Source: Alphaproteobacteria bacterium (lineage in GTDB: Bacteria > Pseudomonadota > Alphaproteobacteria > RF32 > CAG-239). Taken from it: a stretch of DNA of 64,000 nucleotides. The notes beneath the pieces were generated by a model, which saw nothing but the letters and a program-made list of their open reading frames with translations, searched no databases and was not told where the DNA came from. Numbering within the stretch: position 1 is the first letter of the stretch; each line of letters begins with the position of its first letter. The DNA is taken from assembly GCA_045659785.1 (NCBI GenBank), contig JAZRCM010000011.1:4902-68901 (forward strand), given 5' to 3'. This document shows positions 1 to 64,000 of this stretch, one piece after another. The translations under genes and the position numbers were made by a program.

Positions 1-204
1 GAAGTTTAAACCAAATTTTAGCATGTTCTTTTTCGTTGTTTGCTGTTTGTTCAAACTTGTCGGCAATAATGTTATAGCCTTCTTTTTTAGCTTTTGACGC
101 ATAATATGTATATTTGTTGCGAGCTTGCGATTCTCCGGCAAAAGCTTCCATTAAATTTTTTTCGGTTTTGGATCCTTTAAGTTCCATAGTTTAAACTCCT
201 TATA

Positions 205-585
205 TTAGTTTTTAGTTTGACAATTTTTGCACGTGCCTTGAAAGGAAAGTTCTGTTCTTTCAATGGCAAAACCTGTTTTTTTCCAAACATTGTCGGCAAT
301 ATCCGATGCAATATCATAGGGAATATCATATATCTTATTGCATTTTGTGCAAATAAAATGATGATGGTTGTGGGTATTATGGTCAAAGTGAGCTGCATCG
401 TCAAGTCCGTATATTTTTTTGATGATACCTTTTTCTGCCAAAAGATTAAGGTTGCGATATACGGTTGCCAGCCCAATGTTTGGAAAATCTTTTATTATCA
501 GTTTATACAGTTCATCGGCAGTAGGGTGAATTACATTCTCCTCTAAAGCTTTCAGAACTATTTCTCTTTGTTTTGAATATTTCAT
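205..585 (-). CDS. fur: Fur-family metal-responsive transcriptional regulator (Fur/Zur/PerR-like)
   Basis: 126 aa. N-terminal winged-helix region followed by HFDHNTHNHHHFICTKCNKIYD and CKNCQ metal-binding motifs typical of the Fur family. A near-consensus Fur box lies in its own promoter. Confidence 0.8.
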   Translation of the reverse strand: MKYSKQREIVLKALEENVIHPTADELYKLIIKDFPNIGLATVYRNLNLLAEKGIIKKIYGLDDAAHFDHNTHNHHHFICTKCNKIYDIPYDIASDIADNVWKKTGFAIERTELSFQGTCKNCQTKN

Positions 586-601
586 TTTTTATCCTTAAAC
601 T

Positions 602-620
602 GATAATGATTATCATTATC
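602..620. promoter_or_regulatory. Fur box (gataatgattatcattatc, 18/19 match to the GATAATGATAATCATTATC consensus) in the fur promoter
   Basis: Read directly from the sequence immediately upstream of the fur start on the minus strand. Implies autoregulation. Confidence 0.6.
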
Positions 621-663
621 AATATAAGAAAAATAAAATAAGTCAATATTTAAAATAAAAATA

Positions 664-684
664 ATCCCGATTTTTTCGGGATTA
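664..684. terminator. Bidirectional rho-independent terminator hairpin (aatcccga-ttttt-tcgggatt) flanked by A and T runs
   Basis: 8 bp perfect stem. Sits downstream of gcrA (minus strand) and within the fur promoter region. Confidence 0.5.
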
Positions 685-697
685 TTTTTTGAAATTG

Positions 698-1234
698 TTA
701 TTTTTTATTGTTAGGCTTGACATAAGCAAGTGCGGCATGTTCTTCACAATAGGTTTGTCCTAATTTTATTTTTCTGCCACAGAAATGAAAATTTTCATCT
801 TTCGGGTCACCAATCGGCCAACGGCAAGTGTGATTGTCTAAATCGGTGAGTTTTGCGTTGCCGTTATAAGTTTTTGCCGGAGTAACCGGTTTGGGAGTAA
901 AAGTTTTTACTTCTTCAATAACCGGTTCAGGAGCTTTTTCTACAACCTTTTCTACAACTTTTTCCTCTTTTTTTACTTCTGCTTTTTCTTTTTCAACAGT
1001 TTTTTCTGCTGATTTTGATTTGCAGGATTTTTTTTCTTTTTTGGTTTCTTTAACTTCTTCCGGTTCTTTCTTTTTTATCGGAGACGGACGGGCATCAAGC
1101 TGCAAACGGTGTACTTTACCGACAATAGAGTTTTTGGATACACCGAGACGTTTTCCGATTTCTCCGGTAGTTAATCCTTGTTTCCACATAATTTTGAGGT
1201 CTTCAACCATCTTTTCAGTCCAAGCCATAGCCAT
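698..1234 (-). CDS. gcrA: GcrA cell-cycle regulator
   Basis: N-terminal KMWxxGLTTGEIGKRLGVSKNSIVGKVHRL helix-turn-helix. Lys/Glu-rich linker. C-terminal CRWPIGDP...FCG...YCEEH block characteristic of alphaproteobacterial GcrA. Confidence 0.8.
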   Translation of the reverse strand: MAMAWTEKMVEDLKIMWKQGLTTGEIGKRLGVSKNSIVGKVHRLQLDARPSPIKKKEPEEVKETKKEKKSCKSKSAEKTVEKEKAEVKKEEKVVEKVVEKAPEPVIEEVKTFTPKPVTPAKTYNGNAKLTDLDNHTCRWPIGDPKDENFHFCGRKIKLGQTYCEEHAALAYVKPNNKK

Positions 1235-1355
1235 TTCTCCTTAAAAAATTAACAACACAATAGTAAAACAATATTTTTTGCGAGTCTAGTATTTTCTTTA
1301 CTTGATTACTTTTTATTAAATGTATTATTATTATAATGTAAAAGAGGTGCGTTTT

Positions 1356-2600
1356 ATGAAGTTTAGATTTTTTATATTTATTTGTTTTTTACTGATATTA
1401 TCCGGTGGCAAGGCAAATGCTATTTCGCCGGCGGATTATGCCGATCGTTTCAAGATTGATTTGGAAGCATCTCTTCCGAAAATCGAAGATTTACGCATTC
1501 AATTTGCTCCGGCTCCGGTTTATGACCGAAAATATAAGTATTATTGGTCGATAGGAGATAAGTTTGATAAAGAATTTGCTCAAACAATTCGTAAGTATGG
1601 AACAAGAGAAAAACGCATAAAATGGCAAGGCGAAGACGAATATTATGAAATGATAAAATCTATGCCTCCGCAAATGTATGAATATATCGGACCATATTTG
1701 CACACTGTTCCGGGGATTCCGGAAAAAGTCTTGAATATGCCGGGGATTAAGGAAACAAAAAATAAATTTCCTAGCAGAATCGCTCCGCAACTTGCGGATA
1801 TAGAAGATATAGAGATGATTTCTCCGGTTTTATATTTTCTCCTAATGCCCGAAATGTGGCCTAATGAAAATGAGGCGGAAGAAATTGTAATGCCTAAGCC
1901 AATGCCTGAACCTGCAAATAAGTATAATTCAAAACTTTTGGATGATATTGCTAAAAAATTGTCTCCGCAGGATTATGCTCCGGGTGTTACGGCAAAAAGT
2001 AATATTAAAAGCCGTTTGAGAACCATAAGTCCTGATGAAAATTCTCCTTTAACCGCGGCTGATGTTAAAGCAGTAATCGATACATTTAATGATTTAAAAA
2101 ATTTCGGTTCTGACATAGTAACGCAGGTACAATTGGTGGAGGCCGGGTATTTGCTGGATGCTTGGGAAGATGCCAACGGAACAGGGGTTGGTTTATCTAA
2201 CCTAAAAGATTTGGTTACTCCCTGTGCAAGGTTGGTACAAAAAATACGCCTTATCGGAAAAAGCACCGAGTTTCAAAGTGTAATATCTAAAAAAGGCTTT
2301 AGCGAAAATGAGTGGGCTTATACTTGTGATAAAACCATAAAAGCGTACAGATTATTGAGAATGAGCCAAGTTGAGCTATTGACAATAAGGTTATATAGAA
2401 AAAATGTTTTTCAACATTCTTTACAGTCATACAATTATAAATACGGACCGAAAATTGCGGCAACAATGCAGAGTATGATTGAAAGATATGACTCTACGGT
2501 TGATGATATGCTGGAAGTTAAGAAAAATTCCAAGGCGTTAGATGAGGTTTTACATGACTCAAAATTCCGAATCGTGGGACAAGAAATTTTTATGAAGTAA
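1356..2600 (+). CDS. Secreted hypothetical protein (signal peptide MKFRFFIFICFLLILSGGKANA)
   Basis: Start moved to the ATG at 1356, which is preceded by an aaagaggtg RBS. Cleavable signal peptide. No recognisable domain. Confidence 0.55.
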   Translation: MKFRFFIFICFLLILSGGKANAISPADYADRFKIDLEASLPKIEDLRIQFAPAPVYDRKYKYYWSIGDKFDKEFAQTIRKYGTREKRIKWQGEDEYYEMIKSMPPQMYEYIGPYLHTVPGIPEKVLNMPGIKETKNKFPSRIAPQLADIEDIEMISPVLYFLLMPEMWPNENEAEEIVMPKPMPEPANKYNSKLLDDIAKKLSPQDYAPGVTAKSNIKSRLRTISPDENSPLTAADVKAVIDTFNDLKNFGSDIVTQVQLVEAGYLLDAWEDANGTGVGLSNLKDLVTPCARLVQKIRLIGKSTEFQSVISKKGFSENEWAYTCDKTIKAYRLLRMSQVELLTIRLYRKNVFQHSLQSYNYKYGPKIAATMQSMIERYDSTVDDMLEVKKNSKALDEVLHDSKFRIVGQEIFMK

Positions 2601-2705
2601 AAACAATGATGTATTCTCAGAAAAGTACGGTTTTTCTTGCCAGTTCGGCAAAATAAGGTTATATTCGGGCAAAAATATGTTTTAACACTAAAAAAAGGTA
2701 AAAAA

Positions 2706-3185
2706 ATGGCTAGAGTTACAGTTGAAGATTGTATTGATAAAATCCCTAATCGTTATGATTTGGTTATGATTTCTACACAAAGAGCGAAAGATATTTCTTC
2801 CGGTTCTCCGATTACGGTTGCTCGCGATAACGATAAAAATCCGGTTATTGCATTGCGTGAAATTGCCGAAGAGACAGTAAGTGTTGAAGATTTGCAAAAA
2901 TCTTTGGTTATGGGACTTCAAAAATATGTTGAAATTGAAGAACCGCAAGAAGAAGAAATGGAAATTATGGCTGCGGAGAGAGAATTGGCAGAATTGGATG
3001 AACAATTCTCTGGTGTTTTGTTGGAAAGCGAAGTTGCGGAAGGTATGCAAATTTCTTCTGATGAAGATATTGATTTTGATGCGGCAATGGATGATGCTGA
3101 CGAAGATTTTGACGGCGAAGATGATCTCGGTTTTGATGACGGAGCAGATTTCGGCGACGATATGGGTGATTTTGACGAAGAATAA
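2706..3185 (+). CDS. rpoZ: DNA-directed RNA polymerase omega subunit with a long acidic C-terminal tail
   Basis: [31 protein letters not shown] is the canonical RpoZ N-terminus. An acidic D/E-rich extension follows. Start moved to the internal ATG at 2706. Confidence 0.8.
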
Positions 3186-3205
3186 TATTTTAGGCAATTA
3201 TCCGG

Positions 3206-5344
3206 ATGTTAAGACAGTACGAATTAGTTGATTTGGTCACATCTTATGACCCTGATGCAGATGAAGACGCATTAAACCGCGCTTATGTGTTTGCTATGAA
3301 AAAACACGGGGCACAATTACGTGCGTCCGGCGATCCGTACTATTCTCATCCGGTTGAAGTTGCCGGTATTCTTACGAAATTTAAACTCGACAGCAATTCG
3401 GTTATTGCCGGATTGTTGCATGATACGGTTGAAGATACCGACACGACGATTGAAGAAGTACGCAATTTGTTTGGTGAACAAGTAGCCGGCATTGTTGACG
3501 GTTTAACTAAGTTGGCAATGATTGAACAAAAATCAGTTTATACCAAACAGGCTGAAAACTTCCGCAAGTTGCTTTTGGCAATGTCGGAAGATATCCGAGT
3601 TTTGCTGATTAAGTTGGCAGACAGATTGCATAATATGCGTACTTTACACTTCTTAAAGCCGGAAAAAAGAGCTCGTATTGCCAGAGAAACTTTGGATATT
3701 TATGCTCCATTGGCCGAACGTATCGGTATGCAGGAGGTTAAGAGCGAGTTGGAAGAACTTGCTTTTAGCGAATTGTATAAAGATGCACACGACTCTATCA
3801 TTGCTCGTTTGAACTTTTTACGTGAGCAAGGAAGTGATATCGTTCCGAAGATTATTGCCGCGTTGAAAAAAGATATGGCAGACAATGGGGTTAATTGCAT
3901 TGTTACCGGTCGAGAAAAGACACCTTATTCTATATGGCGTAAAATGCAGCAGAAAAATGCTTCTTTTGAGCAACTTTCGGATATTATGGCATTTAGAATT
4001 TGTGTCGATGATATTGGCGCATGTTACCAAGCTCTGGGTATTGTTCACAGCAAATATCACATGGTGCCTCGTCGTTTCAAAGACTATATTTCAACGCCTA
4101 AACCTAACGGATATCAATCTATACATACCGGAGTTATCGGGCCGGAAAATACCAGAATCGAGATACAAATTCGTACATTTGAAATGCACGAAATTGCAGA
4201 AAAAGGTGTGGCAGCTCACTGGGCATATAAACAAGGACAAAAGGCAGAAGGTAAAAACTTCCGGTGGATTAGGGAATTGTTGGAAATTTTGGAACAGGCT
4301 TCTAATCCGGAAGAGTTTTTGGAAAATACAAAACTTGAGATGTATAATGACCAAGTATTTTGTTTTACTCCGAAAGGCGATTTGATAGGATTGCCGGTCA
4401 ATTCTACTCCGGTTGACTTTGCTTATGCCGTTCACTCTTCTGTCGGAGACACTTGTGTCGGAGCAAAAATCAATGGCGAAATCAGACCGTTGAGAACGAT
4501 TTTGCAAAATGGTGACCAAGTAGAAATTTTGACCTCAAAGGCTCAACATCCCTCTACCGAATGGGAACGTTTTGTCGTTACCGGAAAAGCTAAAGCGGCA
4601 ATTCGCAGATATGTGCGTGCAAACAAGAGAGACCAGTTTATTGTTCTGGGGCAAGAGATTTTAGAAAAATTATTTAAGAATGAAAATCTTGATTTTTCTG
4701 AAAAGAGTTTGGTTAATGTTTTATCCTCTTTTGAAGCAGAATCAATTAATGATTTATATGCAAAAGTAGGTGAGGGGCTTGTAACCGGTTGGGATGTTAT
4801 GAAGGCGGTTTATCCGGCTTATAAACAATCAAAGTTGGATAAAGTTGTTCAGGCAATTAAGGTTCCGAGCTTTAAAAAGACAAAGAAAAAAGATGCTTCT
4901 CCTTTGCAAATAGAGGGGCTAATCCCCGGTATGGCAATGCACTTTGCCGGTTGTTGTCACCCGTTGCCGGGAGACAGAATTGTCGGTATCGTAACTACCG
5001 GAAAAGGTGTTGCTGTACATACAATAGATTGTAAGGCTTTAGAAAAATTTGCTAATGAACCGGAACGATGGTTGGATATTTCTTGGGGAAAACAAGAAGC
5101 AACCGATATTCATACCGGACGATTGAAAGTTATGCTCTCTAACGAACCCGGAACTTTGGGCGAAATATCAAATATTTTAGCTCGCCATAATACTAATATT
5201 TCGAATTTAAATATTGTATATCGAACAGTCAGCTATTTTGAGATTATATTAGATGTAGAAGTTAAAAGTGTTCATCAGCTAAACGATGTGATTGCTGCAC
5301 TAAAATCTTCAAAAGTTGTCAGTTATGTTGCTCGTTCAAGTTAG
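3206..5344 (+). CDS. spoT: Bifunctional (p)ppGpp synthetase/hydrolase (Rsh/SpoT)
   Basis: 712 aa. HD hydrolase motif (LLHDTVEDT), RelA/SpoT synthetase region, TGS and ACT C-terminal domains. Sits directly downstream of rpoZ as in alphaproteobacteria. Confidence 0.9.
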   Translation: MLRQYELVDLVTSYDPDADEDALNRAYVFAMKKHGAQLRASGDPYYSHPVEVAGILTKFKLDSNSVIAGLLHDTVEDTDTTIEEVRNLFGEQVAGIVDGLTKLAMIEQKSVYTKQAENFRKLLLAMSEDIRVLLIKLADRLHNMRTLHFLKPEKRARIARETLDIYAPLAERIGMQEVKSELEELAFSELYKDAHDSIIARLNFLREQGSDIVPKIIAALKKDMADNGVNCIVTGREKTPYSIWRKMQQKNASFEQLSDIMAFRICVDDIGACYQALGIVHSKYHMVPRRFKDYISTPKPNGYQSIHTGVIGPENTRIEIQIRTFEMHEIAEKGVAAHWAYKQGQKAEGKNFRWIRELLEILEQASNPEEFLENTKLEMYNDQVFCFTPKGDLIGLPVNSTPVDFAYAVHSSVGDTCVGAKINGEIRPLRTILQNGDQVEILTSKAQHPSTEWERFVVTGKAKAAIRRYVRANKRDQFIVLGQEILEKLFKNENLDFSEKSLVNVLSSFEAESINDLYAKVGEGLVTGWDVMKAVYPAYKQSKLDKVVQAIKVPSFKKTKKKDASPLQIEGLIPGMAMHFAGCCHPLPGDRIVGIVTTGKGVAVHTIDCKALEKFANEPERWLDISWGKQEATDIHTGRLKVMLSNEPGTLGEISNILARHNTNISNLNIVYRTVSYFEIILDVEVKSVHQLNDVIAALKSSKVVSYVARSS

Positions 5345-5355
5345 GGAGATGGCGG

Positions 5356-5916
5356 TTGTTCAAAAGAAGAAAAAAACAAACACTGTTGACCAGAGCAAAA
5401 TCGTGGTTTTGGCCCTCTATCGGTTGGAGCAAATACAGACAATATTTGGTATTACGACTGAGCCGATTGGGGAGTACGCCGTATTCTATTGCGGCCGGAG
5501 TTGCCTGCGGGGTTGCAATATCTTTTACTCCGTTTGTCGGTTTGCATTTTGTGTTGGCAGCAATTACCGCTTTTTTGTGTCGCGGAAATATTTTAGCTTC
5601 TGCCGTTGGAACGGCAATGGGAAATCCGTGGACTTTTCCGATTATTTGGGTATCGGTATATTATACCGGAAAATGGTTTTTGGGTATCGGAGTTGATAAG
5701 CATGTTTCGTTTATGCAAACTTTTGAAAAAGGAATGCATGCTTTGATGAGTTTTGATTTTTCAAATTTTGTAACCGATGTTTGGCCGGTTATATATCCGA
5801 TGATGGTAGGTTGCATACCCTATTACATCGTTTCATGGTTGTTAAGCTATTATATTGTTTGGCATGCCTTAAATCATATAAGCAGAAAAAAGAAACAAAA
5901 AAGGAATGTAATATGA
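5356..5916 (+). CDS. DUF2062-family membrane protein
   Basis: 186 aa, multiple TM helices, conserved GNPWTFP motif. Confidence 0.55.
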   Translation: MFKRRKKQTLLTRAKSWFWPSIGWSKYRQYLVLRLSRLGSTPYSIAAGVACGVAISFTPFVGLHFVLAAITAFLCRGNILASAVGTAMGNPWTFPIIWVSVYYTGKWFLGIGVDKHVSFMQTFEKGMHALMSFDFSNFVTDVWPVIYPMMVGCIPYYIVSWLLSYYIVWHALNHISRKKKQKRNVI

Positions 5917-6299
5917 TAATCGGGCTTGGAAATGACATATGCAATATTACGCGAATTGAACAAAGTTATAAAAAATTCGGTCAGCATTTTATCAAACGTT
6001 GTTTTGGTAAAAACGAGCAAGCAGAGTTGCAACAGCTTGCAGATGAAAAGAAATTTTGTGCGTCTTTAGCCAAAAGGTTTGCTGCAAAGGAGGCTTTCAG
6101 TAAGGCTTTAGGAACAGGTTTTAAGAACGGACTTGTTTGGGCGGAGATAGAAATTTTACATAAGAAAGACGGACAACCTTATGTTTGTCTTTCCGAGAAA
6201 ACAGAACAGCTCATAAAAGAAAAAGGAGCTAAAAATATTTTTGTAAGTTTATCCGATGACTATCCTTTTGCACAAGCGGTGGTCATTATTGAGGGTTAG
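5913..6299 (+). CDS. acpS: Holo-[acyl-carrier-protein] synthase
   Basis: MIIGLGNDICNITRIE...FAAKEAFSKALGTG is the AcpS signature. ATG overlaps the upstream stop (atga). Confidence 0.8.
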   Translation: MIIGLGNDICNITRIEQSYKKFGQHFIKRCFGKNEQAELQQLADEKKFCASLAKRFAAKEAFSKALGTGFKNGLVWAEIEILHKKDGQPYVCLSEKTEQLIKEKGAKNIFVSLSDDYPFAQAVVIIEG

Positions 6300-6315
6300 A
6301 TTAAGAGAGGAAACT

Positions 6316-7047
6316 ATGGAAGAAAGAGAAAGTTTTGCCGATACAATTAAGACAGTAGTATTAGCTATCGTTATTGCTGTTTTAATCAGAAGTTTTTTAT
6401 TTGAGCCGTTCAAAATTCCGTCCGGTTCAATGTATCCTAATTTGTATGTCGGGGATTTTTTGTTTGTGTCAAAATATACGTACGGATATTCAAAGCACTC
6501 TTTCCCGTTCAGTATTCCTCTGTTTTCTGGCAGGATTTGGGCAGATGAGCCTAAAGTCGGTGATGTTGTGGTATTTAAATATCCTCAAGATAATCGCACT
6601 GATTTTATCAAAAGAATTGTCGGTGTTCCCGGAGATAAAATCAAATTGGAAAACGGTCGTTTATTTATAAACGGCAAAGAACTTCCGCGTGAAGAAAAAG
6701 AAAATTTCGTCGTTCGCAATAATATGGGATATGCGGAACGTTATCATCAATATGTTGAAACCTTGCCAAATGGTTTGGAACATACAATTTTAGAAATTTC
6801 CGATAACGAAAATGATGATAATTTTGCAGAAGTTACCGTTCCTGAAAATAATTATTTTATGATGGGCGATAATCGTGATCGTTCTGATGACAGTCGTATT
6901 CATGTCGGTTTTGTTCCTTATGAAAACTTGGTAGGAAAAGCTCGTTTCTTGTTCTTTTCTTATGATCCTCATGAAGGAGCTTGGTATAAGCCTTGGACTT
7001 GGGGCAAAAAAATTCGTTGGCGCCGTTTGTTTAATAAAATATCATAA
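6316..7047 (+). CDS. lepB: Signal peptidase I
   Basis: N-terminal TM helix, SGSMYPNL catalytic Ser box, KRIVGVPGD and GDNRDRSDDSR boxes. Start at ATG 6316 after an agagagg RBS. Confidence 0.85.
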   Translation: MEERESFADTIKTVVLAIVIAVLIRSFLFEPFKIPSGSMYPNLYVGDFLFVSKYTYGYSKHSFPFSIPLFSGRIWADEPKVGDVVVFKYPQDNRTDFIKRIVGVPGDKIKLENGRLFINGKELPREEKENFVVRNNMGYAERYHQYVETLPNGLEHTILEISDNENDDNFAEVTVPENNYFMMGDNRDRSDDSRIHVGFVPYENLVGKARFLFFSYDPHEGAWYKPWTWGKKIRWRRLFNKIS

Positions 7048-7061
7048 AAAAGCAGGTAAAT

Positions 7062-7730
7062 ATGGAAGCATTAGAAAACAAACTCGGATATAAGTTTAAT
7101 GATAGGACATTGTTATTCAGGGCTTTAACTCATAGCAGTATTACCGGCAACTTATCTGCAAATTATGAGCGCTTGGAATTTTTAGGCGATAGAGTTTTGG
7201 GGGTGGCTGTTGCGGCAATGCTGTGCCGATTGTTTCCTAATGAGCCGGAAGGAAATTTGTCGCAAAGATTTATGGCCTTGGTTTGTAAAGAAACTGTTTC
7301 GGAAGTTGCTTTAGATTTAGGCTTAGATAAATATATTCGAGCCGAAGGTATAGATGTAAAAAATAATGATAATGTTCTTTGTGATGTCGGAGAAGCAATT
7401 ATCGGTGCCATATATACGGACAGCGGTTGTGTGCAGGCGATAGAGTTTGTTGAAAAACATTGGGGGGCGTTGATTAATACTCATACCAATCCGCCCAAAG
7501 ATGCTAAAACTGCTTTGCAGGAATATGCTCACAGCAAAGGATGGAATACTCCCAAATATACGGAAGTAGGTCGTGAAGGAACTGAACATAATCCTATTTT
7601 TTCAATGAAAGTTGTTGTTAACGGACAGGATGAACAAATCGGAAAAGGACATAATAAAAAACTGGCCGAACAAGATGCAGCTCAAAAGATGTTAAAAGCT
7701 TTAGGAGTAAAAAATGGAACAAAAAAATAA
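7062..7730 (+). CDS. rnc: Ribonuclease III
   Basis: ERLEFLGDRVLG RNase III signature plus C-terminal dsRBD. Confidence 0.9.
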   Translation: MEALENKLGYKFNDRTLLFRALTHSSITGNLSANYERLEFLGDRVLGVAVAAMLCRLFPNEPEGNLSQRFMALVCKETVSEVALDLGLDKYIRAEGIDVKNNDNVLCDVGEAIIGAIYTDSGCVQAIEFVEKHWGALINTHTNPPKDAKTALQEYAHSKGWNTPKYTEVGREGTEHNPIFSMKVVVNGQDEQIGKGHNKKLAEQDAAQKMLKALGVKNGTKK

Positions 7731-8625
7731 TCTTCCGTCTCGATGCGGTTTTGTTACTCTTATCGGAGCTCCTAATGCCGGAAAATCTACGATTACCAAT
7801 GATTTTGTCGGATCTAAAGTGTCGATTGTAAGCCCTAAAGCTCAAACGACCAGAACAATGGTTAAGGGGATAGGTATTTATGAAAATACCCAAATTATTT
7901 TTCAGGATACCCCGGGAATTTTTAAGCCTAAACGTCGGTTAGACAGGTCTATGGTTGCTTCGGCGTGGGGCGGAGCAAAAGACGGCGATATTTTGGTTTT
8001 GGTGGTCGATGCAAAACGCGGATTTGATAATGAAACCAGAACTATAATTGATGAACTTAATAAACAAAACAGAGAAGCAGTTTTGGTCTTAAATAAGGTT
8101 GATATGTTGAGCAAAGAGAAGCTGTTACCTTTATCTGCAGAACTCAATGCTTACGGACATTTTGCGGAAACTTTTATGGTGTCGGCTACTACCGGCGAAA
8201 ATATGGATATTTTTTATAAATATTTAGCAGATAATTTGCCTTTATCTACGTGGTATTATCCGGAAGAACAAATGTCGGATATGCCATTGAAACTGTTGGC
8301 AGCAGAGGTTGTTAGAGAAAAACTGTTTTTAATGTTGCAACAAGAAATTCCATATTCTTTAACTGTTGAACCGGAATTGTGGCAAAGACGTGATGATAAT
8401 TCTGTTCGTGCGGAAATGACTATTTATGTGGAAAGAGAAGGACAGAAGAAGATTATTGTCGGACAGGGCGGAACGATGATTAAAAAGATAGGTGAAAAGG
8501 CTCGTCACGAATTAGAGAATATGCTTGATTGCCGTATTCACTTGTTTTTGTTTGTGAAAGTTCGTGAAAATTGGGTGAATGATCCTGCCAGATATAGCGA
8601 TTGGGGATTGAATTATAACGCTTAA
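7714..8625 (+). CDS. era: GTPase Era
   Basis: GAPNAGKST P-loop, DTPG, NKVD motifs and C-terminal KH domain. Overlaps the rnc 3' end. Confidence 0.9.
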   Translation: MEQKNNLPSRCGFVTLIGAPNAGKSTITNDFVGSKVSIVSPKAQTTRTMVKGIGIYENTQIIFQDTPGIFKPKRRLDRSMVASAWGGAKDGDILVLVVDAKRGFDNETRTIIDELNKQNREAVLVLNKVDMLSKEKLLPLSAELNAYGHFAETFMVSATTGENMDIFYKYLADNLPLSTWYYPEEQMSDMPLKLLAAEVVREKLFLMLQQEIPYSLTVEPELWQRRDDNSVRAEMTIYVEREGQKKIIVGQGGTMIKKIGEKARHELENMLDCRIHLFLFVKVRENWVNDPARYSDWGLNYNA

Positions 8626-9230
8626 ATTCCGATTTTTTGTAAAAAGTCAAATAGTTCGTCGGCTATAATTTCATGTCCTTCTGCGTTGGGATGTGTGGCA
8701 TCTTTATATAAATTTTCTAAATTTCGGTTTTTCCATTTATTATAACGAGCGAAAAAAGTAATATTACGTTTTAGGCAAATGTTTTCGATAATTTGGTTAT
8801 ATTTTTCAACATCTTCATTGCGACGAATTAAAGTTGCCTGTTCTGTATAACGATTTTCAACTACCGGAATTAAGTCGGTAACAATAATTTGGGCATTGGT
8901 TTTATTTAAGGTATCAAGTAGTCGATTCCAATAAACGACTCGAGCTCCTTCTGATATATCGGTTTCTAAATTACTGTCTTTACGACGTCGTAAATCATTA
9001 ATTCCGATATTAACGATAATAACGTCAAAACTACGGGTTAGAGCTTCAGTAATTGCTCTAAACGAAGCGTCTGCGATATTGTCTCCGGCTTGTGACATAT
9101 TGTTGAATACATATTCTCCGGCTTTTTCTTGCAACATTTTTTGTGCTAAACGGGAAACCCAGCCAAGATTGTTTTCATCATAAAATCCGTGCGCTATACT
9201 GTCGCCGATAATGCCGATTTTTTTCATCAC
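8622..9230 (-). CDS. SGNH/GDSL-family hydrolase
   Basis: IGDSIAHGF (GDS block with catalytic Ser), later DATHPNAEGH (DxxH block). No signal peptide. Confidence 0.7.
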   Translation of the reverse strand: MMKKIGIIGDSIAHGFYDENNLGWVSRLAQKMLQEKAGEYVFNNMSQAGDNIADASFRAITEALTRSFDVIIVNIGINDLRRRKDSNLETDISEGARVVYWNRLLDTLNKTNAQIIVTDLIPVVENRYTEQATLIRRNEDVEKYNQIIENICLKRNITFFARYNKWKNRNLENLYKDATHPNAEGHEIIADELFDFLQKIGI

Positions 9231-9392
9231 AGTTTTCCTTTTTTAGAAAAAAATTGCCAAAAATTTAAAAATACGCTTGCTTTTTGGTGCATTTTTGTAT
9301 ATAGTACATTCATTCAAACAATTTTTATCACTATAATATTTCCAAAAGTTTAACAGTCTGTGAAGGTGCAGACAAAATTAAATCAAAATCTT

Positions 9393-9947
9393 ATGAAAAG
9401 GTTTATGTTGATGATGTGCGCGATGCTCTCTGTAGTAGTTGCGTCTGCGCAGGGTGTTGATCTCTCAAAGTGGAGATTCCACGTTGCTCCAACTGTTTAC
9501 GGCGGTTATAACTGCCTTGAAAGTACCCCTGTTGCGGGTATTGCTATCCCTGTCTATGCAGGTTTGATTCGTGCCGAGGCTGAACTCAGCTACAATATGC
9601 ACGATACCTCGCTCGGACACTACAATTACTTTACCTACGGTCACTACTTCGGTATGCAGTACGGTAATGACAAGATAAAAGGATATGCGCTGATAGGTGC
9701 AACCACATGGCCTTGCATAACGAGAGTCGGAGCTCCTTATTATCAGGGAGATGAAGACTACTTTAGTGTTTGCGACATTCAGGGAAAGATTAAGTGCGGC
9801 GTTGATGTAACCCTGTACAAAAAGCTTTTCCTCAATGCAGAACTCGGTTATGTGCTGGTTTCTGACGGCGGTCAGTACTATGAAACTTTCAATCAGCTCG
9901 CGATACGCATAGGTATCGGTTGGCGGTTTGGTTTCAAACACGCATAA
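9393..9947 (+). CDS. Small outer-membrane beta-barrel protein, paralog 1 (Bacteroidetes-style signal peptide ending ASAQ)
   Basis: Signal peptide MKRFMLMMCAMLSVVVASAQ. Alternating amphipathic strands. C-terminal IGIGWRFGFKHA aromatic terminus. G+C is visibly higher than in neighbouring genes. The ORF track extends to 9360; the internal Met is chosen as start. Confidence 0.55.
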   Translation: MKRFMLMMCAMLSVVVASAQGVDLSKWRFHVAPTVYGGYNCLESTPVAGIAIPVYAGLIRAEAELSYNMHDTSLGHYNYFTYGHYFGMQYGNDKIKGYALIGATTWPCITRVGAPYYQGDEDYFSVCDIQGKIKCGVDVTLYKKLFLNAELGYVLVSDGGQYYETFNQLAIRIGIGWRFGFKHA

Positions 9948-9953
9948 TTTCCA

Positions 9954-9986
9954 AGAGGGGCGTCTTTCGACCCCCTCTTTTTTTGT
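9954..9986 (+). terminator. Rho-independent terminator (agaggggcgtctttcgaccccctct + T run)
   Basis: GC-rich hairpin followed by tttttttg. Confidence 0.5.
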
Positions 9987-10083
9987 TAATAATTTTTTAT
10001 AAAATAGAGTTTGATTTTTTTTGTTTTTTGTCATATAATGTGAGTAATGAAAATCATTATTAACAAATTAAAACCTTATAGCT

Positions 10084-10629
10084 ATGAAAAAGTTTTTTGT
10101 ACTTTTCGTGATGATGTTTTCGGTGATTGCATCATCATCTGCACAGTCAAAGTGGATTGAGGATTCAGATTGGAAGTTGCACGTTGCTCCTACCGTTTAT
10201 GGCGGATACAACTGCTTGGAGAATGCTCCGATTGCCGGAGTGGCCGTTCCTATCTATGTCAACTTTATCCGTGCCGAGCTTGACTTTGGGTATACTTATC
10301 TCAACACATACCTCGGTCACAAGGATTTTATGACATTCTCACCATCTATTGGTGTGCAGTATGGCAACAAGGTTCGTGGATATGCGATGTACGGATGGAC
10401 AACTTGGGCAAATATTACCAAGGTAGGAGCTCCGAACAGTAAATGTCCTACGGACCGTTTCTACTCTGACCTTTTCCACCACAAGATTAAGGGCGGTGTA
10501 GAGGTTATCCTGACGAAGAAGCTTTTCCTCAATGCGGAGGTTGGCTATGTCTTCTCTAGGGAGAGTAGTACCTACTATGAGAATTTCAGCAACTTGTCAC
10601 TCCGTGCGGGTCTAGGTTGGAGATTCTAA
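10084..10629 (+). CDS. Small outer-membrane beta-barrel protein, paralog 2
   Basis: Signal peptide MKKFFVLFVMMFSVIASSSAQ. Shares WxxHVAPTVYGGYNCLE, FIRAE, KKLFLNAE[LV]GYV and GWRF blocks with paralog 1. Confidence 0.55.
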   Translation: MKKFFVLFVMMFSVIASSSAQSKWIEDSDWKLHVAPTVYGGYNCLENAPIAGVAVPIYVNFIRAELDFGYTYLNTYLGHKDFMTFSPSIGVQYGNKVRGYAMYGWTTWANITKVGAPNSKCPTDRFYSDLFHHKIKGGVEVILTKKLFLNAEVGYVFSRESSTYYENFSNLSLRAGLGWRF

Positions 10630-10650
10630 AAGGGTTTACCCTATAGTCGC

Positions 10651-10690
10651 ATGGCGTTGTTCACAGAACAGCGCCTTTCTTATTTTAAAA
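10651..10690 (+). terminator. Rho-independent terminator (ggcgttgttcacagaacagcgcc + T-rich tail)
   Basis: 9 bp stem with one G-U pair, followed by tttcttatttt. Confidence 0.4.
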
Positions 10691-10721
10691 AAGCAAAAAC
10701 TCCCGAAAGGGAGTTGATGAT

Positions 10722-10808
10722 TGGTGCTCTGGAAAGGACTTGGACCTTCACGGGAAAACTCCCATAAGTACCTGAAACTTACGTGTCTACCAATTCCACC
10801 ACCAGAGC
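10722..10808 (-). tRNA. tRNA-Leu (anticodon CAG), class II with long variable arm
   Basis: The reverse complement reads GCTCTGG-TG-GTG-GAATTGGTAGA-CAC-G-TAAGT-TTCAGGT-ACTTA-variable arm-GAAGG-TCCAAGT-CCTTT-CCAGAGC-ACCA. 7 bp acceptor stem, 3 bp D stem, anticodon loop TTCAGGT, encoded CCA. T-loop reads TCCAAGT (C at position 55 is unusual). A terminator hairpin (ctccctttcgggag plus T run) follows on the minus strand at about 10696-10718. Confidence 0.8.
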
Positions 10809-10948
10809 GATGACTTACAATTAATAAGAATTTTTTGTTGTTTAGTCAATAATAAAATTTAAAATGTCTTTTTTTTGTAACATAAAAATTGTTGAAAATA
10901 CGTTATCATAATTGGTATTATGTAAAGAAGATGATAATGGAGGGGAAA

Positions 10949-11932
10949 ATGTGTAAGTACATCAGAATAGTTGCGCTTTTATCTATGATGGCATTTGCTT
11001 CAAATACTTATGCCTCTGTTATCGAATCTTCAAAATATTCTAAAAATGAAACTTCTGAGGTATGGCAGGAAGTCAGCACCAATATATCAGAACTCAATGC
11101 ATTGATGCACCACTGCTCAAATCCGATAGAGGAAAACGGAGTTTATAAAGTTGCGGTTGACTTGAGTGCTGTCGGTGTAAGCTCAAAAGATGTTCAAGTA
11201 AAGGTGATTAAAGGTGGAACGATTGATACCTTGGTTGTGTTAGTTTTACAACGTAGAGATGACGGTGTTAATGTTATGTCTAGCTCAATATCTCTCTCAA
11301 AACCGGTTAACGAAAAAGGTATAGAAACAAAATTTGATGATGACGATAATTTGATAATTACAATCCCTATAAAATATAGTGCGCAGCTTATTGATGATGA
11401 AAAAGATATTAAAGTTTTGCCTGAACTCCGTGCAGCACAAGAAAAAATGCAACAGCTTCTCAATGTCGGAGTTGTATGGGACACAAGAGGATATGTTCGA
11501 GGGGAACCGATTGATGCGACTATGGCGCAAATTGATGTAAACGGTGTTTCATATACCAGAAGCAGTGATGCTTATGACTATAATATCATTATAAATTCGA
11601 TGAAAGATATTGTTATTTATGATTCTATGTCGAATCAAAAAGTTATTACTCCTAAAACTGATGATAAAATGTTTAAGACTTATCTTATCGGGACAGATAA
11701 GGAACTTTCACAGTATTATCAAGCCGGAATGAGAGAAATAAACGGCGAAAAATGTCGAGTATACAAAAGCGATATAGAAGGAGGAGAACTCTGTATCAGT
11801 GAAGATTGGGGTATTCCTATTTATCGTAAAAATACATTTTGGAAGTATGAACAAACAATCAGCAATATCGGTGTTGGCGGTATAAAAATGGGATGGTTTG
11901 ATATTCCGCAAGATGCGATAAACGGCAGATAA
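10949..11932 (+). CDS. Secreted hypothetical protein
   Basis: Start at the ATG preceded by a ggagggg RBS. Signal peptide MCKYIRIVALLSMMAFASNTYA. No recognisable domain. AT-rich like the host. Confidence 0.5.
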   Translation: MCKYIRIVALLSMMAFASNTYASVIESSKYSKNETSEVWQEVSTNISELNALMHHCSNPIEENGVYKVAVDLSAVGVSSKDVQVKVIKGGTIDTLVVLVLQRRDDGVNVMSSSISLSKPVNEKGIETKFDDDDNLIITIPIKYSAQLIDDEKDIKVLPELRAAQEKMQQLLNVGVVWDTRGYVRGEPIDATMAQIDVNGVSYTRSSDAYDYNIIINSMKDIVIYDSMSNQKVITPKTDDKMFKTYLIGTDKELSQYYQAGMREINGEKCRVYKSDIEGGELCISEDWGIPIYRKNTFWKYEQTISNIGVGGIKMGWFDIPQDAINGR

Positions 11933-12001
11933 AAACCTTTACTTTTATATAAAAATCGTATATAAGATAATTTATCAGAAACACTATTAATCTTATATAT
12001 T

Positions 12002-12517
12002 ATGGAATTTACATTAACCCAACTGGAGCAATCCGGTTTGAGAGTTTTGCTTGAAGTCAAAGGCTCTCATAAGTTTGGCAGAAAGGTTGCTGATTTTATT
12101 CAGGACATTTATCTGCAGCAAGTTACTTTCTTTGACGTTCCGGTCAATTATGACGGAGTAAATGCTGTATCGGTCGCCCAAATTGATCCGCAAACCTTAA
12201 GGATGGTAATGTGGAAGTATTTTAAGAGTGTGCGTTCCGAGAGCAAGTATGTTCCGGACGAGGCCCTCTTGAGAAAAATTGAAAAGCTTTTTGCTTTTCG
12301 TGATAGCTGTGACAATCACCTTGAGTATTATCGTGAAAATAAGCGAGGCTCATGGTATTCTAATTGGCGTAAGCGCAGAATTATCAATAGGTATTTGCGT
12401 AGAGCGGATATGGAGTTGACTGTGCAGGATCTGTGGTCGGTGCTGATTGCTTTCTATGTTCGTAGCGGTTTCGGAACCGTTGAGGATTTTAAGGAAGCCG
12501 TTCATCATCTGAACTAG
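12002..12517 (+). CDS. Hypothetical protein (paralog A of a two-member family), higher G+C
   Basis: 171 aa. Shares a C-terminal HLE[YF]Y...R/K-rich...hydrophobic block with the next gene. Confidence 0.45.
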   Translation: MEFTLTQLEQSGLRVLLEVKGSHKFGRKVADFIQDIYLQQVTFFDVPVNYDGVNAVSVAQIDPQTLRMVMWKYFKSVRSESKYVPDEALLRKIEKLFAFRDSCDNHLEYYRENKRGSWYSNWRKRRIINRYLRRADMELTVQDLWSVLIAFYVRSGFGTVEDFKEAVHHLN

Positions 12518-12628
12518 TTTTTCATTAAAAATTTTATGGCGAGGAATAATAATTCTTCGCCATTTTTTTATTTGACAATTTTTGTCTATAATGCTAAATT
12601 GTTTTCATAGACTAAATTTTTATGGCTT

Positions 12629-13093
12629 ATGATATACGATAAAATTTGTTGCTTCCATGATGTTGCAAACATTATGAGCATTGAAAACAGACAGCAATTT
12701 CTTGCCAATTTGATGAACTTTTTTTATGAATCTTTAGACCAACTGAATATGATGGATTGTGATGTCCACACAGCTGATCAGAAAGATTTTGAATTCAAAT
12801 TGTTTTTGCAGATGGTTCCGCTCAATTACAATGTGCCGAACCTCCGCAAGTTGCAAGATGATGTAAAGATGGATGAGATTTATGATCGTCATCTCGAGTT
12901 CTACAAGGCAAATATCTTCAACCGATTTAAGTATCGTGAGATTATTCGCCACCTTGAGTATCGTAAACTGAGAATGAACAGAGTTTTGAGTATCAGCGAG
13001 GTTTTTGAACTTGCCGCTTCTCACTACTTCCAGCAAAACTGGGGAGATGCTCAGACACTCAAGAGAGATTTGGAGATACTTACTATCAAGTAA
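12629..13093 (+). CDS. Hypothetical protein (paralog B)
   Basis: 154 aa. DRHLEFYKANIFNRFKYREIIRHLEYRKLRMNR block is similar to paralog A. Preceded by its own promoter-like region and followed by a terminator. Confidence 0.45.
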   Translation: MIYDKICCFHDVANIMSIENRQQFLANLMNFFYESLDQLNMMDCDVHTADQKDFEFKLFLQMVPLNYNVPNLRKLQDDVKMDEIYDRHLEFYKANIFNRFKYREIIRHLEYRKLRMNRVLSISEVFELAASHYFQQNWGDAQTLKRDLEILTIK

Positions 13094-13111
13094 ATCTCTT
13101 GTCAGAAAAAT

Positions 13112-13150
13112 TAAAGGAGAAAGCTTTATGCTTTCTCCTTTGTTTTTTTT
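13112..13150. terminator. Bidirectional terminator hairpin (aaggagaaagc...gctttctcctt + T run)
   Basis: 11 bp stem between convergent genes. Confidence 0.5.
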
Positions 13151-14621
13151 AGCTAATATTAACAATTCCTCGTGAAAAGGCATATATAGCCCATAAGGCA
13201 ATTACAATCAACAAACAAGCGAGAGCCGCTTCTCCTACCGTAAATGCTTTTTCGTTAGGGGAAGATTGTTTGCGAGCCCATACGAAAACCGGTATTCCGG
13301 CAGCCATAAATATTACGGCCATCAACAGATAGTTCAATCCTGCTGCATAAATAAGCCACAAAGCATAAATTGAACCGATAATTCCGGAGATTAGTGCAAC
13401 CGAGCGTTTGATATAAATGCCCACCGGATATTCTCCATCTTCACATATTTTCCATAAATAAGCACAGCTTGAAAAATATGCCGGTAAAACCATTACACCG
13501 GTAATACTTAACATTGTGTTCCAGGCGTTATTTGAAAAATATACCAATAAAATAAACAACTGCATCATAATACTTGTAATCCATAATGATGTAGATGGAG
13601 CGCCATATTTGTTTTCGGTTGCAAATTGTTTTGGGAAGGTTCCGTTAGATGCGGCGGCTTGCGGAATTTGAGCCGTAATCATAGTCCAAGCCAACCAACT
13701 GGTTAATACCGAAATCAACAATCCGATATTCATTAACCATGCTCCCCATTTGCCGACAACTTTTTCTAAGATTCCGGCAGTTGAGGGATTGGCAACATCC
13801 GCTAATTCAGCTTGTGACATAAAGCCGTAAGGTAAAACCGAAAGCAAAATATAGATACCCAAACAGCCTAAAAATCCCAATAATGTTGCTCTTCCCACTG
13901 TTTTTGGGCTTTTTGCGTGCTGTGATAAAACAACGGCTCCTTCTATACCGATAAATGCCCACAAGGTTACAAGCATCGTACTTTTAATTTGTGTACTTAA
14001 ACCTCCTAAATGTTTGCTGTTTTCTCCCCAGAAATCAAATTCAAATTTATCGAGATGAAAAACAAACATTGAGATTATGATAAACAAAATTAACGGAACG
14101 ATTTTAGCGATTGTTCCGATGGTATTAATCAGAGTTGCTTGTTTTAAGCCGCGCAAAACCAAAAAATTAAATCCCCAAATCAGGATTGAACCGCCGATAA
14201 TCGATGCAAGATTGTTTCCTCCGGCAAAATATGGCGGAAAGAAATAATTTAGTGCATCCATTGTAATAACTGCATATCCGACATTTCCGCATATTTGACA
14301 CAGCCAATATGACCACCCGATAGTAAAACCGACATAAGGGCCGAAACCTTCTCTGCTATACATGTAGATTCCGGCTGTTAAATCCGGTTTTGCCGCAGAT
14401 AAAATGCGAAATGTGTTAGCGATAAAATATACTCCGAAACCGGTGATTGCCCAAGATAAAATTACGGCACCGACAGATGCTCCGGCAGCCATATTTTGCG
14501 GTAAGGAGTATATTCCTCCGCCAATCATTGAACTCACAACAATAGCGGCAAGGGCTAAAACACCTAATCCTCCGCTGTTTGCTGATTTATTATTTAAATT
14601 TGTTTTATTGTTATCAGTCAT
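13149..14621 (-). CDS. APC-superfamily basic amino acid/amine antiporter (AaxC/ArcD-like arginine:agmatine exchanger)
   Basis: About 490 aa, 12-13 TM helices, GGGIYSLPQNMA and FGPYVGFTIGWSYW motifs of the APA/ArcD-type antiporters. Start set at the ATG with a gagga RBS; the ORF track's 14669 start is a TTG. Confidence 0.75.
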   Translation of the reverse strand: MTDNNKTNLNNKSANSGGLGVLALAAIVVSSMIGGGIYSLPQNMAAGASVGAVILSWAITGFGVYFIANTFRILSAAKPDLTAGIYMYSREGFGPYVGFTIGWSYWLCQICGNVGYAVITMDALNYFFPPYFAGGNNLASIIGGSILIWGFNFLVLRGLKQATLINTIGTIAKIVPLILFIIISMFVFHLDKFEFDFWGENSKHLGGLSTQIKSTMLVTLWAFIGIEGAVVLSQHAKSPKTVGRATLLGFLGCLGIYILLSVLPYGFMSQAELADVANPSTAGILEKVVGKWGAWLMNIGLLISVLTSWLAWTMITAQIPQAAASNGTFPKQFATENKYGAPSTSLWITSIMMQLFILLVYFSNNAWNTMLSITGVMVLPAYFSSCAYLWKICEDGEYPVGIYIKRSVALISGIIGSIYALWLIYAAGLNYLLMAVIFMAAGIPVFVWARKQSSPNEKAFTVGEAALACLLIVIALWAIYAFSRGIVNIS

Positions 14622-14751
14622 CTTATAATCCTCATAAAATGATGTTGCTAACGAAAGGAGGCGAAGCAACCTTTACAGATTGTTCCGCCTCTCGTTCGGC
14701 ATTGGTTTCTCAAAATTTTTGAAAATATCAAAAACTGCTATCGAAACCAAT

Positions 14752-15336
14752 TTATGCTACCGTTACAGGGGCTGCATGCTCAAAGTTTAGGAAACCTAAA
14801 CAGGTTAAGCAGTAACCGAATTGTTGGGTTATATTTATATAATTATGGAAGAGCTGGAATTCTGAGTGTTTTGTAACACCTCTGATTTCAAGCTCGTGAT
14901 TCAACGATTTGTTGAGCCACATTTCACAATGCGTGCGAGCAATATCGTCATCGATGAAAGTATCAAAATATTCGACATATTCTGCTGCCCATCCTCCGAT
15001 AAGTTCGCCTTTTGCATCTCTTCCCCAACAAATTCCTACACCGGTGGCAATAGCTTTATGTTCGTCACGGCTTGCACCGTTTCCGGCCATAATAACTTCT
15101 AAAACCGCACCATGTTTGAAATGGTTGACAACTTTGTCAACAGGTACAATGTTGCCATATAATTCTTTCGGCAAAACCGATGTGTACGGAACAATATTAA
15201 AGTTTTCGATTTTTGCTTGTAAAAGAGCCGAGTCATAACAGAAGGTTTCAAACGGCTGTGGGGGAATGCCAACATCAGACTGTCCTGCACCACCGGTTTG
15301 AAAAGCTAAAGTAGGATAACGAACACCTTCGGTCAT
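14752..15336 (-). CDS. pdaD: Pyruvoyl-dependent arginine decarboxylase (PdaD/AaxB family)
   Basis: About 194 aa from the ATG with a perfect aaggag RBS. NIVPYT|SVLPKE matches the Thr/Ser-Ser self-cleavage site that generates the pyruvoyl group in PdaD/AaxB. Size matches this family, not the pyruvoyl histidine decarboxylases (about 310 aa). Confidence 0.7.
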
Positions 15337-15495
15337 ATTTTTTCTCCTTATTAAATTTTTTTTTGAATACAAACAAAAATTAATTACGGATAGTAAAATT
15401 TCAACCGAACCTATACTAATTGCATAGTCATATCTTTTTATTTTCTAAATAGTGAATATATAAGTTTTGTTTGAAATAACTTTAGGGGAATTGAA

Positions 15496-16704
15496 ATGAA
15501 TAAAACTTTAGGATTTTTATTGTTATCCGGTTTGATGGTGTTTTCATCTTCCGTATATGCAGGAGCAAATAAAGGGGCTGTCAAACGAGGAGAAGCTGCA
15601 CAAGAAAGACATAATTGGAGTTTTAGTGAGTTTGGTAATGACTATGCCGAATTTAAAAATAAGCTGAATAAAGATTATGGTTTTAATTATGCGGTAGATG
15701 TTTCTTTTATGCCACAAAGAGGTGCTCCTAACGGAGACAAAACCGCATGGCAAACTATGATTTATCCGAGTTTCAGTTGGACTACATTTAATAATGAATA
15801 CGGAACCGGAACATTGAATTTTGCGTATAATATTGTTCGTTATGGTGGTTCTTCCGCTTCTCGAATCGGTAATAATATCGGTGTAGTCAGCGGAATTAAT
15901 GATTATGCAACAAAATCAAATTCTTTTGATGAACTTTATTATACTTATCAATTTGGAGGTAAAGCAGATTGGCTTACTTTAGCACTGGGTCAATTTCCGA
16001 TTTATAATTTTGACGGAACAGATTATGACTCAAATCAACAGGTTAATTTTATAAATTTTGCCTTATCACAAAATGCCAGCTCAACTTATCCGACTGCAGG
16101 TGTAGGAACTTATGTTCAAATTACACCTAATGATGAGTGGAGTTTTGTATTAGGTGGACAAGATGCAAGTAATGTTGAAGCTATAAGTGTTCGAGTTAAT
16201 GATTTGAAAGATAAACATTTTACAAGTTTTGCTTATGCTTCATATACACCGACGATAAAAAAATTAGGACAAAGCGAAATTTCGGTTTTGTTATACAATC
16301 AACCCGGAGTTAAAGAGCAACCGGAAACAACAAACGGTTGGTCGTTGAATATAAGTCAAAATATCGGTGAGAAGTTTGCTATCTTTGGTAGAGTAAACGG
16401 TGTTTCGGGCAATACTGCCGAAATAAATCAGTCATGGGTGTTAGGCGGAGTTTATAACAATCCGCTAAACCGAAATCCGCTTGACCAAATCGGGCTAGCT
16501 TTTGCGTATAATAAAGTTGATGAAAAAGCAGTCGGAAGCAACTTATCAAGTTCAGCAGAAAAAGTTATCGAAGCTTATTGGGCATGGGGAATTTCAAAAT
16601 GGGCAACGATAACACCGGATATTCAATTTTATATTGATCCCGCTCAAAACTCAAAATCCGATTACGGAACAGTATTGTCGCTTCGTGCAACATTATTTTT
16701 CTGA
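15496..16704 (+). CDS. Outer-membrane porin, OprB/AaxA-like
   Basis: Signal peptide MNKTLGFLLLSGLMVFSSSVYA. About 380-aa mature beta-barrel with alternating-hydrophobic strands. C-terminal ...LRATLFF aromatic terminus. Divergently transcribed from the decarboxylase-antiporter pair. Confidence 0.6.
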   Translation: MNKTLGFLLLSGLMVFSSSVYAGANKGAVKRGEAAQERHNWSFSEFGNDYAEFKNKLNKDYGFNYAVDVSFMPQRGAPNGDKTAWQTMIYPSFSWTTFNNEYGTGTLNFAYNIVRYGGSSASRIGNNIGVVSGINDYATKSNSFDELYYTYQFGGKADWLTLALGQFPIYNFDGTDYDSNQQVNFINFALSQNASSTYPTAGVGTYVQITPNDEWSFVLGGQDASNVEAISVRVNDLKDKHFTSFAYASYTPTIKKLGQSEISVLLYNQPGVKEQPETTNGWSLNISQNIGEKFAIFGRVNGVSGNTAEINQSWVLGGVYNNPLNRNPLDQIGLAFAYNKVDEKAVGSNLSSSAEKVIEAYWAWGISKWATITPDIQFYIDPAQNSKSDYGTVLSLRATLFF

Positions 16705-16726
16705 TATAGATGTAGAGGTTGTCGCA

Positions 16727-17854
16727 CTAGACTCTGTTTCTGGTGCGACGACGGGTATCTACTGAAGCTAACATCGGAGACTGTTTTACAATATTATGAT
16801 TTTTTCTGTTTTTATCAGTAAAATCATCAATAAAAATTTCTCTCATTTGTGCATTTTCTTCCGCTTTTGCTAGCAACATAGGGCTGATTTCATGGGGGGT
16901 AACTTCTTGAATAGGGGCTTGAATATCCATACCTGCCGATAAATAGTCTTTAATTTGACGAGCTTGTTCAATCGGTAAAATGGTATCTATATTTTCCCAA
17001 TCACCATTAATTAAATTTTCTCTTTCCAAATTTTGCATAATAGCTTTTTTGGTTAATTTTTTCATATGAATAACGATTGCGGTCGAATTTTTTAGCTCTC
17101 TAATACCGTCAATGTTAAAATTTAAGCAATAATGTTTTCCGTTAGTTTTTCCCAAATATTGACGGGCATGTCGGTCACCGTTACTGTTTCTGACCGTAAG
17201 TATAATATCTCCAGGCTCAAGATTGTTATAATTTATACGACCTGATTCCATGCAGTCTTTATATCCTTTTTGTCGTAAATATTCGGCAAAAGCATTGCAG
17301 CCGTTAGCATAACGACATTCTGAACTGTTAGGATCGGGTAAGACGTGAGATAAATCTCCGCCATAAGAATTTGCATCAATCAACGCTCGGTTTAATGCGG
17401 TAATACAATATGGGGTAGTTCCGGGAAGACCACGAACGGGAGAAACAACATCAAAAAAGTTTTCTTTTACATATTTTGTTTTGTTTCCGCAACTTTGGAG
17501 TGCTTCCAAATGATATTTTGCCGACTCTAAAAATTTTGAAATGAACCAATCAGCCCTTCTTTCTACTTCGGCATTTATGTTGAAAACAACCTTTCTTTCA
17601 TAGGCCAACAAATCGTCAGAAGGTTGGTCAAGCATTATGTTATGAGCTAACATTTCGGTATTATCTGGAATGTAATCAGATTGAACAGGATTGGGTGTTT
17701 GTGCCTGAACGTTAGAAATATTAAGAGCCACAGATGCAACGGTAGGCAGCAAAATCTTGCTTCCGGCTTTGATTATTCCATAGCGTTTAACGTAATATTT
17801 TAATTTATTGAGACGCACGAGGGCGGCTGTTTTCTGATTTTTTTTGTTCATCAT
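16727..17854 (-). CDS. Hypothetical protein (possible Cys/His hydrolase)
   Basis: 375 aa with an N-terminal hydrophobic segment. Conserved-looking Cys (TPYCITALNRAL) and His (GDRHARQY) residues. No confident family assignment. Confidence 0.45.
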   Translation of the reverse strand: MMNKKNQKTAALVRLNKLKYYVKRYGIIKAGSKILLPTVASVALNISNVQAQTPNPVQSDYIPDNTEMLAHNIMLDQPSDDLLAYERKVVFNINAEVERRADWFISKFLESAKYHLEALQSCGNKTKYVKENFFDVVSPVRGLPGTTPYCITALNRALIDANSYGGDLSHVLPDPNSSECRYANGCNAFAEYLRQKGYKDCMESGRINYNNLEPGDIILTVRNSNGDRHARQYLGKTNGKHYCLNFNIDGIRELKNSTAIVIHMKKLTKKAIMQNLERENLINGDWENIDTILPIEQARQIKDYLSAGMDIQAPIQEVTPHEISPMLLAKAEENAQMREIFIDDFTDKNRKNHNIVKQSPMLASVDTRRRTRNRV

Positions 17855-18007
17855 TCCCCCTAATTCTTACTTACGGGCGAATTATATACCAAAATGATTG
17901 TTATGTCATTAAAAAATTTTGATAAAAAATGCTTTTTTTCTTTACAAATTTTAGTGTTTGGAAGTAAATTGCATTAACAATGGTTTTTATTTTTTTGAAG
18001 ATAAAAG

Positions 18008-18571
18008 ATGAATAATATTTTTACAAAAACTATACTGATTACTCTTGCCACAGTTTTGATGTGTGCGTGCGCAAACAAAGAAGTTCGTCCCGCGATTGTT
18101 CCGGGAGTTGAAATTAAACGAGAAGAACCTAAGAAAGTCGAACCGATTAAGACTAAAACTCATAAACTGGGAGTTATCGGAGCGATTGAACCGATATATT
18201 TCTTGCCCATGAAAACCCCGTTTAATGCCCGAATTGATACCGGAGCAGAAACATCTGCCGTTGATGTTGAAAATTTAGAATATTTTGAAAGAGACGGGGA
18301 AAAGTGGGTTTCTTTTGATTTGATAAACAGATTAAATAATGAAACACATCATTTTGAAAAGAAAATATATCGCAATCAAAAAGTAAAACGTTCAGAAGGC
18401 AGGGAAGAAAGGTTAGTGGTTTTGATGCAGGTAAAGTTCGGCGGAGAAATTATTAATGCTCAATTCAGCCTTTCGGACAGAGATAAATTCAAATATCAAG
18501 GTTTGGTCGGACGCAACATAATTACCGGTCGAGCGATTGTAGATACAGCAATAAGTAATACACTAAAATAG
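18008..18571 (+). CDS. Retropepsin-like aspartyl peptidase lipoprotein (the family mis-named 'ATP-dependent Zn protease', RimK-associated)
   Basis: Lipoprotein signal ...VLMCACANKE. IDTGAETSAVD D-T/S-G active-site motif. Second half-barrel with GRNIITGRAIVD. Confidence 0.65.
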   Translation: MNNIFTKTILITLATVLMCACANKEVRPAIVPGVEIKREEPKKVEPIKTKTHKLGVIGAIEPIYFLPMKTPFNARIDTGAETSAVDVENLEYFERDGEKWVSFDLINRLNNETHHFEKKIYRNQKVKRSEGREERLVVLMQVKFGGEIINAQFSLSDRDKFKYQGLVGRNIITGRAIVDTAISNTLK

Positions 18572-18583
18572 TCAGGAAAACTA

Positions 18584-20116
18584 ATGTTACAAAAACTTAA
18601 ATCAGTTAGAATGTTATTGGGCATCGGGCTTTTTGCTTCGGTGCTTTTTGCCGCATACAGTATTTATTATAAAATCGAATATTGGGGGTTTAGTTGGGCT
18701 CCGAAACAAAAAACAGCGGTATGGACAATAGAAGCTCATGTCGCCTTTAAGCCTACCGGAACACCCATAAAAGTATCAATAGCCAGACCATCGGCTTCTA
18801 AAGGTTTTAAGGTTTTGGATGAAGATGTCGTTGCTCCTAAATATGATATAGATATGCAAGAAGAAAAAGTTATTTTGACTTCTAAACCTCGCAGTAAAAT
18901 GCAAGATGTGTATTATCGTGTTTTGTTGTACGATAATGTAGAGAGCAGAGGCAAAACGCCGGCACCTAAACCGGAAAAAATTGTTAAACCGATATTAGAT
19001 GAGCAGTCTTTGAGTGTCGCTTATCAAATTTTGGAAACAGCAAAGGGTATAGACGGAGATGAGGTTTGTCAGGTTATAAAACTGTTAAATCAAACTCCTC
19101 CCGATGAAACCGTGCGCTCTTTTATGCCGGAACGTCGCAGCGATAAAGAAACAGCTCAGGCAATTGTTGATTTATTGGCATTGAAAAATATTTCGGCTCG
19201 TATGGTCAGAGGTATAAAATTACAAGAAGATAAAAAAACATTTATGCCGGATGTTATGATTGAGGCATATATGGATAATATGTGGAAAATATATAATCTT
19301 CATACCGGAAAAAAAGGTTTACCGAGTGACTTTATCATTTTTCAAAGAGGTAACCGCCCATTGGTTGATGTGGTCGGGGGAGAAGATTCGGTTATAAAAT
19401 ATTCGGTTATGAAATCCTTAAGCACCTCATATAAAATGGCCGGTCATCGTGCAAAGTTGGCAAATCAGGAAGGACGCTTCGGTTATTCTATTTATAATTT
19501 GCCGCTTAACCAACAAAATGCTTTGAAGTGGTTGATGATATTCCCATTAGCTATTTTGGTAGTAGTTTTGATGCGTAATGTCGTCGGTATTTCTACAATG
19601 GGTACATTTACTCCGATGTTGATTGCAATGTCTTTGGTTGAAACAGGTTTTGTTTATGGTTTGGCCTGTTTCACCATTATTATCGGTATCGGAATTTTGA
19701 TAAGAGCTCTTTTATCACGATTAAATTTATTGTTAGTTCCGAGAATTTCAGCGGTGGTAATTTTTGTTATTATCATAATGCAAATTTTAGCGATTATCGG
19801 CTATAATTGGCAGTTACCGATAGCTTCTTCCGCTTTGTTCTTCCCGATTATTATTACCGCATGGATAATTGAGAGAGCTTCAATAACTTGGGAAGAAGAC
19901 GGAGCAAGAAATGCGTTGAGAGAAATTGTAAACAGTGTATTGGCTGCGATTGTAACTTATTTCGTTATTGTAAATGATACAATCCGTCATATCATGTTTG
20001 CATTTAACGAACTGAATTTAGTGATTTTATTTGTTGTAATGTTGCTTGGTACATATACCGGATATCGTATAACCGAATTAACTCGTTTTGCACCTTTAGC
20101 TAAAAAGGAAAAATAA
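18584..20116 (+). CDS. Inactive transglutaminase-like domain fused to a 7TM domain
   Basis: 510 aa. N-terminal TM, periplasmic transglutaminase-like region, C-terminal cluster of about 7 TM helices. Confidence 0.6.
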   Translation: MLQKLKSVRMLLGIGLFASVLFAAYSIYYKIEYWGFSWAPKQKTAVWTIEAHVAFKPTGTPIKVSIARPSASKGFKVLDEDVVAPKYDIDMQEEKVILTSKPRSKMQDVYYRVLLYDNVESRGKTPAPKPEKIVKPILDEQSLSVAYQILETAKGIDGDEVCQVIKLLNQTPPDETVRSFMPERRSDKETAQAIVDLLALKNISARMVRGIKLQEDKKTFMPDVMIEAYMDNMWKIYNLHTGKKGLPSDFIIFQRGNRPLVDVVGGEDSVIKYSVMKSLSTSYKMAGHRAKLANQEGRFGYSIYNLPLNQQNALKWLMIFPLAILVVVLMRNVVGISTMGTFTPMLIAMSLVETGFVYGLACFTIIIGIGILIRALLSRLNLLLVPRISAVVIFVIIIMQILAIIGYNWQLPIASSALFFPIIITAWIIERASITWEEDGARNALREIVNSVLAAIVTYFVIVNDTIRHIMFAFNELNLVILFVVMLLGTYTGYRITELTRFAPLAKKEK

Positions 20117-21075
20117 TGTTCGGATGGTTTAAAAATTTTGCTACTCCTTCGCAACTTAGAGCTGCCGGTGTTTTAGGTATGAATGCTCGCAATTATGATA
20201 TTATTGCCAAGAGTAACAAACGTCGCTTATATCCTTTGGTTGATGATAAGGTACAAACCAAAAAGTTAGCTAATGAAGTTGGGATTAACACTCCTCGTCT
20301 TATCGGAATAGTGGAAGTTCAAAACGAAGTTGATAAATTTTTGGATTTGGTAAAAGACTATAAAGAATTTGTAATTAAACCAGCTCACGGCTCCGGTGGA
20401 AAAGGTGTTTTGGTTATCAAGCAATATGATGCCGAAAACTTTGTTACCGCTTCTGAAAAAGTTTTAACTTATAACGAGGTGTATCAGCATATTTCCAATA
20501 TTTTGAGCGGACTTTACAGTTTAGGCGGCAAATATGACATTGCTTTGATTGAAGAAATGGTGCACTTTTCCAATCAGTTTCAAGATTTCAGTTATCAAGG
20601 TATTCCTGATGTGCGAGTTATTGTATATCAAGGTTTTCCGGCATTGGCAATGATGCGTTTGGCAACAAAAGAATCGGGAGGCAGAGCAAATTTACACCAA
20701 GGTGCGGTAGGCGTAGGAATTGATGTAAAAACCGGATGTGCGATTTCTGCCGTTTCACACAATTTGCCGATAGCAATTCATCCCGATACTAAAGCCGATT
20801 TAATGGAGTTAAAAGTTCCTTTTTGGCGAGAGCATTTAGAGATTGCGGTTAAAGGTTATGAAATGACCGGATTGGGATATTTAGGTGCAGACATCGTTTT
20901 GGATAAATTTAGAGGTCCGATGATGTTGGAGCTTAATGCCCGCCCCGGTCTGGCAATTCAAATTGCTAACAATCGCGGTTTGCGAAATATTTTAGAAGAC
21001 ATAAAAAATAATTATCCCAAAGGCTTAAATCCGCAACAACGTTTGGATTATGTGTTAGGTGTTGCGAAAGACTAA
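20116..21075 (+). CDS. RimK-like ATP-grasp ligase (alpha-L-glutamate ligase-related protein)
   Basis: N-terminal GMNARNYDIIAKSNKR, ATP-grasp core (KPAHGSGGKGVLVI, ELNARPGLAIQ). ATG overlaps the stop of the upstream gene. Confidence 0.7.
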   Translation: MFGWFKNFATPSQLRAAGVLGMNARNYDIIAKSNKRRLYPLVDDKVQTKKLANEVGINTPRLIGIVEVQNEVDKFLDLVKDYKEFVIKPAHGSGGKGVLVIKQYDAENFVTASEKVLTYNEVYQHISNILSGLYSLGGKYDIALIEEMVHFSNQFQDFSYQGIPDVRVIVYQGFPALAMMRLATKESGGRANLHQGAVGVGIDVKTGCAISAVSHNLPIAIHPDTKADLMELKVPFWREHLEIAVKGYEMTGLGYLGADIVLDKFRGPMMLELNARPGLAIQIANNRGLRNILEDIKNNYPKGLNPQQRLDYVLGVAKD

Positions 21076-21120
21076 AACATTACCTATATATAAAGCAGTT
21101 AATTTTTAAGGAGATGAAAT

Positions 21121-21726
21121 ATGGCCGAATTACTGGATGATAAAAAAACAGCTAAATTAGAAAAACCGGATACAAAAGAGTTAGGCGGAGCAGATACCAA
21201 AAAACTCACACAAAGCGAAACCAGAGCCAAAAAAGAAAAGGCAAAATATAATGTTAAAGATGCCGAAAATTCTTTGTTGTTAAAGGTTAAAGATGGAGAT
21301 GTTGTGATTGAAATGTATCCTGATGATGCTCCGAATCATGTTGCACGCATTAAAGAATTAGTCAGAGAAGGTTTTTATAACGGCTTAAAATTTCATCGTG
21401 TTATTGAAGGTTTTATGGCGCAGACAGGTTGTCCTTTAGGAACAGGAACCGGTGGAAGCGGTAAAAAATTGAAAGCTGAATTTAATAAACGTCCGCATTT
21501 GCGTGGTACTGTTTCTATGGCAAGAGCTATGGATCCTAACAGTGGTGACAGTCAATTTTTTATCTGTTTTGCCGATGCTCCGTGGTTGAACGGGCAATAT
21601 ACCGTGTGGGGAGAAGTAACTTCAGGTATGGAATATGTTGATATGATAAAACGCGGTGGTGGTGCAAACGGTATGGTGCATAATCCTGATGAAATTATAT
21701 CAATAGATGTAATTGCCGATTTATAA
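21121..21726 (+). CDS. Cyclophilin-type peptidyl-prolyl cis-trans isomerase with a K/E-rich N-terminal extension
   Basis: FHRVIEGFMAQTG, GDSQFFI, WLNGQYTVWGEV cyclophilin motifs. Confidence 0.8.
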   Translation: MAELLDDKKTAKLEKPDTKELGGADTKKLTQSETRAKKEKAKYNVKDAENSLLLKVKDGDVVIEMYPDDAPNHVARIKELVREGFYNGLKFHRVIEGFMAQTGCPLGTGTGGSGKKLKAEFNKRPHLRGTVSMARAMDPNSGDSQFFICFADAPWLNGQYTVWGEVTSGMEYVDMIKRGGGANGMVHNPDEIISIDVIADL

Positions 21727-21756
21727 TATTTATAGCTTTTTTACAGCTTTTACCAA

Positions 21757-21780
21757 ACCGCCTTTTAAAAGGCGGTTTAT
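21757..21780 (+). terminator. Rho-independent terminator (aaaccgccttttaaaaggcggttt)
   Basis: Perfect 9 bp stem after the PPIase gene. Confidence 0.5.
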
Positions 21781-21875
21781 TCTTATTATAAAGACTTGCT
21801 TTTTAGATTAAATTTAATATACTTTTCTCATCGTATCCTATGCGAGTAAAGTTATAACTTTTAAGGATTTTAAAT

Positions 21876-24734
21876 ATGACAAAAAGAACACAGTTTTTCA
21901 CTATGTTATTAGCCGGAACTTTTATTACTTCATCGGCAATGGCAGATATTTATAGCGATATTCCGCAGACAGAATTTGGAAGCGGTAATGAAACTAAATA
22001 TTTTGAATGGACGTCTCCTTTTGAGGGAGCTGAAGACCTCTTTGGTTTTATGAGCGAAGTTGATACTCCTACTTCAGGCAAAACCACAGTAACAGCAAAA
22101 TATTCGGAACCGACAGAAACAGAAAGATTGTATATTGATGATGAAGGCGATATTAATGCTAATTTTGTTGATATTGTCAGCGAACAATATACAGATTTTT
22201 ATGGCGGTGCTATTTACAATGAAATGGCTTATGGTAACAACATAAAAGGTACTTTTATCGGTAATATGGCTATGCCGTACATCCAAGGACCTACAAATTT
22301 AACTCCTGAATCTATCGGTGTTAGCCTGATGGAATATACACCATCTTATGATTACGATTCTGCTTGGGGTGGAGCTATCGCAAACGGTCGAGCAGATGCA
22401 GTATTAGGTAATGTTGAAGGCACTTTTATCGGTAATGTTGCTTATGCTGAAGTAAGCGCCGGTGGAGGAGCAATAAGTAACTCCGGACAAATGGGAGATA
22501 TAAAAGGAGATTTTATTGGCAATACGGCGGTTGGAGGTGAGGCTGTTTTTGGCGGTGCAATTGTTACTTCGGCATTTTTGACCGAGTATTACAATCCGAC
22601 CGCATCTTCCGGTACAATTTCGGGTAATTTTTATGGTAATACAGCTATTGCTACTTATGGAGCCGCATTTGGTGGTGCGATAACTGCCGGAAGTTACAAA
22701 GAAATTAATATCGAAAATTCTAACTTCTATAACAATACAGTTGCCGGTGATTATTGGGCACAAGGCGGAGCAATTTATGCTTACAGATTGTCTGAAACCG
22801 ACGGAAGTTGGTTGCCGGTAGTTGTTAAAAATTCTAATTTTTATAACAATGGAGCGATAAGTGGTAACGGGTATGTAACGGTCGGTGGCGCTATTTCTGC
22901 TGACTCAGAATTAACGATTATAAATTCTAACTTTTATAACAATTATGTAATGTCTACATCGCCTAATGGAAATACTATTCCTTTTGGTGGAGCTATAGGT
23001 CTTTTATACGGCAATAAGCTCAATATCTATGCAGATGGAGCAGATTCCGTATTTTCAGGTAACTACATATCTATTCAAGGCGAAAAAATTGATAATGCGA
23101 TTATGACGTCAGGAGATATAAATCTTAATGTTAAAAACAATGGTAAAATCGTTTTTGATGATAGTATAATTGCAGGTGATTTAATGGGAGTTGGGACTAT
23201 TCCTAATTTGAATATTAGTGGCGATAAATGCCCTAATTGTTTGGTAAACAGCGTTATTTTCAATAGTGGTGTTATGGTGCCAGGTAATGTAACTCTTGAT
23301 ACTACACAAATGGTGTTAGGTAAAAATGCGGCGATTTTAGCATATGGGGATTATGAAGCTAAAAATAATCCGATTTTGCGAGTTGAATTAGATGCTTCAA
23401 CCGGAGAAGCCGGAAAACTTTATGCGGGTGATATTAAAGGAACAACAGGAGTTATTGTTGATACCAAAAACTATAAAGATATACGCGGGCAAGGAAGTAT
23501 TTTTTTTGCTGCAGCTGGTGTTGCTGATGGCGAAGCTAATGAAAAATCTTTTGAAATTTTACGCGTAATCGGTTCTCCTTATATGTATAAAATTGATTAT
23601 CAAACAGATATGACGGTAGATATTAGTGGTACATGGTTTGAAAAAATGGAAGGTATAACAGAGGTTGATGTAGCCAAGGCTTGGGGTGTAACAATGACCG
23701 ATGAAGCAAACACCTATACCGAAGACTGCGATCCTAAACCGGAACCACAACCACAACCACAACCACAACCTTTAGGTCCGGTTGAGGTTGCTCCGGAGGT
23801 TATTGCCATGGAAGCATTGCCTTCAGCAGCAGTTGCTCAAACCAGTGGAATGATTTATAACATTATGCGTAAAGTTAATATAAACAGATTATATTGCCCC
23901 GGTTGCGGTTTCTATGACTATAATTGGGACGGCAAACCTTTGCATAATGCTTGGGTAGATACTTTCTATAACGGTTTGGAAATTGATGCTCCGGTTGCTA
24001 TTGATGCTGATGTATGGGGTATTGAAGCCGGTGCTGATATTCAACATGATTTGAGCAACAAACTCGGTATATTCGTATCTTATCGTCAAGGTAATTATGA
24101 AATGGACGGTAAAGGAGACAAATATTATTCAAAATCCGGAAGTGAACTTGATATCGATAGTTATTTAGCCGGATTGTATTATCGTTATGATAATAATAAT
24201 TGGTACGCATTTGCTACTTTGTACGGCGGTATGCAAGAAGCTGAAGTTACAACAGATGACGGTCTTTCCAATTATGATACCGACGGCATAGAATTTGGTG
24301 GAAGCGCTGAAGTAGGTTATAGCTATGCTTTGAACAACACCGTATATGTAACACCAAGTTTAGGTGTATTCTATACTCAAGTAAATTATGATGATGCCAC
24401 AGATAATCTTGGTAAAACCGTCGAATATGATGATTTGAAACAAGTTGAATTAGAGGCTGGTATAAAATTGAGTAAAGCTATTTATACAGACAATGGTGCT
24501 GCAAGCATTTATGTCAAACCTAGTGTTGTTCAAACTTTGGTTGATGGTGATGAGGTTAATATTACCAAAATCGGCAAAGTTGATACAATCGAAGATGAAA
24601 CATTAGGCAGAGTTGAAGTCGGCGGAAACTATGGTTTCAATGACAACTGGTCAGCATACGGTTGGGCTAACTATACCTTCGGCTCAGACTATGAGGCTAC
24701 ATCTCTTGGTTTAGGTGTTAATTATAGTTGGTAA
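21876..24734 (+). CDS. Autotransporter (type Va) with a beta-helical Gly-rich passenger and C-terminal 12-strand barrel
   Basis: Signal peptide. Repeated FGGAI / GGAI(S/T) pectin-lyase-like turns. PEPQPQPQPQP linker. C-terminal barrel ending GLGVNYSW. Confidence 0.75.
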   Translation: MTKRTQFFTMLLAGTFITSSAMADIYSDIPQTEFGSGNETKYFEWTSPFEGAEDLFGFMSEVDTPTSGKTTVTAKYSEPTETERLYIDDEGDINANFVDIVSEQYTDFYGGAIYNEMAYGNNIKGTFIGNMAMPYIQGPTNLTPESIGVSLMEYTPSYDYDSAWGGAIANGRADAVLGNVEGTFIGNVAYAEVSAGGGAISNSGQMGDIKGDFIGNTAVGGEAVFGGAIVTSAFLTEYYNPTASSGTISGNFYGNTAIATYGAAFGGAITAGSYKEINIENSNFYNNTVAGDYWAQGGAIYAYRLSETDGSWLPVVVKNSNFYNNGAISGNGYVTVGGAISADSELTIINSNFYNNYVMSTSPNGNTIPFGGAIGLLYGNKLNIYADGADSVFSGNYISIQGEKIDNAIMTSGDINLNVKNNGKIVFDDSIIAGDLMGVGTIPNLNISGDKCPNCLVNSVIFNSGVMVPGNVTLDTTQMVLGKNAAILAYGDYEAKNNPILRVELDASTGEAGKLYAGDIKGTTGVIVDTKNYKDIRGQGSIFFAAAGVADGEANEKSFEILRVIGSPYMYKIDYQTDMTVDISGTWFEKMEGITEVDVAKAWGVTMTDEANTYTEDCDPKPEPQPQPQPQPLGPVEVAPEVIAMEALPSAAVAQTSGMIYNIMRKVNINRLYCPGCGFYDYNWDGKPLHNAWVDTFYNGLEIDAPVAIDADVWGIEAGADIQHDLSNKLGIFVSYRQGNYEMDGKGDKYYSKSGSELDIDSYLAGLYYRYDNNNWYAFATLYGGMQEAEVTTDDGLSNYDTDGIEFGGSAEVGYSYALNNTVYVTPSLGVFYTQVNYDDATDNLGKTVEYDDLKQVELEAGIKLSKAIYTDNGAASIYVKPSVVQTLVDGDEVNITKIGKVDTIEDETLGRVEVGGNYGFNDNWSAYGWANYTFGSDYEATSLGLGVNYSW
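23745..23770 (+). repeat. Coding (ccacaa)n hexanucleotide microsatellite encoding the PQPQPQPQ linker of the autotransporter
   Basis: Four to five tandem ccacaa units read directly. The repeat length is a multiple of 3, so frame is kept. Confidence 0.6.
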
Positions 24735-24916
24735 TGACACTCCTCATTATCACAAAGAAGGGAGGCTATTTGCCTCCCTTTGTCATTATGAGAAAATTTA
24801 TTGCCATGAAAGTTAAAAAATACTCATTATTGTTAATAAAAATCATAAAAAAGTGCAATTTTCATTATATTCATATATTTTATAACCAAAGATGTGAAAT
24901 TTTATGGAGAATGACT

Positions 24917-26035
24917 ATGAATTTATGTCGTAAATTGTTTTTATTAACCGGTTGTATTTTGGCGTTTAGTGCTTGTAAGGACAACAATACAAATCAAGCG
25001 GCTCAAACTGCACCGCAAAAGGTTAGTGTGTTGGAATTAACACCGCAAAATATTCCTTTGAGTTTTGAGTTTTCCGCTCGTGCTCAAGGTTCAAAAGAAA
25101 CCGAAGTTCGTGCTCGTGTCAGCGGAATTTTGTTAAAACGCAACTATGTTGAAGGCTCTAAGGTTGAAGAAGGCAGTGTTTTGTTTGAGATTGACCCGGA
25201 TCAATATAAAGTTGCTTTAGATCAGGCAAAAGCTCAATTAGCTCAAGCAAAGGCACAATTTATAAATGCCGAAACACAATGGAAACGTACAGATGAACTC
25301 CATAAACAAGGTTTTGCCAGTGATAAAGCTTTAGACGAAGCAAGAGCAACCATGGACTCTTTAGCTGCTTCTAAAGAGTTGGCAGAAGCTGCTGTTGAAG
25401 CTGCTAAACTTAATTTTGACTATACAACGGTTAAAGCTCCGATTAGCGGTATCACAAGCATGGAAGCTCAATCGGAAGGAAGTTTGATTTCAACAACCGG
25501 GTTGCTGACCAAAATTGTTCAGGTAGATCCTATTTATGTGATTTTCTCAGCTTCTGAAAAAGAAATTATGTCTTTGCGTGATATGACTGAAAGAGGTCTT
25601 ATTAAAAACCCGGAAAATAAATCAGAAATCGTTGCTAAAGTAAAATTTGGAGACGATACTTTGTATAACCAAAGCGGAACCGTTAACTTTATTAATCCTA
25701 CCGTTGACGAAAGTACCGGGACAATCAAACTTCGTGCCGTATTTCCTAACGAAGAAGGAAGAGTTCGTCCGGGACAATTTTTGCGTTTGGTTATGGAAGG
25801 TTTAACTCGTTTAGATGCTTTAACACTTCCGCAAGAGGCTGTTATGCAAGAAGCAAACGGTTCTTATGTATATCGTGTAAATGCCGAAAATAAGGTGGAA
25901 TCCGTTGCCGTAAGAACAGGGCTTACAACACCTGACGGAAAATGGATTATTGATGAAGGTCTTAAAGCCGGCGATAAAGTAATCGTTTCCGGATTGCTCA
26001 AGCTTCGTCCGGGAATGAGTGTTGTTGCCGAATAA
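24917..26035 (+). CDS. RND efflux membrane-fusion protein lipoprotein (AcrA-like)
   Basis: Lipobox LLTGCILAFSAC. Coiled-coil hairpin (LAQAKAQ...). Beta-barrel and MP domains. Start at the ATG with a ggaga RBS. Confidence 0.8.
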   Translation: MNLCRKLFLLTGCILAFSACKDNNTNQAAQTAPQKVSVLELTPQNIPLSFEFSARAQGSKETEVRARVSGILLKRNYVEGSKVEEGSVLFEIDPDQYKVALDQAKAQLAQAKAQFINAETQWKRTDELHKQGFASDKALDEARATMDSLAASKELAEAAVEAAKLNFDYTTVKAPISGITSMEAQSEGSLISTTGLLTKIVQVDPIYVIFSASEKEIMSLRDMTERGLIKNPENKSEIVAKVKFGDDTLYNQSGTVNFINPTVDESTGTIKLRAVFPNEEGRVRPGQFLRLVMEGLTRLDALTLPQEAVMQEANGSYVYRVNAENKVESVAVRTGLTTPDGKWIIDEGLKAGDKVIVSGLLKLRPGMSVVAE

Positions 26036-26050
26036 TAGTGAGGATTTAAT

Positions 26051-29000
26051 ATGTTTTCAAAGTTTTTTATTGAAAGACCGATTTTCTCTACGGTAATTTC
26101 TTTGGTTATCGTTTTGGCCGGTCTTGTTTCTATGAAAGCCTTGCCGATTGAACAATATCCTAATATTGTTCCTACCGAAATTCAAATTACGGCAATGTAT
26201 CCGGGGGCTACGGCAGAAGTTTTGGCCGATACCGTTGCTGCTCCTATTGAACAAGAATTAAACGGCGTTAAGAATATGATTTATATGTATTCTAATGCTA
26301 CATCCAGCGGTTATTTGACAATCGGTGCCGTATTCGAAATCGGTACAGATCCCGACCAGGCAACCATTGACGTTAACAACAAAGTTCAGGCTGCAACTTC
26401 AAAACTTCCGAGCGAAGTTACAAAAATGGGCGTTACCGTTGAGCAAAAATCTAACTCAATTCTTCAGGTTATTGCAATGCGTTCAACATCTGAAAAATAC
26501 GATTCAGTATATGTTGCAAACTATGCTTTGTTGAACGTGTTGGATGAAATTAAACGTATTAAAGGTGTAGGTAGTGCTTCGTTGTTCGCATCGCAAGACT
26601 ATTCTATGCGCATTTGGTTGAGTCCTGATAAATTGGCAGATTATAATATGACACCGCAAGATGTCATTGCAGCCGTTCAAGAACAAAACTCTCAATTTGC
26701 TGCCGGTCAATTTGGGCAAGAACCGATGGACGAATATCAACCGTACACATATTCGGTGAACACTAAAGGCCGTTTGGTTGATGAAAAAGAGTTTGGAGAA
26801 ATCATTCTCAGAACAGATGAAAAAGGCGGAATTTTGCGTCTTAAAGATGTTGCTCGTATAGAGTTGGGGGCACAAGATTATAGTGTTACCTCAACTTTTA
26901 ACGGCAAAGAAGCCGTTGCTTTCGCTATCTATCTGCAACCGGGAGCAAATGCTCTTGAAACAGCAGAGTTAGTAAATAACAAAATGCAAGAATTATCTAA
27001 AAACTTCCCTGACGGCATTACCTATGAAATTCCGTATGATACGACTTTGTTTGTGAACGTATCTATTCATGAGGTTATTCATACCTTTTTTGAAGCGGTT
27101 GTTTTGGTTATTATCGTAGTATATTTGTTCTTGCAAAGTATTCGTGCCACAATCATTCCGATTTTGGCGGTTCCGGTTTCTATTATCGGTGCTTTTGCCG
27201 GAATGTATTTGTTAGGCTTTTCAATTAACTTGCTGACTTTGTTCGGGTTGATTTTGGCAATCGGTATCGTGGTGGACGATGCGATTATTGTGTTGGAAAA
27301 CGTTGAACGTTTGATGCACGATGAAAAACTGTCACCGAAAGAGGCGGCAATCAAGGCGATGCAAGAAGTTTCTGGTCCGGTAGTGGCTGTGGCTTTAGTG
27401 CTTTCGGCTGTGTTCTTACCGATTGCATTTTTAGGCGGTATGACCGGTGTAATGTATAAACAATTTTCGGTAACCATTGCCGTTTCGGTGCTGATTTCAG
27501 CTCTTGTGGCTTTAACTTTGACACCATCACTTTGTGCTTTGATTATTAAAGATGAACATAAAGAACCTAAAGGATTTTTCCGTTGGTTTAATGCTTTCTT
27601 TGATAAATTGACCGAATGGTATTTAGCCGGTGTAAAATTCTGCTTAAATTATCGCAAAATTACAATGTTAGGTTTTGCCGGTGTTTGTGTAGCAATCGTA
27701 ATGTTGTTTAAAATTGTTCCGGGAGGTTTGGTTCCTAACGAAGATTTAGGAAACCTTTTGATGGCGTATAATATGCCGGAAGCATCATCATTACCTCGTA
27801 CGGAAAAACTTACCGATACGGTCAGTAAGGCAATTATGGAAAATCCTGATGTTGTTGATGTGTTGACAATTAACGGATTTAATATGTTATCTGCAAGCCA
27901 AAATACATATTCTGCCGTTAGCTTTATTATATTGAAGGATTGGGAAGAAAGAAAGTTATTAACTCAATCTGCAGACCATTTGGCAAAAGTGTTTAGCGGT
28001 ATCGGAATGAGCCAACCGGAAGGTGTTGCTGCTGCTTTCTCAATGCCGCCGATTACAGGTATGAGTATGACCGGAGGTTTTGAAGGTTATATTCAAAACC
28101 GTTCAGGTAAAACATCACAAGAATTGATGGCTAAAACTCAAGAGTTTATTGCAGAAGCATCAAAAAGACCTGAATTGGCAAATGTAAAAACTACGTTTTC
28201 GGTCAGCACACCGCAATATCGTATTGATTTAGACCGTGAAAAAGCTCGAGTTATGAATGTACCGATTAATTCTGTTTATACGGTTATGCAATCAACATTC
28301 GGTAGCTTGTATGTTAATGACTTTACCTATATGGGACGTAATTTCCGTGTTAGTGTTCAGTCAGAGGCAAAATTCCGTCGTACTCCTGATGATTTGCGTT
28401 ATGTTTATGTTAAGTCAAATGACGGAAAACTTGTTCCGTTATCTACATTGCTCAATGTTGAAAGAGTAACCGGTCCGGAGTTGGTTAACCGCTTCAATAT
28501 TTTCCCTGCTGCAAAGGTTATGGGTGACCCTGCTAACGGTTATTCTTCCGGTCAGGCTATTGCCGCAATGGAAGAAGTGGCAGAAAAAGTATTGGGTAGC
28601 GAATACAGTTTGTCTTGGATTGGTTCCGCATATCAGGAAAAATTAGCAGGAGGTGCTTCTACACAGGCATTTGCTTTCGGATTGATAATGATATTCTTGA
28701 TTTTGGCAGCTCAATACGAAAAATGGTCTTTACCGATGGTAGTTATTCTTTCGGTTCCGTTCGCCGTATTAGGTGCTTTGATTGCGGTTTATCTGCGTGG
28801 TATTCAAAACGATTTGTATTTCCAAGTAGGTTTGGTAACATTGATTGGTTTGGCTGCCAAAAACGCAATTTTGATTGTGGAATTTGCGGTAGTAAAAGTT
28901 GAAGAAGGCTTGAGCTATGCAAATGCCGCTATTGAGGCTGCAAAACTTCGTTTCCGTCCGATTGTTATGACTTCTTTGGCATTTACTTTCGGTGTATTGC

Positions 29001-29164
29001 CATTGGCAATTTCTACCGGAGCCGGTGCAGGAAGCCGTCACTCTATCGGTACCGGAATGATTGGCGGTATGATTTTATCAACTTTCGTAGCAACATTGTT
29101 TGTTCCGATGTTCTTTGCAATAATCGGAGAAATGTTTGATAAAAAACATAAAGTCAAAGGATAA
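26051..29164 (+). CDS. RND multidrug efflux transporter (AcrB/MexB-like)
   Basis: 1037 aa, 12 TM helices with two large periplasmic loops. Conserved VVDDAIVVLENVER and GxGAGS motifs. Confidence 0.9.
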   Translation: MFSKFFIERPIFSTVISLVIVLAGLVSMKALPIEQYPNIVPTEIQITAMYPGATAEVLADTVAAPIEQELNGVKNMIYMYSNATSSGYLTIGAVFEIGTDPDQATIDVNNKVQAATSKLPSEVTKMGVTVEQKSNSILQVIAMRSTSEKYDSVYVANYALLNVLDEIKRIKGVGSASLFASQDYSMRIWLSPDKLADYNMTPQDVIAAVQEQNSQFAAGQFGQEPMDEYQPYTYSVNTKGRLVDEKEFGEIILRTDEKGGILRLKDVARIELGAQDYSVTSTFNGKEAVAFAIYLQPGANALETAELVNNKMQELSKNFPDGITYEIPYDTTLFVNVSIHEVIHTFFEAVVLVIIVVYLFLQSIRATIIPILAVPVSIIGAFAGMYLLGFSINLLTLFGLILAIGIVVDDAIIVLENVERLMHDEKLSPKEAAIKAMQEVSGPVVAVALVLSAVFLPIAFLGGMTGVMYKQFSVTIAVSVLISALVALTLTPSLCALIIKDEHKEPKGFFRWFNAFFDKLTEWYLAGVKFCLNYRKITMLGFAGVCVAIVMLFKIVPGGLVPNEDLGNLLMAYNMPEASSLPRTEKLTDTVSKAIMENPDVVDVLTINGFNMLSASQNTYSAVSFIILKDWEERKLLTQSADHLAKVFSGIGMSQPEGVAAAFSMPPITGMSMTGGFEGYIQNRSGKTSQELMAKTQEFIAEASKRPELANVKTTFSVSTPQYRIDLDREKARVMNVPINSVYTVMQSTFGSLYVNDFTYMGRNFRVSVQSEAKFRRTPDDLRYVYVKSNDGKLVPLSTLLNVERVTGPELVNRFNIFPAAKVMGDPANGYSSGQAIAAMEEVAEKVLGSEYSLSWIGSAYQEKLAGGASTQAFAFGLIMIFLILAAQYEKWSLPMVVILSVPFAVLGALIAVYLRGIQNDLYFQVGLVTLIGLAAKNAILIVEFAVVKVEEGLSYANAAIEAAKLRFRPIVMTSLAFTFGVLPLAISTGAGAGSRHSIGTGMIGGMILSTFVATLFVPMFFAIIGEMFDKKHKVKG

Positions 29165-29172
29165 TAAAAACC

Positions 29173-29202
29173 AAAGGCGTCTCTGATGAGACGCCTTTTT
29201 TC
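29173..29202. terminator. Bidirectional terminator (aaaggcgtctctgatgagacgcctttttt)
   Basis: 10 bp stem between convergent genes. Confidence 0.5.
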
Positions 29203-29205
29203 AGA

Positions 29206-29673
29206 TTATGCAACCGCCTTTACAGGTTCAGGTTGCTCCTCCGGTTTTATGTAAGGAATAAGTTTTATACCTAATCCAAGTCGAAGTGATAATGAGTACC
29301 ATACCGCAACAACAAGTATTGTAAGGCATTTTCGCTTAATTTGCATTAAGCTTTCCTTATCCTTCAAATCCTCGCAAATTGCTACACCGGCAACAAATAT
29401 TGCGAATACGAGGATGCAGAATAATGCTTCGACTTCTTCAAACGGAGTCTGAATTGTCGGTTCACCAAATTTTATGGTAAATGCTTCTGCAGCCTGTGGC
29501 GATAACATTAGCGGTGTATCGTAATTTTGCGAATTATGACCTAAGATGATCATTATCACTGCAAAAACGATACCAGCTATAATCGCCGGTTTTTTAGTTT
29601 TTTTGCCGGTCAGGCAGTAAGATAAAATTACTGCCCCGACCAAAGCAGAGATAACAATCATCATCATGGTCAT
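29206..29673 (-). CDS. Small integral membrane protein (4 TM), hypothetical
   Basis: 155 aa. Translationally coupled to the upstream OMP gene. Higher G+C than the surroundings. Confidence 0.4.
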   Translation of the reverse strand: MTMMMIVISALVGAVILSYCLTGKKTKKPAIIAGIVFAVIMIILGHNSQNYDTPLMLSPQAAEAFTIKFGEPTIQTPFEEVEALFCILVFAIFVAGVAICEDLKDKESLMQIKRKCLTILVVAVWYSLSLRLGLGIKLIPYIKPEEQPEPVKAVA

Positions 29674-29679
29674 AAAAAA

Positions 29680-30600
29680 TTAAAACATAAAACTACCACC
29701 TGCACCGATATAAGGAGAGAGTACATTGCTGTACTTCAAACCGGCCTCGGCAAAAAGAGTGGCCTTACCCTTAGTAAGTCCGGTCACAAGGTGAATACCC
29801 TGAGCTGCACGCTTAGCCCAAGCAGAAGCAGAAACAGATAACATTCCATCACCAACCGCAATATTATTGCGAGCATAAGACAGAATAACGTTACTGTTTT
29901 CAGTTCCGAGCTTGTTGCCGGTTACGGTAATATGGTTATTACCGGCGACAACCTTGGCAGCAGCAAAACCGGAAACAGACTGACCGAAGTCAGCACCACC
30001 GGTAAGACGCAACCAGTTACATATAGGTACCTCTGTATAAGCGTACCAGTTACCGTCATTGAAACGGTAGAAGCTGCTACCTCCCTGATGACCGAAACCG
30101 AAAGTAAAATACTTGTGATTCAAAGCTAACTGCATAGCATTTGATACACCTGCGCCTTCACCCATAATAGTACAGTAGTTACTGAACTGTGGGTCAATCA
30201 TAGGAGTAACTATGGTTGAGCGCTTGAAATTACCCATTCGGTACTCAAGGTTAAGGTTGTCAAAGTTATAGCCCGCCTTGGCATAAAGTACCGGAGTACA
30301 AATACCAAACTCGGTTGAGAGACCACCCACCATATTTCCGCCTAAATAGAAACGGTCATAGTAGCGAGTGTGAGAACCTATAAGAATCAGCTGGAAAAGC
30401 TGCTGGTCAGTAGTAGCATTTACTGAAACAGAACCGCCGAGAGATGTCTCGGTTTTGCTCTTCTCGTTCAGCTCTTTAAGGTTCAAACCACCGTCACCGG
30501 CAGTAAACACGTTGTTATCTCCACCCTTTGGGGCAATAACAACAATAACAACTAAGATAGCAATCGTAACGATTGCGTAAAAGAAGTTTTTCTTGTTCAT
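29680..30600 (-). CDS. Outer-membrane beta-barrel protein, hypothetical
   Basis: N-terminal hydrophobic anchor/signal. Alternating strands. C-terminal ...GAGGSFMF aromatic terminus. Visibly higher G+C. Confidence 0.5.
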   Translation of the reverse strand: MNKKNFFYAIVTIAILVVIVVIAPKGGDNNVFTAGDGGLNLKELNEKSKTETSLGGSVSVNATTDQQLFQLILIGSHTRYYDRFYLGGNMVGGLSTEFGICTPVLYAKAGYNFDNLNLEYRMGNFKRSTIVTPMIDPQFSNYCTIMGEGAGVSNAMQLALNHKYFTFGFGHQGGSSFYRFNDGNWYAYTEVPICNWLRLTGGADFGQSVSGFAAAKVVAGNNHITVTGNKLGTENSNVILSYARNNIAVGDGMLSVSASAWAKRAAQGIHLVTGLTKGKATLFAEAGLKYSNVLSPYIGAGGSFMF

Positions 30601-30737
30601 ATATGTAATAAAATTAAAAATTATCTAAATAAGGTTTTACAGTTTCAGTCTATCTCATTTTGTCTAATATGTCAATATAGTTATGTGCTTGACATTTGTT
30701 TGCTGATATATATCTAATATTATATACGGAGAATAAA

Positions 30738-31619
30738 ATGGAACATTGTCATCATCACCATCATGAAATCAGTCATAAGACGGTAAAATATCTGTTGTTA
30801 TCGTTTATTATCAATATTGTTTTGAGCATTGTTGAAATTATCGGAGGAGTTATTTCGGGAAGTATGGCTCTAATCGGTGATGCTTTACATAATACATCAG
30901 ATGCTTTTTCCATATTAATAGCGGTTATTGCTTTCAAAATAGGGCATAAAAAAGCTGATAATAAATATACTTTCGGTTTTAAACGAGCAGAAATAATCGG
31001 TGGTTATACCAATCTTATTTTGTTGTTTGTTGCCGGAGTTTATTTGGCGGTTGAGGGAATTGAAAGACTGATAAATCCTCAAACAATAAATGGTAGTATC
31101 ATTATTTGGGTTTCAGTTGTTGCTTTGATAATTGATGGTATAACCGCAAAGCTTTCTCATCACGGAGCCGGACATAATACTAATATGCGTATGGTATTTT
31201 TGCACAATTTGGCCGATGCTTTGGGTTCGGTTGGAGTTATAATATCCGGATTGTTTGTGCTTTATTTTGATATATATTGGGTAGACGGTGTTGTTGCCTT
31301 AATTATTGCAGCATATATGATTTATCAATCAATTTTGACCTTTCCGAAAGTTGTAAATATTTTGATGAATGCCGTTCCTGATAATATTGATATAGAAGAA
31401 GTTAAGGAACAGATATTAAGTATCACCGGTGTTTGTGATGTTCATCATTTGCATATATGGAGTGTTAACGAGCATGATATATCACTTGAGTGTCACATTG
31501 TAACACAGGAAAAAGATATTATTCATAAAGTAACGGACATGTTGAAAGAAAAGTTTTCCATTGAGCATTGCAATATTCAAATTGAACACAATCCTTGTTG
31601 TAAAAAATGTGAATTGTAA
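30738..31619 (+). CDS. Cation diffusion facilitator (CzcD/ZitB-like) with a His-rich N-terminus (MEHCHHHHHE)
   Basis: 6 TM helices. HNTSDAF and HHLHIWS CDF motifs. Start at the ATG with an acggag RBS. Confidence 0.8.
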   Translation: MEHCHHHHHEISHKTVKYLLLSFIINIVLSIVEIIGGVISGSMALIGDALHNTSDAFSILIAVIAFKIGHKKADNKYTFGFKRAEIIGGYTNLILLFVAGVYLAVEGIERLINPQTINGSIIIWVSVVALIIDGITAKLSHHGAGHNTNMRMVFLHNLADALGSVGVIISGLFVLYFDIYWVDGVVALIIAAYMIYQSILTFPKVVNILMNAVPDNIDIEEVKEQILSITGVCDVHHLHIWSVNEHDISLECHIVTQEKDIIHKVTDMLKEKFSIEHCNIQIEHNPCCKKCEL

Positions 31620-31620
31620 A

Positions 31621-31655
31621 AAAGGTCTTATGTTTTTTAACATAAGACCTTTTGA
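31621..31655. terminator. Bidirectional terminator (aaaaggtcttatgttttttaacataagacctttt)
   Basis: 12 bp stem between convergent genes. Confidence 0.5.
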
Positions 31656-31669
31656 ATTTAATCATCTGC

Positions 31670-32842
31670 TTAAAGATTAGAGAGTTCATACTCCAGATTC
31701 TTGCGAGCCTGTTCTTCAAAATTATTGTAAAAGAACGAAGTGTGGAAAATTTGATTGCTTTCGGCAAATCTTTCGAGAACCTTTCTCCTTTCGGGAATAT
31801 AAATCTCGTCAGGATATACGGCATATTCTTTACGAATAGCGGTATTGTAGTTTTTCCATACACGTCTTTCAAATGTTCCGAGAACACTCAAGTCAAGGTC
31901 AGCAATCAACGCGTAGTCGTTGTTCAATCTGTCTCCGCTGTGAGAGGTTGCCATAACCAAACCTCGAGCCAGTTCAACAGATATTGTATCAACAAGGTCG
32001 TTGCGCATGTCGAAGATAACGCCGGCAGAAGCCATTTCGTTAGAATACGGTAACGGCATGCGACCATTGTCATTGACTTCCATCCTTGCAATCGACGAGT
32101 TGTCGCCATGGTCGGTATTATACACATAATCATGCATAAAAATTGCTAATACAAGCTCTTTATGGTTACTAAAGTCTGCACAATGAGAATTTTGTGACAG
32201 ATAAATTTGTAACATATTGAGCATATAAGCAATATGCGATAAGTTATGGTACTGACGACCACGATAAGCCTTTAGCAAATCTTTCCAATGATAAAGTGCA
32301 TCGACTTCGGTTTTGAACAATGTTAACCACAATTCGCGAAGATACAACTCACACATAGCCTCGTGAACATTTGCCGGTACACAGCGAGCTGCAGCAATGT
32401 ATTGGCGAAGTTCAAACAGATTTTTTACGGCTGTTGATGATATATTGGCAGAAAATACATCATTTGAGTTATAGAACTTTGTTTCAAGTTTAAACCCTCG
32501 TATTTTTGCCAGATATTGATTCATAACAGCTAACTTGTTTTCGTTTTCTAAGTCATTTGTGCCGGGACGAACACCTCGGATAAGGACGTTAGCATCGTAA
32601 GCCATTGCAACATCAACAGTCAAACCGCTTTCGGCGATTATCATAATGTTTTGACGCTCCGGCCAATCTTTGATAGCTTCCTTAATCAGCTCAACGCGTT
32701 TCTCAACGGAAAATAACGGTGTCTTTTCACTGTTTTTACCGACATTAACGATAACTGTTTTAAACGATTTTGCGGCTCTCTTGATTATATCAAGGTGAGC
32801 TACGGTAATAGGATCAAATGATCCGCTAAAAATTGCTCTCAT
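31670..32842 (-). CDS. coaD: Phosphopantetheine adenylyltransferase (CoaD) fused to a C-terminal HD-type phosphohydrolase-like domain
   Basis: The N-terminal ~160 aa (AIFSGSFDPITVAHLDII ... VLIRGVR) align with CoaD. About 230 extra C-terminal residues carry YHNLSH ... FMHDYVY ... DLDLS, an H..H/HD/D metal-binding pattern. Confidence 0.7.
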   Translation of the reverse strand: MRAIFSGSFDPITVAHLDIIKRAAKSFKTVIVNVGKNSEKTPLFSVEKRVELIKEAIKDWPERQNIMIIAESGLTVDVAMAYDANVLIRGVRPGTNDLENENKLAVMNQYLAKIRGFKLETKFYNSNDVFSANISSTAVKNLFELRQYIAAARCVPANVHEAMCELYLRELWLTLFKTEVDALYHWKDLLKAYRGRQYHNLSHIAYMLNMLQIYLSQNSHCADFSNHKELVLAIFMHDYVYNTDHGDNSSIARMEVNDNGRMPLPYSNEMASAGVIFDMRNDLVDTISVELARGLVMATSHSGDRLNNDYALIADLDLSVLGTFERRVWKNYNTAIRKEYAVYPDEIYIPERRKVLERFAESNQIFHTSFFYNNFEEQARKNLEYELSNL

Positions 32843-32945
32843 AGAAAATAATATTTTAGAGTGTTAATAATTTTCGAAACTTGTTTATTTTTAACACAAA
32901 TAAAATTTTTTGTCTATAAAAAACAACTTTAATGTCAGACAAAAC

Positions 32946-34616
32946 TTAAAACAAACCGGTGATTTTGCCGTTTTCATCAACATCAATTTTTTCTGCTGCC
33001 GGGTGGGCGGGAAGACCGGGCATGGTCATAATGTTACCTGCCAATACCACAACAAATCCGGCTCCTGCAGAAAGACGAACGTCTTTTACTTCAAATAAGT
33101 GACCTTGCGGAGCGCCAATGAGTTTACTGTCTGCAGAAATAGAATTTTGAGTTTTAGCTATACAAACCGGTAAGTTTGAATAGCCGTTTAGTTCAAATTC
33201 TGCCAGCTTTTTAGTTGCTGTTTCGCTATACTCAATTTTTCCGGCACGATAAATTTCTTTTGCAACGGTTTCTATTTTTTGTTTCAGCGTTTTATTTAAA
33301 TCATATATCGGAGCATAATTGTTAGGAGTATTTGTAATTTCAACAACTTTTTGAGCCAGCTCTTTCGCCCCTTCGCCTCCATGTTCCCATGATGATACCA
33401 TAATTGCTTCAACACCGTTTTGATGACATAATTCTTCTACGGCTTTAATTTCATCTGCGCTGTCGGTTATAAAGCGGTTGATTGCAACAACGATAGGTAA
33501 GCCATATTTTTGCATATTTTCAATATGAGTTTTCAGATTGGCAAAACCTTCTTTTACGGCCAAAACATTTTCTTCTTTAAGATTGTCTTTAGCAACTCCG
33601 CCGTGCATCTTTAGAGCTCTGATTGTAGCGACAATAACTGCGGCATCAGGTTTTAAGTTTGCAATTCGGCATTTTATATCCAAGAACTTTTCTGCACCTA
33701 AATCTGCTCCGAAGCCGGCTTCGGTAACAACATAATCAGCAAGTTTTAGAGCGGTTTTTGTAGCAATAATACTGTTACATCCATGAGCAATATTAGCAAA
33801 AGGTCCGCCATGAACAAGGGCGGGTGTTTTTTCTAATGTTTGAACAATATTCGGTTTTATGGCATCTTTTAACAATGCGGTCATTGCACCATGAGCATTA
33901 ATTTCTCCGGCTGTAACATAACGTCCGTCAAAGGTTTTACCGATGACAATTCTTTTTATGCGATTTTTCAAATCATCCAAATTTTCGGCCAAGCAAAAAA
34001 TAGCCATGATTTCGCTGGCAACACTAATATCAAAATGGTCTCCTCGAGGTGTGCCGTTTACTGATGAACCGAGAGCAATTTGTATCTCTCTTAATGCCCT
34101 ATCATTTAGGTCAAGACAGCGGTTCCAACGAATTTCATCGGGGTTTAATCCCAAGGTATTACCTTGTTTTATGTGATTATCAATCATTGCGGCAAGCAAA
34201 TTGTTCGCAGCCGTAATGGCATGAATATCTCCGGTAAAATGAAGATTTATTTCTTCCATCGGCACAATTTGAGCATATCCTCCGCCTGTTGCTCCGCCTT
34301 TTAAGCCGAAGCAAGGCCCCATAGACGGTTCACGCAGAGCTAAAATCGATTTTTTGCCGATTTTTTGTAATCCGTCAGCTAATCCTATGGATATGGTAGA
34401 TTTTCCCTCGCCGGCGGGGGTAGGGGTGAGGGCAGTTACTAAAATAAGTTTGCCGGAGGATTTTTTAGAGGCAAGTCTGTTTATGGTATCAAAAGATAGT
34501 TTTGCTTTATATTTTCCGTAAAGTTCCAAATCATCTTGATTAAGTCCTATTTTTTCAGCGATTTTTGTAATCGGTTCAAGATTGTTTTGTTGTGAAATTT
34601 CTATGTCAGAGAGCAT
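32946..34616 (-). CDS. fhs: Formate--tetrahydrofolate ligase
   Basis: 556 aa. PTPAGEGKST P-loop and the conserved FTHFS core throughout. Confidence 0.9.
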   Translation of the reverse strand: MLSDIEISQQNNLEPITKIAEKIGLNQDDLELYGKYKAKLSFDTINRLASKKSSGKLILVTALTPTPAGEGKSTISIGLADGLQKIGKKSILALREPSMGPCFGLKGGATGGGYAQIVPMEEINLHFTGDIHAITAANNLLAAMIDNHIKQGNTLGLNPDEIRWNRCLDLNDRALREIQIALGSSVNGTPRGDHFDISVASEIMAIFCLAENLDDLKNRIKRIVIGKTFDGRYVTAGEINAHGAMTALLKDAIKPNIVQTLEKTPALVHGGPFANIAHGCNSIIATKTALKLADYVVTEAGFGADLGAEKFLDIKCRIANLKPDAAVIVATIRALKMHGGVAKDNLKEENVLAVKEGFANLKTHIENMQKYGLPIVVAINRFITDSADEIKAVEELCHQNGVEAIMVSSWEHGGEGAKELAQKVVEITNTPNNYAPIYDLNKTLKQKIETVAKEIYRAGKIEYSETATKKLAEFELNGYSNLPVCIAKTQNSISADSKLIGAPQGHLFEVKDVRLSAGAGFVVVLAGNIMTMPGLPAHPAAEKIDVDENGKITGLF

Positions 34617-34703
34617 ACCAAATCCTCCGTAATTTGTTTAATTACGTTCATTATTGATAAATTTTGTTAAATTGCAACATCAAAACCTAAGTTTTGCAAG
34701 CTT

Positions 34704-35963
34704 TTAAGCGTTTTGTCTTTTCATTTGTGCGATTTTACCGGCAAGCCCATCGCTAATCTTTCTTGCGGTATTTGATTGCGGTTGATTTTGTGTAGCCTGT
34801 TCGGGAGAAGAAGCATTATTTTCTCGATGTTCAGATATACGCTCACGCCCTTCAGTAGATTTTACTTCACGTATCATAGCTCTTAATTCGGTATCATATC
34901 CTAAATATTGAGCAGTATCTTTAGCTCCACTTTGTTTTATACATGTACGTATCACTTCGTTTTTGCGTAAATCAATATCATGTATTCTTGTTTTAGAACA
35001 CATTTCATGAAATTCAGCTAACTGCTCATGAGTAAAGTCGGGTTCACGTGTGATTTCAAAAGTCATACGAAGTAAGTCTGCATCAGATTTTCCTTGTAAC
35101 AATTCGGGATTTTTTGCGTATTGTTCAAGTTGCTTGTATGTATTAGGCATTAGATATGTCATTGAGCCTTTTTTGATTTCTCTATCGAAATTATAATCAG
35201 AATTTCCACTTTGTGCTTTTTGAAAAGTTTCAATAGTATATTTAGATTTTGAACGGGCAAAATTATATACTTCCCACATTGTTTCTGCGTGTTCAGGATG
35301 TTCTTTCATCACTCGCAATAAAGCAAAAGTATCGCATTTTCTCTCGTCATCTGTTCCTAAAGCAGCATGCACGGCTTCATGATATAAACCTCGTTTTAGG
35401 GTCATCTCCTTAAAAACTTCGGGAGGAATTGCATCTACTTTGTCCATAATATCTTTTGGGAGACCTTTTGCGCTTTTCGGGAGTTTTTCAGAACTGTCCG
35501 GAAGGCAGATTATTTGTGCATTTCCAATGTGGCGACTTATGTAGTTAGTGTTAGATTTAGCTCCATTATATATTGTATCGGCATAAAATGCTTCAAGACT
35601 AACAGGTTTTCCGTTATTATAGAACAAAGTGTTTCCCATGCTTTCCGGAGAGATTTCTACTCCATTTTGTTTCAATAAATCTACAACCTTTTGGGCCCTA
35701 AGTTTTGTTTGCTCTGTTTCCGGAAGTGTTGAAATTATTTCACTATGTGTTTCAAATTCGTGAGCATTTGCTAATATTATGTTATCACATACAGGATTAT
35801 CGGCATCTCGTTGCATTGTTCCCGCATTATATAATGGGTCTTCAATAGTTTGGGGCAAGGTATCTTTGCAAGACAAATATGTTTGCCGCAATTGGCGAGC
35901 AAAGTCTTGGTGTTTGGCAATGAAATCATCATATACTTGACTTAAATCATCTTGCATATACAT
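34704..35963 (-). CDS. Hypothetical protein with a zincin-like HExxH motif (LYHEAVHAALG)
   Basis: 419 aa. No signal peptide. Single HEAVH motif. Low-complexity Q/N/S-rich C-terminus. Confidence 0.45.
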   Translation of the reverse strand: MYMQDDLSQVYDDFIAKHQDFARQLRQTYLSCKDTLPQTIEDPLYNAGTMQRDADNPVCDNIILANAHEFETHSEIISTLPETEQTKLRAQKVVDLLKQNGVEISPESMGNTLFYNNGKPVSLEAFYADTIYNGAKSNTNYISRHIGNAQIICLPDSSEKLPKSAKGLPKDIMDKVDAIPPEVFKEMTLKRGLYHEAVHAALGTDDERKCDTFALLRVMKEHPEHAETMWEVYNFARSKSKYTIETFQKAQSGNSDYNFDREIKKGSMTYLMPNTYKQLEQYAKNPELLQGKSDADLLRMTFEITREPDFTHEQLAEFHEMCSKTRIHDIDLRKNEVIRTCIKQSGAKDTAQYLGYDTELRAMIREVKSTEGRERISEHRENNASSPEQATQNQPQSNTARKISDGLAGKIAQMKRQNA

Positions 35964-36011
35964 TCTCCTTGCCCCTTATTATAAAATAATTTTTGTCTAA
36001 AGTCAAAAGTA

Positions 36012-37152
36012 TTATTGGTCTATTTTTCGGCTTAAGAAAATCAAATATACGATACCGCAAAGCATTACGGCAATATTTCCCATTTGACTTTGAACCATAT
36101 CGGAAACAAAGCCCATAATCAGCGGAAATACGGTTCCGCCGAAAACGCCCATGACCATCAAACCGGAAACTTCGTTTTTCTTGGTAGGCATAATTTGCAT
36201 TGCCTGTGCAAAAACAATCGGAAAAATATTGGCGTTTCCGTATCCGATGAAAGCGATACAAGTATAAAGAGCTGTTTTGCTGTCGAATAAAAATAGTCCG
36301 AACATTGCGCAGAACATCATAACTACGCTTATGCTGAAAAATTTTCGAGTTGACATTTTAGTCAACAGATATGAACCGGACAGAGAGCCTATGGTTCTGA
36401 ACAGAAAATATATACTTGTTGCAATTCCTGCCGTTTCAAGAGGAATTGCAAGCTTTTGCATCATTATTTTAGGGATGGATACGTTGCTTCCGACATCGAT
36501 ACCTACATGGCATATAATTCCTAAAAAGCACAACAAAATCGGAAGTTTTCCGAGAAGAGAAAAACATTCCTTAAAACTTGCCGGTTGCCCGATTTCGTCT
36601 TCTTCAATTTGTTCTCGTGAGAGCATAAAAATTGCCACTAAAGAGATAATCAGAAAAAACGGAAATAAAATTTGCCATGTTCCGAAATGTATCATACTCC
36701 AACCGGCTAAAATAGGAGCAACAAAAGAAGCACATGCCTTAACAAACTGTCCGAAAGTCAAAGCACTTGAAAGCCTTTCTTTGCTGACAATATTGGATAA
36801 TAGCGGGTTTAGAGATACTTGCATTATGGTGTTTCCGATACCCAATAATGAAAATGACAGCAAAATAATGAAAAGATTATATCCCAAAAAAGGAATCGCC
36901 AAGGCGACAACCGTAATCCATAAACTTAAAATTACGGTTTTTCGGCGTCCGATTTTGTTCATTAATATTCCGGTAGGAACCGAAAAAATTAAAAACCAAA
37001 AAAATACCATGGATGTAAATAAGTTTGCGATGGTATCCGAAAGCTGAAAGTCTAATTTTACATAGTTGGTTGCAATGCCCACAAAGTCAACAGCGCCCAT
37101 TGCAAAAAAAAGTTACCATAATCGGTAACAGTCTTAAAATGGTATTACTCAT
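36012..37152 (-). pseudogene. MFS transporter interrupted by a +1 frameshift in an A8 (T8 on the coding strand) homopolymer at 37104-37111
   Basis: The downstream ORF (36012-37100) encodes TM2-12. An upstream ATG at 37152 with an aggag RBS encodes MSNTILRLLPIMVTFF. Removing one T reads ...FFAMGAVDFVG (a typical MFS TM1) in frame. Confidence 0.6.
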
Positions 37153-37231
37153 AATCCGTCTCCTACATAAATTGGCATTATGATTTACAGATAGCTATTT
37201 TTTAGCAAAATCCAAGTTGTCGGAATATTTT

Positions 37232-38206
37232 TTAGTGTCTGTGATAGGGGAATTTTATCGGCATTTTAACATTACGACTTTTTTCGCCGCCGTCGATAGC
37301 TTGTAAAATATCTTGACAGTCATCGTAAAAAGGTGTGTCGGTGTATTTTTCTAAAGCATTTTTGATGCAGTCAAATTTGAAATTGTCGCTGTTTGCCGTT
37401 GCTTTATATACTTTATTAATTGCATATTTGCGACAAATTTCTTTGCCTTTGGAATCTGTTGTTCCGGTCAGTTCTTTTACTTTGCGATTCATTTTTATGC
37501 GGTGGTTTTGATATTGTTTTGTTATATCAATATGTTTGATGCTGTGTTCGCGCACCAGTCTCTCATAAAGAAGATTGATGTAGGTGGAACGATATGACAA
37601 TTTTTTGAGTAAGTCGTCATTTTTATATTCGAAAGCCCATTTATTTAGGCTATGTATTTCTTTGCCGATTTTTTCATTTTGAGTTTTTCTCATCATATCG
37701 GGCATAAGCTGATACATTTTTTGCAATTTCGGATTATGACTTTCACAATTTGCGAAAGTTTGGCTGAGGTGTTCAATATCTTGAGTGCTAAAATCGGTAG
37801 TTTTAATCTTTTCTAATATAAAATCTTGGTATCTTTTTATGAAACTGTCCGGAATACGGGAAGAAAAGTCACTGTTAACTTTATCTATAATTTGAACTAT
37901 TCGGGATAGGGCATTAATATCCGGTCGGCGAGATGATGCGGTTATCTCATCAAAAAGCTCTTGTTCTTGAGTTGATGATTTTCTCCATAAAAGCATATTT
38001 ATAGGATAAAAACTCACATAATCGTCTTTAGGCGACAACTTGGCAAATACGGTTACGAGCTTGTCGAATCCTTTGTTGTCAATTTTTTGACCGGACAGAA
38101 CATAGTTCTCCATGGTATGATATGCTTCGGCATAGTCATACACATTGTCAACATTGACAAACAAATCTTCAAACTCTTTAACCGCATTTGCCTTGTTGTC
38201 GGTCAT
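37232..38206 (-). CDS. Hypothetical protein
   Basis: 324 aa. No signal peptide, no recognisable motifs. Lys/Asp-rich. Confidence 0.45.
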   Translation of the reverse strand: MTDNKANAVKEFEDLFVNVDNVYDYAEAYHTMENYVLSGQKIDNKGFDKLVTVFAKLSPKDDYVSFYPINMLLWRKSSTQEQELFDEITASSRRPDINALSRIVQIIDKVNSDFSSRIPDSFIKRYQDFILEKIKTTDFSTQDIEHLSQTFANCESHNPKLQKMYQLMPDMMRKTQNEKIGKEIHSLNKWAFEYKNDDLLKKLSYRSTYINLLYERLVREHSIKHIDITKQYQNHRIKMNRKVKELTGTTDSKGKEICRKYAINKVYKATANSDNFKFDCIKNALEKYTDTPFYDDCQDILQAIDGGEKSRNVKMPIKFPYHRH

Positions 38207-38210
38207 TTTT

Positions 38211-38684
38211 TTAGTATCCGTTATAAGGGATTACACGAGCTCTTGAAGAACCGTCTCCATAAAGAACCATACAACGTTGACCGTTGGCTAACAATACATC
38301 GTTGCCTTGAGTTACGGTAATAATTCCGCCATTGTCGAGTTGAACAACATATTCATATCCGCCTTGGCTTGAAAGGCTGCCTTGAGCCAAGTTTCCGGCT
38401 GCACCGCCCAATAAAGCTCCTGCTGTTCCGCCGATTAAGGCTGCAGTATTGCCTTTGCCTACTTGAGAGCCTGCAATACCGCCGGCAATTGCTCCGAGTG
38501 CTGTACCACCGGACTTGTTGCTGTCACGAACAGTGATGCTGCGAACAGAAATTACGGTTCCTTTCAATGCTTTGGTGATAGAGCCTACTGAAGCAGAATC
38601 GTATTGGTTGGCACCGATATCGGCAGCACAGGCACTCATCAACATCAAAGCGGGAATGGCAAGAATTAATGCTATTTTTTTCAT
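38211..38684 (-). CDS. Glycine-zipper outer-membrane lipoprotein (SlyB/Pcp / 17-kDa-antigen-like)
   Basis: Lipobox LMLMSACA. GAIAGGIAGSQVGKGNTAALIGGTAGALLGGAAG glycine zipper. Confidence 0.7.
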   Translation of the reverse strand: MKKIALILAIPALMLMSACAADIGANQYDSASVGSITKALKGTVISVRSITVRDSNKSGGTALGAIAGGIAGSQVGKGNTAALIGGTAGALLGGAAGNLAQGSLSSQGGYEYVVQLDNGGIITVTQGNDVLLANGQRCMVLYGDGSSRARVIPYNGY

Positions 38685-38827
38685 TTTTTGCTCCTTATTT
38701 AAAATATTGTTAAAAACATATTAGCAATAGTTCACTTTTTGTCAATGCTGTACTAGACAATTAAAAATAACTGTTATAATATCGCAAACGGTAAAAATAT
38801 TTTTTAAATAAATAGGAAAAGGCTAAA

Positions 38828-40216
38828 ATGTTAAAAAGAACAAAAATTGTAAAGCTTCTAAAGTCGGATACTACACTTGACGAAGTATTGGTAAAAGGTT
38901 GGGTTAAAACCCGTCGTGATTCAAAAGATTTCATGTTTATTGAACTTAATGACGGATCTTGTTTGAAAAATATTCAAATTATTGCCAATAACAATTTAGC
39001 CAATTATGAAGATTTGAAAAAATTGACAACGGGGTCTTCTTTAGCTGTTAAAGGTGCTTTAATCGAATCTTTGGGCGGAAATCAAAAATATGAAATTAAG
39101 GCTGAAGAAATCGAAATTTATGATATTGCCAATGAAGATTTTCCTTTGCAAAAGAAAAAACATACAGACGAATATTTGCGCACAATAGCTCATTTGCGTC
39201 CGCGTACAAACAAATATGGTGCAGCTTTCCGTATTCGTTCGGAATTGTCTTATGCCATTCACAAGTTTTTTAATGAAAAAGGTTTTCGCTACGTTCATAC
39301 ACCGATTATTACGGCTTCTGACTGCGAAGGTGCCGGAGAAATGTTTCAGGTTACAACTCTTGACTTGAACAATGTGCCGAAGACAAAAGACGGAAAAGTT
39401 GATTATTCTCAAGACTTTTTCGGTAAAGAAGCAAGACTTACCGTATCAGGTCAATTAAACGGTGAAATGTATGCTATGGCTTTGGGGGATATTTATACTT
39501 TCGGGCCGACTTTCCGTGCCGAGAACTCTAATACAACTCGCCATGCTGCAGAATTTTGGATGATTGAACCTGAAATGGCTTTTGCAGATATTTACGACGA
39601 TATGGATTTAGCTGAAGATATGGTCAGATATTGTGTAAAACATGTTGTTGAACATTGTGCAGAAGATATTGAGTTGTTCAACAAATTTGTTGCTCCCGGT
39701 CTGATGGATACTTTGGATTCGATTATAAATCAGCCGTTTGCTCGCATTACATACAGCGAAGCAATCGAAATTATGCAAAAATCCGGCGAAAGTTTTGAAT
39801 ATAAACCGGAGTATGGCGTTGATATGCAAACAGAACACGAACGTTTCTTGGCTGAAAAATATTTCAAACGTCCGGTAATCGTGAGAGATTATCCGAAGGA
39901 AATTAAGGCATTTTATATGCGTATGAATGATGACAACAAAACTGTTGCCGCTATGGATGTTTTAGTTCCGGGTATCGGTGAGCTTATCGGCGGTTCACAA
40001 CGTGAAGAAAGATACGACAGATTAGTTGCTCGTATCGAAGAAATGGGAATGAAGGAAGAAGATTATTCTTGGTATTTGGATTCTCGTCGCTACGGTTCTG
40101 TTCCTCACGCCGGTTTCGGTTTAGGATTTGAACGTATGATGTTGCTTTTGACCGGAATCGGAAATATTCGTGACGTTATTCCGTTCCCGAGAACACCTAA
40201 ATCTGTTAATTTCTAG
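38828..40216 (+). CDS. asnS: Asparagine--tRNA ligase
   Basis: Class IIb aaRS. N-terminal OB fold. Motif 2 (FRAE) and motif 3 (GxGxGxER). Confidence 0.9.
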
Positions 40217-40226
40217 GAGAAAATAT

Positions 40227-40769
40227 ATGAAATATCTGTTATTGGCGGTTATGTCTTTGCTTTCGTTTAATGTTTTTGCTTCAGAGGCTGTTGAGCAAGA
40301 AGAAGCAATTATGATAATAGAAGCACCGCAAGCCGCCGATGAACAGAAAAGTGCGGATTTTCCTACTTGCAATAACGAAAAGTTGATTGATGTCGTACGT
40401 GAACATGTGAAATCTCATCTTGATAAAGAAACTTCCGGTTCAATAATGGATATCCGTAAAAGCCGATTGGTTCTCAAAAATATTAATTCATATACAGAAG
40501 TTCCCGTAAGCACTTTTGACAGTAAGGAAAACTTTTTGGTCGCTAATGAAATCGTAATGAACAAAATTAATCGTGATATTAAAGAAAGTGATATGCGTCT
40601 TTGTGTCGGAGAGGGTAAAAAGCCGATTTATTTGCTGATATATCCTGAAGATTTTCGTTATGTTGTGCAGATTATAAACTTTATTCCTCCGGTTGACGGT
40701 AAAAATGTTTTTTCGGTTTGGTACGTTCCTGAGGTCAAACAATATGATACTTTGATTGAGGCTGAATAA
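40227..40769 (+). CDS. Secreted hypothetical protein
   Basis: Start at the ATG after an aggaga RBS. Signal peptide MKYLLLAVMSLLSFNVFA. Confidence 0.5.
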   Translation: MKYLLLAVMSLLSFNVFASEAVEQEEAIMIIEAPQAADEQKSADFPTCNNEKLIDVVREHVKSHLDKETSGSIMDIRKSRLVLKNINSYTEVPVSTFDSKENFLVANEIVMNKINRDIKESDMRLCVGEGKKPIYLLIYPEDFRYVVQIINFIPPVDGKNVFSVWYVPEVKQYDTLIEAE

Positions 40770-40843
40770 TTTTAGGGTTGAAATTTGTTTTTTATGTAAT
40801 ATAATTTCCTATTGTGTGAAAAAAGAAAGTAGGTTGGTTTATT

Positions 40844-41734
40844 TTGAGTAACGGATCTTCAATAGTAGTAGTAAAGCCATCTTCCAATTTACCTTTGGTA
40901 ATTGATAATAATGGTTTGGTGGCATACTTTGAAAGAATAAAATCTTTTCCGGTTTTATCCGAAGAAGAAGAGGTTGCTCTTATCAATGATTTTAAGCAAA
41001 ATAACAATCTGGAAGCAGCTCATCGTTTGGTGGTATCTCACTTGCGTTTGGCGGCTAAAATTGCTTTAACTTATCGTCGTTACGGATTGCCTTTGGCTGA
41101 TATTATTTCTGAAGCAAATATCGGTCTTATGCAGGCAGTAAAAAAATTTGACTTGTCTAAAAAAGTTCGTCTCTCAACCTATGCAATTTGGTGGATTAAA
41201 GCTTCTATCAATGACTTTATTTTGCGCTCTTGGTCTTTGGTTAAAATAGGTACCGTTGCAGCACAGAAAAAGTTGTTCTATAACTTAAGCCGTATTAAAG
41301 CTCGTTTAGGTATATACGAGAATAAAGAATTAGAGCCGACAGTTGTAAAACAGATTGCCAATGAATTGGTTGTGGAAGAACAAGAAGTTGTAGAAATGAA
41401 TCGTCGTTTAAGCGGTGATACGTCGTTGAATGTCACAATCGGCGATGATGAAGACCGTGAAAGACAAGATTTGTTGGTTGACAGCAGACAAAATGTTGAA
41501 GAGGCTTTAGCAAGAAAGCAAGAAGCTAAATATAAACACCAAATTTTGATGTCTTGTCTTGGTAAGTTATCTGAACGTGAAGCATTTATTGTTAAGAATC
41601 GTATGTTAACCGATGAGCCGATGACATTGGAAGATATCGGAACAAAATATGAAATCAGCCGTGAACGTGTTCGTCAGATTGAAAAGAAAGCTTTTGAGCA
41701 CTTGGCAGAGTTGGTTAAACAAGAAGTTGCATAA
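40844..41734 (+). CDS. rpoH: RNA polymerase sigma-32 heat-shock factor
   Basis: Sigma-70 regions 2-4 and the RpoH box (QKKLFYNLSRIKARL). Confidence 0.85.
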   Translation: MSNGSSIVVVKPSSNLPLVIDNNGLVAYFERIKSFPVLSEEEEVALINDFKQNNNLEAAHRLVVSHLRLAAKIALTYRRYGLPLADIISEANIGLMQAVKKFDLSKKVRLSTYAIWWIKASINDFILRSWSLVKIGTVAAQKKLFYNLSRIKARLGIYENKELEPTVVKQIANELVVEEQEVVEMNRRLSGDTSLNVTIGDDEDRERQDLLVDSRQNVEEALARKQEAKYKHQILMSCLGKLSEREAFIVKNRMLTDEPMTLEDIGTKYEISRERVRQIEKKAFEHLAELVKQEVA

Positions 41735-41746
41735 ACGGGAGCGCAT

Positions 41747-41953
41747 ATGTCCGAAAAAAATGAAGACAAAACTGTTGTAACATTTGATTTTGAAGGTCAG
41801 ATGGAAGCAACGGATGTGCGAGGATTTGACTATAAAAATATTTTTTCTCCGGTTGAGTCTCTTGATGATATGCCGAAACGTATGGAAGACAGAATCAAAA
41901 AAGTAAGAAAAATTCGCAAAAATAAAATTTTCAAAGAACCTTTTAAAGCGTAG
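41747..41953 (+). CDS. Small hypothetical protein (68 aa)
   Basis: ORF with an RBS-like gggagcg upstream. Acidic N-terminus, basic C-terminus. Confidence 0.35.
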   Translation: MSEKNEDKTVVTFDFEGQMEATDVRGFDYKNIFSPVESLDDMPKRMEDRIKKVRKIRKNKIFKEPFKA

Positions 41954-41963
41954 CCTTAATAAA

Positions 41964-42794
41964 ATGACAATATCATTCGGAGATTTAGTTTCTTCTTTAT
42001 CAACTTTGGGGATTGATTCTCCCAGGTTGGAAGCGCGCATGATGTTAGCCGGAGTTTTGAATGTCGATGTTAATGTTATCGGAGCCGATATATCGGTTGA
42101 TGGTGAGCAAGAAGCAGAAGTAAAACAAATGTTGGCTCGCAGAATGAAGCATGAACCTCTTGATAAAATACTAGGCATTAAAGAGTTTTATAAAAGTTCA
42201 TTTATCGTTAATTCTGATGTTTTATCTCCACGTCCGGATAGTGAAATTTTGGTAGAAGAAGCAATAAAGATAGCTAAACAAAATAATCTGGATAAGATTA
42301 TAGAGTTTGGGGTGGGGTCCGGATGTTTGATATTATCCATATTGCAAGATGTTCCGCAGATGAGCGGTTTAGGTTTTGATAAATCTGAAAAAGCGCTTGA
42401 AGTTGCTAAACAAAATGCCAAAAGGTTAGGTTTGAAAGACCGAATTGATTTTGAAAAATTTGACTATTTTAATGATAAAACGGAAGCAAAAACTTCTCTT
42501 ATAATAAGTAATCCTCCGTATATTCCGACAAGTGATATTGACGAGTTGGATGAAGAAGTCAAAAAATATGATCCTTTTATGGCTTTAGACGGAGGAGAGG
42601 ACGGATATGTTCATTATCGCCGTATTGCCGAAATAGCTCCCTTGATTTTAGAAGATGGCGGATATATCTTATTGGAAGGCGGAATAGGGCAGGCAGATAT
42701 GATTGCCGAAATATTTGCGGATAAGGGATTAAAGCTGGTGGCAAAAGTATGCGACTTATCCGGGATAGAACGTTGTATAATTTTGAAAAAATAA
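41964..42794 (+). CDS. prmC: Release-factor glutamine N5-methyltransferase (PrmC/HemK)
   Basis: SAM-binding GVGSGC and the NPPY catalytic motif (IISNPPYIP). Confidence 0.8.
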   Translation: MTISFGDLVSSLSTLGIDSPRLEARMMLAGVLNVDVNVIGADISVDGEQEAEVKQMLARRMKHEPLDKILGIKEFYKSSFIVNSDVLSPRPDSEILVEEAIKIAKQNNLDKIIEFGVGSGCLILSILQDVPQMSGLGFDKSEKALEVAKQNAKRLGLKDRIDFEKFDYFNDKTEAKTSLIISNPPYIPTSDIDELDEEVKKYDPFMALDGGEDGYVHYRRIAEIAPLILEDGGYILLEGGIGQADMIAEIFADKGLKLVAKVCDLSGIERCIILKK

Positions 42795-42944
42795 GTTGCA
42801 ATTAATAAATTTAAATGTATTATGCCCTTGTAAACGCTATGACAAATGTCGTATGTTTTTTAGAATTTCCGTCATACTGAATACAGTTTTTTGTTTGGGA
42901 GCACAAAAGGTGCTTTTTAACCCTTTATATGGTAGTGATTTTAT

Positions 42945-43493
42945 ATGAAAAAAGTAAATAACAGATATCGTAATAATAATTCGAATAACGCAATATATTC
43001 TCTTAATTATAAATTTGACAGCAATTCTATTGCCGGAAAAATCAGCGGTACAGCTCTTGATTTGATAAAGAGATATAATGATTTGGCAAAAGAAGCTCAC
43101 AGTAATAATGACTATGTTACTGCAGAAATTTTCCGTCAATATGCTGAGCATTATCGTAAGATTGTAACCGAAATTAATGAACGTAAACAGGCAAGAGAAC
43201 AACAAGAAGCAAATGATAATGCAAATGCTAAGGTTGAAGCTGTGTCTGATAATTCGGATAATACTGCAAATGAAGTTGCAGTAGAAAATAAAGCTCCGGA
43301 AAAGGAAGTTGTTACAGAAGCTCCTGCCGAAACAGAAGTTAAAGAAGTAAAGAAAACCAAAAATGTCAGAAAAACATTTCATGTAATTGAAATTAATAAG
43401 ACAGATGCGGTTGAAAATGAAGAAAAAGAACCTGTAAAGGCTAAACGTGTATATCGTCGTAAAACAGTTGAGGCGGTAGCGGCACAAGCTTAA
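42945..43493 (+). CDS. DUF4167-family protein (alphaproteobacterial)
   Basis: N-terminal N/R-rich region and a conserved AEhFxQYAEHYRK block. Acidic/K-rich tail. Confidence 0.55.
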   Translation: MKKVNNRYRNNNSNNAIYSLNYKFDSNSIAGKISGTALDLIKRYNDLAKEAHSNNDYVTAEIFRQYAEHYRKIVTEINERKQAREQQEANDNANAKVEAVSDNSDNTANEVAVENKAPEKEVVTEAPAETEVKEVKKTKNVRKTFHVIEINKTDAVENEEKEPVKAKRVYRRKTVEAVAAQA

Positions 43494-43513
43494 ATTATTA
43501 TTCCGGAGGGAAA

Positions 43514-44641
43514 ATGTTTTTTGTGTATGCATCATTAATAATAGCTTTGGCTTGTTCGGTAATTACCGAAAGGACTTTATTAGGTTATAATAATGTCCAT
43601 TGGTCAATAAGAACATTTGTTTTTCTGCTTTTGGTATCAGCTTGGTTATCTCCGCTTATTATAAACGTTTTACGCCGTAAAATGTTGTTGGACGGACAAA
43701 TTTTTAATTCTTTTTCAAATGTAGGATATGCGTGTTTCGGTTTTGTATTTATCCTATTCATTATGTTGTTTTTCCGTGATGGTTTTTGGTTTGTAACCTA
43801 TAAATTTTTTGGAAAATCGCAGTCGTGGAATCCTACAAATGTATCGTTACTTACAAAGGTTAATGTAATAACAGTTTTGTTGGCTATGGCATTATCCGTT
43901 TATGCAATTTTTGAAGCAATAAAGCTTCCTATGGTTAAAAAGCTTGAAATTATAAGCAATAAGGTTAGTGAGCCGATTACAATATTACAAATTAATGATG
44001 TACATTTACACGGAAGAAAAAATGTTTCCGATGTTAAAAACTTGGTAAAACTTTCTAACTCTCTCAATCCTGATGTTATTGTTATGCCGGGAGATATTGT
44101 TGATGACGGTATAGGCTATATAAGTAATCATTTGAAAGAGTTGTCAAAACTATCCGCTAAATACGGGGTTTATGTTTCTGCCGGAAATCATGAATATTAT
44201 AACGGTTTGGTTCCTATTCAATGGCAGTTTCAAAATATGGGATTTTTCTTTTTATCCGAAAACGGTATGCGAGTAGGGGATAGCGGTGTTTACATTGCCG
44301 GTATTCCAGATAATTCAATGCAGAGAGTTGTAAAAGAATATCCCAAGATTTTGGATGGTAGTGAAATTGATGATTATAAGATTTTGTTGGCTCATAATCC
44401 TAAATTTGCCAAAGAATATTTGAACATGGGGTTTGATTTGCAACTGTCAGCTCATACTCACGGAGGACAAATTTTTCCGTTTCATATATTGGTAAAATGG
44501 GCAAATAATTATTTAGCCGGAAAGTATGAAATTGATGGTAAAATTTTATATATTTCACGAGGAGCAGGTTATTGGGGACCGCCGATGAGATTGCTCTCTC
44601 CTGCCGATATAACTCTTATTACTGTAAAACCTAAAAAATAA
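43514..44641 (+). CDS. Membrane-anchored calcineurin-like metallophosphoesterase
   Basis: 4 N-terminal TM helices. DVHL, GDIVDDG, GNHEY and HTHGGQ metallophosphatase motifs. Confidence 0.7.
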   Translation: MFFVYASLIIALACSVITERTLLGYNNVHWSIRTFVFLLLVSAWLSPLIINVLRRKMLLDGQIFNSFSNVGYACFGFVFILFIMLFFRDGFWFVTYKFFGKSQSWNPTNVSLLTKVNVITVLLAMALSVYAIFEAIKLPMVKKLEIISNKVSEPITILQINDVHLHGRKNVSDVKNLVKLSNSLNPDVIVMPGDIVDDGIGYISNHLKELSKLSAKYGVYVSAGNHEYYNGLVPIQWQFQNMGFFFLSENGMRVGDSGVYIAGIPDNSMQRVVKEYPKILDGSEIDDYKILLAHNPKFAKEYLNMGFDLQLSAHTHGGQIFPFHILVKWANNYLAGKYEIDGKILYISRGAGYWGPPMRLLSPADITLITVKPKK

Positions 44642-44653
44642 ACGAGAATAAAT

Positions 44654-45208
44654 ATGTTAGATCCTTTTTATTTGCCCGAAATTATTGAAGGAACAAATGT
44701 TGTTTTATACAAACGTGACCACAATTATGATAATGAAATGTGGTTGGCGATTGATAGTAATAGGAATTTTTTACGTCCGTATTTGATGTGGGTTGATAAA
44801 ACCGATTGTTTTGATAGTGTGACTAATGCTACGAAACATTTTAATTTAGCTTGGGCTTCTCAGGCTAAATTTGCGTATGTTATTGCTGATAAATGCTCAA
44901 AAAAATTGCTGGGGTCAATAGATATTCATAATATTGATTTGGATAATCACAGTGCAGAAATAGGCTATTGGTTAAAGGAAGATAAAACCGGATACGGATA
45001 TGTTTCTGATGCCTTAAAACAACTTGAAAAGTGTGCGTTTTCCGAAAAAATTAATCGCTTGGTTATTACTTGTGACAGTCGTAATCGTGCTTCGGCAAAT
45101 GTAGCAATTCGTAATGGGTATAAGTTTGAAAGTACTAACCGCAAAGCCATATTTGCTTATGGTAATTTCTATGACAGAGAAGTTTATGCTAAACTCATAA
45201 ATGAGTAG
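44654..45208 (+). CDS. GNAT-family N-acetyltransferase (RimL/RimJ-like)
   Basis: GYWLKEDKTGYGYVSDAL and R-N-x-AS-x-xV acetyl-CoA binding motifs. Confidence 0.7.
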   Translation: MLDPFYLPEIIEGTNVVLYKRDHNYDNEMWLAIDSNRNFLRPYLMWVDKTDCFDSVTNATKHFNLAWASQAKFAYVIADKCSKKLLGSIDIHNIDLDNHSAEIGYWLKEDKTGYGYVSDALKQLEKCAFSEKINRLVITCDSRNRASANVAIRNGYKFESTNRKAIFAYGNFYDREVYAKLINE

Positions 45209-45212
45209 TGTT

Positions 45213-45623
45213 TCAGATAACTTTTTGTAATTCTGATTTTATGGAAGAGAGTTCTTCGATTACATTTTTTAGTATATCGTTTGACAAAGATGATGCATTG
45301 TCTGCTGACGTTTCATCAGATGACAATTCTTCAGCAAATAAATCATCTAATATTGTGTTGCCGACAAAATTTTTGATACCTTTTTCTTTGAAAAGCTTTT
45401 GCACACCTTCTATGGTGTAACGTTCACTATGAAGAAGCTTTTGGATACATTCCAAAAGTTTTACATCATCAGGACGATAATAACGGCGACCGCCGTTCAT
45501 TTTTAGAGGCTTGATTTGTGTGAATTTGGTTTCCCAAAAACGAAGAACATGGGTGCCAACCCCTAACATATCAGCTACTTCTGCAATAGTTCTGAATGCT
45601 GCTTTTGACTTGTTGACAACCAT
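45213..45623 (-). CDS. MerR-family transcriptional regulator
   Basis: N-terminal [22 protein letters not shown]...GGRRYY MerR HTH. Adjacent to ihfA as in many alphaproteobacteria. Confidence 0.75.
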
Positions 45624-45639
45624 GTTACATCCGATAAAA

Positions 45640-45924
45640 TTATTTGTTCAAAGAAGAACGCATTGTTTGAGATGGTTTGAAAGAAATAACTTTACGAGAA
45701 GAAATTTCTGCTTCAACACCGGTTTTAGGGTTACGACCGATACGAGTGTTTTTTTGACGTACGGTAAAAGTACCGAAAGAAGAAATTTTTACATTGTTAC
45801 CCTTTACTAACTCATTGGTAACTTCTTCTAAAACCATATCCAAAATTTCACCAGAATCTTTGCGAGACAAACCAACTTCTTGGTATAAAGTTTCTGCAAT
45901 ATCAGATCTTGTAACTGTTCTCAT
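45640..45924 (-). CDS. ihfA: Integration host factor alpha subunit
   Basis: 94 aa, DNABII fold. [21 protein letters not shown] arm motif. Confidence 0.8.
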
Positions 45925-46012
45925 TTTTATTCCATCCTTCTATTTTTTTTAATTTTTTTCAATATAGCAACAAAAAAATATATCGCCAATATTTTTAAAA
46001 ACTATCTACAAC

Positions 46013-46993
46013 TTAAATTCTTATAACCATTCCGCCCCAAGTAAATCCGGCTCCCATTGAGCTAAAAGCAACCAAATCGCCTTTCTTTACTTTTCCGGAT
46101 TCGACAGATTCTGCTAATGCTAAAGGAATCGAGGCGGCAGAAGTGTTTCCGTGGTGATCAACGGTAACAATCACTTTGCTTTCATCTAATTCCAGTTTTT
46201 TTGCAACAGAATCAATAATTCTTAAATTTGCCTGATGAGGTATATACCAATCTACATCATTTATGTTTACGTTTGCGATAGCTAATGTTTCTTCAACACC
46301 TTGAACCAAACTTGGAACGGCAACCTTAAACACTTCTTTTCCATCCATGTGAATAAAACCGGATTTTTGGTTGAAAGAAACACCGCTGTCAGAACAAAGT
46401 TTGTCATATTGTGAGCCGTCAGCATAGATTTTTGTGGCTAATATACCTGTGTCGGTATTTTTGCCTTCACATTCTGCGGCCTTATATATAGCTGCACCGG
46501 CTCCGTCACCGAACAATACACAAGTATTTCGGTCGGTCCAGTCAGTAATTCTTGATAAAGTTTCAGCACCGATAACCAAAGCATTTTTAATTTGTCCTAA
46601 ACGAATCATATTATCGGCAATTTGTGTAGCATAAACAAAACCTGAACAAGCAGCATTAATATCCATTGCCGCAACTCCGGAGCGCAGTCCCAAAATCTTG
46701 GAAATTTTAGCGGCACAAGACGGAAAAGTATTGTCAGGTGTTACAGTTGCTAAGATTATAAAATCAATTTCTTCCGCAGTCATTTGAGCATTTTTCATAG
46801 CCATTTGAGCTGCTTTTACACAAAAATCAGATGTATATTCCCCTTCAGATGCAACGTGACGGCTTCTGATACCTGTTCGAGTGCTAATCCACTCGTCATT
46901 AGTTTCAACAATTTTTGATAAATCATCATTAGTTAATACTTTGGCAGGAAGGCTGTATCCGGTGCCAACTAATTGTGATCTTATAAGACTCAT
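46013..46993 (-). CDS. fabH: 3-oxoacyl-ACP synthase III
   Basis: AACSGF active-site Cys. His-Asn catalytic residues. GAGFTWGG C-terminus. Confidence 0.9.
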   Translation of the reverse strand: MSLIRSQLVGTGYSLPAKVLTNDDLSKIVETNDEWISTRTGIRSRHVASEGEYTSDFCVKAAQMAMKNAQMTAEEIDFIILATVTPDNTFPSCAAKISKILGLRSGVAAMDINAACSGFVYATQIADNMIRLGQIKNALVIGAETLSRITDWTDRNTCVLFGDGAGAAIYKAAECEGKNTDTGILATKIYADGSQYDKLCSDSGVSFNQKSGFIHMDGKEVFKVAVPSLVQGVEETLAIANVNINDVDWYIPHQANLRIIDSVAKKLELDESKVIVTVDHHGNTSAASIPLALAESVESGKVKKGDLVAFSSMGAGFTWGGMVIRI

Positions 46994-48045
46994 AGATAAT
47001 ATCCTTCGTAAATGCTTTCTTGGTTTAATTCGTCTAAATCAACTTTTTCAACTTCTTGACGAATCGTATCAACAAAGTTTTGGCGAACAAGTTTGGCGGC
47101 GTTATCAATAGCTACGGCATAGCCTTTTCCATCAGTTCCGCCATGGCTTTTTACACTTAAGCCATTTAAGCCGACAAGCATTGCTCCGTTATATGCACGA
47201 GGGTCCATACTCTTTTTAATTTTGAGCACAACTCCCATCATAAACGGAAGACCGATTTTGGCAAAAATAGAACGTTTAACTGCTCGCTTAATCAAACGTA
47301 CAACGAGTCTCGCAGTTCCTTCGGTAGCCTTGAGAGCAACATTGCCGGTAAAACCGTCGGCAACAATGACATCAGCAGCACCGTTAGCAATATCATGCGG
47401 TTCGATATATCCGGTACAGTTAATGTCAAGTTGCGGATTTTTCAAAATTTTCAGGGCTTGACGAATTTCTTCTTTACCCTTCATTTCTTCAGCACCGATA
47501 TTGAGCAATGACACGCGAGGAGTTTTGAGTCCTAAAGCGTGTTTGGCAAAAATGTTGCCCATAATGGCAAATTCTGCCAAATTGATTGCATCACACTCGG
47601 TGTTTGCACCTAAATCAAGCATAACATATTTGCCGTCAATATGTGGCATAATTGTACAAATTGCAGGACGATGAATTCCTTTAATGGTTTTGAGTACCAT
47701 TTTAGAAATAGCCATTAACGCACCGGTGTTTCCGGCGGAAACAACGGCACGGGCTCTACCTGAACGTACAGCATCGATTGCCATATACATACTGGTATTT
47801 CGATTGCGAATTACCTGCGAAGGCTTGTCTTCGTTTTTGACGTAGTCTTCGGTATGGATTACCTTTGAAACTTTAGCCACTTTAGGATATTGTTTCAATA
47901 AAGGCATAATTTTATTCTCATCGCCGAAAAGCAAGAAACGCAAATCAGAGTTACGCTTTGCAACGATGTTAATTCCTTCTATTACGACTCGAGGGGAATT
48001 ATCTCCCCCCATCGCATCAATTGAAATAACCAGATTATCAGACAA
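46990..48045 (-). CDS. plsX: Phosphate acyltransferase
   Basis: AMGGDN, GNTGA, NIGxEE PlsX motifs. Confidence 0.9.
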   Translation of the reverse strand: MSDNLVISIDAMGGDNSPRVVIEGINIVAKRNSDLRFLLFGDENKIMPLLKQYPKVAKVSKVIHTEDYVKNEDKPSQVIRNRNTSMYMAIDAVRSGRARAVVSAGNTGALMAISKMVLKTIKGIHRPAICTIMPHIDGKYVMLDLGANTECDAINLAEFAIMGNIFAKHALGLKTPRVSLLNIGAEEMKGKEEIRQALKILKNPQLDINCTGYIEPHDIANGAADVIVADGFTGNVALKATEGTARLVVRLIKRAVKRSIFAKIGLPFMMGVVLKIKKSMDPRAYNGAMLVGLNGLSVKSHGGTDGKGYAVAIDNAAKLVRQNFVDTIRQEVEKVDLDELNQESIYEGYYL

Positions 48046-48077
48046 ATTTTTGCTCCATCTAGGTTAATATGATTTAA

Positions 48078-48263
48078 TTATTCTGCTGCTTTTTTTGCAA
48101 CAACTTCACGTTTATCGTATTGTCCGCAAGAAGGGCAAACGTTGTGAGGTCTTTTTAACTCACCGCAGTTAGGGCACTCATGATAAGAGTTAGCACCTAA
48201 AGCATCGTGAGAACGGCGCATATTGCGACGTGATTTTGAAGTTTTATGTTTTGGTGTTGCCAT
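48078..48263 (-). CDS. rpmF: 50S ribosomal protein L32
   Basis: [19 protein letters not shown]...[18 protein letters not shown] zinc-ribbon L32. Confidence 0.9.
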
Positions 48264-48414
48264 TTTCTTATTCTTTTCAAAAAATCATTGTTATCACGAA
48301 AATTTCAAAGCACAGTAATAAAACATTTTTTTACAAAATGCAACATATTTTCTGCAACTCTGAAAAGGTTATGTGTCTTTTAACCAAAAAAAAACAGTTT
48401 TGCAAGCATAATTT

Positions 48415-48966
48415 TTATTTCTTTAGTTTTGCCAGTACGGCAAAAGGATTGTTTTTGACGTCATCTTCTTCGTCAAACTCGGAAACAAAGCTGAATTCTT
48501 CGCCTTCTTTACGAGGATAATCGTCTAAACGCAAAGCAATTTGCTCAATGGCAATGTCACCTAAATCAATTTTTCCGCCGATTACAACTTCCGGCATATC
48601 TTTGTCCCAATCGTCTCCTTCTTCTTTTTGGCTGGCAAGAGTTGCTTTTACATCATAATCGGTTTCAAAATCAAAATCATAGTCTGTGGAAAATGTTTCC
48701 AGTGAGATTACACTTTTTTGTACGACTTCTGCCTTGATATGTCCGGTTATGCTTAATATATTTGTGCTGTGATTAAGTTTTAACCTGAAGTCTGCATCAA
48801 GTAATTTTACTTCCGGTATTTGTAAAACTTCAGCCAAAAAGGTGAGGTTATCCTCATTTGCCGTCATGTGATAATGTTGTTCGTTTAACGGCATGTCAGC
48901 AACTGTTAAAGGGTAAGAAAATTCTTTTTGCATAAATATTTTCCCTGTGTTATATATGTTAAACAA
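48415..48966 (-). CDS. yceD: YceD/DUF177 large-ribosomal-subunit-associated protein
   Basis: Position upstream of rpmF. Acidic C-terminus. Conserved DUF177 fold features. Confidence 0.7.
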   Translation of the reverse strand: MFNIYNTGKIFMQKEFSYPLTVADMPLNEQHYHMTANEDNLTFLAEVLQIPEVKLLDADFRLKLNHSTNILSITGHIKAEVVQKSVISLETFSTDYDFDFETDYDVKATLASQKEEGDDWDKDMPEVVIGGKIDLGDIAIEQIALRLDDYPRKEGEEFSFVSEFDEEDDVKNNPFAVLAKLKK

Positions 48967-48996
48967 TTTAAGTCATAATGATAAGGAAGTAATAAT

Positions 48997-49455
48997 ATGT
49001 CAATAAACAAAGTATTTTTATTAAGTATGATAGCAATGCTTTCCGCCTGCAGTAGTGATGTTTTTATAACCCACACCGGTAATATGCCGTCTGAAGAAAA
49101 AATTTCAATGGTCTTTAACGGACAAACAAAAAATGATGTTTTAGAGGTGTTAGGCTCTCCTTCAAATGTGGTGTCACTTGATAAAGATACATGGATTTAT
49201 ATGTCTTCCGAAATTAAGCAAGTTGCCTTTTTTGCTCCTAAAGAAGTAAACAGAGAATTGTTAGTGATTAAATTTGATGCTGAAAACAGAGTTGCAAGTG
49301 TTGAGAAATTAAATAAAAAACATGGTGAAAAAGTAGAAATAACCGAAGAGCAAACACCGAATCAGGAACAAGAACAAGGTTTCTTCCGCAAATATTTCGG
49401 TGGTGTAGGACAATATTTGCCGTTTGGTAACGGTGGCGACAGCGGTCTAGAATAA
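48997..49455 (+). CDS. bamE: Outer-membrane lipoprotein BamE/SmpA-like
   Basis: Lipobox LSACSS. SmpA/OmlA-like domain (GQTKNDVLEVLGSPS). Confidence 0.6.
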   Translation: MSINKVFLLSMIAMLSACSSDVFITHTGNMPSEEKISMVFNGQTKNDVLEVLGSPSNVVSLDKDTWIYMSSEIKQVAFFAPKEVNRELLVIKFDAENRVASVEKLNKKHGEKVEITEEQTPNQEQEQGFFRKYFGGVGQYLPFGNGGDSGLE

Positions 49456-49465
49456 GGAAAAAGAA

Positions 49466-50110
49466 ATGATTGCCAAGTTACGAGGAATTGTTGACAGTTT
49501 TGGCGAGGATTGTGTTGTTATTGATGTCAACGGAGTAGGGTATTTGGTTTATGCCTCAAGCCGAACCTTATCAAAATTGGTAAAAGGCTCTGAAACAACA
49601 CTTTTTATAGAAACGGTAGTCAGAGAAGACAGTATAAGTTTATATGGTTTTGGTGCGGCATTAGAAAAAGAATGGTTTTTAACGCTTACTAAAGTGCAAG
49701 GAGTGGGCGCAAAGGTATGTTTAAGCATTTTATCTGCTTTGACACCGTCACAACTAGCACAAGCAATTGCGGCTCAGGATAAGGCTTCTTTCACTCGAGC
49801 AAACGGTGTAGGTCCGAAATTGGCTGCCAGAATCGTTACCGAATTAAAAGGAAAAATGGTGGGATTGCCGATTGGTGCAGATACGGCTGATTATGTTGCC
49901 GCTGTCGAAGATTCTCCGTTGACAATAAATGTTGCGGAAGAAAAAACAAACCGCCAAACGGAAGATGCTGTTTCAGCCTTGGTTAATTTGGGATATCCTC
50001 GTGTAGAGGCTTATAGAGCGGTAAATTTGGCATTGGCAAAAAATCCCGAAGCTGATTTTGCTTCTTTGATAAAATCTGCTTTGAAAGAATTTGGCAATAA
50101 GGAGATGTAG
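49466..50110 (+). CDS. ruvA: Holliday junction DNA helicase RuvA
   Basis: MIAKLRGIVD...GVGYLVY N-terminus, HhH motifs (VQGVGAKVCLSIL; ANGVGPKLAARIV). Confidence 0.9.
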   Translation: MIAKLRGIVDSFGEDCVVIDVNGVGYLVYASSRTLSKLVKGSETTLFIETVVREDSISLYGFGAALEKEWFLTLTKVQGVGAKVCLSILSALTPSQLAQAIAAQDKASFTRANGVGPKLAARIVTELKGKMVGLPIGADTADYVAAVEDSPLTINVAEEKTNRQTEDAVSALVNLGYPRVEAYRAVNLALAKNPEADFASLIKSALKEFGNKEM

Positions 50111-50113
50111 TAT

Positions 50114-51178
50114 ATGGAAGAAAGAATAGTTACACCTCATGAGTTGCCGGAAGATGATAACGGAGTTAATGCTCCGGCTAATTTGCGTCCGACCTCGTTG
50201 AGTGATTTTGTCGGGCAAAAGCAAGTTTGTGAAAACTTAAAAATTTTTATTGAAGCGGCAAAAATGCGTGGAGAATCGTTAGACCATGTGTTGTTGTTCG
50301 GACCTCCGGGATTGGGAAAAACAACCTTGGCTTCTATTGTTGCAAAAGAATTAGGAGTCAATTTTAAGGCAACATCCGCACCGATGATTACAAAATCAGG
50401 AGATTTGGCGGCAATTCTCACTAATTTGGAAGCAAATGACGTATTGTTTATTGATGAAATTCATCGTTTGAATCCGGCTATTGAAGAAGTTTTATATTCG
50501 GCGATGGAAGATTTTCAACTTGATTTGATTATCGGAGAAGGTCCGTCGGCTCGTTCTGTCAGACTTCCGTTGCAGCCGTTTACTTTAGTCGGAGCTACTA
50601 CACGTTCCGGATTGCTTTCTACACCTTTACGTGAACGTTTCGGTATTCCTTTACGTTTAGATTTTTACTCTCCGGAAGACTTGGAAAAAATAGTTCTTCG
50701 CGGAGCTCGATTGCTGAATGTTCCGATGTCACCTGAAGGGGCAAGAGAAGTTGCTCGCCGTTCGAGAGGAACGCCTCGTGTTGCCGGTCGATTGTTACGA
50801 CGAGTTCGTGATTTCGGGGCAGTTATTTGTGATGGTGAAATCGGAGAAAAAACTGCAGATATGGCCTTGCAAAGATTAAATGTCGATAAATTCGGGTTAG
50901 ATGCTTTTGATAAACGCTATTTGAATTGTATTGCCAAAAACTACGGCGGAGGTCCGGTCGGAGCGGATACTTTAGCTGCAGCCTTATCGGAAGAAAGAGA
51001 TACCATTGAAGAAGTTATTGAGCCGTTTTTGTTAAAACTGGGCTTTTTACAAAGGACTCCGAGAGGACGTGTTATTTCTGATTTGGGATGTGAATATTTG
51101 AGGATTCCGAAATTGCGTAAAAATGTAAAGCAATATAGCGAACAAGATGATTTATTCGGGAGCGAAGATAATGAGTAA
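50114..51178 (+). CDS. ruvB: Holliday junction ATP-dependent DNA helicase RuvB
   Basis: Walker [10 protein letters not shown], Walker [11 protein letters not shown], sensor and winged-helix domains. Confidence 0.95.
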
Positions 51179-51611
51179 GGTTGAAACTGCACAAGGTAAG
51201 TTTGAAGGAAATAAGTTTTATTTTCCGGTAAGAGTATATTATGAAGATACCGATGCCGGCGGTATAGTTTATTATGCTAACTATTTGAAGTTTGCGGAAA
51301 GAGCTCGTACCGAATATGTGAGAGCAATCGGTTTGCGACAACAAGATGCCTTAGAACAAGAAGAAAAAGCTGCATTTGTAGTTCGTCATTGTGATATTGA
51401 TTATAAATCTCCGGCGGTTTTGGATGATTTGTTGACCGTAGTTTGTGAAGTTACGGAGTTTGGAGGGGCTTCAGTGGTGATGCACCAAGATATTATGCGA
51501 GGAGATGATGTTTTGGTCAGTTTAGACATTAAAGTTGTTTATGTTTTGTTGAAAAATAAACGACCGTCCCGTTTGCCGGCAGAACTTATAAAAAGTTTTA
51601 AGGGGGAATAA
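51171..51611 (+). CDS. ybgC: Tol-Pal-associated acyl-CoA thioesterase
   Basis: 4HBT hot-dog fold ([15 protein letters not shown]). Overlaps the ruvB stop. Placed ruvB-ybgC-tolQ as in alphaproteobacteria. Confidence 0.8.
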
Positions 51612-51615
51612 AGAA

Positions 51616-51648
51616 AAAACCGTCGAATTATGATATTCGGCGGTTTTT
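51616..51648. terminator. Bidirectional terminator (aaccgtcgaattatgatattcggcggtt + T run)
   Basis: Repeated almost identically at 52589-52618, so it is part of the duplicated unit. Confidence 0.5.
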
Positions 51649-51668
51649 TGATTGTTTTTCAGAGTTGC

Positions 51669-52502
51669 TTACATATCTGCATGAACATAAGTATGTTTTT
51701 TCTTTTTCGGTTCCTTGTTTGTGCAATATGTATCAATGACAAACAGGAAGGCGATAAAACACAGTATGTAGGTGAATGAATATATCCACCAAGTGCTCGG
51801 AACAATCTCTCCGTACTTGAGGGTTTCTTCATCAATCAGCTTTTCAGATGCAAAAAATGTGTCTCTGAATTGATAAACATGGACATTCTGTCCTTCCACT
51901 AATGGTTCTTTGGTGCAAATGTCTTTTGAGTAGTGCAAAATTCCGTGAGGATTGTTGTAGTAAACGATGTTGTTCTCTACGCTCGAAATCGTTCCTTGCC
52001 CGACATATTTACTGCTTTCATAATCTAAAGCGACTATTATAATAATAGCTAAAGGAATCAAAAAGCAGATAATTTTGCCCTCTGTTGATACATTGACAAA
52101 TACAACAACCAGTATCAATACGATGATACCGACAATCAGGCAATTCGTTGAGGTTTCAGTATCGGAAAATTCGGTTTCTTTCAACATGTCCCTAATTGCG
52201 CGAGCATCTTCAAGATTTACTTTGCTGATTGCGTACTGGTCATCACAACGATAGACATAAACTCCGGTTGTATCTTCAACTAAAATACGCTGAAGAGCCC
52301 AACTCGGATTAGCTAAGTCTTCGGTGTTGGGAACAATATAAGTTACATCGGTGCTGTCTTTTTCAACACGGATATACTTATCACGAACAATCTCACATTT
52401 TTCGGCATAATCAATCAATTCACACTCGGTATCGATATGGTTGCAGGCAGTAAATGCGGACAACAACACGATACTGGTCAAAAACAGAAAAATCTTTTTC
52501 AT
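51669..52502 (-). CDS. Lipoprotein with Cys-rich N-domain, TM hairpin and C-terminal domain, tandem paralog 1
   Basis: Lipobox LLSAFTAC. CxxxxC..C..C cluster. DARAIR motif. 2+1 TM helices. NPHGIL and VPSTWWIY blocks are shared with the next gene. Confidence 0.55.
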   Translation of the reverse strand: MKKIFLFLTSIVLLSAFTACNHIDTECELIDYAEKCEIVRDKYIRVEKDSTDVTYIVPNTEDLANPSWALQRILVEDTTGVYVYRCDDQYAISKVNLEDARAIRDMLKETEFSDTETSTNCLIVGIIVLILVVVFVNVSTEGKIICFLIPLAIIIIVALDYESSKYVGQGTISSVENNIVYYNNPHGILHYSKDICTKEPLVEGQNVHVYQFRDTFFASEKLIDEETLKYGEIVPSTWWIYSFTYILCFIAFLFVIDTYCTNKEPKKKKHTYVHADM

Positions 52503-52588
52503 AAGCGTGTATTTTAATAAGTTAATAATTTTTTTTCGTGCGAAAAATATACATCACCACAAAAGTAAAGTCAATTTTTTTAATAAAA

Positions 52589-52618
52589 AAACCGTCGAAT
52601 ATAAAAATTCGGCGGTTT
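52589..52618. terminator. Terminator (aaaaaaaccgtcgaatataaaaattcggcggttt), a copy of the 51616 element
   Basis: Same stem sequence as the 51616-51648 hairpin. Confidence 0.5.
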
Positions 52619-52638
52619 GTTTTACGGTCATTTGAAAA

Positions 52639-53523
52639 CTACTCTTTGTTGTCTTCTTTTACCTCCTCAACGCTGTGTTCGTAGAACATCTTGTTTTTGT
52701 GTCGGCAGAAGATAAATTGCCAAAGTGCATATATGACAAGAAGTACGGCGATGAGATAGAAAACAATAAACGATGCTATAAACGTTATGGTGTAAATCCA
52801 CCAAGTGCTCGGAACAGTTTCCGAATACTGAAGAGTTGCATCGTCAATTCGCTTTTCTGAAGCAAAGTACGTGTCTTCAAACTGATAGATGTTAACTTCC
52901 TGACCTTCGTGCAGAGGTTTGCTTGTGCAAATGTCGTTCGAATGTTGCAAGATACCGTGAGGATTGTCCACATATACAACATTGTTTTCAATGTTAGTGA
53001 CGGTTCCTTTTCCTATAAATTTTACGGCTTCTACATCAGCAGCAGTTGCGATGATTATAAAGCCTATCGGAATGAATAACAGCAAGAACTTGATGCTGTC
53101 TTTGCTTGTCATAGAGAAAAGTATGAAAACAATCAGTGCTATAACGAGCACAATTCCGCATCTTGCGGCAATTTTCCAATTGCTGAACTCTTCACTTTTT
53201 AAGACATTACGAATAGCGCGGGCATCGTCTACGTTAATTTTGCTGATGGCATATTTGTCATCACACTTGTAGATATAGACATTTTCGCCGTCGTTAACCA
53301 GATTTCTGACTAAAAACGAGGCGGATGGCTCCAAGAAGTCCTCAGTATTGGGGACCATGTAGAAGACATCTGCACTATCTTTTTCAACGCAGACATACTC
53401 GTCAGTAACTACCATGCAGTTTTCGGCATAGTCAACAAGTTCACACTCTGTATTGATTTTGTTGCAGGCAGTAAATGCGGACAACAAAACAATTCCGGTC
53501 AAGAATAAAAAAACTTTTTTCAT
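52639..53523 (-). CDS. Lipoprotein, tandem paralog 2 (roughly 55-60% identical to paralog 1 by eye)
   Basis: Same architecture and collinear motifs as 51669-52502. Own TTGACT-type promoter and conserved aaagtcaattttttta upstream motif. Confidence 0.55.
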   Translation of the reverse strand: MKKVFLFLTGIVLLSAFTACNKINTECELVDYAENCMVVTDEYVCVEKDSADVFYMVPNTEDFLEPSASFLVRNLVNDGENVYIYKCDDKYAISKINVDDARAIRNVLKSEEFSNWKIAARCGIVLVIALIVFILFSMTSKDSIKFLLLFIPIGFIIIATAADVEAVKFIGKGTVTNIENNVVYVDNPHGILQHSNDICTSKPLHEGQEVNIYQFEDTYFASEKRIDDATLQYSETVPSTWWIYTITFIASFIVFYLIAVLLVIYALWQFIFCRHKNKMFYEHSVEEVKEDNKE

Positions 53524-53691
53524 AAGCTGGAAATTTAATGTGTTAATAATTTTTCTTTATGGACAAAAATTTATACTAAACGGATGAAAAAGTCAATTTT
53601 TTTATTTAAAATGCTATAAATTAATTGATTTTTTAACTTTTTATAGTAGGTTATGCTCAACTATCAGTATGTCAAATTTTATGAGGTAAAA

Positions 53692-54435
53692 ATGGAAACG
53701 CAAACTTTAGCAGATGTTGCAAACGGCAGTTCTATGTCGATGTGGGATATGATTTGGAATTCTGACTTTGTTACTCAGGTGGTAATGATCGGTTTGATTT
53801 TGGCTTCGGTATGGTCTTGGGCGATTATTATTGACAAAGTTGTTACTTTAAGAGATGTAAGACGTCGTTCTCGCAGTTTTGAGTCTAAATTTTGGTCTGG
53901 CGGTTCATTGGATAAGCTTTATGAAAATATAGATAACACTCCTGATAATCCGATGGCGGCAATGTTTGTTGCGGCAATGAGAGAATGGCGTCGTACCAAT
54001 ATTATGAAATCCAAAACTGACAGAGGTTTGCGAGGTGTTTCTTTGCAACAAAGAATTGAAAAAGCGATGGCTGTATCAATGGATAAAGAGATTGAAGCTC
54101 TTGATACCAAAATGGGGTTTTTAGCTTCTACCGGTTCGGTTGCTCCGTTGGTAGGTTTGTTTGGAACGGTTTGGGGAATTATCGACTGCTTTAATGCTAT
54201 CGCTGCAACGCAAAGTAATTCTTTAGGGGCGATTGCTCCGGGTATTGCGGAAGCTCTTTATACAACCGCTTTCGGTTTGATTGCCGCTATCCCTGCGTGG
54301 GTTGCTTATAATAAAATTTCTGCTGATATTGACAGTTATGCTAATAAACTTGAAAATTTTTCTGCTGAATTTTCAAGCATTTTATCTCGTGAAATTGATG
54401 ATACTGCGATTAGGGCTGATATGGCAGGTGAATAA
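53692..54435 (+). CDS. tolQ: Tol-Pal system protein TolQ
   Basis: MotA/TolQ/ExbB family. 3 TM helices and the conserved C-terminal GLxGTVxG motif. Start at the ATG with a gaggt RBS. Confidence 0.85.
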   Translation: METQTLADVANGSSMSMWDMIWNSDFVTQVVMIGLILASVWSWAIIIDKVVTLRDVRRRSRSFESKFWSGGSLDKLYENIDNTPDNPMAAMFVAAMREWRRTNIMKSKTDRGLRGVSLQQRIEKAMAVSMDKEIEALDTKMGFLASTGSVAPLVGLFGTVWGIIDCFNAIAATQSNSLGAIAPGIAEALYTTAFGLIAAIPAWVAYNKISADIDSYANKLENFSAEFSSILSREIDDTAIRADMAGE

Positions 54436-54905
54436 TGGCATATTTGTTAAGAACAAAAACAAGTCGCCGCAGAAGTCGTCGTAATGCCGAGGTTAATATG
54501 ACAAACCTCATGGATATTATGATGGTTTTGTTGGTGGTGTTTATGGTTACGGCTCCTATGATGACATCGGGGATTGCTCTCGATTTACCTAAAGTAGGAG
54601 GTAAAAATTTAGTAGGAAAAGAAACAACCTTAAATATCAGTGTTGATGAGGCCGGTTATTATTACATCGGTAAAGAAGAAATTCCTGCCGATGAAATTGT
54701 AAATAAAGTAAAAGCCGTAAGAGATGCTAATCCGGAAATAAGTGTTATAATTTCCGGAGATACCGGAGCTCAATACGGTAGAGTTTTGGGGTTGATGGCT
54801 TTGCTTAAAAATGCCGGTTTTGATAAAGTAGGGTTAAAAACCGATCCGGCTCCTAACAGTAATGTAAAAACTCAAAATAATAATGTAAAAACAAAGAAGA
54901 AGTAA
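54435..54905 (+). CDS. tolR: Tol-Pal system protein TolR
   Basis: ExbD/TolR family. Single TM with conserved Asp (NLMDIMMVLLVVF). Confidence 0.8.
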   Translation: MAYLLRTKTSRRRSRRNAEVNMTNLMDIMMVLLVVFMVTAPMMTSGIALDLPKVGGKNLVGKETTLNISVDEAGYYYIGKEEIPADEIVNKVKAVRDANPEISVIISGDTGAQYGRVLGLMALLKNAGFDKVGLKTDPAPNSNVKTQNNNVKTKKK

Positions 54906-54909
54906 AAAA

Positions 54910-55872
54910 TTGAGAAAATCGTCCTTATATAAATCACTGGCTTTGCATTTGGTTGTCGTTATTTTAACGGCAATTGATGTGTCAGTGCTGTGGCGTAAGG
55001 ATATGTCGTTAGACCAAGTGCCGATTATTGTCGATTTGAATGAGGTGAAACTTTCAGAGTTGACCAATCTTCCGACTAAAGCAGAATTTGGCGAAAAAAA
55101 TACTCCGGCAACTAAGGTAAAAAAAGAACAACCGAAGGCAAAAGAAAAAGAACAGCCGAAACAAGATGAGCCTAAAGAAGTAAAAGTTGAAAAGACAAAA
55201 GAAAAAACTCCGCAAAAGGAAGAACCTGTAAATCCTAAAAAAGATTTTATCGTTCCTCCCGAGCCGGAAAAGAAGCCTGAGCCTAAGAAAAAACCGGAAC
55301 CTAAGCCTAAACCGGCCCCTAAGCCTCAGCCTAAAAAGAAAGAAGTTGCCAAGAAAAAGCCGGAGACTAAAAAGCCTGCTCCCAAAAAATCAGAACCGGT
55401 TTTAGCTAATCCGCTAAAAGATTTGTTGGCCTCCGTTGACAATATGGAGAAAAAACTCGGTGAACAAAATGCAAATGCAACCATCAAGACCGGTACTAAG
55501 GTTAACAATATGGGAATAGAGGGCGGTATCGGAGGTTCATATTTTAGCGACTTATCAATTTCCGAAGCCGATGCTATTGCCGGAAGATTACGTGCTTGTT
55601 GGAATTTGGACCCCGGAGCAATGGGGATTGAAGACATGATAATAGAAATCAGAGCTTCGCTCAATAAGGACGGAACCGTCAAAGATGTTGATATTTTAGA
55701 TAAAGCAAGATATAACAGTGACAGACACTTTAAGGCGGTTGCCGATAGTGCAAAACGTGCGGTTTATATTTGTGCTCCTTATGGTATTTTGTCGCAAAAA
55801 TATCCGCATAAGTATGATATGTGGAAAACGATGTTGTTAAGGTTTAATCCGATTAATCATAGTGTGAATTAA
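54910..55872 (+). CDS. tolA: TolA-like protein
   Basis: N-terminal TM anchor, long K/E/P-rich domain II, small C-terminal globular domain. TTG start per the ORF track. Confidence 0.65.
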   Translation: MRKSSLYKSLALHLVVVILTAIDVSVLWRKDMSLDQVPIIVDLNEVKLSELTNLPTKAEFGEKNTPATKVKKEQPKAKEKEQPKQDEPKEVKVEKTKEKTPQKEEPVNPKKDFIVPPEPEKKPEPKKKPEPKPKPAPKPQPKKKEVAKKKPETKKPAPKKSEPVLANPLKDLLASVDNMEKKLGEQNANATIKTGTKVNNMGIEGGIGGSYFSDLSISEADAIAGRLRACWNLDPGAMGIEDMIIEIRASLNKDGTVKDVDILDKARYNSDRHFKAVADSAKRAVYICAPYGILSQKYPHKYDMWKTMLLRFNPINHSVN

Positions 55873-55885
55873 TTAAGGAAATAAT

Positions 55886-56617
55886 ATGGCAGAAATAAGA
55901 AAAATTTTGCTTAAGAGATTGTTTGTAAACAGTACAAAATATTGTATCAGAAAATGGCATGAAATGGCGTTATTTTCGATTGTAAATGCTATTTTTATGA
56001 TTGTCGGTTTTAAGTTTATTAACGGATGGCAAGATAAACTTTTTTTATTGTGGCTAATCCCTTACTATATGTTTTGGTATTCGTTTTTCCGTTTTTATTT
56101 TGAACGAAAACCATATATGATAACATCAAAGATTTTTGAAACATTGATGCCGTCTTCGCGTATTTTCGGTTTGATGTTGTTTTTTACAACTCTGCTTATC
56201 GCTATTCCGTTGGTAATTCCGTTTATTAGTGATAACCACTCTTGGGTGGATAGATACATATTCTATCTGCAAAAACATATGGAAGATCCGTTGATTTTGA
56301 ATACGATAACCATGGTTATATTCAGTATTGCTTCGCCGTTTATTTTTTATCGCCCGATGATGGGGTGGATTGGTTCGGTTATCGGTCGTAGCGGCTTACT
56401 TTCTAGCGCATACGCACGCACAAAAGGAAACTATTGGGAATTTTTATTAATCACCATCGTTTTTAATTTGGTGTATTCAATAATGCAATTTTGTGACAAT
56501 CATTTGGGAACAGCAGGATGGTTAACAATTTTGTTAGGTTCTCCCGTGGTCGTGTTTATGAACGTGATTTTAGCAAAAACATACGAATATTTCTTTTTGG
56601 AAATAGACAACGGTTAA
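55886..56617 (+). CDS. Polytopic membrane protein, hypothetical
   Basis: 243 aa, about 6 TM helices, no family recognised. Occupies the position where tolB would be expected. Confidence 0.45.
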   Translation: MAEIRKILLKRLFVNSTKYCIRKWHEMALFSIVNAIFMIVGFKFINGWQDKLFLLWLIPYYMFWYSFFRFYFERKPYMITSKIFETLMPSSRIFGLMLFFTTLLIAIPLVIPFISDNHSWVDRYIFYLQKHMEDPLILNTITMVIFSIASPFIFYRPMMGWIGSVIGRSGLLSSAYARTKGNYWEFLLITIVFNLVYSIMQFCDNHLGTAGWLTILLGSPVVVFMNVILAKTYEYFFLEIDNG

Positions 56618-56642
56618 AAGATTTTTCTTAATTTTGCTACGT

Positions 56643-57302
56643 TTATTTTAATATTTTCAAAATAGCGACAACTTTCGCCAAGCAAGACAATTTATTTAAA
56701 TTACTGATTGTTATTGGCGGATATAAAGGGTTGTCGGATATTATTTGTGCATTGTGCTCAAATTCGTTAAAACAAAGGCGTTTTATAAATAATTCTCCTT
56801 GTAATTCGAACAAATAAATACCGTCATATTCAGGTTTTGTAATTGATGTGTCAACAATGGCTATATCTTTGTCGCATACTGTGGGCAACATGGTGTCTCC
56901 GCGCACAATAATTGCTTTCAGTGAATGTATGGAAGCGGAGCCAAGATTGTTGAAAAAGTTTTTGCTGATAGGATATTGTCCGACAACCGGAGCGGATAAT
57001 CCTTTTCCTTCCGTTGTGGCGCAGTCAATAATATCTGCAAAAAATATTTGCTCATCGGTTGTTGATGATTTTTGTGTCGGTTGAGGAATTTCGTTTGAAA
57101 AACCGGAATTGAATTTGGTTAGAGCTTCCAAATCGAGATTGAAAAATTGTGCGGCAGGTAAAACTTTATCAACCGGTAAATCTCTTTTTCCACATAAAAG
57201 TTCTGATATTCGAGGCTTTTTCCAATTCAATGCTTCAGCGGCATCTTGTTGGCTGATTTTGTTTTGACGCATATAATCTCTTAACCATTTCCATTTTGAC
57301 AT
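56643..57302 (-). CDS. Phage CI/LexA-like repressor (XRE HTH + S24 peptidase domain)
   Basis: N-terminal HTH (NKISQQDAAEALNWKKPRISEL). C-terminal S24 fold (IVRGDTMLPT; FIKRL with catalytic Ser/Lys spacing). Confidence 0.75.
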   Translation of the reverse strand: MSKWKWLRDYMRQNKISQQDAAEALNWKKPRISELLCGKRDLPVDKVLPAAQFFNLDLEALTKFNSGFSNEIPQPTQKSSTTDEQIFFADIIDCATTEGKGLSAPVVGQYPISKNFFNNLGSASIHSLKAIIVRGDTMLPTVCDKDIAIVDTSITKPEYDGIYLFELQGELFIKRLCFNEFEHNAQIISDNPLYPPITISNLNKLSCLAKVVAILKILK

Positions 57303-57398
57303 ATTTTCTTCCTTTTACCAAATATGTATTTTTTATATTACGATAATTCATTTAAATCAAGTAATAGTTGCGTATCAGAATAAAAATATCAACATATT

Positions 57399-57435
57399 TA
57401 CATAAAATGTATTGACAACAATTACATAAAATGTA
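57399..57435. promoter_or_regulatory. Two copies of the palindrome tacataaaatgta (57399-57411 and 57423-57435) flanking a ttgaca -35 hexamer, candidate repressor operators
   Basis: Read directly. Located in the divergent region between the repressor gene and the rightward gene. Confidence 0.45.
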
Positions 57436-57457
57436 TTTTATTTTTGCGGAGGTCAAT

Positions 57458-57955
57458 ATGAAAAAATATGATGAAACATACATTGATAAAGCTAAATGTA
57501 TAAAAGATGGTTTTATTCGCACTAAAAAAGGCGTTTGTAAAATGACGGTTTTGGAAAGGTTATATCATAAAGGAAAACTTGATTTCGGTTCATCAGGAGC
57601 AGGAGCTGTTGACCGCCTAAAAGCCGGAGAATATTTGGCATCAGATTATGAAAAAGGGCATTTTAACGTAATCGGTTCCGCTTGGGGCGGCGAGAAGGTA
57701 GATTGCGGAAATTCCAATGTTTCAAACGGTGTTTTAACCGAAATGAGAAGTCGCTATTTTATGGCGGCAAAATCCGTTCCGTCAGAATTTTGGCCCATTG
57801 TCAGAGCTGTTTGTATTGAAAATAAATTACCGGAAATTGACAATTCTTATTCTGAAAGGAAAAGAGGAGAAATTGCGTATTTGCAATATTGTGACCTGTG
57901 TCGTGGTTTGGACAGATTAATAGAATTTTATCATAAGACAAAAATACAACTATAA
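57458..57955 (+). CDS. Hypothetical protein (prophage early region)
   Basis: Start at the ATG after a gcggaggt RBS. Cys-containing. No family recognised. Confidence 0.4.
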   Translation: MKKYDETYIDKAKCIKDGFIRTKKGVCKMTVLERLYHKGKLDFGSSGAGAVDRLKAGEYLASDYEKGHFNVIGSAWGGEKVDCGNSNVSNGVLTEMRSRYFMAAKSVPSEFWPIVRAVCIENKLPEIDNSYSERKRGEIAYLQYCDLCRGLDRLIEFYHKTKIQL

Positions 57956-58058
57956 GTATATATTAAATTATGTTTTGCAAATTTCTGTTATTAATTGTAA
58001 AAAATGATTTTTAATAATTTTAGGTTGTGTTATAGGTTGTTTATAAATGGAGGTTTTT

Positions 58059-58373
58059 ATGAAAATGGAACTAATTACTGCAAAGAAAACAAAGGTATCT
58101 CCGCAAAATATTACGGATGGGATATATGGTTTGATTAATTTACTTTCAAATACAGACTTAAATAATAAGCAATCTATATTGATATATAACATATTATACG
58201 GAGCTTATGCCTTATTGAAAAGATATGAAACAGCAAGCAGGGAATCTTTACTTATCGCATCGGTTGAGGAGGATAATGATAATATGCGTAAATATATCGA
58301 AACTTTACATAAAAATGCTCTTCATGATGAGGTTATAATTCCTATGATAGTGGCGGAAAATATAGATATTTGA
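58059..58373 (+). CDS. Hypothetical protein
   Basis: ATG 5 nt after a ggagg RBS. About 104 aa. Confidence 0.35.
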   Translation: MKMELITAKKTKVSPQNITDGIYGLINLLSNTDLNNKQSILIYNILYGAYALLKRYETASRESLLIASVEEDNDNMRKYIETLHKNALHDEVIIPMIVAENIDI

Positions 58374-58551
58374 AAAGTTATCCACAACCTTAATTAGATA
58401 ATATTGACTTTTTCGACGGTTTGTGGTATGTATTTTTTCTAGAATGGAACAGGTGGCTTCAGAGATAAGCTGCCTGTTTTTTTGTGTGAAATTTGACCGA
58501 AGAGAGTATGTTATTTTCTTCGGTTTTTTTATTTTTAGGAGAGAATAAAAA

Positions 58552-59274
58552 ATGGCAAACGAAACTTATAACATTTTACAAGGCATATTTAACGGACAAA
58601 CACCGATACAACGCAGTAATCCGGTGAGCGGAGAAAGCAATTATTATTATATGAAACCTAATCAAAATTCTTATACTCCGTTGTCACAAATGCAAACCGT
58701 TGATGTGCCGTCGGCAACAACTCCAAATCCGTATTTGAGGGAGGGATATGGTAATTCGTATTCTAAAAACTCTTTTGGAGATTATTTTGCAGAAAATATT
58801 ACGGATAAGACTATGACTGATAATAAAGAAAAATTTGATATAAACAGATTTATGAAAATATATGCAGAGAATTTAAATAATTTAAATCCTGGATATAGAA
58901 TTGGCGAGACAGCGAATAATCTTTATGAAGGGAAAAGTTTTTTGAGAAACGCCAAAGTTCACGGATTAGATAATTATGTTCATCGTTTAGCGATGTGTCA
59001 AAACGCACAAGACGGAATAGACAAGTACTTATATACACAAGGGATGGGATTATTAAACGAAGCAAAGGATTTAATTGAAAAAACGGAGTTTTCTAGACTT
59101 AATGAAAAAGAGGTGAGAGAAAAATTTGTTAATGACCTTATAGACTCTGGAAAGGATATAAAAAATAACTTTGAAGGAGCAAATTGGGGCTTGCTTAATC
59201 CAAATAAATCTTGTATAATGTGGCTTAAAGATTTAGATTATAAAAACAATGTTTGGAAGAATAAAAATGATTAA
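58552..59274 (+). CDS. Polymorphic-toxin-like protein 1: conserved 60-aa N-terminus + unique C-terminal domain
   Basis: The first ~60 residues (MANETYNILQGIFNGQTPIQR.NP.SG.SNYYYMKPNQNSYTPLSQMQTVDVPSATTPN) are nearly identical to 59430-59921. The C-terminal 180 aa are unrelated to it. Preceded by two terminator hairpins. Confidence 0.5.
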   Translation: MANETYNILQGIFNGQTPIQRSNPVSGESNYYYMKPNQNSYTPLSQMQTVDVPSATTPNPYLREGYGNSYSKNSFGDYFAENITDKTMTDNKEKFDINRFMKIYAENLNNLNPGYRIGETANNLYEGKSFLRNAKVHGLDNYVHRLAMCQNAQDGIDKYLYTQGMGLLNEAKDLIEKTEFSRLNEKEVREKFVNDLIDSGKDIKNNFEGANWGLLNPNKSCIMWLKDLDYKNNVWKNKND

Positions 59275-59362
59275 AGAATTTAAGTTAATATGCAAGACCA
59301 CGTTAATTTGCATGGGTGTAACTTTTTTTGTTATTGCTCCCATTGTGGGATTATTTTTATAA
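59267..59362 (+). CDS. Tiny single-TM protein (31 aa, MIKEFKLICKTTLICMGVTFFVIAPIVGLFL) overlapping the toxin-1 stop, immunity-like
   Basis: ATG embedded in the aatgattaa stop context. Related to the 45-aa protein at 60190-60327. Confidence 0.3.
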   Translation: MIKEFKLICKTTLICMGVTFFVIAPIVGLFL

Positions 59363-59429
59363 CAGAAAGTAATTTTTTTACAAGCCGCTCTTTAATTAGG
59401 GCGGTTTTTGTTTTTGGTAGAATATAAAA

Positions 59430-59921
59430 ATGGCAAATGAAACTTATAATATTTTACAAGGCATATTTAACGGGCAAACTCCGATACAACGCACTAACCC
59501 GATGAGCGGACAAAGCAATTATTATTATATGAAACCTAATCAAAATTCTTATACTCCATTGTCACAAATGCAAACCGTTGATGTGCCGTCAGCAACAACT
59601 CCAAACCTGTATTTGACGGAAGAGGAACCTAATTTTATAGAAAAAGGTATTTCTTTAATTCAAGACGGAGTAACGGCTTTCAAATATTATAAGGAAATGG
59701 ATGAAACAAATAAAAAGCTTATAAATATGTATGGAAAAGGGGCTTTTGATTTTGTTAGAAAAAATAATAGGCCTTGGACAGAAGTATCTGCAGATGCGAT
59801 AAAGGACTTGACGAACAATCGCTATGGTTCTAAAGTCGGTTATAGTAATAGAGAGGCAAATTGCAGAGATTTGTTGGGACATTTAAGGACAGGAAATATG
59901 ATAAATGCAGGTATTAAATAA
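59430..59921 (+). CDS. Polymorphic-toxin-like protein 2: same N-terminus, different C-terminal domain
   Basis: 163 aa. N-terminal 60 aa match protein 1. The C-terminus (..GSKVGYSNREANCRDLLGHLRTGN..) is unrelated to it. Confidence 0.5.
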   Translation: MANETYNILQGIFNGQTPIQRTNPMSGQSNYYYMKPNQNSYTPLSQMQTVDVPSATTPNLYLTEEEPNFIEKGISLIQDGVTAFKYYKEMDETNKKLINMYGKGAFDFVRKNNRPWTEVSADAIKDLTNNRYGSKVGYSNREANCRDLLGHLRTGNMINAGIK

Positions 59922-60102
59922 AATACTGGATGTGTTATTAAAGATAACTATATTTCCTTACATTATCGTTCTGTTATTGTTTATCGGATATAAAATTTAT
60001 GAACATAATGTAAAAAAGGAATATATTGAAGCTTGTTTAAAACATGAGAAGAATGTAGAGGTCTGTTCTCAAGAAGCAAATAAAGTTTTTGATGAAATGT
60101 GA
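59905..60102 (+). CDS. Small TM protein with CX8C (65 aa), immunity-like partner of toxin-like protein 2
   Basis: Overlaps the 3' end of 59430-59921. Single TM helix then ...EACLKHEKNVEVCSQ. Paralog at 60525-60692. Confidence 0.4.
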   Translation: MQVLNKILDVLLKITIFPYIIVLLLFIGYKIYEHNVKKEYIEACLKHEKNVEVCSQEANKVFDEM

Positions 60103-60107
60103 AAAAT

Positions 60108-60200
60108 TGATATGGCTTGCAAAACCCGAATAAATCTTGTATAATGTGGCTTAAAGATTTAGACTACAAAAATAATGTTTGGAGAAAAAATGATACGAGA
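60108..60200 (+). pseudogene. Orphan 3' fragment of a toxin-1-type C-terminal domain (..NPNKSCIMWLKDLDYKNNVWRKND)
   Basis: About 80 nt nearly identical to 59197-59274. No start codon or N-terminal region. Confidence 0.45.
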
Positions 60201-60327
60201 TAAAATTACTTTTATTTCTAAGGATGGAATAAAAACCGACTGTAAAAATATCGTCAATGGTGTTATGAAGATTTGTTTATATGTGTGGGCAATTTTAATT
60301 TTGGCAACACCATTTTTTGTTCCATAG
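60190..60327 (+). CDS. Small TM protein (45 aa, MIRDKITFISKDGIKTDCKNIVNGVMKICLYVWAILILATPFFVP), full-length version of the 59267 gene
   Basis: ggag RBS. ATG overlaps the end of the orphan fragment exactly as 59267 overlaps toxin 1. Confidence 0.4.
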   Translation: MIRDKITFISKDGIKTDCKNIVNGVMKICLYVWAILILATPFFVP

Positions 60328-60337
60328 TGTTGATTTA

Positions 60338-60372
60338 TGTTTTTTATAAACCGCTCTTTTTAGAGCGGTTTT
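60338..60372 (+). terminator. Rho-independent terminator (aaaccgctctttttagagcggtttttt)
   Basis: Perfect 9 bp stem. A degenerate copy of the same element follows the 59267 gene at about 59376-59400. Confidence 0.5.
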
Positions 60373-60395
60373 TTGTTTTTATGGGAGAATAAAAA

Positions 60396-60524
60396 ATGAA
60401 ACTTATAATAAGAATTTTAAGGACTTGACGAATAATCGCTATGGTTTTAAAGTTGGCTATAGTGATAAAACGGCAAATTGCAGAGATTTGTTGGGGCATT
60501 TAAGAACAGGAAAGATAAAAAAAT
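60396..60524 (+). pseudogene. Internally deleted remnant of a toxin-2-type gene (start codon + 12 nt joined to the last ~110 nt of the C-terminal domain)
   Basis: The upstream context ggagaataaaaaatg and the segment ggacttgacgaataatcgctatgg...gcagagatttgttggggcatttaagaacagga match 59430-59921. Stop codon after 10 codons. Confidence 0.45.
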
Positions 60525-60692
60525 ATGAATTTTTATAAAAGACTTGCGTATTATTCAGTGGTTTTCATACTGTTTTTTGCGATATTGATTTATATGCTTA
60601 TCGTAGATTATGAAAAATCCGGCGATAAGTTTATATTAGAATGTATGCAAGCCGGTAAAAGTTATGAATTTTGTAAAAACCAGTGGTATTAA
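60525..60692 (+). CDS. Small TM protein with CX9C (55 aa), paralog of 59905-60102
   Basis: MNFYKRLAYYSVVFILFFAILIYMLIV TM helix then ILECMQAGKSYEFCKNQWY. Followed by a gccccaattatttggggc terminator at about 60694-60720. Confidence 0.4.
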   Translation: MNFYKRLAYYSVVFILFFAILIYMLIVDYEKSGDKFILECMQAGKSYEFCKNQWY

Positions 60693-60898
60693 GAAAAAAA
60701 GCCCCAATTATTTGGGGCTTGTTCCAATCCTTTACCTGGGCTAGCAACTCAAGTAAAGATACTAAATGAGCGATTTCGATTTCTATCTCACTAGTGGATA
60801 GTGACAATATATCATATATAAAGGTGAAAATCAATAAAAAGATAAAGATACTTCGTAAAATATAGAGATGTTTCTTATTGATTTTGTGATAAAAAACA

Positions 60899-60955
60899 AA
60901 AAATGTTCTATTTTTGTTCAAAAAATATTTGACAATGTTCTATTTTTGTTCTATT
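60899..60955 (+). promoter_or_regulatory. Promoter with a direct repeat: aaaatgttctatttttgttc appears twice, with ttgaca between the copies and a tattgt -10
   Basis: The ~19-nt unit is repeated about 33 nt apart, the second copy forming the spacer of a ttgaca-17-tattgt promoter upstream of the 60988 gene. Confidence 0.35.
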
Positions 60956-60987
60956 GTTTTTTTATAATCAAAATTGGGGGAATAAAA

Positions 60988-61203
60988 ATGAATAAGACAA
61001 TAAGTTTTGAAGATGTATTGATATTTTTTACAGCAATAGCAGCTGTTTTAAGTTTGTTTATGATGATAGTGGTTATTTGCTTGAGCGGAACAAAATATTT
61101 GGCATTTATATTTTTTAATATTATGTTGGTTGTAGGAGCTTGGATTTTAGATTATAAAGGCATAAATCCAAAGAGTATGTTAAAAATTTGTTTGCGCAGG
61201 TAA
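60988..61203 (+). CDS. Small membrane protein (2 TM, 71 aa)
   Basis: ATG after a ttggggga RBS. Hydrophobic. Confidence 0.4.
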   Translation: MNKTISFEDVLIFFTAIAAVLSLFMMIVVICLSGTKYLAFIFFNIMLVVGAWILDYKGINPKSMLKICLRR

Positions 61204-61204
61204 T

Positions 61205-61648
61205 ATGAAAAAAGCAAAAAGAATATTGGGCTTAGCAATAAAATTTACAATAATATTTATTGTTTTGTCGGTAGTTTTTGATTTTGTTGCTGAAATTAAT
61301 ACTATAGCTGCATATATGCCAAAAGATAGATATGTTTTAATTTTGAGTGAAATTTTGGCGATATTGGGAATATGGAAAATTACGAAAACAAAATGGAAAT
61401 GGTGGGTTAAGCTTTTTGCTGTTCTTTTTACGGTAGTTTTTTTGAGCAAAATATTGACCATATTTCCGGAGTATCGTTTTTATAAAGCGGAAGAGATGTG
61501 TCATGAAGGAAAAATTTGCCGACAAGGTATTGTGTTAGAGGATGAATATGGCAAAAAATATTCAGTAGATGAAAAAATATGTAAGGAATATAACGGAAGG
61601 TGGATGACAGAATATCAGGCTTGTGATTTTAATCCGCCTCAACCTTAA
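61205..61648 (+). CDS. Membrane protein with a Cys-rich C-terminal domain
   Basis: 147 aa. 3 TM helices then CHEGKICRQG...CKEYNGRWMTEYQACDF. A terminator hairpin (aaatcgctcttatgagcgattt + T9) follows at about 61663-61690. Confidence 0.4.
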   Translation: MKKAKRILGLAIKFTIIFIVLSVVFDFVAEINTIAAYMPKDRYVLILSEILAILGIWKITKTKWKWWVKLFAVLFTVVFLSKILTIFPEYRFYKAEEMCHEGKICRQGIVLEDEYGKKYSVDEKICKEYNGRWMTEYQACDFNPPQP

Positions 61649-61716
61649 AACAGGTACATTAAATCGCTCTTATGAGCGATTTTTTTTTGTGAAATATTTT
61701 AAAAAAGGAAATTAAA

Positions 61717-63075
61717 ATGAATTTTAGAAATGTGTGGGAAGATACATTAGATGTTGGAAAATCCGTAGGCAAAGGTTTATTATCCGGAACGGAAAGTGCA
61801 TTAAACGGAGCAACTTTAGGCGGTTATCGTTGGTTGGGAGATAAGGTTGGTTTGGGAGTTTCGCAAAGAGCGAGAGAATTGCAACAACAGGCAGATGCAG
61901 CCGGAGTAGGCGGCTTAAATCAAGTCGGTAATTTTTTTGCAGAAATGGGAGGTTCTTTGCGAGGATTAAGCAATTTAGGGTATAATGCCATCAGAAAAGG
62001 AATTAGTATTTTAGCACCGCAAATGTCAAAATCAGTTGTTGCACCGAGCATATTATCCGGCACGGCAGAATCAGCAATAAACAGCACATTTGAAAATGAT
62101 TTTTTAAATTGGCAAGAGGTTGGAAAAGATACAGTTCAAGGATTGGGAATATCAACCCTTTTGAGCAGATTTGGAACATTGGCAAATAAAGGATTGCGTA
62201 GTTTACGAGATTATATGACCTTACCTTATAAAAATATAGAAACAATGAACTTTGCCCCTACAAGAGAACAACTATTAAAATATCCTGCAGAAAGCAGGTT
62301 TAACTTACCCGAAAAAACTTTGACTACTTCCGAGGCTGAAAATGTTTTGCGTAATAGAGCCCAGAATAGTGGTGTTGAGATTGGAGGAAATATTGACCAT
62401 TATTTAAATAAAAGGGGGAGACAACAATATGTAAGAACATTATCAAATACTCTTGAAAATCCTGATATTACTTATTCTTTAGGTAATAAAAATTATTTTG
62501 TAAAAAAATATAATGGGGTTCAAGGAAAAGAAGTGAAACTGTTTAATGATTTCATTGTTAAAAAGGATGGTAAATTATATACTAAGTTTGTTCCTGATGA
62601 TTTGGATTACGTAAGTAATCAGCTAATAAAAAACAACCCGCAAGACCTGTCCTTACGGGGAGTTACCAACAGTACGGAGCCGACAGGTGGTAAAGTTGGA
62701 ACCTCTTTTTACAAAAAAAATATACCATATTATGATATTGTTGTCAATTCCAAACTGCCTCACGTTAGCTCGTTATCCGAGGGGTTAAATGGTGTTCAAA
62801 AACAACAATTCGGTGATAGTTTTCGAGATGTAATGAGAAATAATTCTCAAAAATTGGGGACATTAGGTAGTATGTATCAATTACGGGATAATATTGAAAA
62901 TAAACCGTACTTGAGTTCGGTTACCGACAAGTTAAGCGAGGCAATTTTGACAGCAGAGCAGAATGCCAATATGCCAAGATGGACAAGATTGTTACAATCA
63001 ATGCCAAATAAATTTAATAGTAAATATCCTTATTTTGCCAATACATTAAGTTGGATGGGAAGCAGAGAATATTAA
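61717..63075 (+). CDS. Hypothetical protein (452 aa), Gly-rich N-terminal region
   Basis: No signal peptide. GxxxG-rich N-terminus. A terminator (aaaccgctcataaaagcggttt + T8) follows at about 63064-63095. Confidence 0.4.
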   Translation: MNFRNVWEDTLDVGKSVGKGLLSGTESALNGATLGGYRWLGDKVGLGVSQRARELQQQADAAGVGGLNQVGNFFAEMGGSLRGLSNLGYNAIRKGISILAPQMSKSVVAPSILSGTAESAINSTFENDFLNWQEVGKDTVQGLGISTLLSRFGTLANKGLRSLRDYMTLPYKNIETMNFAPTREQLLKYPAESRFNLPEKTLTTSEAENVLRNRAQNSGVEIGGNIDHYLNKRGRQQYVRTLSNTLENPDITYSLGNKNYFVKKYNGVQGKEVKLFNDFIVKKDGKLYTKFVPDDLDYVSNQLIKNNPQDLSLRGVTNSTEPTGGKVGTSFYKKNIPYYDIVVNSKLPHVSSLSEGLNGVQKQQFGDSFRDVMRNNSQKLGTLGSMYQLRDNIENKPYLSSVTDKLSEAILTAEQNANMPRWTRLLQSMPNKFNSKYPYFANTLSWMGSREY

Positions 63076-63108
63076 ACCGCTCATAAAAGCGGTTTTTTTT
63101 ATGGAGAT

Positions 63109-63612
63109 ATGATGAAAAAAACAAAAGATTATAAAAGTGAATATGCTCAAAAACTTGTAGCGTGGTTTCGTGATGCTCCGTTGTTTGTTGAAGAAACAAA
63201 AGAAGTTTTCAGCAAAAAGTCGGATAAAATAGAAACAATTATCGAAAAACAACCCGCTCCTTGCCCGAGTGTAGTTCGTTTTGCCGATAATCTGAAAATA
63301 AATGTTGAGGATATTTTGCGTTGGCGAGAAAAAAATTCCGAATTTAAATCCGCTTATGAGCAAGCAATGTATTTTCGGGAAGAATGGTTGATGAATGCAG
63401 CCGGATTGGGTTTTTATAATTCATCAATGTCAATTATGGCATTGAAGGCAAATCACGGTTGGTCGGAGAAAAGCGAAAAACAGTTGATTGATGACGGGAT
63501 CAAACAAGTTTTAGTTCAATTTGTAAAAGATAAAGGAGAAAATTATGAAAAAAATAACGGCGAAAATTCCGCAAATATTTGCTCCGCTAATGACGAAAAA
63601 ATATCGGATTAA
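63109..63612 (+). CDS. Phage terminase small subunit
   Basis: 167 aa. Conserved helix-rich region VVRFADNLKINVEDILRWREKNSEFKSAYEQAMYFREEWLMNAAGLG typical of TerS. Overlaps the start of the next gene. Confidence 0.55.
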   Translation: MMKKTKDYKSEYAQKLVAWFRDAPLFVEETKEVFSKKSDKIETIIEKQPAPCPSVVRFADNLKINVEDILRWREKNSEFKSAYEQAMYFREEWLMNAAGLGFYNSSMSIMALKANHGWSEKSEKQLIDDGIKQVLVQFVKDKGENYEKNNGENSANICSANDEKISD

Positions 63613-64000
63613 ATTTTATTATGGAGGGAGAGCCGGCGGAAAAAGTTATGCTTTTGCTGACAGTTTGTTGTTGTTGGGCAGAAAGAAAAAATTGTTCATA
63701 GCTTGTTTGCGCGAAATTCAGGATAGCATAAAAGATTCCGTTTATAAGTTGTTGTGTGACAGAATATCTTTTTACGGTTTGAACGACTACAAGATTTTTG
63801 AGGATAAAATAGAAAACAAAATTACCGGAACACGTTTTATTTTTAAGGGGTTGCGAGAGCAAGATGCACAAAAAATAAAATCGTTGGAAGGTGTTGATAT
63901 AGCTTGGATTGAAGAGGCTCAAACCATATCGGCAACTTCGTGGGAAGTACTAGAGCCGACTATCAGAAAAGACGGTTCAGAAATTTGGATTTCGATGAAT
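63545..64000 (+). CDS. Phage terminase large subunit (partial, runs off the window end)
   Basis: Translates to MKKITAKIPQIFAPLMTKKYRIKFYYGGRAGGKSYAFADSLLLLGRKKKLFIACLREIQDSI... Contains a Walker A GGRAGGKS and a PBSX/XtmB-type TerL N-terminus. Not in the ORF track because no stop codon occurs before the end of the window. Confidence 0.75.
   Translation, partial: MKKITAKIPQIFAPLMTKKYRIKFYYGGRAGGKSYAFADSLLLLGRKKKLFIACLREIQDSIKDSVYKLLCDRISFYGLNDYKIFEDKIENKITGTRFIFKGLREQDAQKIKSLEGVDIAWIEEAQTISATSWEVLEPTIRKDGSEIWISMN

Follow-up and report, generated by a model that had tools for sequence, protein, structure and literature searches.

Probable arginine:agmatine exchange genes of the chlamydial aaxABC type in gut alphaproteobacteria

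An aaxABC-like gene cluster in an alphaproteobacterium

Three neighboring genes of a gut-dwelling alphaproteobacterial lineage most probably correspond, judged from sequence comparisons, to aaxABC, the genes for arginine:agmatine exchange in Chlamydia, a reading to which we assign a probability of roughly 85%. The genes lie within a 64,000-nucleotide (64-kb) stretch of DNA, hereafter called the window, and encode an APC-family antiporter, a pyruvoyl-dependent arginine decarboxylase, and a divergently transcribed OprB-type porin (Table 1). We favor this reading because of the homology of the proteins, the conserved catalytic residues and fold of the decarboxylase, the tight linkage of aaxB and aaxC, and the purifying selection acting on the genes (dN/dS of 0.007-0.07 for aaxB, 0.02-0.06 for aaxC, and 0.03-0.18 for aaxA). 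We infer the substrate, the exchange stoichiometry, the physiological role, and the participation of the porin. An initial annotation of this DNA had already proposed an AaxABC-like combination of porin, pyruvoyl arginine decarboxylase, and arginine:agmatine exchanger in an alphaproteobacterium. All of the features it placed between positions 13149 and 16704 are present there, and the proposal gains support from amino acid identities of 75% for AaxB and 60% for AaxC.

The source lineage is represented by alphaproteobacterial metagenome-assembled genomes (MAGs) from gut and rumen with a GC content of about 37%. The host is alphaproteobacterial: the window carries a GcrA gene at 698-1234, and the nearest genomes are nearly all labeled as Alphaproteobacteria MAGs of gut or rumen origin. 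The chlamydial reference for all comparisons was the aaxABC locus of Chlamydia felis Fe/C-56 (AP006861.1). An approximate AaxB sequence served as bait only, and retrieved the protein P0297, which is named C. felis CF0286 by NCBI.

Table 1. Features of the aaxABC-like locus (window coordinates).
Feature	Coordinates	Strand	Basis
Terminator-like hairpin, bidirectional	13112..13142	.	stem of 12-13 bp flanked by T-runs, immediately behind the aaxC stop
aaxC-like basic amino acid/polyamine antiporter	13149..14621	-	PF13520, TIGR00905, identity to C. felis AaxC
Two-hairpin RNA element, aaxB-aaxC intercistronic	14646..14752	-	MFE, covariation, covariance model
aaxB-like pyruvoyl-dependent arginine decarboxylase proenzyme, 194 aa	14752..15336	-	PF01862, identity to C. 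felis AaxB, AF2 model
AAGGAG Shine-Dalgarno of aaxB	15344..15349	-	7 nt before ATG at 15336
Divergent aaxB/aaxA intergenic region	15337..15495	.	conserved blocks in alignment
aaxA-like OprB-family outer-membrane porin, 402 aa, signal peptide	15496..16704	+	PF04966, NF051888, identity to C. felis AaxA

The decarboxylase retains the self-processing site and catalytic residues of AaxB

The decarboxylase matches PF01862 with 87.3 bits (gathering cut-off 22.7) and is 75% identical to C. felis AaxB, which at 195 aa is of nearly the same length. Its Thr52-Ser53 pair, within NIVPYT|SVLPKE, aligns with the self-cleavage site of chlamydial AaxB and with Ser53 of the Methanocaldococcus jannaschii enzyme PdaD. 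Chlamydial AaxB self-cleaves at this Thr-Ser site, and a Gly-to-Arg substitution blocks its cleavage in C. trachomatis D (PMC2720952); the window protein retains this glycine. Across 91 sequences, D35, N47, Y51, G114, G115, E119, and Y120 are invariant, and Ser53 is present in 90, with the remaining sequence (L090) showing an alignment gap at that position. Asp35, Asn47, and Glu119, the last being the equivalent of M. jannaschii Glu109, are the residues for processing and catalysis, and Asp35 and Glu119 are the guanidinium-binding pair.

The predicted structure leads to the same family. Specifically, an AF2 model of the protein (pLDDT 96.6) matches the M. jannaschii PdaD proenzyme structures 1n2m and 2qqd in Foldseek with E values of about 1e-12 and TM scores of 0.77-0.85. 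A single-sequence phmmer search of the PDB gave no match for the decarboxylase, and a family profile was required to reach PdaD. The archaeal enzyme (1MT1, 1N2M, 2QQD) has the same fold, cleavage site, and Asn47/Glu109 equivalents, but it is only 16-18% identical, about 30 aa shorter, biosynthetic, and without a coupled antiporter. Window AaxB misses the NCBIfam equivalog thresholds of NF009064 (31.4 vs 207) and TIGR00286 (30.5 vs 107). Because C. felis AaxB likewise has no NCBIfam match at E<=1e-20, these two models describe the archaeal type rather than AaxB.

The pyruvoyl decarboxylase of about 194 aa, its Thr-Ser processing site, and the aaggag ribosome-binding site at an internal Met, all noted in the initial annotation, are thus borne out; AAGGAG (15349-15344) is invariant in the alignment of relatives, and the enzyme neither lacks the cleavage serine nor falls into another pyruvoyl family. 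Its description of the family as mostly archaeal has to be given up in view of the many bacterial PF01862 homologues found. A full scan yielded 546 decarboxylase relatives in all, classified only in part.

The antiporter resembles AaxC

The antiporter open reading frame spans 13149-14669 on the minus strand, and translation likely begins at position 14621, at an ATG that gives a protein of 490 aa and is preceded at a distance of 7 nt by a GAGGA Shine-Dalgarno sequence (14633-14629). The protein scores 197 bits against PF13520 and 574.6 against TIGR00905 (cut-off 409; C. felis AaxC, 590). It is 60% identical to C. felis AaxC over 479 aa, the NCBIfam profiles of the two proteins are nearly identical, and in the tree it groups with aaxB-linked transporters. 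An APC antiporter at this position is therefore confirmed, and it does not fall among unrelated APC permeases. The closest solved structure is the arginine/agmatine antiporter AdiC (E 4e-35), which is a distant homologue only, with the AdiC equivalog NF007929 scoring 163.5 against a cut-off of 574.

HMM scores alone cannot tell AaxC from ArcD-type arginine:ornithine exchangers. The window antiporter scores 513 against the ArcD equivalog TIGR03810 (cut-off 591; C. felis AaxC, 507) and 448 bits, again below cut-off, against the histidine-histamine model. It is conceivable, though very improbable, that the pair handles another substrate and product, such as arginine:ornithine, ornithine:putrescine, or histidine:histamine, given that these arginine-ornithine and histidine-histamine scores are nearly as good as those of chlamydial AaxC. 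Moreover, some Bacteroidota and Firmicutes of the gut encode aaxC-type antiporters next to decarboxylases of histidine or arginine (PMC8465708); like ArcD-type antiporters, these belong to the TIGR00905 subfamily, and the decarboxylase-plus-exchanger design recurs in the window. The equivalog scores are nevertheless all below cut-off, the accompanying decarboxylase shows 75% identity to a characterized arginine decarboxylase family with Asp35 and Glu119 invariant, and neither arcABC nor hdcA genes occur nearby.

aaxB and aaxC form an old and stable gene pair

At least 80 species-level genomes of this uncultured gut alphaproteobacterial lineage carry aaxBC. In every one of the 80 related genomes or loci fetched, aaxC is directly downstream of aaxB; identities are 73-99%, and the trees follow subclades. 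The pair mostly sits among core genes, between lptD-surA-ksgA and pyk. Since the two genes are adjacent in all 80 genomes and mostly surrounded by core genes, nothing points to a recent acquisition, and the module has long been inherited vertically within the lineage. Between relatives, the proteins are conserved while synonymous sites are saturated. The terminator-like hairpin downstream of aaxC is likely to be the 3′ end of the aaxBC transcript.

The initial annotation had inferred horizontal acquisition from an adjoining foreign-looking island, and variable hypothetical genes together with a tRNA-Leu gene do adjoin aaxC (10722-13093), as would suit a recently acquired module, as does the variation of aaxBC location between subclades. 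We give such an origin almost no weight. GC content across the region (0.36-0.39) equals that of the flanks, no att-type direct repeats were found at the tRNA-Leu side of the region, and a PHROG search of the flanking hypotheticals returned no match, with no integrase or phage-family hits. These observations, the conservation of the pair throughout the lineage, and the saturated synonymous sites of otherwise conserved proteins argue strongly against a recent island; what the cross-phylum similarity implies is an ancient transfer, considered below.

The porin is a diverged AaxA homologue

The porin matches PF04966, the family of OprB carbohydrate-selective porins, with 74.9 bits, but the NCBIfam model for porin AaxA (NF051888) is far stronger, at 295.9 bits (E 5.6e-88, model positions 84-438 of 440). 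This value is below the equivalog cut-off of 600, and C. felis AaxA scores 804. By these comparisons the window protein, 37% identical to C. felis AaxA over 361 aa (E 4e-73), is a diverged AaxA homologue outside the chlamydial equivalog. Its N-terminus carries by inspection a Sec-type signal peptide (MNKTLGFLLLSGLMVFSSSVYA|G), and no solved structure was detectable by sequence. C. pneumoniae AaxA, when co-expressed with aaxBC, reportedly enhances the arginine uptake or acid resistance that these two genes provide.

The divergently transcribed OprB-like porin reported beside aaxBC is found exactly as described, at 15496-16704 on the plus strand. Its place in the system is less certain, because in two metagenomic relatives (L091 and L092) its ortholog, with 62-64% identity, has no aaxBC nearby and instead heads a same-strand rloA-rloB-ATP-grasp-PPIase cluster that encodes a RimB-like peptidase and a 7TM-transglutaminase. 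A serious, if less probable, alternative is thus that the porin stands outside the arginine system, serving this envelope and osmotic-stress cluster with its RimK-like ATP-grasp protein or acting as a general porin, and that its adjacency to aaxBC is a rearrangement accident or relic. The window porin indeed reads away from aaxBC and toward rloA/rloB, the NCBI name for these proteins is simply 'carbohydrate porin', the sequence retrieved for loci L022-L080, which extends at most 6 kb to either side of aaxBC, contains no such gene, and divergent adjacency is confined to the subclade of the window. Within that subclade, on the other hand, it is kept in the window, about 20 relatives, and the metagenome fragments that reach far enough. 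The far better match to the AaxA model than to generic OprB, an AaxA tree that mirrors those of AaxB and AaxC, and the colinear aaxA-aaxB-aaxC order in both Chlamydia and the nearest outgroup (L089) also favor membership. The AaxA homology seen by the initial annotation stands; the porin gene does not share one operon with aaxBC as it does in Chlamydia.

The divergent intergenic region contains conserved blocks (TTTAGTATA, CTTGAAA, and ATTAC) that are candidate promoters or operators; a promoter scan of this region did not rise above chance.

A structured RNA separates aaxB and aaxC

The spacer between aaxB and aaxC contains an RNA element of about 105 nt with two hairpins, whose first nucleotide is also the final one of the aaxB stop codon. 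Its minimum free energy is -51.5 kcal/mol (z -7.3). The alignment supports 39 base pairs, 15 of them with compensatory changes, and 99.5% of cells are paired, a result that none of 500 shuffles reached. Given this covariation and strand-specific G-U pairs, the spacer appears to be conserved as RNA structure rather than as coding sequence. Among relatives, neither frame nor start codon is preserved for the candidate coding features, namely an in-frame TTG at 14669 and a nine-codon mini-ORF (MPNERRNNL).

No Rfam match was obtained for the element at gathering or E<=10 thresholds. Across 19 sources (1 Mb of loci), a covariance model has no match outside this position, and all 25 metagenome matches adjoin aaxB, occupying the aaxB-aaxC spacer wherever both genes are on the fragment. 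A repeat element is ruled out by this distribution and by the single occurrence of the core in the window. The structure is carried by the subclade of the window and represents a small new cis-element that is open to regulatory testing.

A proposed arginine:agmatine exchange cycle

The functions of chlamydial AaxA, AaxB, and AaxC have been reported (PMC2720952 and papers cited therein). By analogy, external L-arginine would cross the outer membrane, probably via the AaxA-like porin, and the AaxC-like antiporter would import it in exchange for agmatine. The AaxB-like enzyme, after self-cleavage between Thr52 and Ser53 to generate its pyruvoyl cofactor, would decarboxylate arginine in the cytoplasm. 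Each turn would consume one cytoplasmic proton and export one extra positive charge, and the cycle would therefore raise internal pH and build membrane potential. Such a cycle could aid acid survival, energy conservation, or both in a gut or rumen bacterium.

It is also possible, but improbable, that AaxB is mainly biosynthetic, making agmatine for polyamines, and that the permease is simply an arginine importer. Biosynthetic roles are the case for archaeal PdaD and for many bacterial members of PF01862, and a 54%-identical homologue (P0126) is encoded in a polyamine gene cluster that also specifies agmatine deiminase and a PotABCD-like transporter. Against this, the decarboxylase forms an operon with an APC exchanger in 80 of 80 genomes, and the transporter is 60% identical to a family of experimentally demonstrated arginine:agmatine antiporters (PMC2720952). 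Furthermore, agmatinase or agmatine deiminase genes are not adjacent in the window or in locus L061, and no agmatine-using enzyme is encoded within the 64-kb window.

The exchange cycle that we prefer follows the predicted logic of the Escherichia coli AdiA/AdiC (AR3) system, in which arginine enters, decarboxylation consumes a proton, and agmatine leaves. However, pyruvoyl AaxB has no relationship to AdiA, a large PLP-dependent enzyme, and the window transporter is no AdiC equivalog. The closest known arrangement is that of the Chlamydiaceae (C. pneumoniae CPn1033-1031), where all three components are homologous, aaxB is followed by aaxC, and the Thr52-Ser53 site is common to both. There the porin gene comes first in a colinear operon, and the aaxB-aaxC gap is about 10 nt rather than about 130 nt with a structured RNA. 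The hosts differ as well, a free-living gut alphaproteobacterium as opposed to an obligate intracellular pathogen.

AaxABC has so far been studied only in Chlamydiaceae, and the very acidic optimum of the enzyme is puzzling in an intracellular bacterium (PMC2720952). Gastric and rumen acid, together with arginine-rich digesta, would make a natural environment for such a system, and the lineage may constitute a widespread, unrecognized group of gut agmatine producers. The known mechanism is unchanged, and the gain is in this respect incremental.

Relationship to the chlamydial genes

Chlamydiaceae are thought to have acquired aaxABC horizontally, the donor being unknown (PMC2720952). The similarity of AaxB and AaxC between the alphaproteobacterial lineage and Chlamydia implies an ancient transfer across phyla, with a neighbor-joining topology compatible with either direction. 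The AaxA, AaxB, and AaxC trees share a split (bootstraps of 100, 67, and 100, respectively) that places the alphaproteobacterial MAGs and L089 on one side and Chlamydiaceae, L083, and L088 on the other.

The lineage is accordingly a candidate sister or donor lineage of the chlamydial genes. Tentatively, and with the odds against the proposal as a whole, we suggest that the gut and rumen alphaproteobacteria and their relative L089, which has a colinear aaxABC, are the sister group of the horizontally acquired chlamydial genes and maybe their donor pool; that in these free-living bacteria the genes form a core pathway for the conservation of pH and energy; and that in one subclade this pathway has come under control by the intercistronic RNA. 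The next-nearest decarboxylase homologues (45-57% identity), which occur without porin and antiporter, were used as outgroups only. In the neighbor-joining trees the chlamydial and alphaproteobacterial clades are reciprocally monophyletic.

Gene content and family assignment

The window carries three genes that resemble the arginine decarboxylation and exchange system of Chlamydia. The initial annotation had described an antiporter, a 194-aa pyruvoyl-dependent decarboxylase with its ribosome-binding site and a self-processing site in NIVPYT|SVLPKE, and a divergent porin; every one of these details is present in the ORF map and the sequence, the processing site being Thr52-Ser53. Specifically, the permease matches PF13520/PF00324 and belongs to TIGR00905, the basic amino acid/polyamine antiporters (575 bits, cut-off 409), the decarboxylase matches PF01862 (87 bits, cut-off 22.7), and the porin matches PF04966 (OprB). 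The sole NCBIfam match of the porin is NF051888 ('porin AaxA'), at 296 bits and E 5.6e-88, under the cut-off of 600. With genes, family matches and signals in place, the observation is therefore confirmed, and its AaxABC-like reading is right in substance.

Features of the locus and its surroundings (window coordinates)
Feature	Position	Strand	Remarks
Paralogous small outer-membrane beta-barrel genes, tandem	9360-9947, 10084-10629	+	49% identity
tRNA-Leu(CAG)	10722-10808	-	adjoins the beta-barrel genes
Three hypothetical genes	10889-13093		variable among relatives
Terminator-like hairpin, strong, bidirectional	13112-13142		after permease stop
aaxC-like permease, 490 aa	13149-14621	-	ATG at 14621, GAGGA upstream
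Two-hairpin RNA between aaxB and aaxC	14646-14752	-	covariation, fold energy
aaxB-like decarboxylase, 194 aa	14752-15336	-	AAGGAG at 15349-15344 before ATG
aaxA-like porin, 402 aa, divergent	15496-16704	+	typical signal peptide
Block from porin to cyclophilin	15496-21726		rloA, rloB and RimK-like ATP-grasp genes between
Hypothetical gene, 375 aa	16727-17854	-	between porin and rloA, no family match
Autotransporter (952 aa), HlyD-type adaptor, AcrB-type RND pump	21876-29164		in this order

Chlamydial sequences in the protein database were reached with an approximate AaxB query used only as bait. Its top match, P0297, is C. felis Fe/C-56 CF0286 by its NCBI name, and its UniRef name is that of an arginine decarboxylase of the pyruvoyl-dependent type. 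All comparisons use the C. felis locus AP006861.1, a textbook colinear OprB-PvlArgDC-permease (aaxA-aaxB-aaxC) cluster. Identity to the window proteins is 75% for AaxB (full length, one gap), 60% for AaxC (over 479 aa) and 37% for AaxA (over 361 aa, E 4e-73). C. felis AaxC and the window permease have nearly the same NCBIfam profile (TIGR00905, 590 versus 575; TIGR03810, 507 versus 513, both under the cut-off), and the archaeal-type PdaD models capture neither C. felis AaxB nor the window decarboxylase. In the overview of experiments given in PMC2720952, AaxB is described as cleaving itself at Ser53 to form the pyruvoyl cofactor, AaxC as an arginine:agmatine antiporter and AaxA as a porin of the outer membrane with a stimulating effect on the system. 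According to the same paper, the Chlamydiaceae ancestor apparently gained the cluster by horizontal transfer.

Enzyme integrity and selection

The residues expected of a self-processing decarboxylase are retained. D35, N47, Y51, G114, G115, E119 and Y120 are invariant both among 22 aligned family members and in an alignment of 91 AaxB sequences, and S53 is found in 90 of the 91, the remaining one (locus L090) having an alignment gap at this position. In the family profile, Ser53 and Asn47 align with the residues of the same number in M. jannaschii PdaD, and Glu119 aligns with its Glu109. A Gly to Arg change blocks cleavage in C. trachomatis D (PMC2720952), and in the alignments the window decarboxylase keeps this Gly. 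For its AlphaFold2 model (pLDDT 96.6), the best structural matches are the PdaD proenzymes 1n2m and 2qqd (E ~1e-12, TM 0.77-0.85), with pyruvoyl histidine decarboxylase, the next fold, far behind. Comparisons with relatives, in which synonymous sites are mostly saturated, give dN/dS values of 0.007-0.07 for aaxB, 0.02-0.06 for aaxC and 0.03-0.18 for aaxA. By these sequence measures, all three are working genes under strong constraint.

Among bacterial PvlArgDC homologues, several (34-50% identical) have at the N-terminus signal-peptide-like or long extensions, which reach 479 aa (P0133, P0134, P0135, P0140, P0158 and P0164 in alignment A1; also P0137, P0138 and P0143). Their sequences suggest exported or fused enzymes.

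Proposed function

The most likely function, judging from homology, is that of the aax cycle. Arginine would enter the cell, possibly via the porin, the antiporter would exchange it for agmatine, and the pyruvoyl enzyme would decarboxylate it with consumption of one proton. The expected outcome is an alkalinised cytoplasm and a membrane potential, which could confer acid resistance or conserve energy. E. coli AdiA/AdiC operates by the same logic, and AdiC is the closest solved structure to the window transporter. The kind of system is already well understood. No agmatine-metabolising gene was found within the 64-kb window. The proposed cycle would suit an organism that passes the stomach or abomasum and lives in acidic, peptide-rich digesta. 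Nearly all of the nearest genomes are MAGs from human gut, rumen, or the intestine of deer, yak or sheep, under the names 'Alphaproteobacteria bacterium', 'Azospirillum sp.' or 'Rhodospirillales'; nearest of all are two from deer, whose decarboxylase is 99% identical.

Distribution and the place of the porin

In the protein database, the decarboxylase is represented by 682 clusters (90% identity), and it has at least 546 relatives among species-representative genomes. Loci were fetched for the best 80 of these (identity at least 83%), and in 80/80 an aaxC-like gene directly follows the aaxB-like gene. The literature search found no paper on aax genes in Alphaproteobacteria, and relative to the literature available it is new that a large uncultured alphaproteobacterial lineage of the gut has counterparts of aaxABC as a conserved trait.

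Participation of the porin is the weakest link of the cycle. The rival explanation places it outside the arginine system, either serving the rloA-rloB-ATP-grasp cluster or acting as a general porin. The porin lies adjacent and divergent only in the closest genomes, about 20 in number (L001-L021), where, as in the window, a variable hypothetical gene and then a rloA-rloB-ATP-grasp (RimK-like)-PPIase block come after it. No porin was found around aaxBC in the DNA fetched for L022-L080, up to 6 kb on each side. In L061, examined in detail, the order is lptF/G-lptD-surA-ksgA, aaxB, aaxC, pyruvate kinase, and L034 has a similar ORF layout. Porins of 62-64% identity head the rloA-rloB-ATP-grasp-PPIase block in two further members of the lineage (L091, 3533-8602; L092, 5001-10069) with no aaxBC nearby. 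The lineage thus has two blocks, aaxBC and porin-rlo, which are neighbours only in the subclade of the window. The 913 homologues from a porin search carry only the NCBI name 'carbohydrate porin'. On the side of the arginine system stand the NF051888 match and a phylogenetic split shared with AaxB and AaxC, as described below.

The rloA product is a retropepsin-like peptidase and that of rloB a 7TM inactive transglutaminase; PMC12239564 ties the Rlo proteins of P. aeruginosa to tolerance of osmotic stress, and a functional connection between Rlo proteins and the porin is possible. The hypothetical gene between porin and rloA is poorly conserved (30-85% identity) and is missing from L017 and L021.

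Horizontal transfer

The proposal that 13.1-16.7 kb is a recent foreign island is not supported. The GC content of this segment is that of its flanks, no att-like repeats were found beside the nearby tRNA-Leu, the flanking hypothetical proteins have no phage-family or Pfam match, and the aax genes are conserved across the lineage. GC is ~37% across the whole window, which includes the alphaproteobacterial cell-cycle regulator gene gcrA, with rpoZ, spoT, lepB, rnc and era upstream and further core genes downstream. Two of the three hypothetical genes that follow the tRNA are weak paralogues (21% identity, E 2e-4).

On sequence comparison, an inter-phylum transfer at some point is demanded by identities of 75% and 60% between Alphaproteobacteria and Chlamydiae. 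Neighbour-joining trees of all three proteins yield the same bipartition, with alphaproteobacterial MAGs and locus L089 opposite Chlamydiaceae, L083 and L088 (bootstrap for the MAG split: AaxC 100, AaxA 100, AaxB 67). With homologues of 45-57% identity as its root, the AaxB tree makes the two groups sisters, neither nested in the other; this position of the gut lineage as sister clade to the chlamydial aax genes is likewise new relative to the available literature. L089, which of the outgroups stands nearest to the MAG clade (AaxB 79%, AaxC 66%, AaxA 41-45%), has 37% GC and, on a contig of 938 kb, a colinear aaxABC (4687-8065) next to an ankyrin-repeat gene. Similarly, L088, on the chlamydial side, has a colinear low-GC aaxABC (4406-8069) amid genes without Pfam matches. 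L083/L084 (P0315, 'Victivallaceae bacterium' in NCBI) has the exact Chlamydiaceae synteny, aroA/K/C/B/DE-aaxABC-DAO-hyp-mdh-pgi; the contig is probably chlamydial and its label doubtful. The next-nearest decarboxylases occur with neither porin nor antiporter. The shared split and the colinear clusters argue that aaxA, aaxB and aaxC travelled and evolved as a unit.

An intercistronic RNA element

Between aaxB and aaxC lies a 130-nt spacer whose RNA folds as two long hairpins (-51.5 kcal/mol, z -7.3). In the consensus of 15 relatives, compensatory double changes occur at 15 of the 39 pairs, and 99.5% of cells are paired; the observed covariation was reached in 0/500 shuffles, and slid controls were only 35-59% paired. 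Helix 1, whose first base is the final one of the aaxB stop codon, covaries heavily, and the sequence of helix 2 (GAGGCGRAACAATC...TTGCTTCGCCTCCTTTCG) hardly varies. The G-U pairs work on the mRNA strand only, and a covariance model scores 76-119 bits there versus at most 38 on the other strand.

A coding explanation of the spacer is ruled out by frames and starts that are not conserved, and a longer permease ORF from a TTG at 14669 is unsupported on the same grounds. A canonical terminator is also ruled out because no U-tract follows the full helix 2. The element could plausibly act as an intercistronic stabiliser or processing site setting the ratio of AaxB to AaxC, or it could regulate how aaxC is translated.

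The element has no Rfam match. The covariance model matches only the aaxB-aaxC position, in 19 genome loci (the window plus 18 related ones); in the 1 Mb of DNA that was fetched it gave no match at any other place, nor any in Chlamydia, L088 or L089. The rearranged gene order and, in one subclade, this lineage-specific RNA are new with respect to the available literature. Finally, a metagenome scan with the helix-2 core returned 25 contigs with the element beside aaxB in 25/25, and wherever a contig includes both genes it lies between aaxB and aaxC.

Follow-up and report, generated by a model that had tools for sequence, protein, structure and literature searches.

The three genes at positions 18008-21075 of the window (the whole stretch of 64,000 nucleotides that was analysed) are, judging from their sequences, a divergent orthologue of the rloABC operon, which was named and studied genetically in Pseudomonas aeruginosa by Lormand et al. 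(mBio 2025, PMC12239564; PA14_41710/41730 region, PA1768-PA1767-PA1766 in PAO1). The family E-values, together with the conservation of the triad in other genomes, exclude that this identity is due to chance. The identities of the genes, their intact motifs, the topology of the proteins and their conservation are established here. The system itself is already known: the window adds an alphaproteobacterial copy and no new principle.

In P. aeruginosa, the Rlo system has an influence on the tolerance to antibiotics, on the formation of biofilms and on osmotic survival. In vitro, RloA cuts stretches of glutamate that comprise at least 8 residues; RloA orthologues have been crystallised and their structures solved; and cells that have lost every RloA protease do not survive in low-salt medium, unless rloB or rloC is deleted as well (PMC12239564). 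The initial annotation presented the function of such a module as a computational prediction; this part of it is outdated by the above work on structures, polyglutamate cleavage and epistasis (PMC12239564), while its statement that the natural substrate and product are undefined still holds.

Organisation of the operon and its cyclophilin companion

The genes rloA (18008..18571, an ORF of 187 aa), rloB (18584..20116, 510 aa) and rloC (20116..21075, 319 aa) follow each other in this order on the forward strand. They had been described as co-directional and tightly packed, and the ORF coordinates match exactly. The overlap of the last two genes, on the contrary, has to be corrected: it was given as ATGA, but the junction reads TAATG (TAA at 20114-20116, ATG at 20116-20118), so that the genes share 1 nt and not 4. 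The gap between rloA and rloB is 12 nt long and contains AGGAAA. The neighbours of the triad in the window are housekeeping genes.

A candidate promoter for the operon lies at 17941..17970 on the forward strand (TTTACA and TAAATT separated by 18 nt, with a T-run before them; 9/12 in the consensus scan). The match is weak when taken alone, for the scan detects no excess of promoter-type sites over shuffled sequence. The upstream spacer is 95% identical to that of the clade member L001, versus 86-90% for the genes, but this conservation is gone in more distant clade members: all that is kept across L001, L085, L086 and L087 is the T-run and the -35-like box, (C)TTTACA. Two other candidates for this spacer were rejected. 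As a leader RNA, it has Rfam matches at chance level only, and the small peptide gene that it could contain (17894-17977, 27 aa) has lost its stop codon and has an altered sequence in the closest relatives. Since neither candidate holds and the conservation fades, we regard the spacer as a promoter region rather than as a new element.

Downstream of rloC, a gene encoding a cyclophilin-type peptidyl-prolyl isomerase (21121..21726, forward strand; PF00160, 2.7e-42) is probably co-transcribed with rloABC. No terminator-like site was found between the two genes, and a terminator-like hairpin at 21755..21778 on the same strand (10-bp stem with 5 GC pairs, T-rich tail) is the probable end of the transcription unit. 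The cyclophilin gene is found directly 3' of rloC in 6 of 7 independent contexts from the same clade (it is absent in the seventh) and next to the triad in none of 80 diverse genomes. It is a clade-specific companion, outside the universal triad. About 50 residues, highly charged and conserved, extend its product at the N-terminus.

The three Rlo proteins

The initial annotation recognised in RloA a lipoprotein with the aspartyl-protease motif DTGAETS, which is confirmed by the match to Pfam PF05618 (E = 2.3e-28) and by the lipobox. The N-terminus, MNNIFTKTILITLATVLMCAC, closes its hydrophobic stretch in LMCAC and satisfies the PROSITE-type lipobox rule at Cys21, as a pattern match. The signal peptide and lipobox (residues 1-21) are followed by a charged linker of about 35 residues (22-55) and by the protease domain (56-181), in which DTGAETS occupies residues 77-83 (nt 18236-18256), with the catalytic D77 in DTGA. 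Among NCBIfam families, the protein matches RloA3 (1.6e-29) and RimB (5e-16); it remains well below the cut-off of the RloA model (103 bits for 210) and below that of the RimB model (58.8 bits for 200).

The PDB matches are 9g59 and 9g58, which are crystal structures of RloA, and 2pma, the RloA-like protein of Legionella pneumophila. They share the PF05618 fold, and the whole protease domain aligns with them, including DTGA and two arginines. The similarity is low, however (E = 5e-7 to 4e-12), and the lipobox and charged linker set the window protein apart. Through 9g59 and 9g58, residues R75, R135 and R158 are aligned with K46, R114 and R137, which bind polyglutamate in P. aeruginosa RloA. 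These three arginines are kept in 74-75 of 76 operon-linked homologues; the D, T and G of DTGA are invariant in all 76, and the A is present in 73. The window RloA keeps DTGA and these three arginines; in P. aeruginosa, mutation of the matching residues abolishes both the cleavage of polyglutamate and complementation.

A disulfide-forming cysteine pair has been described as conserved in periplasmic RloA orthologues (PMC12239564). The window RloA lacks it: its only cysteines, C19 and C21, are both in the signal/lipobox region. Many lipobox-type orthologues from other taxa are likewise devoid of mature cysteines, which makes the missing pair a feature of a subtype and not a criterion for exclusion. 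Across taxa, RloA occurs alternately as a lipoprotein and as a soluble protein. No paralogue resembling RloA2 or RloA3 is visible within the 64 kb.

In RloB, an N-terminal transmembrane helix (residues 10-28) is followed by a periplasmic, inactive transglutaminase-like region (about 29-300); the 7TM bundle comes next (about 318-488), and the protein ends in a conserved tail in the cytoplasm. This bears out the domain assignment proposed initially. Its predicted topology is N-in, with 8 transmembrane helices, an outside loop of 289 residues and a tail in the cytoplasm. TgpA from P. aeruginosa (PDB 6g4h), other membrane-anchored transglutaminase-like proteins and 3isr from Cytophaga hutchinsonii keep a Cys-His-Asp active site; the transglutaminase-like domain of RloB, in contrast, lacks any conserved Cys, His or Asp, and its transmembrane module is a different one (PF14402). 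The sequence is divergent, with 262 bits against the NCBIfam RloB model (well below the cut-off of 900) and at most 41-44% identity outside its own clade. Nearly all the residues that are invariant in the family cluster at the cytoplasmic face, and the invariant charged residues R331, R374, R387, E430, R431, E438 and R501 are on the predicted cytoplasmic side.

RloC, which is annotated without a signal peptide and predicted to be cytoplasmic, passes the cut-off of TIGR02291, "alpha-L-glutamate ligase-like protein" (409 bits for 314). In Pfam, the best match is to ATPgrasp_ST (PF14397, 8e-87), and the RimK family PF08443 is matched at just 9e-12. An ATP-grasp enzyme of the RimK/alpha-L-glutamate-ligase type had been anticipated, and this assignment is borne out. 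The motifs are intact (K88, the GSGGKG loop, D165/R167, N192/H194, D259, E272/N274/R276); these residues do not vary among 23 sequences that come from several phyla. RloC keeps all the nucleotide and Mg motifs of ATP-grasp enzymes. In profile searches, the nearest relatives of solved structure are RimK (5.7e-7), cyanophycin synthetase (1.7e-5) and the tubulin polyglutamylase TTLL7 (1.5e-3), all of which extend a peptide chain by successive additions of amino acids. As a single sequence, RloC matches RimK weakly (E = 1e-4). About 40 residues stand in place of the N-domain of RimK, which is about 95 residues long, so the recognition of the acceptor must differ between the two enzymes. No RloC product has been detected in any organism.

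Taken side by side, the window proteins and RloABC from P. aeruginosa have the same three domain architectures, gene order and predicted compartments; the DTGA motif and basic polyglutamate-binding residues of RloA are common to both, and so is the membership of RloC in TIGR02291. The differences are the strong divergence of the window proteins (RloA and RloB fall below the cut-offs of their NCBIfam models), a RloA that is a lipoprotein without the two disulfide cysteines, the appended cyclophilin gene, and the host, which belongs to an alphaproteobacterial MAG lineage instead of being a gammaproteobacterium.

Conservation and host clade

The initial annotation proposed a conserved module that combines a peptide ligase, a protease and a membrane protein. 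Domain searches indeed place all three proteins in the predicted families and none in an unrelated one, and the alignments with homologues run over the full length. The order A-B-C is kept in 75 of 80 diverse reference genomes that have RloB, a scan whose pattern, GTF[MT]P[IV]L...., excludes the GTFTPMLIAM of the window itself and hence leaves out the alphaproteobacterial clade; it is therefore silent on the frequency of the operon in Alphaproteobacteria. Homologous genomes thus do contain the triad. The comparative-genomics paper to which the initial annotation alluded is reportedly that of Iyer et al., from 2009. Intact triads were also found in Planctomycetota, in groups related to Verrucomicrobiota, in Desulfobacterales and in Nitrosomonas.

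The window copy is part of a compact clade of uncultured bacteria whose MAGs are labelled "Alphaproteobacteria bacterium". The closest proteins are 93% identical and carry the NCBI label "MAG: Alphaproteobacteria bacterium"; the taxonomy of the clade is based on such labels of near-identical MAG proteins. All close relatives of the window copy keep the order A-B-C, and the clade is characterised by a lipoprotein RloA without disulfide cysteines and by the cyclophilin gene after rloC. It forms at least 120 distinct clusters at 90% identity in metagenomes, which indicates that the operon is common within its own lineage; this concerns the lineage itself, and not small host-associated alphaproteobacterial genomes at large, where the initial annotation considered the triad to be uncommon. 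The names of the samples suggest animal-gut metagenomes. All three rlo genes are under purifying selection; the ratio of synonymous to non-synonymous codon differences is 55:12 for rloA, against L001, and 86:7 for rloC. Only three records of the plasmid collection contain the module, which is therefore no mobile element.

Function of the module

The mechanism which we favour, and to which we give about an even chance of being correct, is one in which a polyglutamate-type chain is synthesised by RloC at RloB, becomes exposed to the periplasm through RloB, and is shortened by RloA. RloC, as a cytoplasmic ATP-grasp enzyme related to RimK, would use ATP to make an alpha-linked, polyglutamate-type acidic chain, either free or on an acceptor, and would act at the cytoplasmic face of RloB. 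The latter would pass the product to the periplasm or present it there, with its transglutaminase-like domain, which is devoid of catalytic residues, serving as a binding module rather than as an enzyme. RloA would act in the periplasm as a dimeric retropepsin, anchored by its lipid and equipped with a basic substrate channel; by cutting the acidic chain, it would limit the length or the amount of the latter. The balance between synthesis by RloBC and cleavage by RloA would then influence properties of the envelope: tolerance to low osmolarity, cell shape and resistance to cell-wall antibiotics.

We infer the nature of the product, the chemistry of RloC and the transport step at RloB. In Pseudomonas, it has been shown that RloA cleaves polyglutamate and that rloB and rloC are epistatic to rloA (PMC12239564). 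That deletion of rloB or rloC rescues the loss of RloA is to be expected if a product of RloBC has to be cleared by RloA. The amino acid and the acceptor used by RloC are not fixed by homology, because the likeness to RimK is weak and the best Pfam family is that of "sugar-transfer associated ATP-grasp" proteins.

The authors of the Pseudomonas study also weigh peptidoglycan-related targets, which speaks against the polyglutamate mechanism. RloC could indeed add amino acids to a peptidoglycan precursor or to another envelope component, which RloB would bind or flip using its transglutaminase-like, possibly peptide-binding, domain, and RloA would act on the wall component so modified, or on a regulator of the synthases or hydrolases of the wall. 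The triple protease mutant of P. aeruginosa is misshapen and sensitive to cell-wall antibiotics, and peptidoglycan homeostasis is raised by the same authors; in V. cholerae, the orthologues belong to the VxrAB cell-wall-damage regulon, and a rloB mutant of Shewanella over-produces membrane vesicles. Ligation in the manner of D-Ala-D-Ala ligase or Mur enzymes is also a known use of the ATP-grasp fold, and RloC has NCBIfam matches to Ddl. These matches are weak, however, and far below those to RimK or TIGR02291, and none of the 80 genomes has murein genes linked to the triad. RloA needs at least 8 consecutive glutamates, and the basic channel is conserved in the window RloA; we know of no peptidoglycan stem peptide with such a run. 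We consider a target in the cell wall unlikely.

It is still less probable that the module is devoted to signalling, with RloB as a receptor of 7TM type that would sense an envelope ligand through its periplasmic domain, and RloC and RloA only tuning it, for example by modifying and de-modifying RloB or a partner. An extracytoplasmic domain that resembles ligand-binding domains, joined to 7TM helices, would suit a receptor, as would the strict conservation at the cytoplasmic face and tail of RloB and the pleiotropic phenotypes in Pseudomonas. But neither an output domain nor a linked regulator is present in the window and at 80 other loci, and an ATP-consuming ligase opposed by a protease in another compartment fits a product that crosses the membrane more easily.

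The protease and the ligase are homologous to RimB and RimK, which constitute, in Pseudomonas and E. coli, the system for the polyglutamylation of ribosomal protein S6 (RimABK; PMC11957791), and both pairs consist of a retropepsin-like polyglutamate protease and a poly-alpha-L-glutamate ATP-grasp ligase. The Rim proteins, however, are without exception cytoplasmic and work without a membrane partner, whereas the window protease has a lipoprotein signal for export and the gene of an 8-TM protein separates protease and ligase genes. RloC misses the cut-offs of the RimK models by a wide margin (52 bits for 143 with TIGR00768; 24 bits for 331 with PRK10446) and, in Pseudomonas, the deletion of rimB does not interact with deletions of rloA, so that ordinary modification of S6 in the cytoplasm is very improbable, and effectively refuted. 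Less credible still is a pathway for a ribosomally made peptide (graspetide/RiPP), in whose clusters ATP-grasp enzymes and proteases do co-occur, or a module for defence against phages: a precursor gene is lacking (the sole small ORF upstream, 17894-17977, is not preserved), PADLOC gives no meaningful match, the surroundings are of housekeeping type and the locus is almost never on plasmids.

The favoured polyglutamate mechanism has precedents in its logic. Cyanophycin synthetase with cyanophycinase, and the poly-gamma-glutamate system PgsBCA with PgdS or CapD, each combine a polymerase with a dedicated hydrolase, and the membrane components of Pgs also export the polymer. As would be the case in Rlo, polymerisation of the amino acid is non-ribosomal. 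Cyanophycin remains in the cytoplasm, however, PgsB is of the Mur-ligase type and not an ATP-grasp enzyme and makes gamma linkages, and both systems lack a 7TM-transglutaminase protein as well as a retropepsin.

A bolder version of this mechanism, which we regard as rather unlikely, is that RloBC constitute an unrecognised, ribosome-free route to a periplasmic polypeptide. An ATP-grasp polymerase would dock on the conserved cytoplasmic face of a 7TM translocase, a helical bundle like those of the ion-translocating RnfA/NqrE proteins, and poly-alpha-glutamate would be extruded as a fixed periplasmic polyanion, a functional analogue of the osmoregulated periplasmic glucans. The retropepsin would set the chain length and, in the gut alphaproteobacterial clade, the cyclophilin, whose N-terminal extension is conserved and charged, would have joined the system as a fourth component.

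Last, an intact Rlo module, with all the presumed catalytic and substrate-binding residues, is maintained in a distant, uncultured lineage of Alphaproteobacteria. The invariant residues on the cytoplasmic face of the 7TM bundle of RloB and the alternation of lipoprotein and soluble RloA are handles for experiments on the family. The taxonomic range of rlo is wider than the emphasis of the literature on "Gammaproteobacteria" implies, and this wider range of intact triads argues for a general function in the envelope rather than one that is specific to Pseudomonas.

The rlo genes of the window and their relatives

Three co-directional open reading frames, which the initial annotation had read as a peptide-modification system, are found in the mechanical ORF list exactly where that annotation placed them: rloA (18008–18571, + strand, 187 aa), rloB (18584–20116, +, 510 aa) and rloC (20116–21075, +, 319 aa). 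The 12-nt gap between rloA and rloB holds a Shine–Dalgarno-like AGGAAA box. The last two genes had been described as overlapping by ATGA; the actual junction, AAATAATGTTCG, is of the TAATG type, in which the rloB stop TAA (20114–20116) and the rloC ATG (20116–20118) have one base in common. Elsewhere within the 64-kb window, none of the three has a paralogue.

The domains proposed for the products (retropepsin-like, transglutaminase-like with 7TM, and ATP-grasp ligase) were all recovered in Pfam and NCBIfam searches. RloA matches PF05618 (2.3e-28), which is named 'Zn_protease' in Pfam but is in fact a retropepsin-like family, and the NCBIfam model 'retropepsin-like aspartic peptidase RloA3' (1.6e-29, versus 5e-16 for RimB). 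RloB matches PF14400 (Transglut_i_TM, 1.7e-25), PF14402 (7TM_transglut, 1.6e-80) and, over its full length, 'osmotic stress tolerance membrane protein RloB' of NCBIfam (262 bits). RloC matches PF14397 (ATPgrasp_ST, 8e-87), with merely 9e-12 for the RimK family PF08443, and its score of 409 bits against TIGR02291 ('alpha-L-glutamate ligase-like protein') exceeds the curated cut-off of 314. Both the RloA and the RloB model of NCBIfam are narrow, and the window proteins score under their cut-offs; this shows divergence rather than a separate family.

The triad was named rloABC in Pseudomonas aeruginosa (Lormand et al., mBio 2025, PMC12239564), and its counterparts in PAO1 are PA1768-PA1767-PA1766. 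RloA proteins are secreted, retropepsin-like dimers of which crystal structures exist; in vitro they cut stretches of 8 or more consecutive glutamates, a reaction that requires D48 and the basic residues K46, R114 and R137 (PMC12239564). The triple protease mutant cannot survive without salt in the medium, and its shape, biofilm formation and beta-lactam tolerance are impaired; deletion of rloB or rloC rescues these defects (PMC12239564). With genetics, structures and cleavage assays published, the view of this system as purely computational is outdated, and the statement that neither substrate nor product is defined by experiment is half right: it holds for the natural substrate, but not for cleavage in vitro.

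RloB relatives form 1,676 clusters at 50% identity in a representative library, 383 of them with E ≤ 1e-30. A scan of one genome per species, the pattern of which left out the host clade's own motif and which is no measure of frequency across Alphaproteobacteria, gave more than 600 RloB matches; the best 80 come from Victivallales, Phycisphaerae, Nitrosomonas, many Gammaproteobacteria, Desulfobacterales and Opitutales/Coraliomargarita. The neighbourhood is conserved, as had been claimed: in 75 of the 80 loci, tblastn with the window proteins places RloA upstream and RloC downstream of RloB, all in one orientation; of the five exceptions, two or three sit at contig ends. No other neighbour from the window is linked to the triad in the 80 genomes; therefore the module is self-contained. 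It is nearly missing from plasmids (three records). A full triad, with two C1 family peptidase genes next to it, is carried by the 54-kb plasmid 5 of Legionella adelaidensis (NZ_LR134414.1, 29382–32310); the label 'RimK/LysX family protein' on the protease of this triad seems to be an annotation error.

The locus is almost certainly an rloABC orthologue, and the initial interpretation was essentially right. The window copy adds a new and divergent example to a known system, one that has a name, Pfam and NCBIfam models and a partial characterisation.

Conserved features of RloA, RloB and RloC

Window RloA contains the motif D77-T-G-A-E-T-S, and when it is aligned with the sequences of the crystal structures 9g59 and 9g58, its R75, R135 and R158 correspond to P. 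aeruginosa K46, R114 and R137. Among 76 operon-linked homologues taken from other genomes, DTG is invariant; 75 have R or K at position 75, 75 retain R135 and 74 retain R158. With Cys21, the N-terminal sequence (…TLATVLMCAC) matches the lipobox rule. The mature protein is cysteine-free and thus lacks the disulfide described for periplasmic orthologues (PMC12239564). A lipobox-like motif occurs in 49 of the 76 homologues (about two-thirds, an approximate count, start codons having been picked automatically), and several of these 49 lack a mature cysteine; such a cysteine-free, putatively lipidated RloA is not unusual. Many plain signal-peptide RloA proteins have exactly two cysteines. Across the 80 reference loci (L005–L084), the operon-linked protease alternates between a lipobox form, often cysteine-free in its mature part, and a form with a plain signal peptide; the Endozoicomonas copies reach ~390 aa, with an additional C-terminal region.

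The hydropathy profile of RloB comprises a basic N-terminus, a TM segment (10–28), a 289-residue loop, seven hydrophobic segments (318–488) and a basic tail; by the positive-inside rule, the loop would be periplasmic and the tail cytoplasmic. An AlphaFold2 model built from 57 homologues has a pLDDT of 76.6 and a pTM of 0.50. When 35 diverse members of the family are aligned, the transglutaminase-like domain has no conserved Cys, His or Asp, while the 23 invariant positions, which include R331, GTFxP (340–344), R374, R387, E430, R431, E438, E476 and Y491/G493/R501/F502, are all within or adjoining the 7TM part. Given this topology, most of them would be on the cytoplasmic side.

Every ATP-grasp hallmark of RloC is invariant in 23 sequences spanning several phyla: K88 in FVIKP, the GSGGKG loop, D165 and R167, ANLHQGA, D259, and E272-x-N274-x-R276. 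Codon differences from L001, a relative at 93% identity, are far more often synonymous than non-synonymous: 55:12 in rloA, 151:36 in rloB and 86:7 in rloC.

Operon borders and chromosomal setting

A cyclophilin gene (21121–21726) starts 45 nt after rloC; no terminator-like site separates the two, and a strong hairpin follows it (21755–21778). The protein has a charged, Lys/Glu/Thr-rich N-terminal extension of ~50 residues, without signal peptide, whose sequence is conserved across the clade (window, L001, L085, L086, L087, L090 and L091). The gene is directly 3' of rloC in six of seven distinct clade contexts, some with both flanks rearranged, and its linkage to the triad is found in none of the 80 diverse genomes. 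It may be a real fourth member of the operon, or inherited synteny.

The upstream spacer is 95% identical to that of L001; in more distant clade members, a T-run and a TTTACA box alone persist. This conservation and a consensus scan point to a probable promoter at 17941–17970. An Rfam search of the spacer gave nothing, and a 27-aa ORF in it is not conserved.

In NCBI, the proteins that match RloB best (93%, 75% and 72% identity) are entitled 'MAG: UUP1 family membrane protein [Alphaproteobacteria bacterium]', and sample names such as XIEF21…METAG suggest that these relatives originate from animal-gut metagenomes. The RloB clade is compact (at least 120 clusters, 58–93% identity) and well set apart, the nearest outside representative being at 44% identity. 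The window is ordinary chromosome, with spoT, lepB-rnc-era, an RND pump, formate-THF ligase, plsX-fabH, and ruvB with tolQ.

Just upstream of the rlo genes (13149–16704) is a Chlamydia-type AaxABC-like arginine decarboxylation set: an amino-acid permease (13149–14669, − strand), a pyruvoyl-dependent arginine decarboxylase (14752–15372, −; PF01862, 1.3e-24) and an AaxA-like porin of the OprB family (15496–16704, +; NF051888, 296 bits, under the 600-bit cut-off), which several clade members retain close to their rlo genes, even without the decarboxylase. A divergently transcribed gene (16727–17854, −), with a strong promoter-like site at 17909–17881, encodes a 375-aa protein without Pfam or NCBIfam match; it evolves faster than its neighbours, since it is ~85% identical in relatives in which they are 94–99% identical. 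The clade loci L086, L087 and L090 have in this position proteins of comparable length, which may or may not be related to it. A 952-aa autotransporter (21876–24734; PF03797, 1.8e-30, PQPQPQPQP linker), located after the cyclophilin terminator and before the genes of the RND pump, looks like a strain-specific insertion: it is absent in the 93%-identical L001 and L002, where the cyclophilin gene directly precedes the pump membrane-fusion gene.

A possible mechanism and its rivals

In the model that we favour, RloC would polymerise or append glutamate-type residues; its closest solved relatives are all chain-extending amino-acid ligases. It would act at the cytoplasmic face of RloB, the site of the family-invariant residues; the product would be delivered or displayed in the periplasm by RloB, bound by the catalytically dead transglutaminase-like domain, and cleaved by lipid-anchored RloA. 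The epistasis seen in Pseudomonas is consistent with RloA removing a product of RloBC that is toxic or present in excess. We give this mechanism, as stated, slightly less than an even chance.

Its main rival is a modification directed at peptidoglycan or the envelope, which would agree with the shape and beta-lactam phenotypes in Pseudomonas, but sits badly with the strict need of RloA for at least 8 Glu. A cytoplasmic role of the RimBK type is contradicted by the NCBIfam family scores and by the lipobox of RloA, a RiPP pathway by the lack of conservation of the spacer ORF, and a defence role by the absence of any defence match in PADLOC.

The locus will be no surprise to the specialist; its remaining value lies in the family's unsolved chemistry and in the minor differences seen in the window copy and its relatives.

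Follow-up and report, generated by a model that had tools for sequence, protein, structure and literature searches.

Why should an enzyme of coenzyme A synthesis run on, without a break, into what appears to be a hydrolase? The question is raised by one gene in a stretch of 64,000 nucleotides of alphaproteobacterial DNA, hereafter the window, in which phosphopantetheine adenylyltransferase (CoaD) continues into a second domain that an initial annotation called HD-like. CoaD uses ATP and 4′-phosphopantetheine to make dephospho-CoA. The step is essential and rate-controlling in CoA synthesis, and the enzyme is an antibacterial target. To our knowledge no editing or antagonistic partner of CoaD has been described, and we found no paper on a CoaD-HD fusion, on paired coaD and HD genes or on what the HD family concerned does. 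Is the fusion genuine? Does the additional domain have the attributes of an active hydrolase? If so, on what might it act, and is there a connection with CoaD in other organisms?

The fusion gene and its surroundings

The minus strand carries a single open reading frame of 390 codons (31670..32842, stop codon included); the strand was absent from the initial annotation. Translation of the plus strand over the same interval is riddled with stops and offers no rival frame. Every motif quoted in that annotation is present at verified coordinates, the frame does pass uninterrupted from CoaD into the HD-like part as had been claimed, and the estimate of a junction near 32360 was about right, the boundary between residues 165 and 166 falling at 32347/32348.

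The exact 390-residue sequence (P0225) occurs in the NCBI, ENA and Logan collections, and its cluster at 90% identity has 27 members, among them GenBank MBR5482560.1 and one sequence from JGI/IMG. The protein itself is already known; in GenBank, under 'Alphaproteobacteria bacterium' MAGs, it is named only as 'pantetheine-phosphate adenylyltransferase', that is to say as CoaD alone. A search with the C-terminal sequence recovered the same fusion in about 28 clusters of 355-390 residues, which also have PF01467 and share 33-99% identity, and the continuous architecture is kept in proteins that are only 33-48% identical. A profile search of genome contigs with the full-length alignment picked up mainly ordinary coaD and no genome with the fusion. 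In the full-length AF2 model (pTM 0.87) the pLDDT is 95-97 across the junction, where a continuous helix (residues 157-173; 32324..32374, minus strand) is predicted to lead from the C-terminal helix of CoaD into the first helix of the hydrolase with no linker. On this model the gene encodes a rigid two-domain enzyme with the halves joined end to end.

The initial annotation had raised the prospect of an undetected frameshift, by which sequencing or assembly would have merged two genes in the window. Split, overlapping coaD/HD pairs do exist elsewhere and a single-base error in such a pair could mimic a fusion, but the same protein is found in independent assemblies within its 27-member cluster, the diverged fusions, down to 33% identity, all keep one frame, the window frame is free of stops and the junction is a confidently modelled helix; the probability of an artefact is negligible and we reject it. 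The CoaD-HD fusion is real and recurrent.

The upstream neighbour, on the same strand, is a formate-tetrahydrofolate ligase gene separated from the fusion gene by a 103-nt spacer. Two sigma-70-like promoter matches in this spacer (32848..32916, minus strand; consensus matches only) are weak evidence that the fusion gene may have its own promoter. Downstream is a convergent cation-diffusion-facilitator gene, the end of which is 50 nt away. The neighbours differ at other fusion loci, being rubrerythrin and trigger factor in L001-L003, and MreB and a GNAT in L086. These neighbourhoods are not conserved and provide no functional signal. Neither the 64 kb of the window nor the flanks of 8-10 kb at the other fusion loci yielded a second coaD. 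The G+C content is about 37% throughout the window, and Rfam and tRNA scans of it gave nothing relevant.

Elsewhere in the window, the plus strand has a cassette of three genes (18008-21075): one codes for a putative ATP-dependent Zn protease (PF05618), another for a 7TM protein whose transglutaminase domain is inactive (PF14400/PF14402), and the third for a RimK-like ATP-grasp protein of the 'sugar-transfer associated' type (PF14397). We recognise them as genes that recur together, probably as a peptide-modification system. Also on the plus strand, at 21876-29164, the gene of a 952-aa autotransporter precedes those of an HlyD-type membrane-fusion protein and a 1037-aa AcrB-like RND pump, and a glycine-zipper lipoprotein of the Rickettsia 17-kDa-antigen type is encoded at 38211-38684; these genes fit a host-associated Gram-negative organism. 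Four minus-strand reading frames have no Pfam match (E ≤ 0.001): 34704-35963 (419 aa), 29680-30600 (306 aa), 37232-38206 (324 aa) and 16727-17854 (375 aa). The first of these lies between the formate-tetrahydrofolate ligase gene and an MFS transporter.

The CoaD domain

Residues 1-165 (32348..32842, minus strand) constitute the CoaD domain, in line with the initial annotation, which had assigned the first 160 or so residues to this enzyme. Residues 2-165 cover positions 1-153 of the 155 in the TIGR01510 equivalog model, with 122.6 bits against a cutoff of 103.3 (E = 1.4e-35), and match approximately 34 distinct solved PPAT sequences in the PDB with E values down to 5.7e-22. PF01467 (CTP_transf_like) matches the N-terminal half in a Pfam scan (E = 1.8e-17). 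The AF2 model of this part of the protein displays a Rossmann-like β/α pattern with pLDDT mostly above 90.

The nucleotide-binding motif GSFDPITVAH (32795-32824, minus strand), of the T/HxGH type, carries the catalytic H16, which is invariant among 28 fusion proteins. Position 15 of the motif is glycine in more than 90% of these proteins and alanine in the window protein (TVAH). The RGVR motif is placed at 32567-32578 on the same strand; both sets of coordinates were verified. In the 28 fusions, each of H16, K40, R89/R92 and S135/S136 is invariant or conserved to 90% or more, and all align with the PPATs of known structure. They correspond to H18, K42, R88/R91 and S128-S130 of the E. coli enzyme. 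Judged from these residues the N-terminal half is probably a catalytically intact CoaD, with the alanine in place of the motif glycine as a caveat.

The hydrolase domain

Residues 166-390 (31673..32347, minus strand) are predicted to form an all-helical, phosphodiesterase-like domain of the HD superfamily. The H...HD...D pattern of that superfamily (Aravind and Koonin 1998) is represented by H203 (with H199), H237-D238 and D315 (with D317). The first motif, YHNLSH (32234-32251, minus strand, as are those that follow), holds the putative general-acid histidine and the first metal-ligand histidine, H199 and H203, assigned from conservation and alignment. No variation is seen at H199, N200 or H203 in the fusions, the two histidines (H34 and H38 in domain numbering) are invariant across 74 family members, and the motif aligns with the H..H of the HD proteins YedJ and BH2835. 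The HD dyad (H237, D238; 32129-32134) aligns with the HD of the same two proteins, H237 being invariant and D238 kept in at least 90% of the sequences. T299-S-H301 (31940..31948), 'ATKxH' in the family, has an invariant threonine and a histidine conserved to at least 90%. DLDLS (31886-31900) aligns with the D.D of YedJ and would provide the distal metal-ligand aspartate; here D315 is invariant and D317 is retained in at least 90% of the sequences.

The residues that are invariant or nearly so in the family are, in window numbering, R196, Y198-H199-N200, H203, H237-D238, Y241, E269, S272, T299, H301, D315, D317, Y332, R337, E339, Y340 and R352; those that are family-invariant, in domain numbering, are R31, H34, H38, H72, D73, Y76, E104, S107, D150, D152, Y167, E174 and R187. 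The H..H / HD / D ligand pattern read in the initial annotation is thus conserved family-wide and aligned to YedJ and BH2835, and, given a complete conserved H..H / HD / H / D.D ligand set, the hydrolase half looks catalytically competent.

Assignment to a named family was less direct. The initial annotation had suggested a comparison with HD and YqeK profiles. No Pfam or NCBIfam model matches residues 166-390 even at E up to 10, and there is neither sequence nor close structural similarity to the YqeK (COG1713) Ap4A hydrolases. PF01966 (HD) in particular does not match the window domain at E up to 10, short of its gathering threshold. It touches five of the 74 relatives, the best at E = 4.6e-4, and P0124, at 21.6 bits, stays just under the cutoff of 22. 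The missing match reflects limited profile sensitivity and is no argument against the HD superfamily. A HMMER profile search of PDB sequences found YedJ and BH2835 alone, as marginal matches (E = 0.004-0.008).

Matches of high significance are to stand-alone proteins. The C-terminal sequence search found proteins named 'HD superfamily phosphohydrolase' at E = 1e-22 to 1e-10 with 30-36% identity over their full length (P0027-P0068 at E = 8e-22 to 5e-12, coverage 86-100%), and the profile of this stand-alone family scores the window domain at 189 bits. Many of these relatives are about 221 aa long and bear the JGI name 'predicted metal-dependent HD superfamily phosphohydrolase', a family that we take to be COG4339 / IPR009218. 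In a library of 1.84 billion, a clean domain profile matched 18,884 representative clusters at E ≤ 0.001, and the top matches are almost all single-domain proteins of 200-225 aa. Neither Pfam nor NCBIfam has a model for this family. Literature on COG4339, IPR009218 and CoaD-HD fusions yielded no functional study. NCBI nr lists one family member from a Verrucomicrobia MAG (P0409, a homolog of L134:1417-2040) as 'N-methyl-D-aspartate receptor NMDAR2C subunit', evidently a propagated mis-annotation.

The window domain shares R-x-YHNxxH, HDxxY, NE..SA, AT.xH, D.DLS.LG and IRKEY with the stand-alone family. It differs in being fused to CoaD, whereas the stand-alone members have one domain of about 210-225 aa, and in that its subclade adds a disordered insertion of 22 residues (residues 244-265, DHGDNSSIARMEVNDNGRMPLP; 32048..32113, minus strand). 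This insertion follows the HD dyad and precedes the NE..SA motif; in alignment A1 the closest relatives, P0002 and P0004, alone share it with the window protein. It is the sole disordered segment of the full-length AF2 model (pLDDT <50). Other N-terminal partners occur in the family. P0149 and P0194 have a DUF3267 'putative zincin peptidase' domain where CoaD would be, and P0180 and P0198 have N-terminal regions of 150-170 aa that lack a Pfam match; neither type of extension pointed to CoA.

AF2 applied to the alignment of 74 sequences gave a confident all-helical model of the domain (pLDDT 89.8, pTM 0.86), which bears out the HD-type fold and is predicted to be all-alpha as HD proteins are. 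With Foldseek, PDE5 and PDE10 come top with TM-scores of 0.55-0.62, and the modelled fold is nearest to that of the class I phosphodiesterase (PDE) catalytic domain. Class I PDEs are themselves members of the HD superfamily, and for this reason the earlier 'HD-like' call was right. The verified PDE4D sequence also contains a YHNxxH string, and we infer that its residues are structurally equivalent to those of the hydrolase half.

The likeness to class I PDEs does not extend to sequence. PF00233 misses the window domain and, at E = 0.007, picks up one of the 74 relatives; with hhalign, the comparison of the family profile to the PDE4D catalytic sequence (278 of 279 positions identical to PDB chains) gave a non-significant probability of 0.45%; and where PDEs carry the signature HDxxHxG (HD[LIVMFY]xHxG), read as HDVDHPG, the window protein has HDYVYNT. 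The domain is also about 100 residues shorter than PDE4, PDE9 and others and lacks the second histidine of HDxxH. With a resemblance that is structural only and a divergent signature, membership of the class I PDEs (PF00233) is rejected. AcpH (PF04336) is likewise rejected, there being no Pfam match and an hhalign probability of 0.55% for the family profile against E. coli AcpH. The best label, on the predicted fold nearest to class I PDEs, is a compact PDE-like HD domain.

Adjacent coaD and HD genes in other bacteria

A sample of 79 stand-alone HD-family loci from metagenomes was examined by searching six-frame ORFs with a CoaD profile. A coaD ORF lies immediately upstream on the same strand in 13 of them; the count is 12 of 62 for loci with at least 300 nt of upstream sequence and 9 of 53 for those with at least 500 nt. 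About 80% of the stand-alone loci have no adjacent coaD. All nine of the full-length HD-adjacent genes are CoaD equivalogs, at 161-174 bits against TIGR01510, scores above that of the window protein. At least five of nine junctions examined (L120, L150, L159, L134 and L115) have the coaD stop codon overlapping the HD start as ATGA or GTGA, and in L107 a gap of 3 nt separates the genes. Independent gene calls agree: on a long contig (L169) the order is AAA_33 kinase, Thg1-like, coaD and HD with a 4-nt overlap, and on the P0305 contig it is coaD, HD and a PP2C-like gene. An unbiased clustering of all flanking ORFs identified coaD as the commonest specific neighbour of the HD gene. The coaD-HD pairing in the split lineage is translationally coupled and is a second, independent link to coaD.

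How do the two arrangements relate? A neighbour-joining tree places most of the coaD-adjacent genes in a single clade, apart from the monophyletic fusion clade; at least one member of the coaD-adjacent lineage comes from a Verrucomicrobia MAG. When fusions are aligned with split pairs the end of CoaD abuts the start of the HD protein with no linker, and the last helix of CoaD ('VPxxV...') runs into the first helix of the HD domain ('ERWxxLW' aligned to 'RELWLTLF'). From this end-to-end join and the overlapping stop and start codons, the fusion looks like the outcome of stop-codon loss in such an overlapping pair.

As a control, the 10 kb around coaD was searched in 80 loci from Lachnospiraceae, Acidobacteriota, Cyanobacteria and other groups and the HD gene was present in none, so the association is lineage-restricted and not universal.

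A few loci hold genes of another kind in tight, same-strand arrays: RlaP-HD-RlaP with gaps of 29 and 2 nt (L168 2979-5454), RlaP-coaD-HD (L120 126-2724 and L107 101-2033) and the AAA_33 kinase-Thg1-like-coaD-HD array mentioned above (L169 2158-4633). They belong to a clade of soil and freshwater loci, one of them named Verrucomicrobia. The gene downstream of HD in L169 was considered as a further RlaP-like protein and ruled out.

Function

The coupled or fused CoaD and hydrolase point to a step of editing or recycling in coenzyme A synthesis that has yet to be described. We tentatively favour, at somewhat short of an even chance, a hydrolase that would act on the chemistry of the CoaD reaction and cleave the nucleotide-5′-diphospho-pantetheine of aberrant, damaged or excess dephospho-CoA; the choice of substrate is drawn purely from gene association and fold. 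Most likely the enzyme would be a metal-dependent diphosphatase/phosphodiesterase that cuts the nucleotide-5′-diphospho-pantetheine linkage of wrong-nucleotide or damaged dephospho-CoA analogues, or of surplus dephospho-CoA itself, to give a 5′-NMP and 4′-phosphopantetheine. The latter could be reused by the adjoining CoaD active site. The hydrolase half would then be a proofreading or damage-control partner of CoaD, in parallel to YqeK editing the products of NadD. Cleavage of the dephospho-CoA type is judged most likely on account of the NadD-YqeK precedent combined with PDE-type chemistry, which releases a 5′-NMP.

Several considerations argue against this reading. Most stand-alone members are not beside coaD (about 80% of loci, and none of the 80 in other phyla), so the general role of the family may exceed CoA metabolism. 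A hydrolase of dephospho-CoA next to the synthase could set up a futile cycle if it did not confine itself to aberrant products. The window protein has alanine for the conserved motif glycine of CoaD, and its TIGR01510 score is below those of the split CoaDs (122.6 against 161-174 bits). Finally, the argument from PDE chemistry draws on a likeness that is predicted at the level of structure and does not appear in the hhalign comparison.

A broader version is possible though doubtful. The PDE-like HD family may serve nucleotidyltransferases in general as a 'de-nucleotidylating' quality-control partner, acting at the CoaD step and, equivalently, with RlaP and Thg1 on RNA ends. Together with CoaD it would convert mis-made or damaged nucleotide-pantetheine conjugates to NMP and 4′-phosphopantetheine; with RlaP and Thg1 the equivalent hydrolysis would take place on RNA ends.

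A role as a feeder for salvage is unlikely. Here the PDE-like half would free 4′-phosphopantetheine from a phosphodiester or diphosphate donor for the attached CoaD to convert to dephospho-CoA, and the donors could be holo-acyl-carrier proteins, as with AcpH, or CoA and acyl-CoA that are imported or damaged. Among HD-family phosphodiesterases, AcpH frees exactly the substrate of CoaD from holo-ACP (PMC8557913), the predicted PDE-like fold is suitable, the modelled rigid fusion is compatible with substrate hand-over, and the hosts are 'Alphaproteobacteria bacterium' MAGs for which a putative gut origin, suggested by the accessions, would make cofactor salvage plausible. Set against this, the domain has no detectable relationship to AcpH, E. 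coli excretes ACP-derived phosphopantetheine and does not reuse it (PMC8557913), and the flanking-ORF clustering did not find ACP, AcpS or other CoA genes to be recurrent near the HD family.

Housecleaning with no tie to pantetheine, that is hydrolysis of dinucleoside polyphosphates of the Ap4A type or of aberrant NTPs around adenylyltransferases, is distinctly unlikely. The family is very large and mostly unlinked to coaD, as such a role would allow, and the invariant R196, R337 and R352, with the tyrosine residues, may suit a polyphosphate substrate. YqeK is credited with Ap4A hydrolase and 8-oxo-GTP activities (PMC9426524 and its reference 33).

Could the substrate of the hydrolase be RNA? 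The enzyme would remove nucleotidyl or cap-like groups, as from 5′-App-RNA or dephospho-CoA-capped RNA, or heal cyclic-phosphate ends. Its pairing with CoaD would then stem from the use of dephospho-CoA to cap RNA 5′ ends, or from a repair cassette. In the CCA-adding enzyme, the HD domain acts as a 2′,3′-cyclic phosphodiesterase. RlaP and Thg1-like proteins act on RNA ends (PMC12776372), and the RlaP-HD-RlaP (L168), RlaP-coaD-HD (L107, L120) and AAA_33 kinase-Thg1-coaD-HD (L169) arrays suggest a possible link of the HD family, and perhaps of dephospho-CoA too, to RNA 5′-end repair or capping. We nonetheless regard RNA-end processing as quite improbable. The RlaP/Thg1 contexts are confined to four closely related loci, against at least 13 with coaD, no RNA-repair neighbours are present at any fusion locus examined, and no HD partner is named in the RlaP paper (PMC12776372).

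Highly improbable is a cyclic-nucleotide phosphodiesterase (for cAMP, cGMP or 2′,3′-cNMP) that regulates CoaD or is co-regulated with it: the fold resemblance is predicted, but sequence-level likeness is absent (hhalign and PF00233, above), HDYVY stands in the place of the HDxxHxG signature, and there is no biological rationale for translational coupling with coaD in two lineages.

Comparison with known systems

The reading that we favour, an editing or damage-control partner for CoaD, can be set beside three known systems. The PanK4-type proteins, cited in PMC9426524 as its reference 31, combine a CoA-pathway enzyme with a DUF89 metal-dependent phosphatase. They share with the window protein the principle of a CoA-biosynthesis enzyme joined to a hydrolase whose targets are intermediates of the pathway or damaged forms of these, and differ in the pathway step, in the hydrolase superfamily and in being eukaryotic.

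AcpH is a precedent, at the level of concept, for pantetheine phosphodiesters as targets of HD chemistry. We know of no case of AcpH fused to, or clustered with, coaD. It too is an HD-superfamily phosphodiesterase and its product, 4′-phosphopantetheine, is the substrate of CoaD (PMC8557913). The differences are that AcpH is a non-canonical HD family and that no homology is detected beyond the superfamily level.

The closest parallel is NadD-YqeK, a clear precedent for an adenylyltransferase combined with an HD hydrolase. The HD gene is fused to nadD in most mycoplasmas and clustered with nadD in the Firmicutes, and the YqeK domain hydrolyses wrong-nucleotide dinucleotides made by NadD (PMC9426524). 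Both systems comprise a small adenylyltransferase of the HIGH-motif fold and an HD-superfamily hydrolase, and in both the partners are found as a fusion in one lineage and as tightly clustered genes in another. The comparison was drawn in the initial annotation, the reading of which is supported. Together the fusion and the coupled pair provide the first concrete, testable functional hypothesis for an HD family of about 19,000 clusters. They would extend the 'adenylyltransferase plus HD proofreader' principle of NadD-YqeK to a second cofactor pathway and, if the hypothesis is true, add a metabolite damage-control step to CoA metabolism.

Follow-up and report, generated by a model that had tools for sequence, protein, structure and literature searches.

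A tandem pair of unannotated genes beside tolQ in uncultured Alphaproteobacteria, predicted to encode double-barrel inner-membrane lipoproteins

Results and discussion

Two adjacent genes of putative lipoproteins lie between ybgC and tolQ in the 64,000-nucleotide stretch of alphaproteobacterial DNA analysed in this work (hereafter, the window). The explanation that we favour, and hold to be moderately probable, is that they are lineage-specific tandem paralogues encoding a non-enzymatic, periplasm-facing module that is loosely coupled to TolQRA. Several diverged lineages have a single copy with its own strong promoter and terminator, divergent from tolQ. In the genus of the window, a unit of 1021 bp was duplicated long ago, and purifying selection has kept both copies.

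The two gene copies

Copy A (51669..52502, minus strand) is an open reading frame of 277 aa, and copy B (52639..53523, minus strand) is one of 294 aa. The layout of copy B comprises a signal peptide with a lipobox at Cys20, a β-barrel domain 1 (residues ~21-112), the helices TM1/TM2 (~115-161), a β-barrel domain 2 (~165-238), a long TM3 (~241-272) and a charged tail; copy A is built in the same way, except that TM3 is shorter and the tail is KKKK. The first-pass annotation had described the two products as collinear paralogues, and pairwise alignment agrees, with 58% identity over 258 aa (BLASTP, E 1e-109). Orthologues of copy A are 70-95% identical, and those of copy B 75-97%.

The motifs listed in that annotation are all present in both copies. 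They consist of the lipobox VLLSAFTAC, in which the Cys is residue 20, the [ED]DARAIR motif near residues 99-105, and the common segments NPHGIL, EGQ.V.[IV]YQF.DT[FY]FASEK and VPSTWWIY. The description of a Cys-rich N-terminal domain had to be corrected: the conserved cysteines are Cys27, Cys36 and Cys87 in domain 1, together with Cys199 in domain 2.

The convergent neighbour on the plus strand is ybgC (51147..51611; TIGR02799, 160 bits, cut-off 141), and the divergent neighbour, also on the plus strand, is tolQ (53653..54435; TIGR02796, 257 bits). The true start of tolQ is likely to be at 53692, where GAGG stands just before it; the proteins of relatives are called at 245-247 aa. The GC content of the lipoprotein-gene pair, 36-40%, is like that of the neighbouring DNA.

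The two units are adjacent, collinear and on the same strand, and they include their regulatory elements, as expected of a tandem segmental duplication. The repeat period of promoter, coding sequence and terminator is 1021 bp, and the proposal that the whole unit of about 1 kb was duplicated stands.

Promoters, leaders and terminators

A consensus scan found, upstream of each copy, a near-consensus promoter of the TTGACT type behind an A-tract. For copy B (53568..53602, minus strand) it reads TTGACT-17-TAAATT, with hexamers at 53596..53568, and for copy A (52546..52580, minus strand) TTGACT-17-TATATT, with hexamers at 52574..52546; the latter promoter directly adjoins the copy B terminator. 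The 14-mer AAAAAATTGACTTT has exact matches in the 64 kb only at these two promoter sites, which confirms the earlier observation of one such promoter with a conserved motif per copy. The single-copy genes of L009, L011 and L014 also have an A-tract, TTGAC[TA], 17 nt and a TAnAAT-type -10 hexamer in front of them, the hexamer in L011 being TATAGT.

The leaders are conserved as well. The motif AATTATTAACACATTAAA of copy B (53534..53551, minus strand; an exact match) and the motif AATTATTAACTTATTAAA of copy A (52513..52530, minus strand) both end 10 nt before the ATG, and neither conserved leader contains a Shine-Dalgarno sequence. The leader core AATTATTAAC precedes the gene in the lineages that were read, with one mismatch in L011 (AATTATTTAC), and across diverged lineages it sits 10-20 nt before the start codon, again without a Shine-Dalgarno sequence. 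Promoter and leader are thus kept across lineages whose lipoproteins share only about 25-37% identity. A search of Rfam gave no match near gathering scores.

The copy B terminator (52583..52625, minus strand) is a hairpin with core arms at 52592-52615, followed by a T-run. The second hairpin (51614..51649; arms at 51620-51643) lies between the convergent ends of ybgC on the plus strand and copy A on the minus strand and is their shared bidirectional terminator. Read on the strand of the lipoprotein genes, the stem contains a single C.A mismatch (-14 kcal/mol, z about -4); read on the plus strand, it pairs perfectly, one pair being G.U (-27 kcal/mol), so that the hairpin behind ybgC terminates that gene as well. 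The pattern CCGTCGAAT-N6-ATTCGGCGG has no occurrence in the window besides those at 51620-51643 and 52592-52615, and none of 100 shuffled sequences contained any match. The arms of the two hairpins are identical and their loops differ, so that the identical terminators noted earlier are identical in their stems.

The opposite strand and the own promoter and terminator imply that the lipoprotein genes are not part of the tol operon and are not co-transcribed with it. A further element, ATAAATTAATTGATT (53616..53630, plus strand), lies upstream of tolQ and is part of that gene's own upstream region, as it is also found in lineages without the lipoprotein gene. The conserved AATTAATTGATT was considered as an operator shared by the two divergent genes and was rejected, since it stands upstream of tolQ even where the lipoprotein gene is absent; it therefore belongs to tolQ.

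A small family with an unusual build

A full HMM search of 1.84 billion representative proteins returned 40 clusters at 50% identity. Nearly all of them are 260-295 aa long and match end to end, with one common architecture. A word-indexed search reached only 12 close clusters, and further profile searches in the word-indexed protein database added almost no members. Members with a named source come only from the lineage of the window ('Alphaproteobacteria bacterium') and from an 'Acetobacter sp.' MAG (P0025), both of them uncultured gut or rumen Alphaproteobacteria; the neighbouring TolQ genes belong to MAGs from rumen and gut that carry the labels Alphaproteobacteria, Rhodospirillales or Azospirillum.

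In profile searches, no Pfam, NCBIfam, PHROG or PADLOC family matched the window lipoproteins, and a sequence profile search of the PDB gave no relative, in keeping with the first-pass view of an unannotated lipoprotein family. No family member was found in viral contigs, and the best match in BFVD (E 0.065) was not significant. In PADLOC, PHROGs and viral contigs there is accordingly no match to a known anti-phage defence or phage exclusion system. Literature searches on DUF5666 and on the ybgC/tolQ gene order found no relevant report.

Of the 37 family members, 34 have a lipobox with a core like that of PS51257, and conservation of Cys20 is 90% or more. Both copies in the window also have the other features of a lipoprotein signal, an MKK- start and a hydrophobic core before SAFTAC, so that the proteins of this family are predicted to be lipoproteins processed by signal peptidase II. 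The lipoprotein of the first-pass annotation is therefore upheld as to the lipobox in both copies, but it is not a simple one, in view of its three membrane helices and the duplication of a domain within it. This duplication was detected by comparing profiles of domain 1 (residues 21-139) and domain 2 (164-265), which match with an hhalign probability of 97.8% (E 8.7e-13), and a secondary HSP in BLASTP also shows the internal repeat. The repeated unit is a β-domain of ~65 residues followed by a membrane helix.

Hydropathy shows a signal peptide, a two-helix hairpin at ~115-161 and a last helix from ~240, and the AlphaFold model concurs, supporting the hairpin and final helix of the earlier topology. 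The model made with an alignment of 37 sequences (pLDDT 91, pTM 0.82) shows a pair of small β-barrels, with helices spanning 115-138 and 142-161 and a last one from 241 onward; AF2 with a shallow alignment of 14 sequences was poor (pLDDT 60). The net charge is +1.0 in the loop between TM1 and TM2 and +2.8 in the C-terminal tail, and it is negative in both domains, which places the barrels in the periplasm. The chain would thus run from the lipid-anchored Cys20 through barrel 1, TM1, a short basic cytoplasmic loop and TM2 to barrel 2, TM3 and a basic cytoplasmic tail. In this predicted order, both barrels would be tethered at both ends and would face the periplasm at the inner membrane.

Near-invariance is confined to Cys20, one Asp, one Gly and two Tyr, and no conserved catalytic-looking residues were found among the family members. 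Judged from this conservation, the most likely role of the protein is non-enzymatic, in binding or scaffolding at the periplasmic surface of the membrane. Taken together, the searches and the model give good support for a small and narrowly distributed new family of inner-membrane proteins, predicted to have a lipid anchor, three membrane helices and two β-barrels in the periplasm.

Genomic context in relatives

The pair of copies A and B between ybgC and tolQ is also found in the sister species L001-L003, L005, L015 (RGIG9009, from water deer rectum) and L016 (RGIG4207, from roe deer colon). An apparent break of copy A in L004 was considered as a sign of a pseudogene and was rejected, as it is a run of 10 N in the scaffold, with no frameshift. 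Single copies, divergent from tolQ and convergent with ybgC, occur in L009/L010 (P0013, 35% identical to copy B), L011-L013 (P0014, 26%), L014 (P0019, 26%) and L095 (P0018, 22%). In L097 (P0020, 27%), p238-tolA-tolR-tolQ and the lipoprotein gene are inverted as one piece relative to ruvAB-ybgC and the S24 repressor, and the lipoprotein gene is still beside tolQ. L099 has a separate tandem pair (P0017 and P0045, 28% and 22% identical to copy B) adjoining tolQ, without ybgC. In all, a divergent gene of this family adjoins tolQ in the window, L001-L004, L009-L016, L095, L097 and L099.

In eleven GTDB relatives (L017-L027), whose TolQ proteins are 82-87% identical, no member of the family lies within 6 kb of tolQ, and none was found near tolQ in the wider set L017-L030. 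Three distant members (L006-L008) lie away from the tol genes, in settings marked by YhdP, PDT/histidine kinase and RNase G/YacG. The linkage of the lipoprotein gene to tolQ is thus frequent and not obligatory. In L017/L018 the region upstream of tolQ has arrays of small paralogues, and in L021, L025 and L027 it encodes other secreted proteins. Moreover, the Tol cluster of this clade has no tolB, pal or cpoB beside tolA, and the membrane proteins p243 and p247 are there instead.

The order ruvB-ybgC-tolQ is contiguous in L020, L022-L024 and the outgroups L031-L034. The pair was therefore correctly said to interrupt the ruvAB-ybgC-tolQRA order on the opposite strand. Contiguity in the outgroups and in several relatives implies that the contiguous order is ancestral, and that the lipoprotein gene entered the ybgC-tolQ site, once or repeatedly, within this clade. 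A neighbour-joining tree of TolQ and TolR was weakly resolved, so that one ancestral insertion with losses and repeated gains fit it alike. Since diverged lineages have a single copy in the same position, the insertion is older than the duplication. This counts in part against the first-pass proposal, except that no function is annotated for the gene anywhere.

Age of the duplication, selection and allele exchange

Between copy A and copy B, synonymous substitution has reached saturation (pS 0.80, dN 0.36), and the duplication is therefore old. In a tree of the family, the two window copies are sisters relative to all other members; the duplication is therefore specific to the genus of the window. 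Of the insertion and duplication first proposed, the tandem duplication is real, but it is not recent, given this pS and the presence of the pair in sister species. The first 45 codons are exceptional, with pS of 0.41-0.46 against 0.7-1.0 elsewhere, and within them an identical run of 27 nt spans the lipobox in both copies. This low pS, together with the conserved promoter and leader, points to gene conversion at the 5' end or to constraint at the nucleotide level.

Values of dN/dS, computed as the earlier annotation had suggested, are 0.096 for copy A and 0.135-0.147 for copy B against their L001 orthologues. Comparing the two copies of L001 with each other, at a dS close to saturation, gives 0.18. 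Both copies are held under purifying selection (dN/dS about 0.1-0.18). Conservation is highest in the barrels and lowest in the membrane helices and tail, which gives no pointer to diversifying selection on the exposed domains. In the C-terminal half of copy B, dN/dS reaches up to 0.36 in the closest comparison.

Across the diverged lineages, identity to the window is 85-87% for RuvB, 81-83% for TolQ, 73-78% for TolR, 54-60% for TolA, 52-65% for ybgC and 34-48% for p243; the lipoprotein, at about 25-37%, is the fastest-evolving gene of the block. The divergence is also uneven among close relatives. Compared with L100/L101, the flanks have a dS of 0.07-0.26 and copy A has a dS of 1.15, a dN of 0.19 and 74% aa identity. 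In the comparison with L001 and L016, nucleotide identity is about 90% in the flanks and 67-86% in copy B. Copy A is 89-96% identical to that of L001 and 95-100% identical to that of L016 across most of the gene, with 100% in its central part, and copy B is 70-86% identical to that of L016. Copies far more diverged, or far more similar, than their flanks indicate that recombination has swapped alleles of either copy between species, leaving the locus a mosaic. A surface-variation factor had been suggested for this locus. The variation is there, in mosaic and exchanged alleles, but the surface is contradicted by the predicted location, as a protein with three membrane helices should stay in the inner membrane, away from the cell surface.

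Possible functions of the lipoprotein pair

The repeated survival of the tolQ adjacency suggests, from gene order, that the lipoprotein may work with the TolQRA motor or be co-regulated with it. Synteny within one clade may also be simple inheritance.

A possible explanation, in which we place distinctly less confidence than in a module coupled to TolQRA, is that the gene is an accessory envelope gene with no relation to Tol, carried in a recombination hot spot upstream of the tolQ promoter. Such a gene would be weakly constrained, inherited with the block, and freely duplicated, replaced or lost. It agrees with the differing content upstream of tolQ among relatives (paralogue arrays in L017/L018 and secreted proteins in L021, L025 and L027), with ybgC and tolQ being contiguous in L020 and L022-L024, and with the distant members away from the tol genes. 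The helices and tail vary more than the barrels, as general drift predicts and targeted diversification does not, and allele replacement anchored in conserved flanks is directly seen. What a passenger gene explains poorly is that the adjacency to tolQ outlives both the inversion in L097 and the loss of ybgC in L099, that promoter and leader are strongly conserved around a protein at about 25-37% identity, and that both duplicates are under purifying selection.

A bolder form of the coupling to TolQRA would be that the Tol cluster of this clade has been remodelled and that the double-barrel lipoprotein is a clade-specific partner of TolQRA or a gatekeeper against Tol-dependent toxins or phages, in the latter case with such conflict as the force behind its diversification and duplication; we regard this as rather unlikely.

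Unlikelier still is a purely protective role, as an inner-membrane immunity or exclusion protein against bacteriocins or phages that use the Tol machinery, with divergence, tandem alleles and exchange between species as the marks of an arms race. The gene does have the highest rate of evolution in the block, mosaic alleles exchanged horizontally and at least two tandem duplications, its product would be periplasm-facing, membrane-embedded and encoded next to tolQ, and the dN/dS of 0.36 in the C-terminal half of copy B fits such a role. Against it, PADLOC, PHROGs, viral contigs and BFVD gave no match, there is no toxin gene beside it, dN/dS over the whole gene is 0.10-0.18, and conservation is strongest in the exposed barrels.

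An artefact of non-coding frames, or a unit recently delivered by a mobile element, was considered because the pair faces the other way and breaks the canonical order, but no result supports it and it is rejected as scarcely credible, given the purifying selection, the 40 homologous clusters, the confident structure model (pLDDT 91), a GC of 36-40% like the surroundings, the lack of a transposase, integrase or flanking repeats at the locus, and a position conserved in lineages with about 25-37% protein identity.

Tol-Pal is a central envelope machine, and its gene order is conserved across the alphaproteobacterial outgroups examined. If the lipoprotein gene is stably placed at the tolQ promoter, it would be a candidate for a new Tol-Pal accessory protein or modulator, specific to one clade and fast-evolving. 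Its build is also unusual, with a lipid anchor and three membrane helices derived from an internally duplicated β-barrel, and a family without annotation anywhere merits definition. As these organisms are uncultured and offer no phenotype, the practical value is limited.

Comparison with known systems

The Tol-Pal accessory genes ybgC and cpoB/ybgF are the closest parallel in position, as the lipoprotein too is an envelope protein encoded directly beside tolQRA. In contrast to these genes, the lipoprotein gene has no sequence relation to the system (no Pfam or NCBIfam match at threshold to TolQ, TolR, TolA, TolB, Pal, CpoB or YbgC), lies on the opposite strand, is confined to one uncultured clade and is absent from the site in some close relatives.

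For the β-domains, the best Foldseek matches in the PDB are OB-fold and SH3-like barrels, such as the N-domain of RuvA, the N-domain of TSST-1, Stn1/Ten1 and the N-domain of PAN. These matches all fall short of significance (best E 0.32, TM-score at most 0.25), the query being the model of the whole protein, and the OB-fold/SH3-like class of the barrels can be taken as a lead only.

Pfam DUF5666 is a domain with a small β-barrel that often occurs as repeats in secreted proteins and lipoproteins and is not known to be set in a framework of membrane helices like the present one. The lipoproteins resemble it in sequence pattern, G-x-[IV]-x-x-[IV] ... G-[DQ]-x-V-x-[IV]-Y, and DUF5666 matches residues 175-218 of P0028, in barrel 2 (E 8e-4). 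However, the score of 20.1 bits is below the Pfam cut-off of 27, and the match is found in 3 of 37 members, which do not include the window proteins.

Proteins of the DUF3592 and NfeD types consist of a transmembrane helix, a small β-domain and another transmembrane helix. Neither appears among the Pfam matches listed up to E 0.1-1, a range in which HMMER filters drop most matches above about 0.1. The lipoproteins resemble them in that a small β-domain is anchored in the membrane on either side, and differ in that this unit is duplicated and its first anchor is a lipobox.

Gene order and conserved sequence upstream of tolQ

A conserved element is located upstream of tolQ, at window positions 53616-53630, and contains the palindrome AATTAATT (consensus AATTAATTGATT). 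It was found roughly 60-100 nt 5' of the tolQ start in 16 of the 17 lineages read, three of which carry a one-base variant; the single lineage from which it is missing is L097. It was found both with and without the lipoprotein gene nearby. The element is a candidate promoter or operator of tolQ.

The genes lying upstream of tolQ vary among relatives. In L099, a lineage of 41% GC that has no ybgC at this site, two members of the lipoprotein family (P0017 and P0045) stand in tandem at 6001-7877, divergent from tolQ and only 21% identical to each other; this is an independent tandem pair. In two other relatives (L017, 1461-5363; L018, 1517-5877), between five and seven small paralogous ORFs stand in tandem upstream of tolQ, at the position otherwise taken by the lipoprotein gene and ybgC. 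These ORFs are 80-270 aa long, begin with MEKIKQKI and carry recurring L[IV]KSGN motifs. In one metagenome scaffold, L004, copy A appears as two ORFs of 164 and 76 aa; a frameshift was ruled out, the split being due to a run of 10 N at about 5656-5665.

Leader motif at other sites

The motif that marks the leaders of the lipoprotein genes, ATTATTAAC-AA-ATTAAA followed after about 11 nt by ATGAAAAAG, is also located at 10055-10072 (+) of the window, upstream of an ORF (10084-10629) encoding a secreted protein of 181 aa. With its C-terminal end GWRF, this protein looks like an outer-membrane β-barrel. TTGATT and TATAAT, separated by about 16 nt, were read by eye upstream of the gene. The motif may represent a leader, devoid of a Shine-Dalgarno sequence, that is shared by envelope genes. 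A weaker match at 32855-32872, upstream of a gene for a cytoplasmic CoaD-like fusion protein, may have arisen by chance.

Genes following tolA

Window positions 54910-56617 were compared with outgroups L031 and L034 and with locus L039. In the clade of the window, tolQ-tolR-tolA is succeeded not by tolB-pal-cpoB but by p243 (55886-56617), which encodes an uncharacterised polytopic membrane protein. No match was found in the window or in any clade locus when TolB, Pal and CpoB of L031, or Pal of L034, were used as tblastn queries. In the outgroups, a TolB-sized ORF (433-490 aa) lies immediately 3' of tolA and is followed by lipoprotein-like ORFs; these were called tolB and pal by position and size only. 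Between p243 and the S24 repressor, relatives contain a second uncharacterised gene, of 226-247 aa (6237-6917 in the sister-species locus L001); it is missing from the window, where only 25 bp separate the two genes (56617-56643).

Repressor beside the tol block and phage packaging genes

The CI/LexA-like S24 repressor (56643-57302, (-); phrog_4, E 9e-31) adjoins the tol block in all compared lineages with a readable flank (L001, L011-L014, L095, L097 and L099). A small terminase is encoded at 63109-63612 (+) (phrog_3064, E 1e-21), and the ORFs between these two genes in the window gave no PHROG matches. Repeats are present within this prophage-like region at 58521-58800, 59370-59621 and 60336-60410, where individual L001 segments each align to two or three sites at 79-92% identity. 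Phage packaging genes come after the repressor in L001 and in L011-L013, the latter having a TolQ identity of about 81%. The region from repressor to terminase may be what is left of a prophage that has become fixed, or an element resembling a gene-transfer agent.
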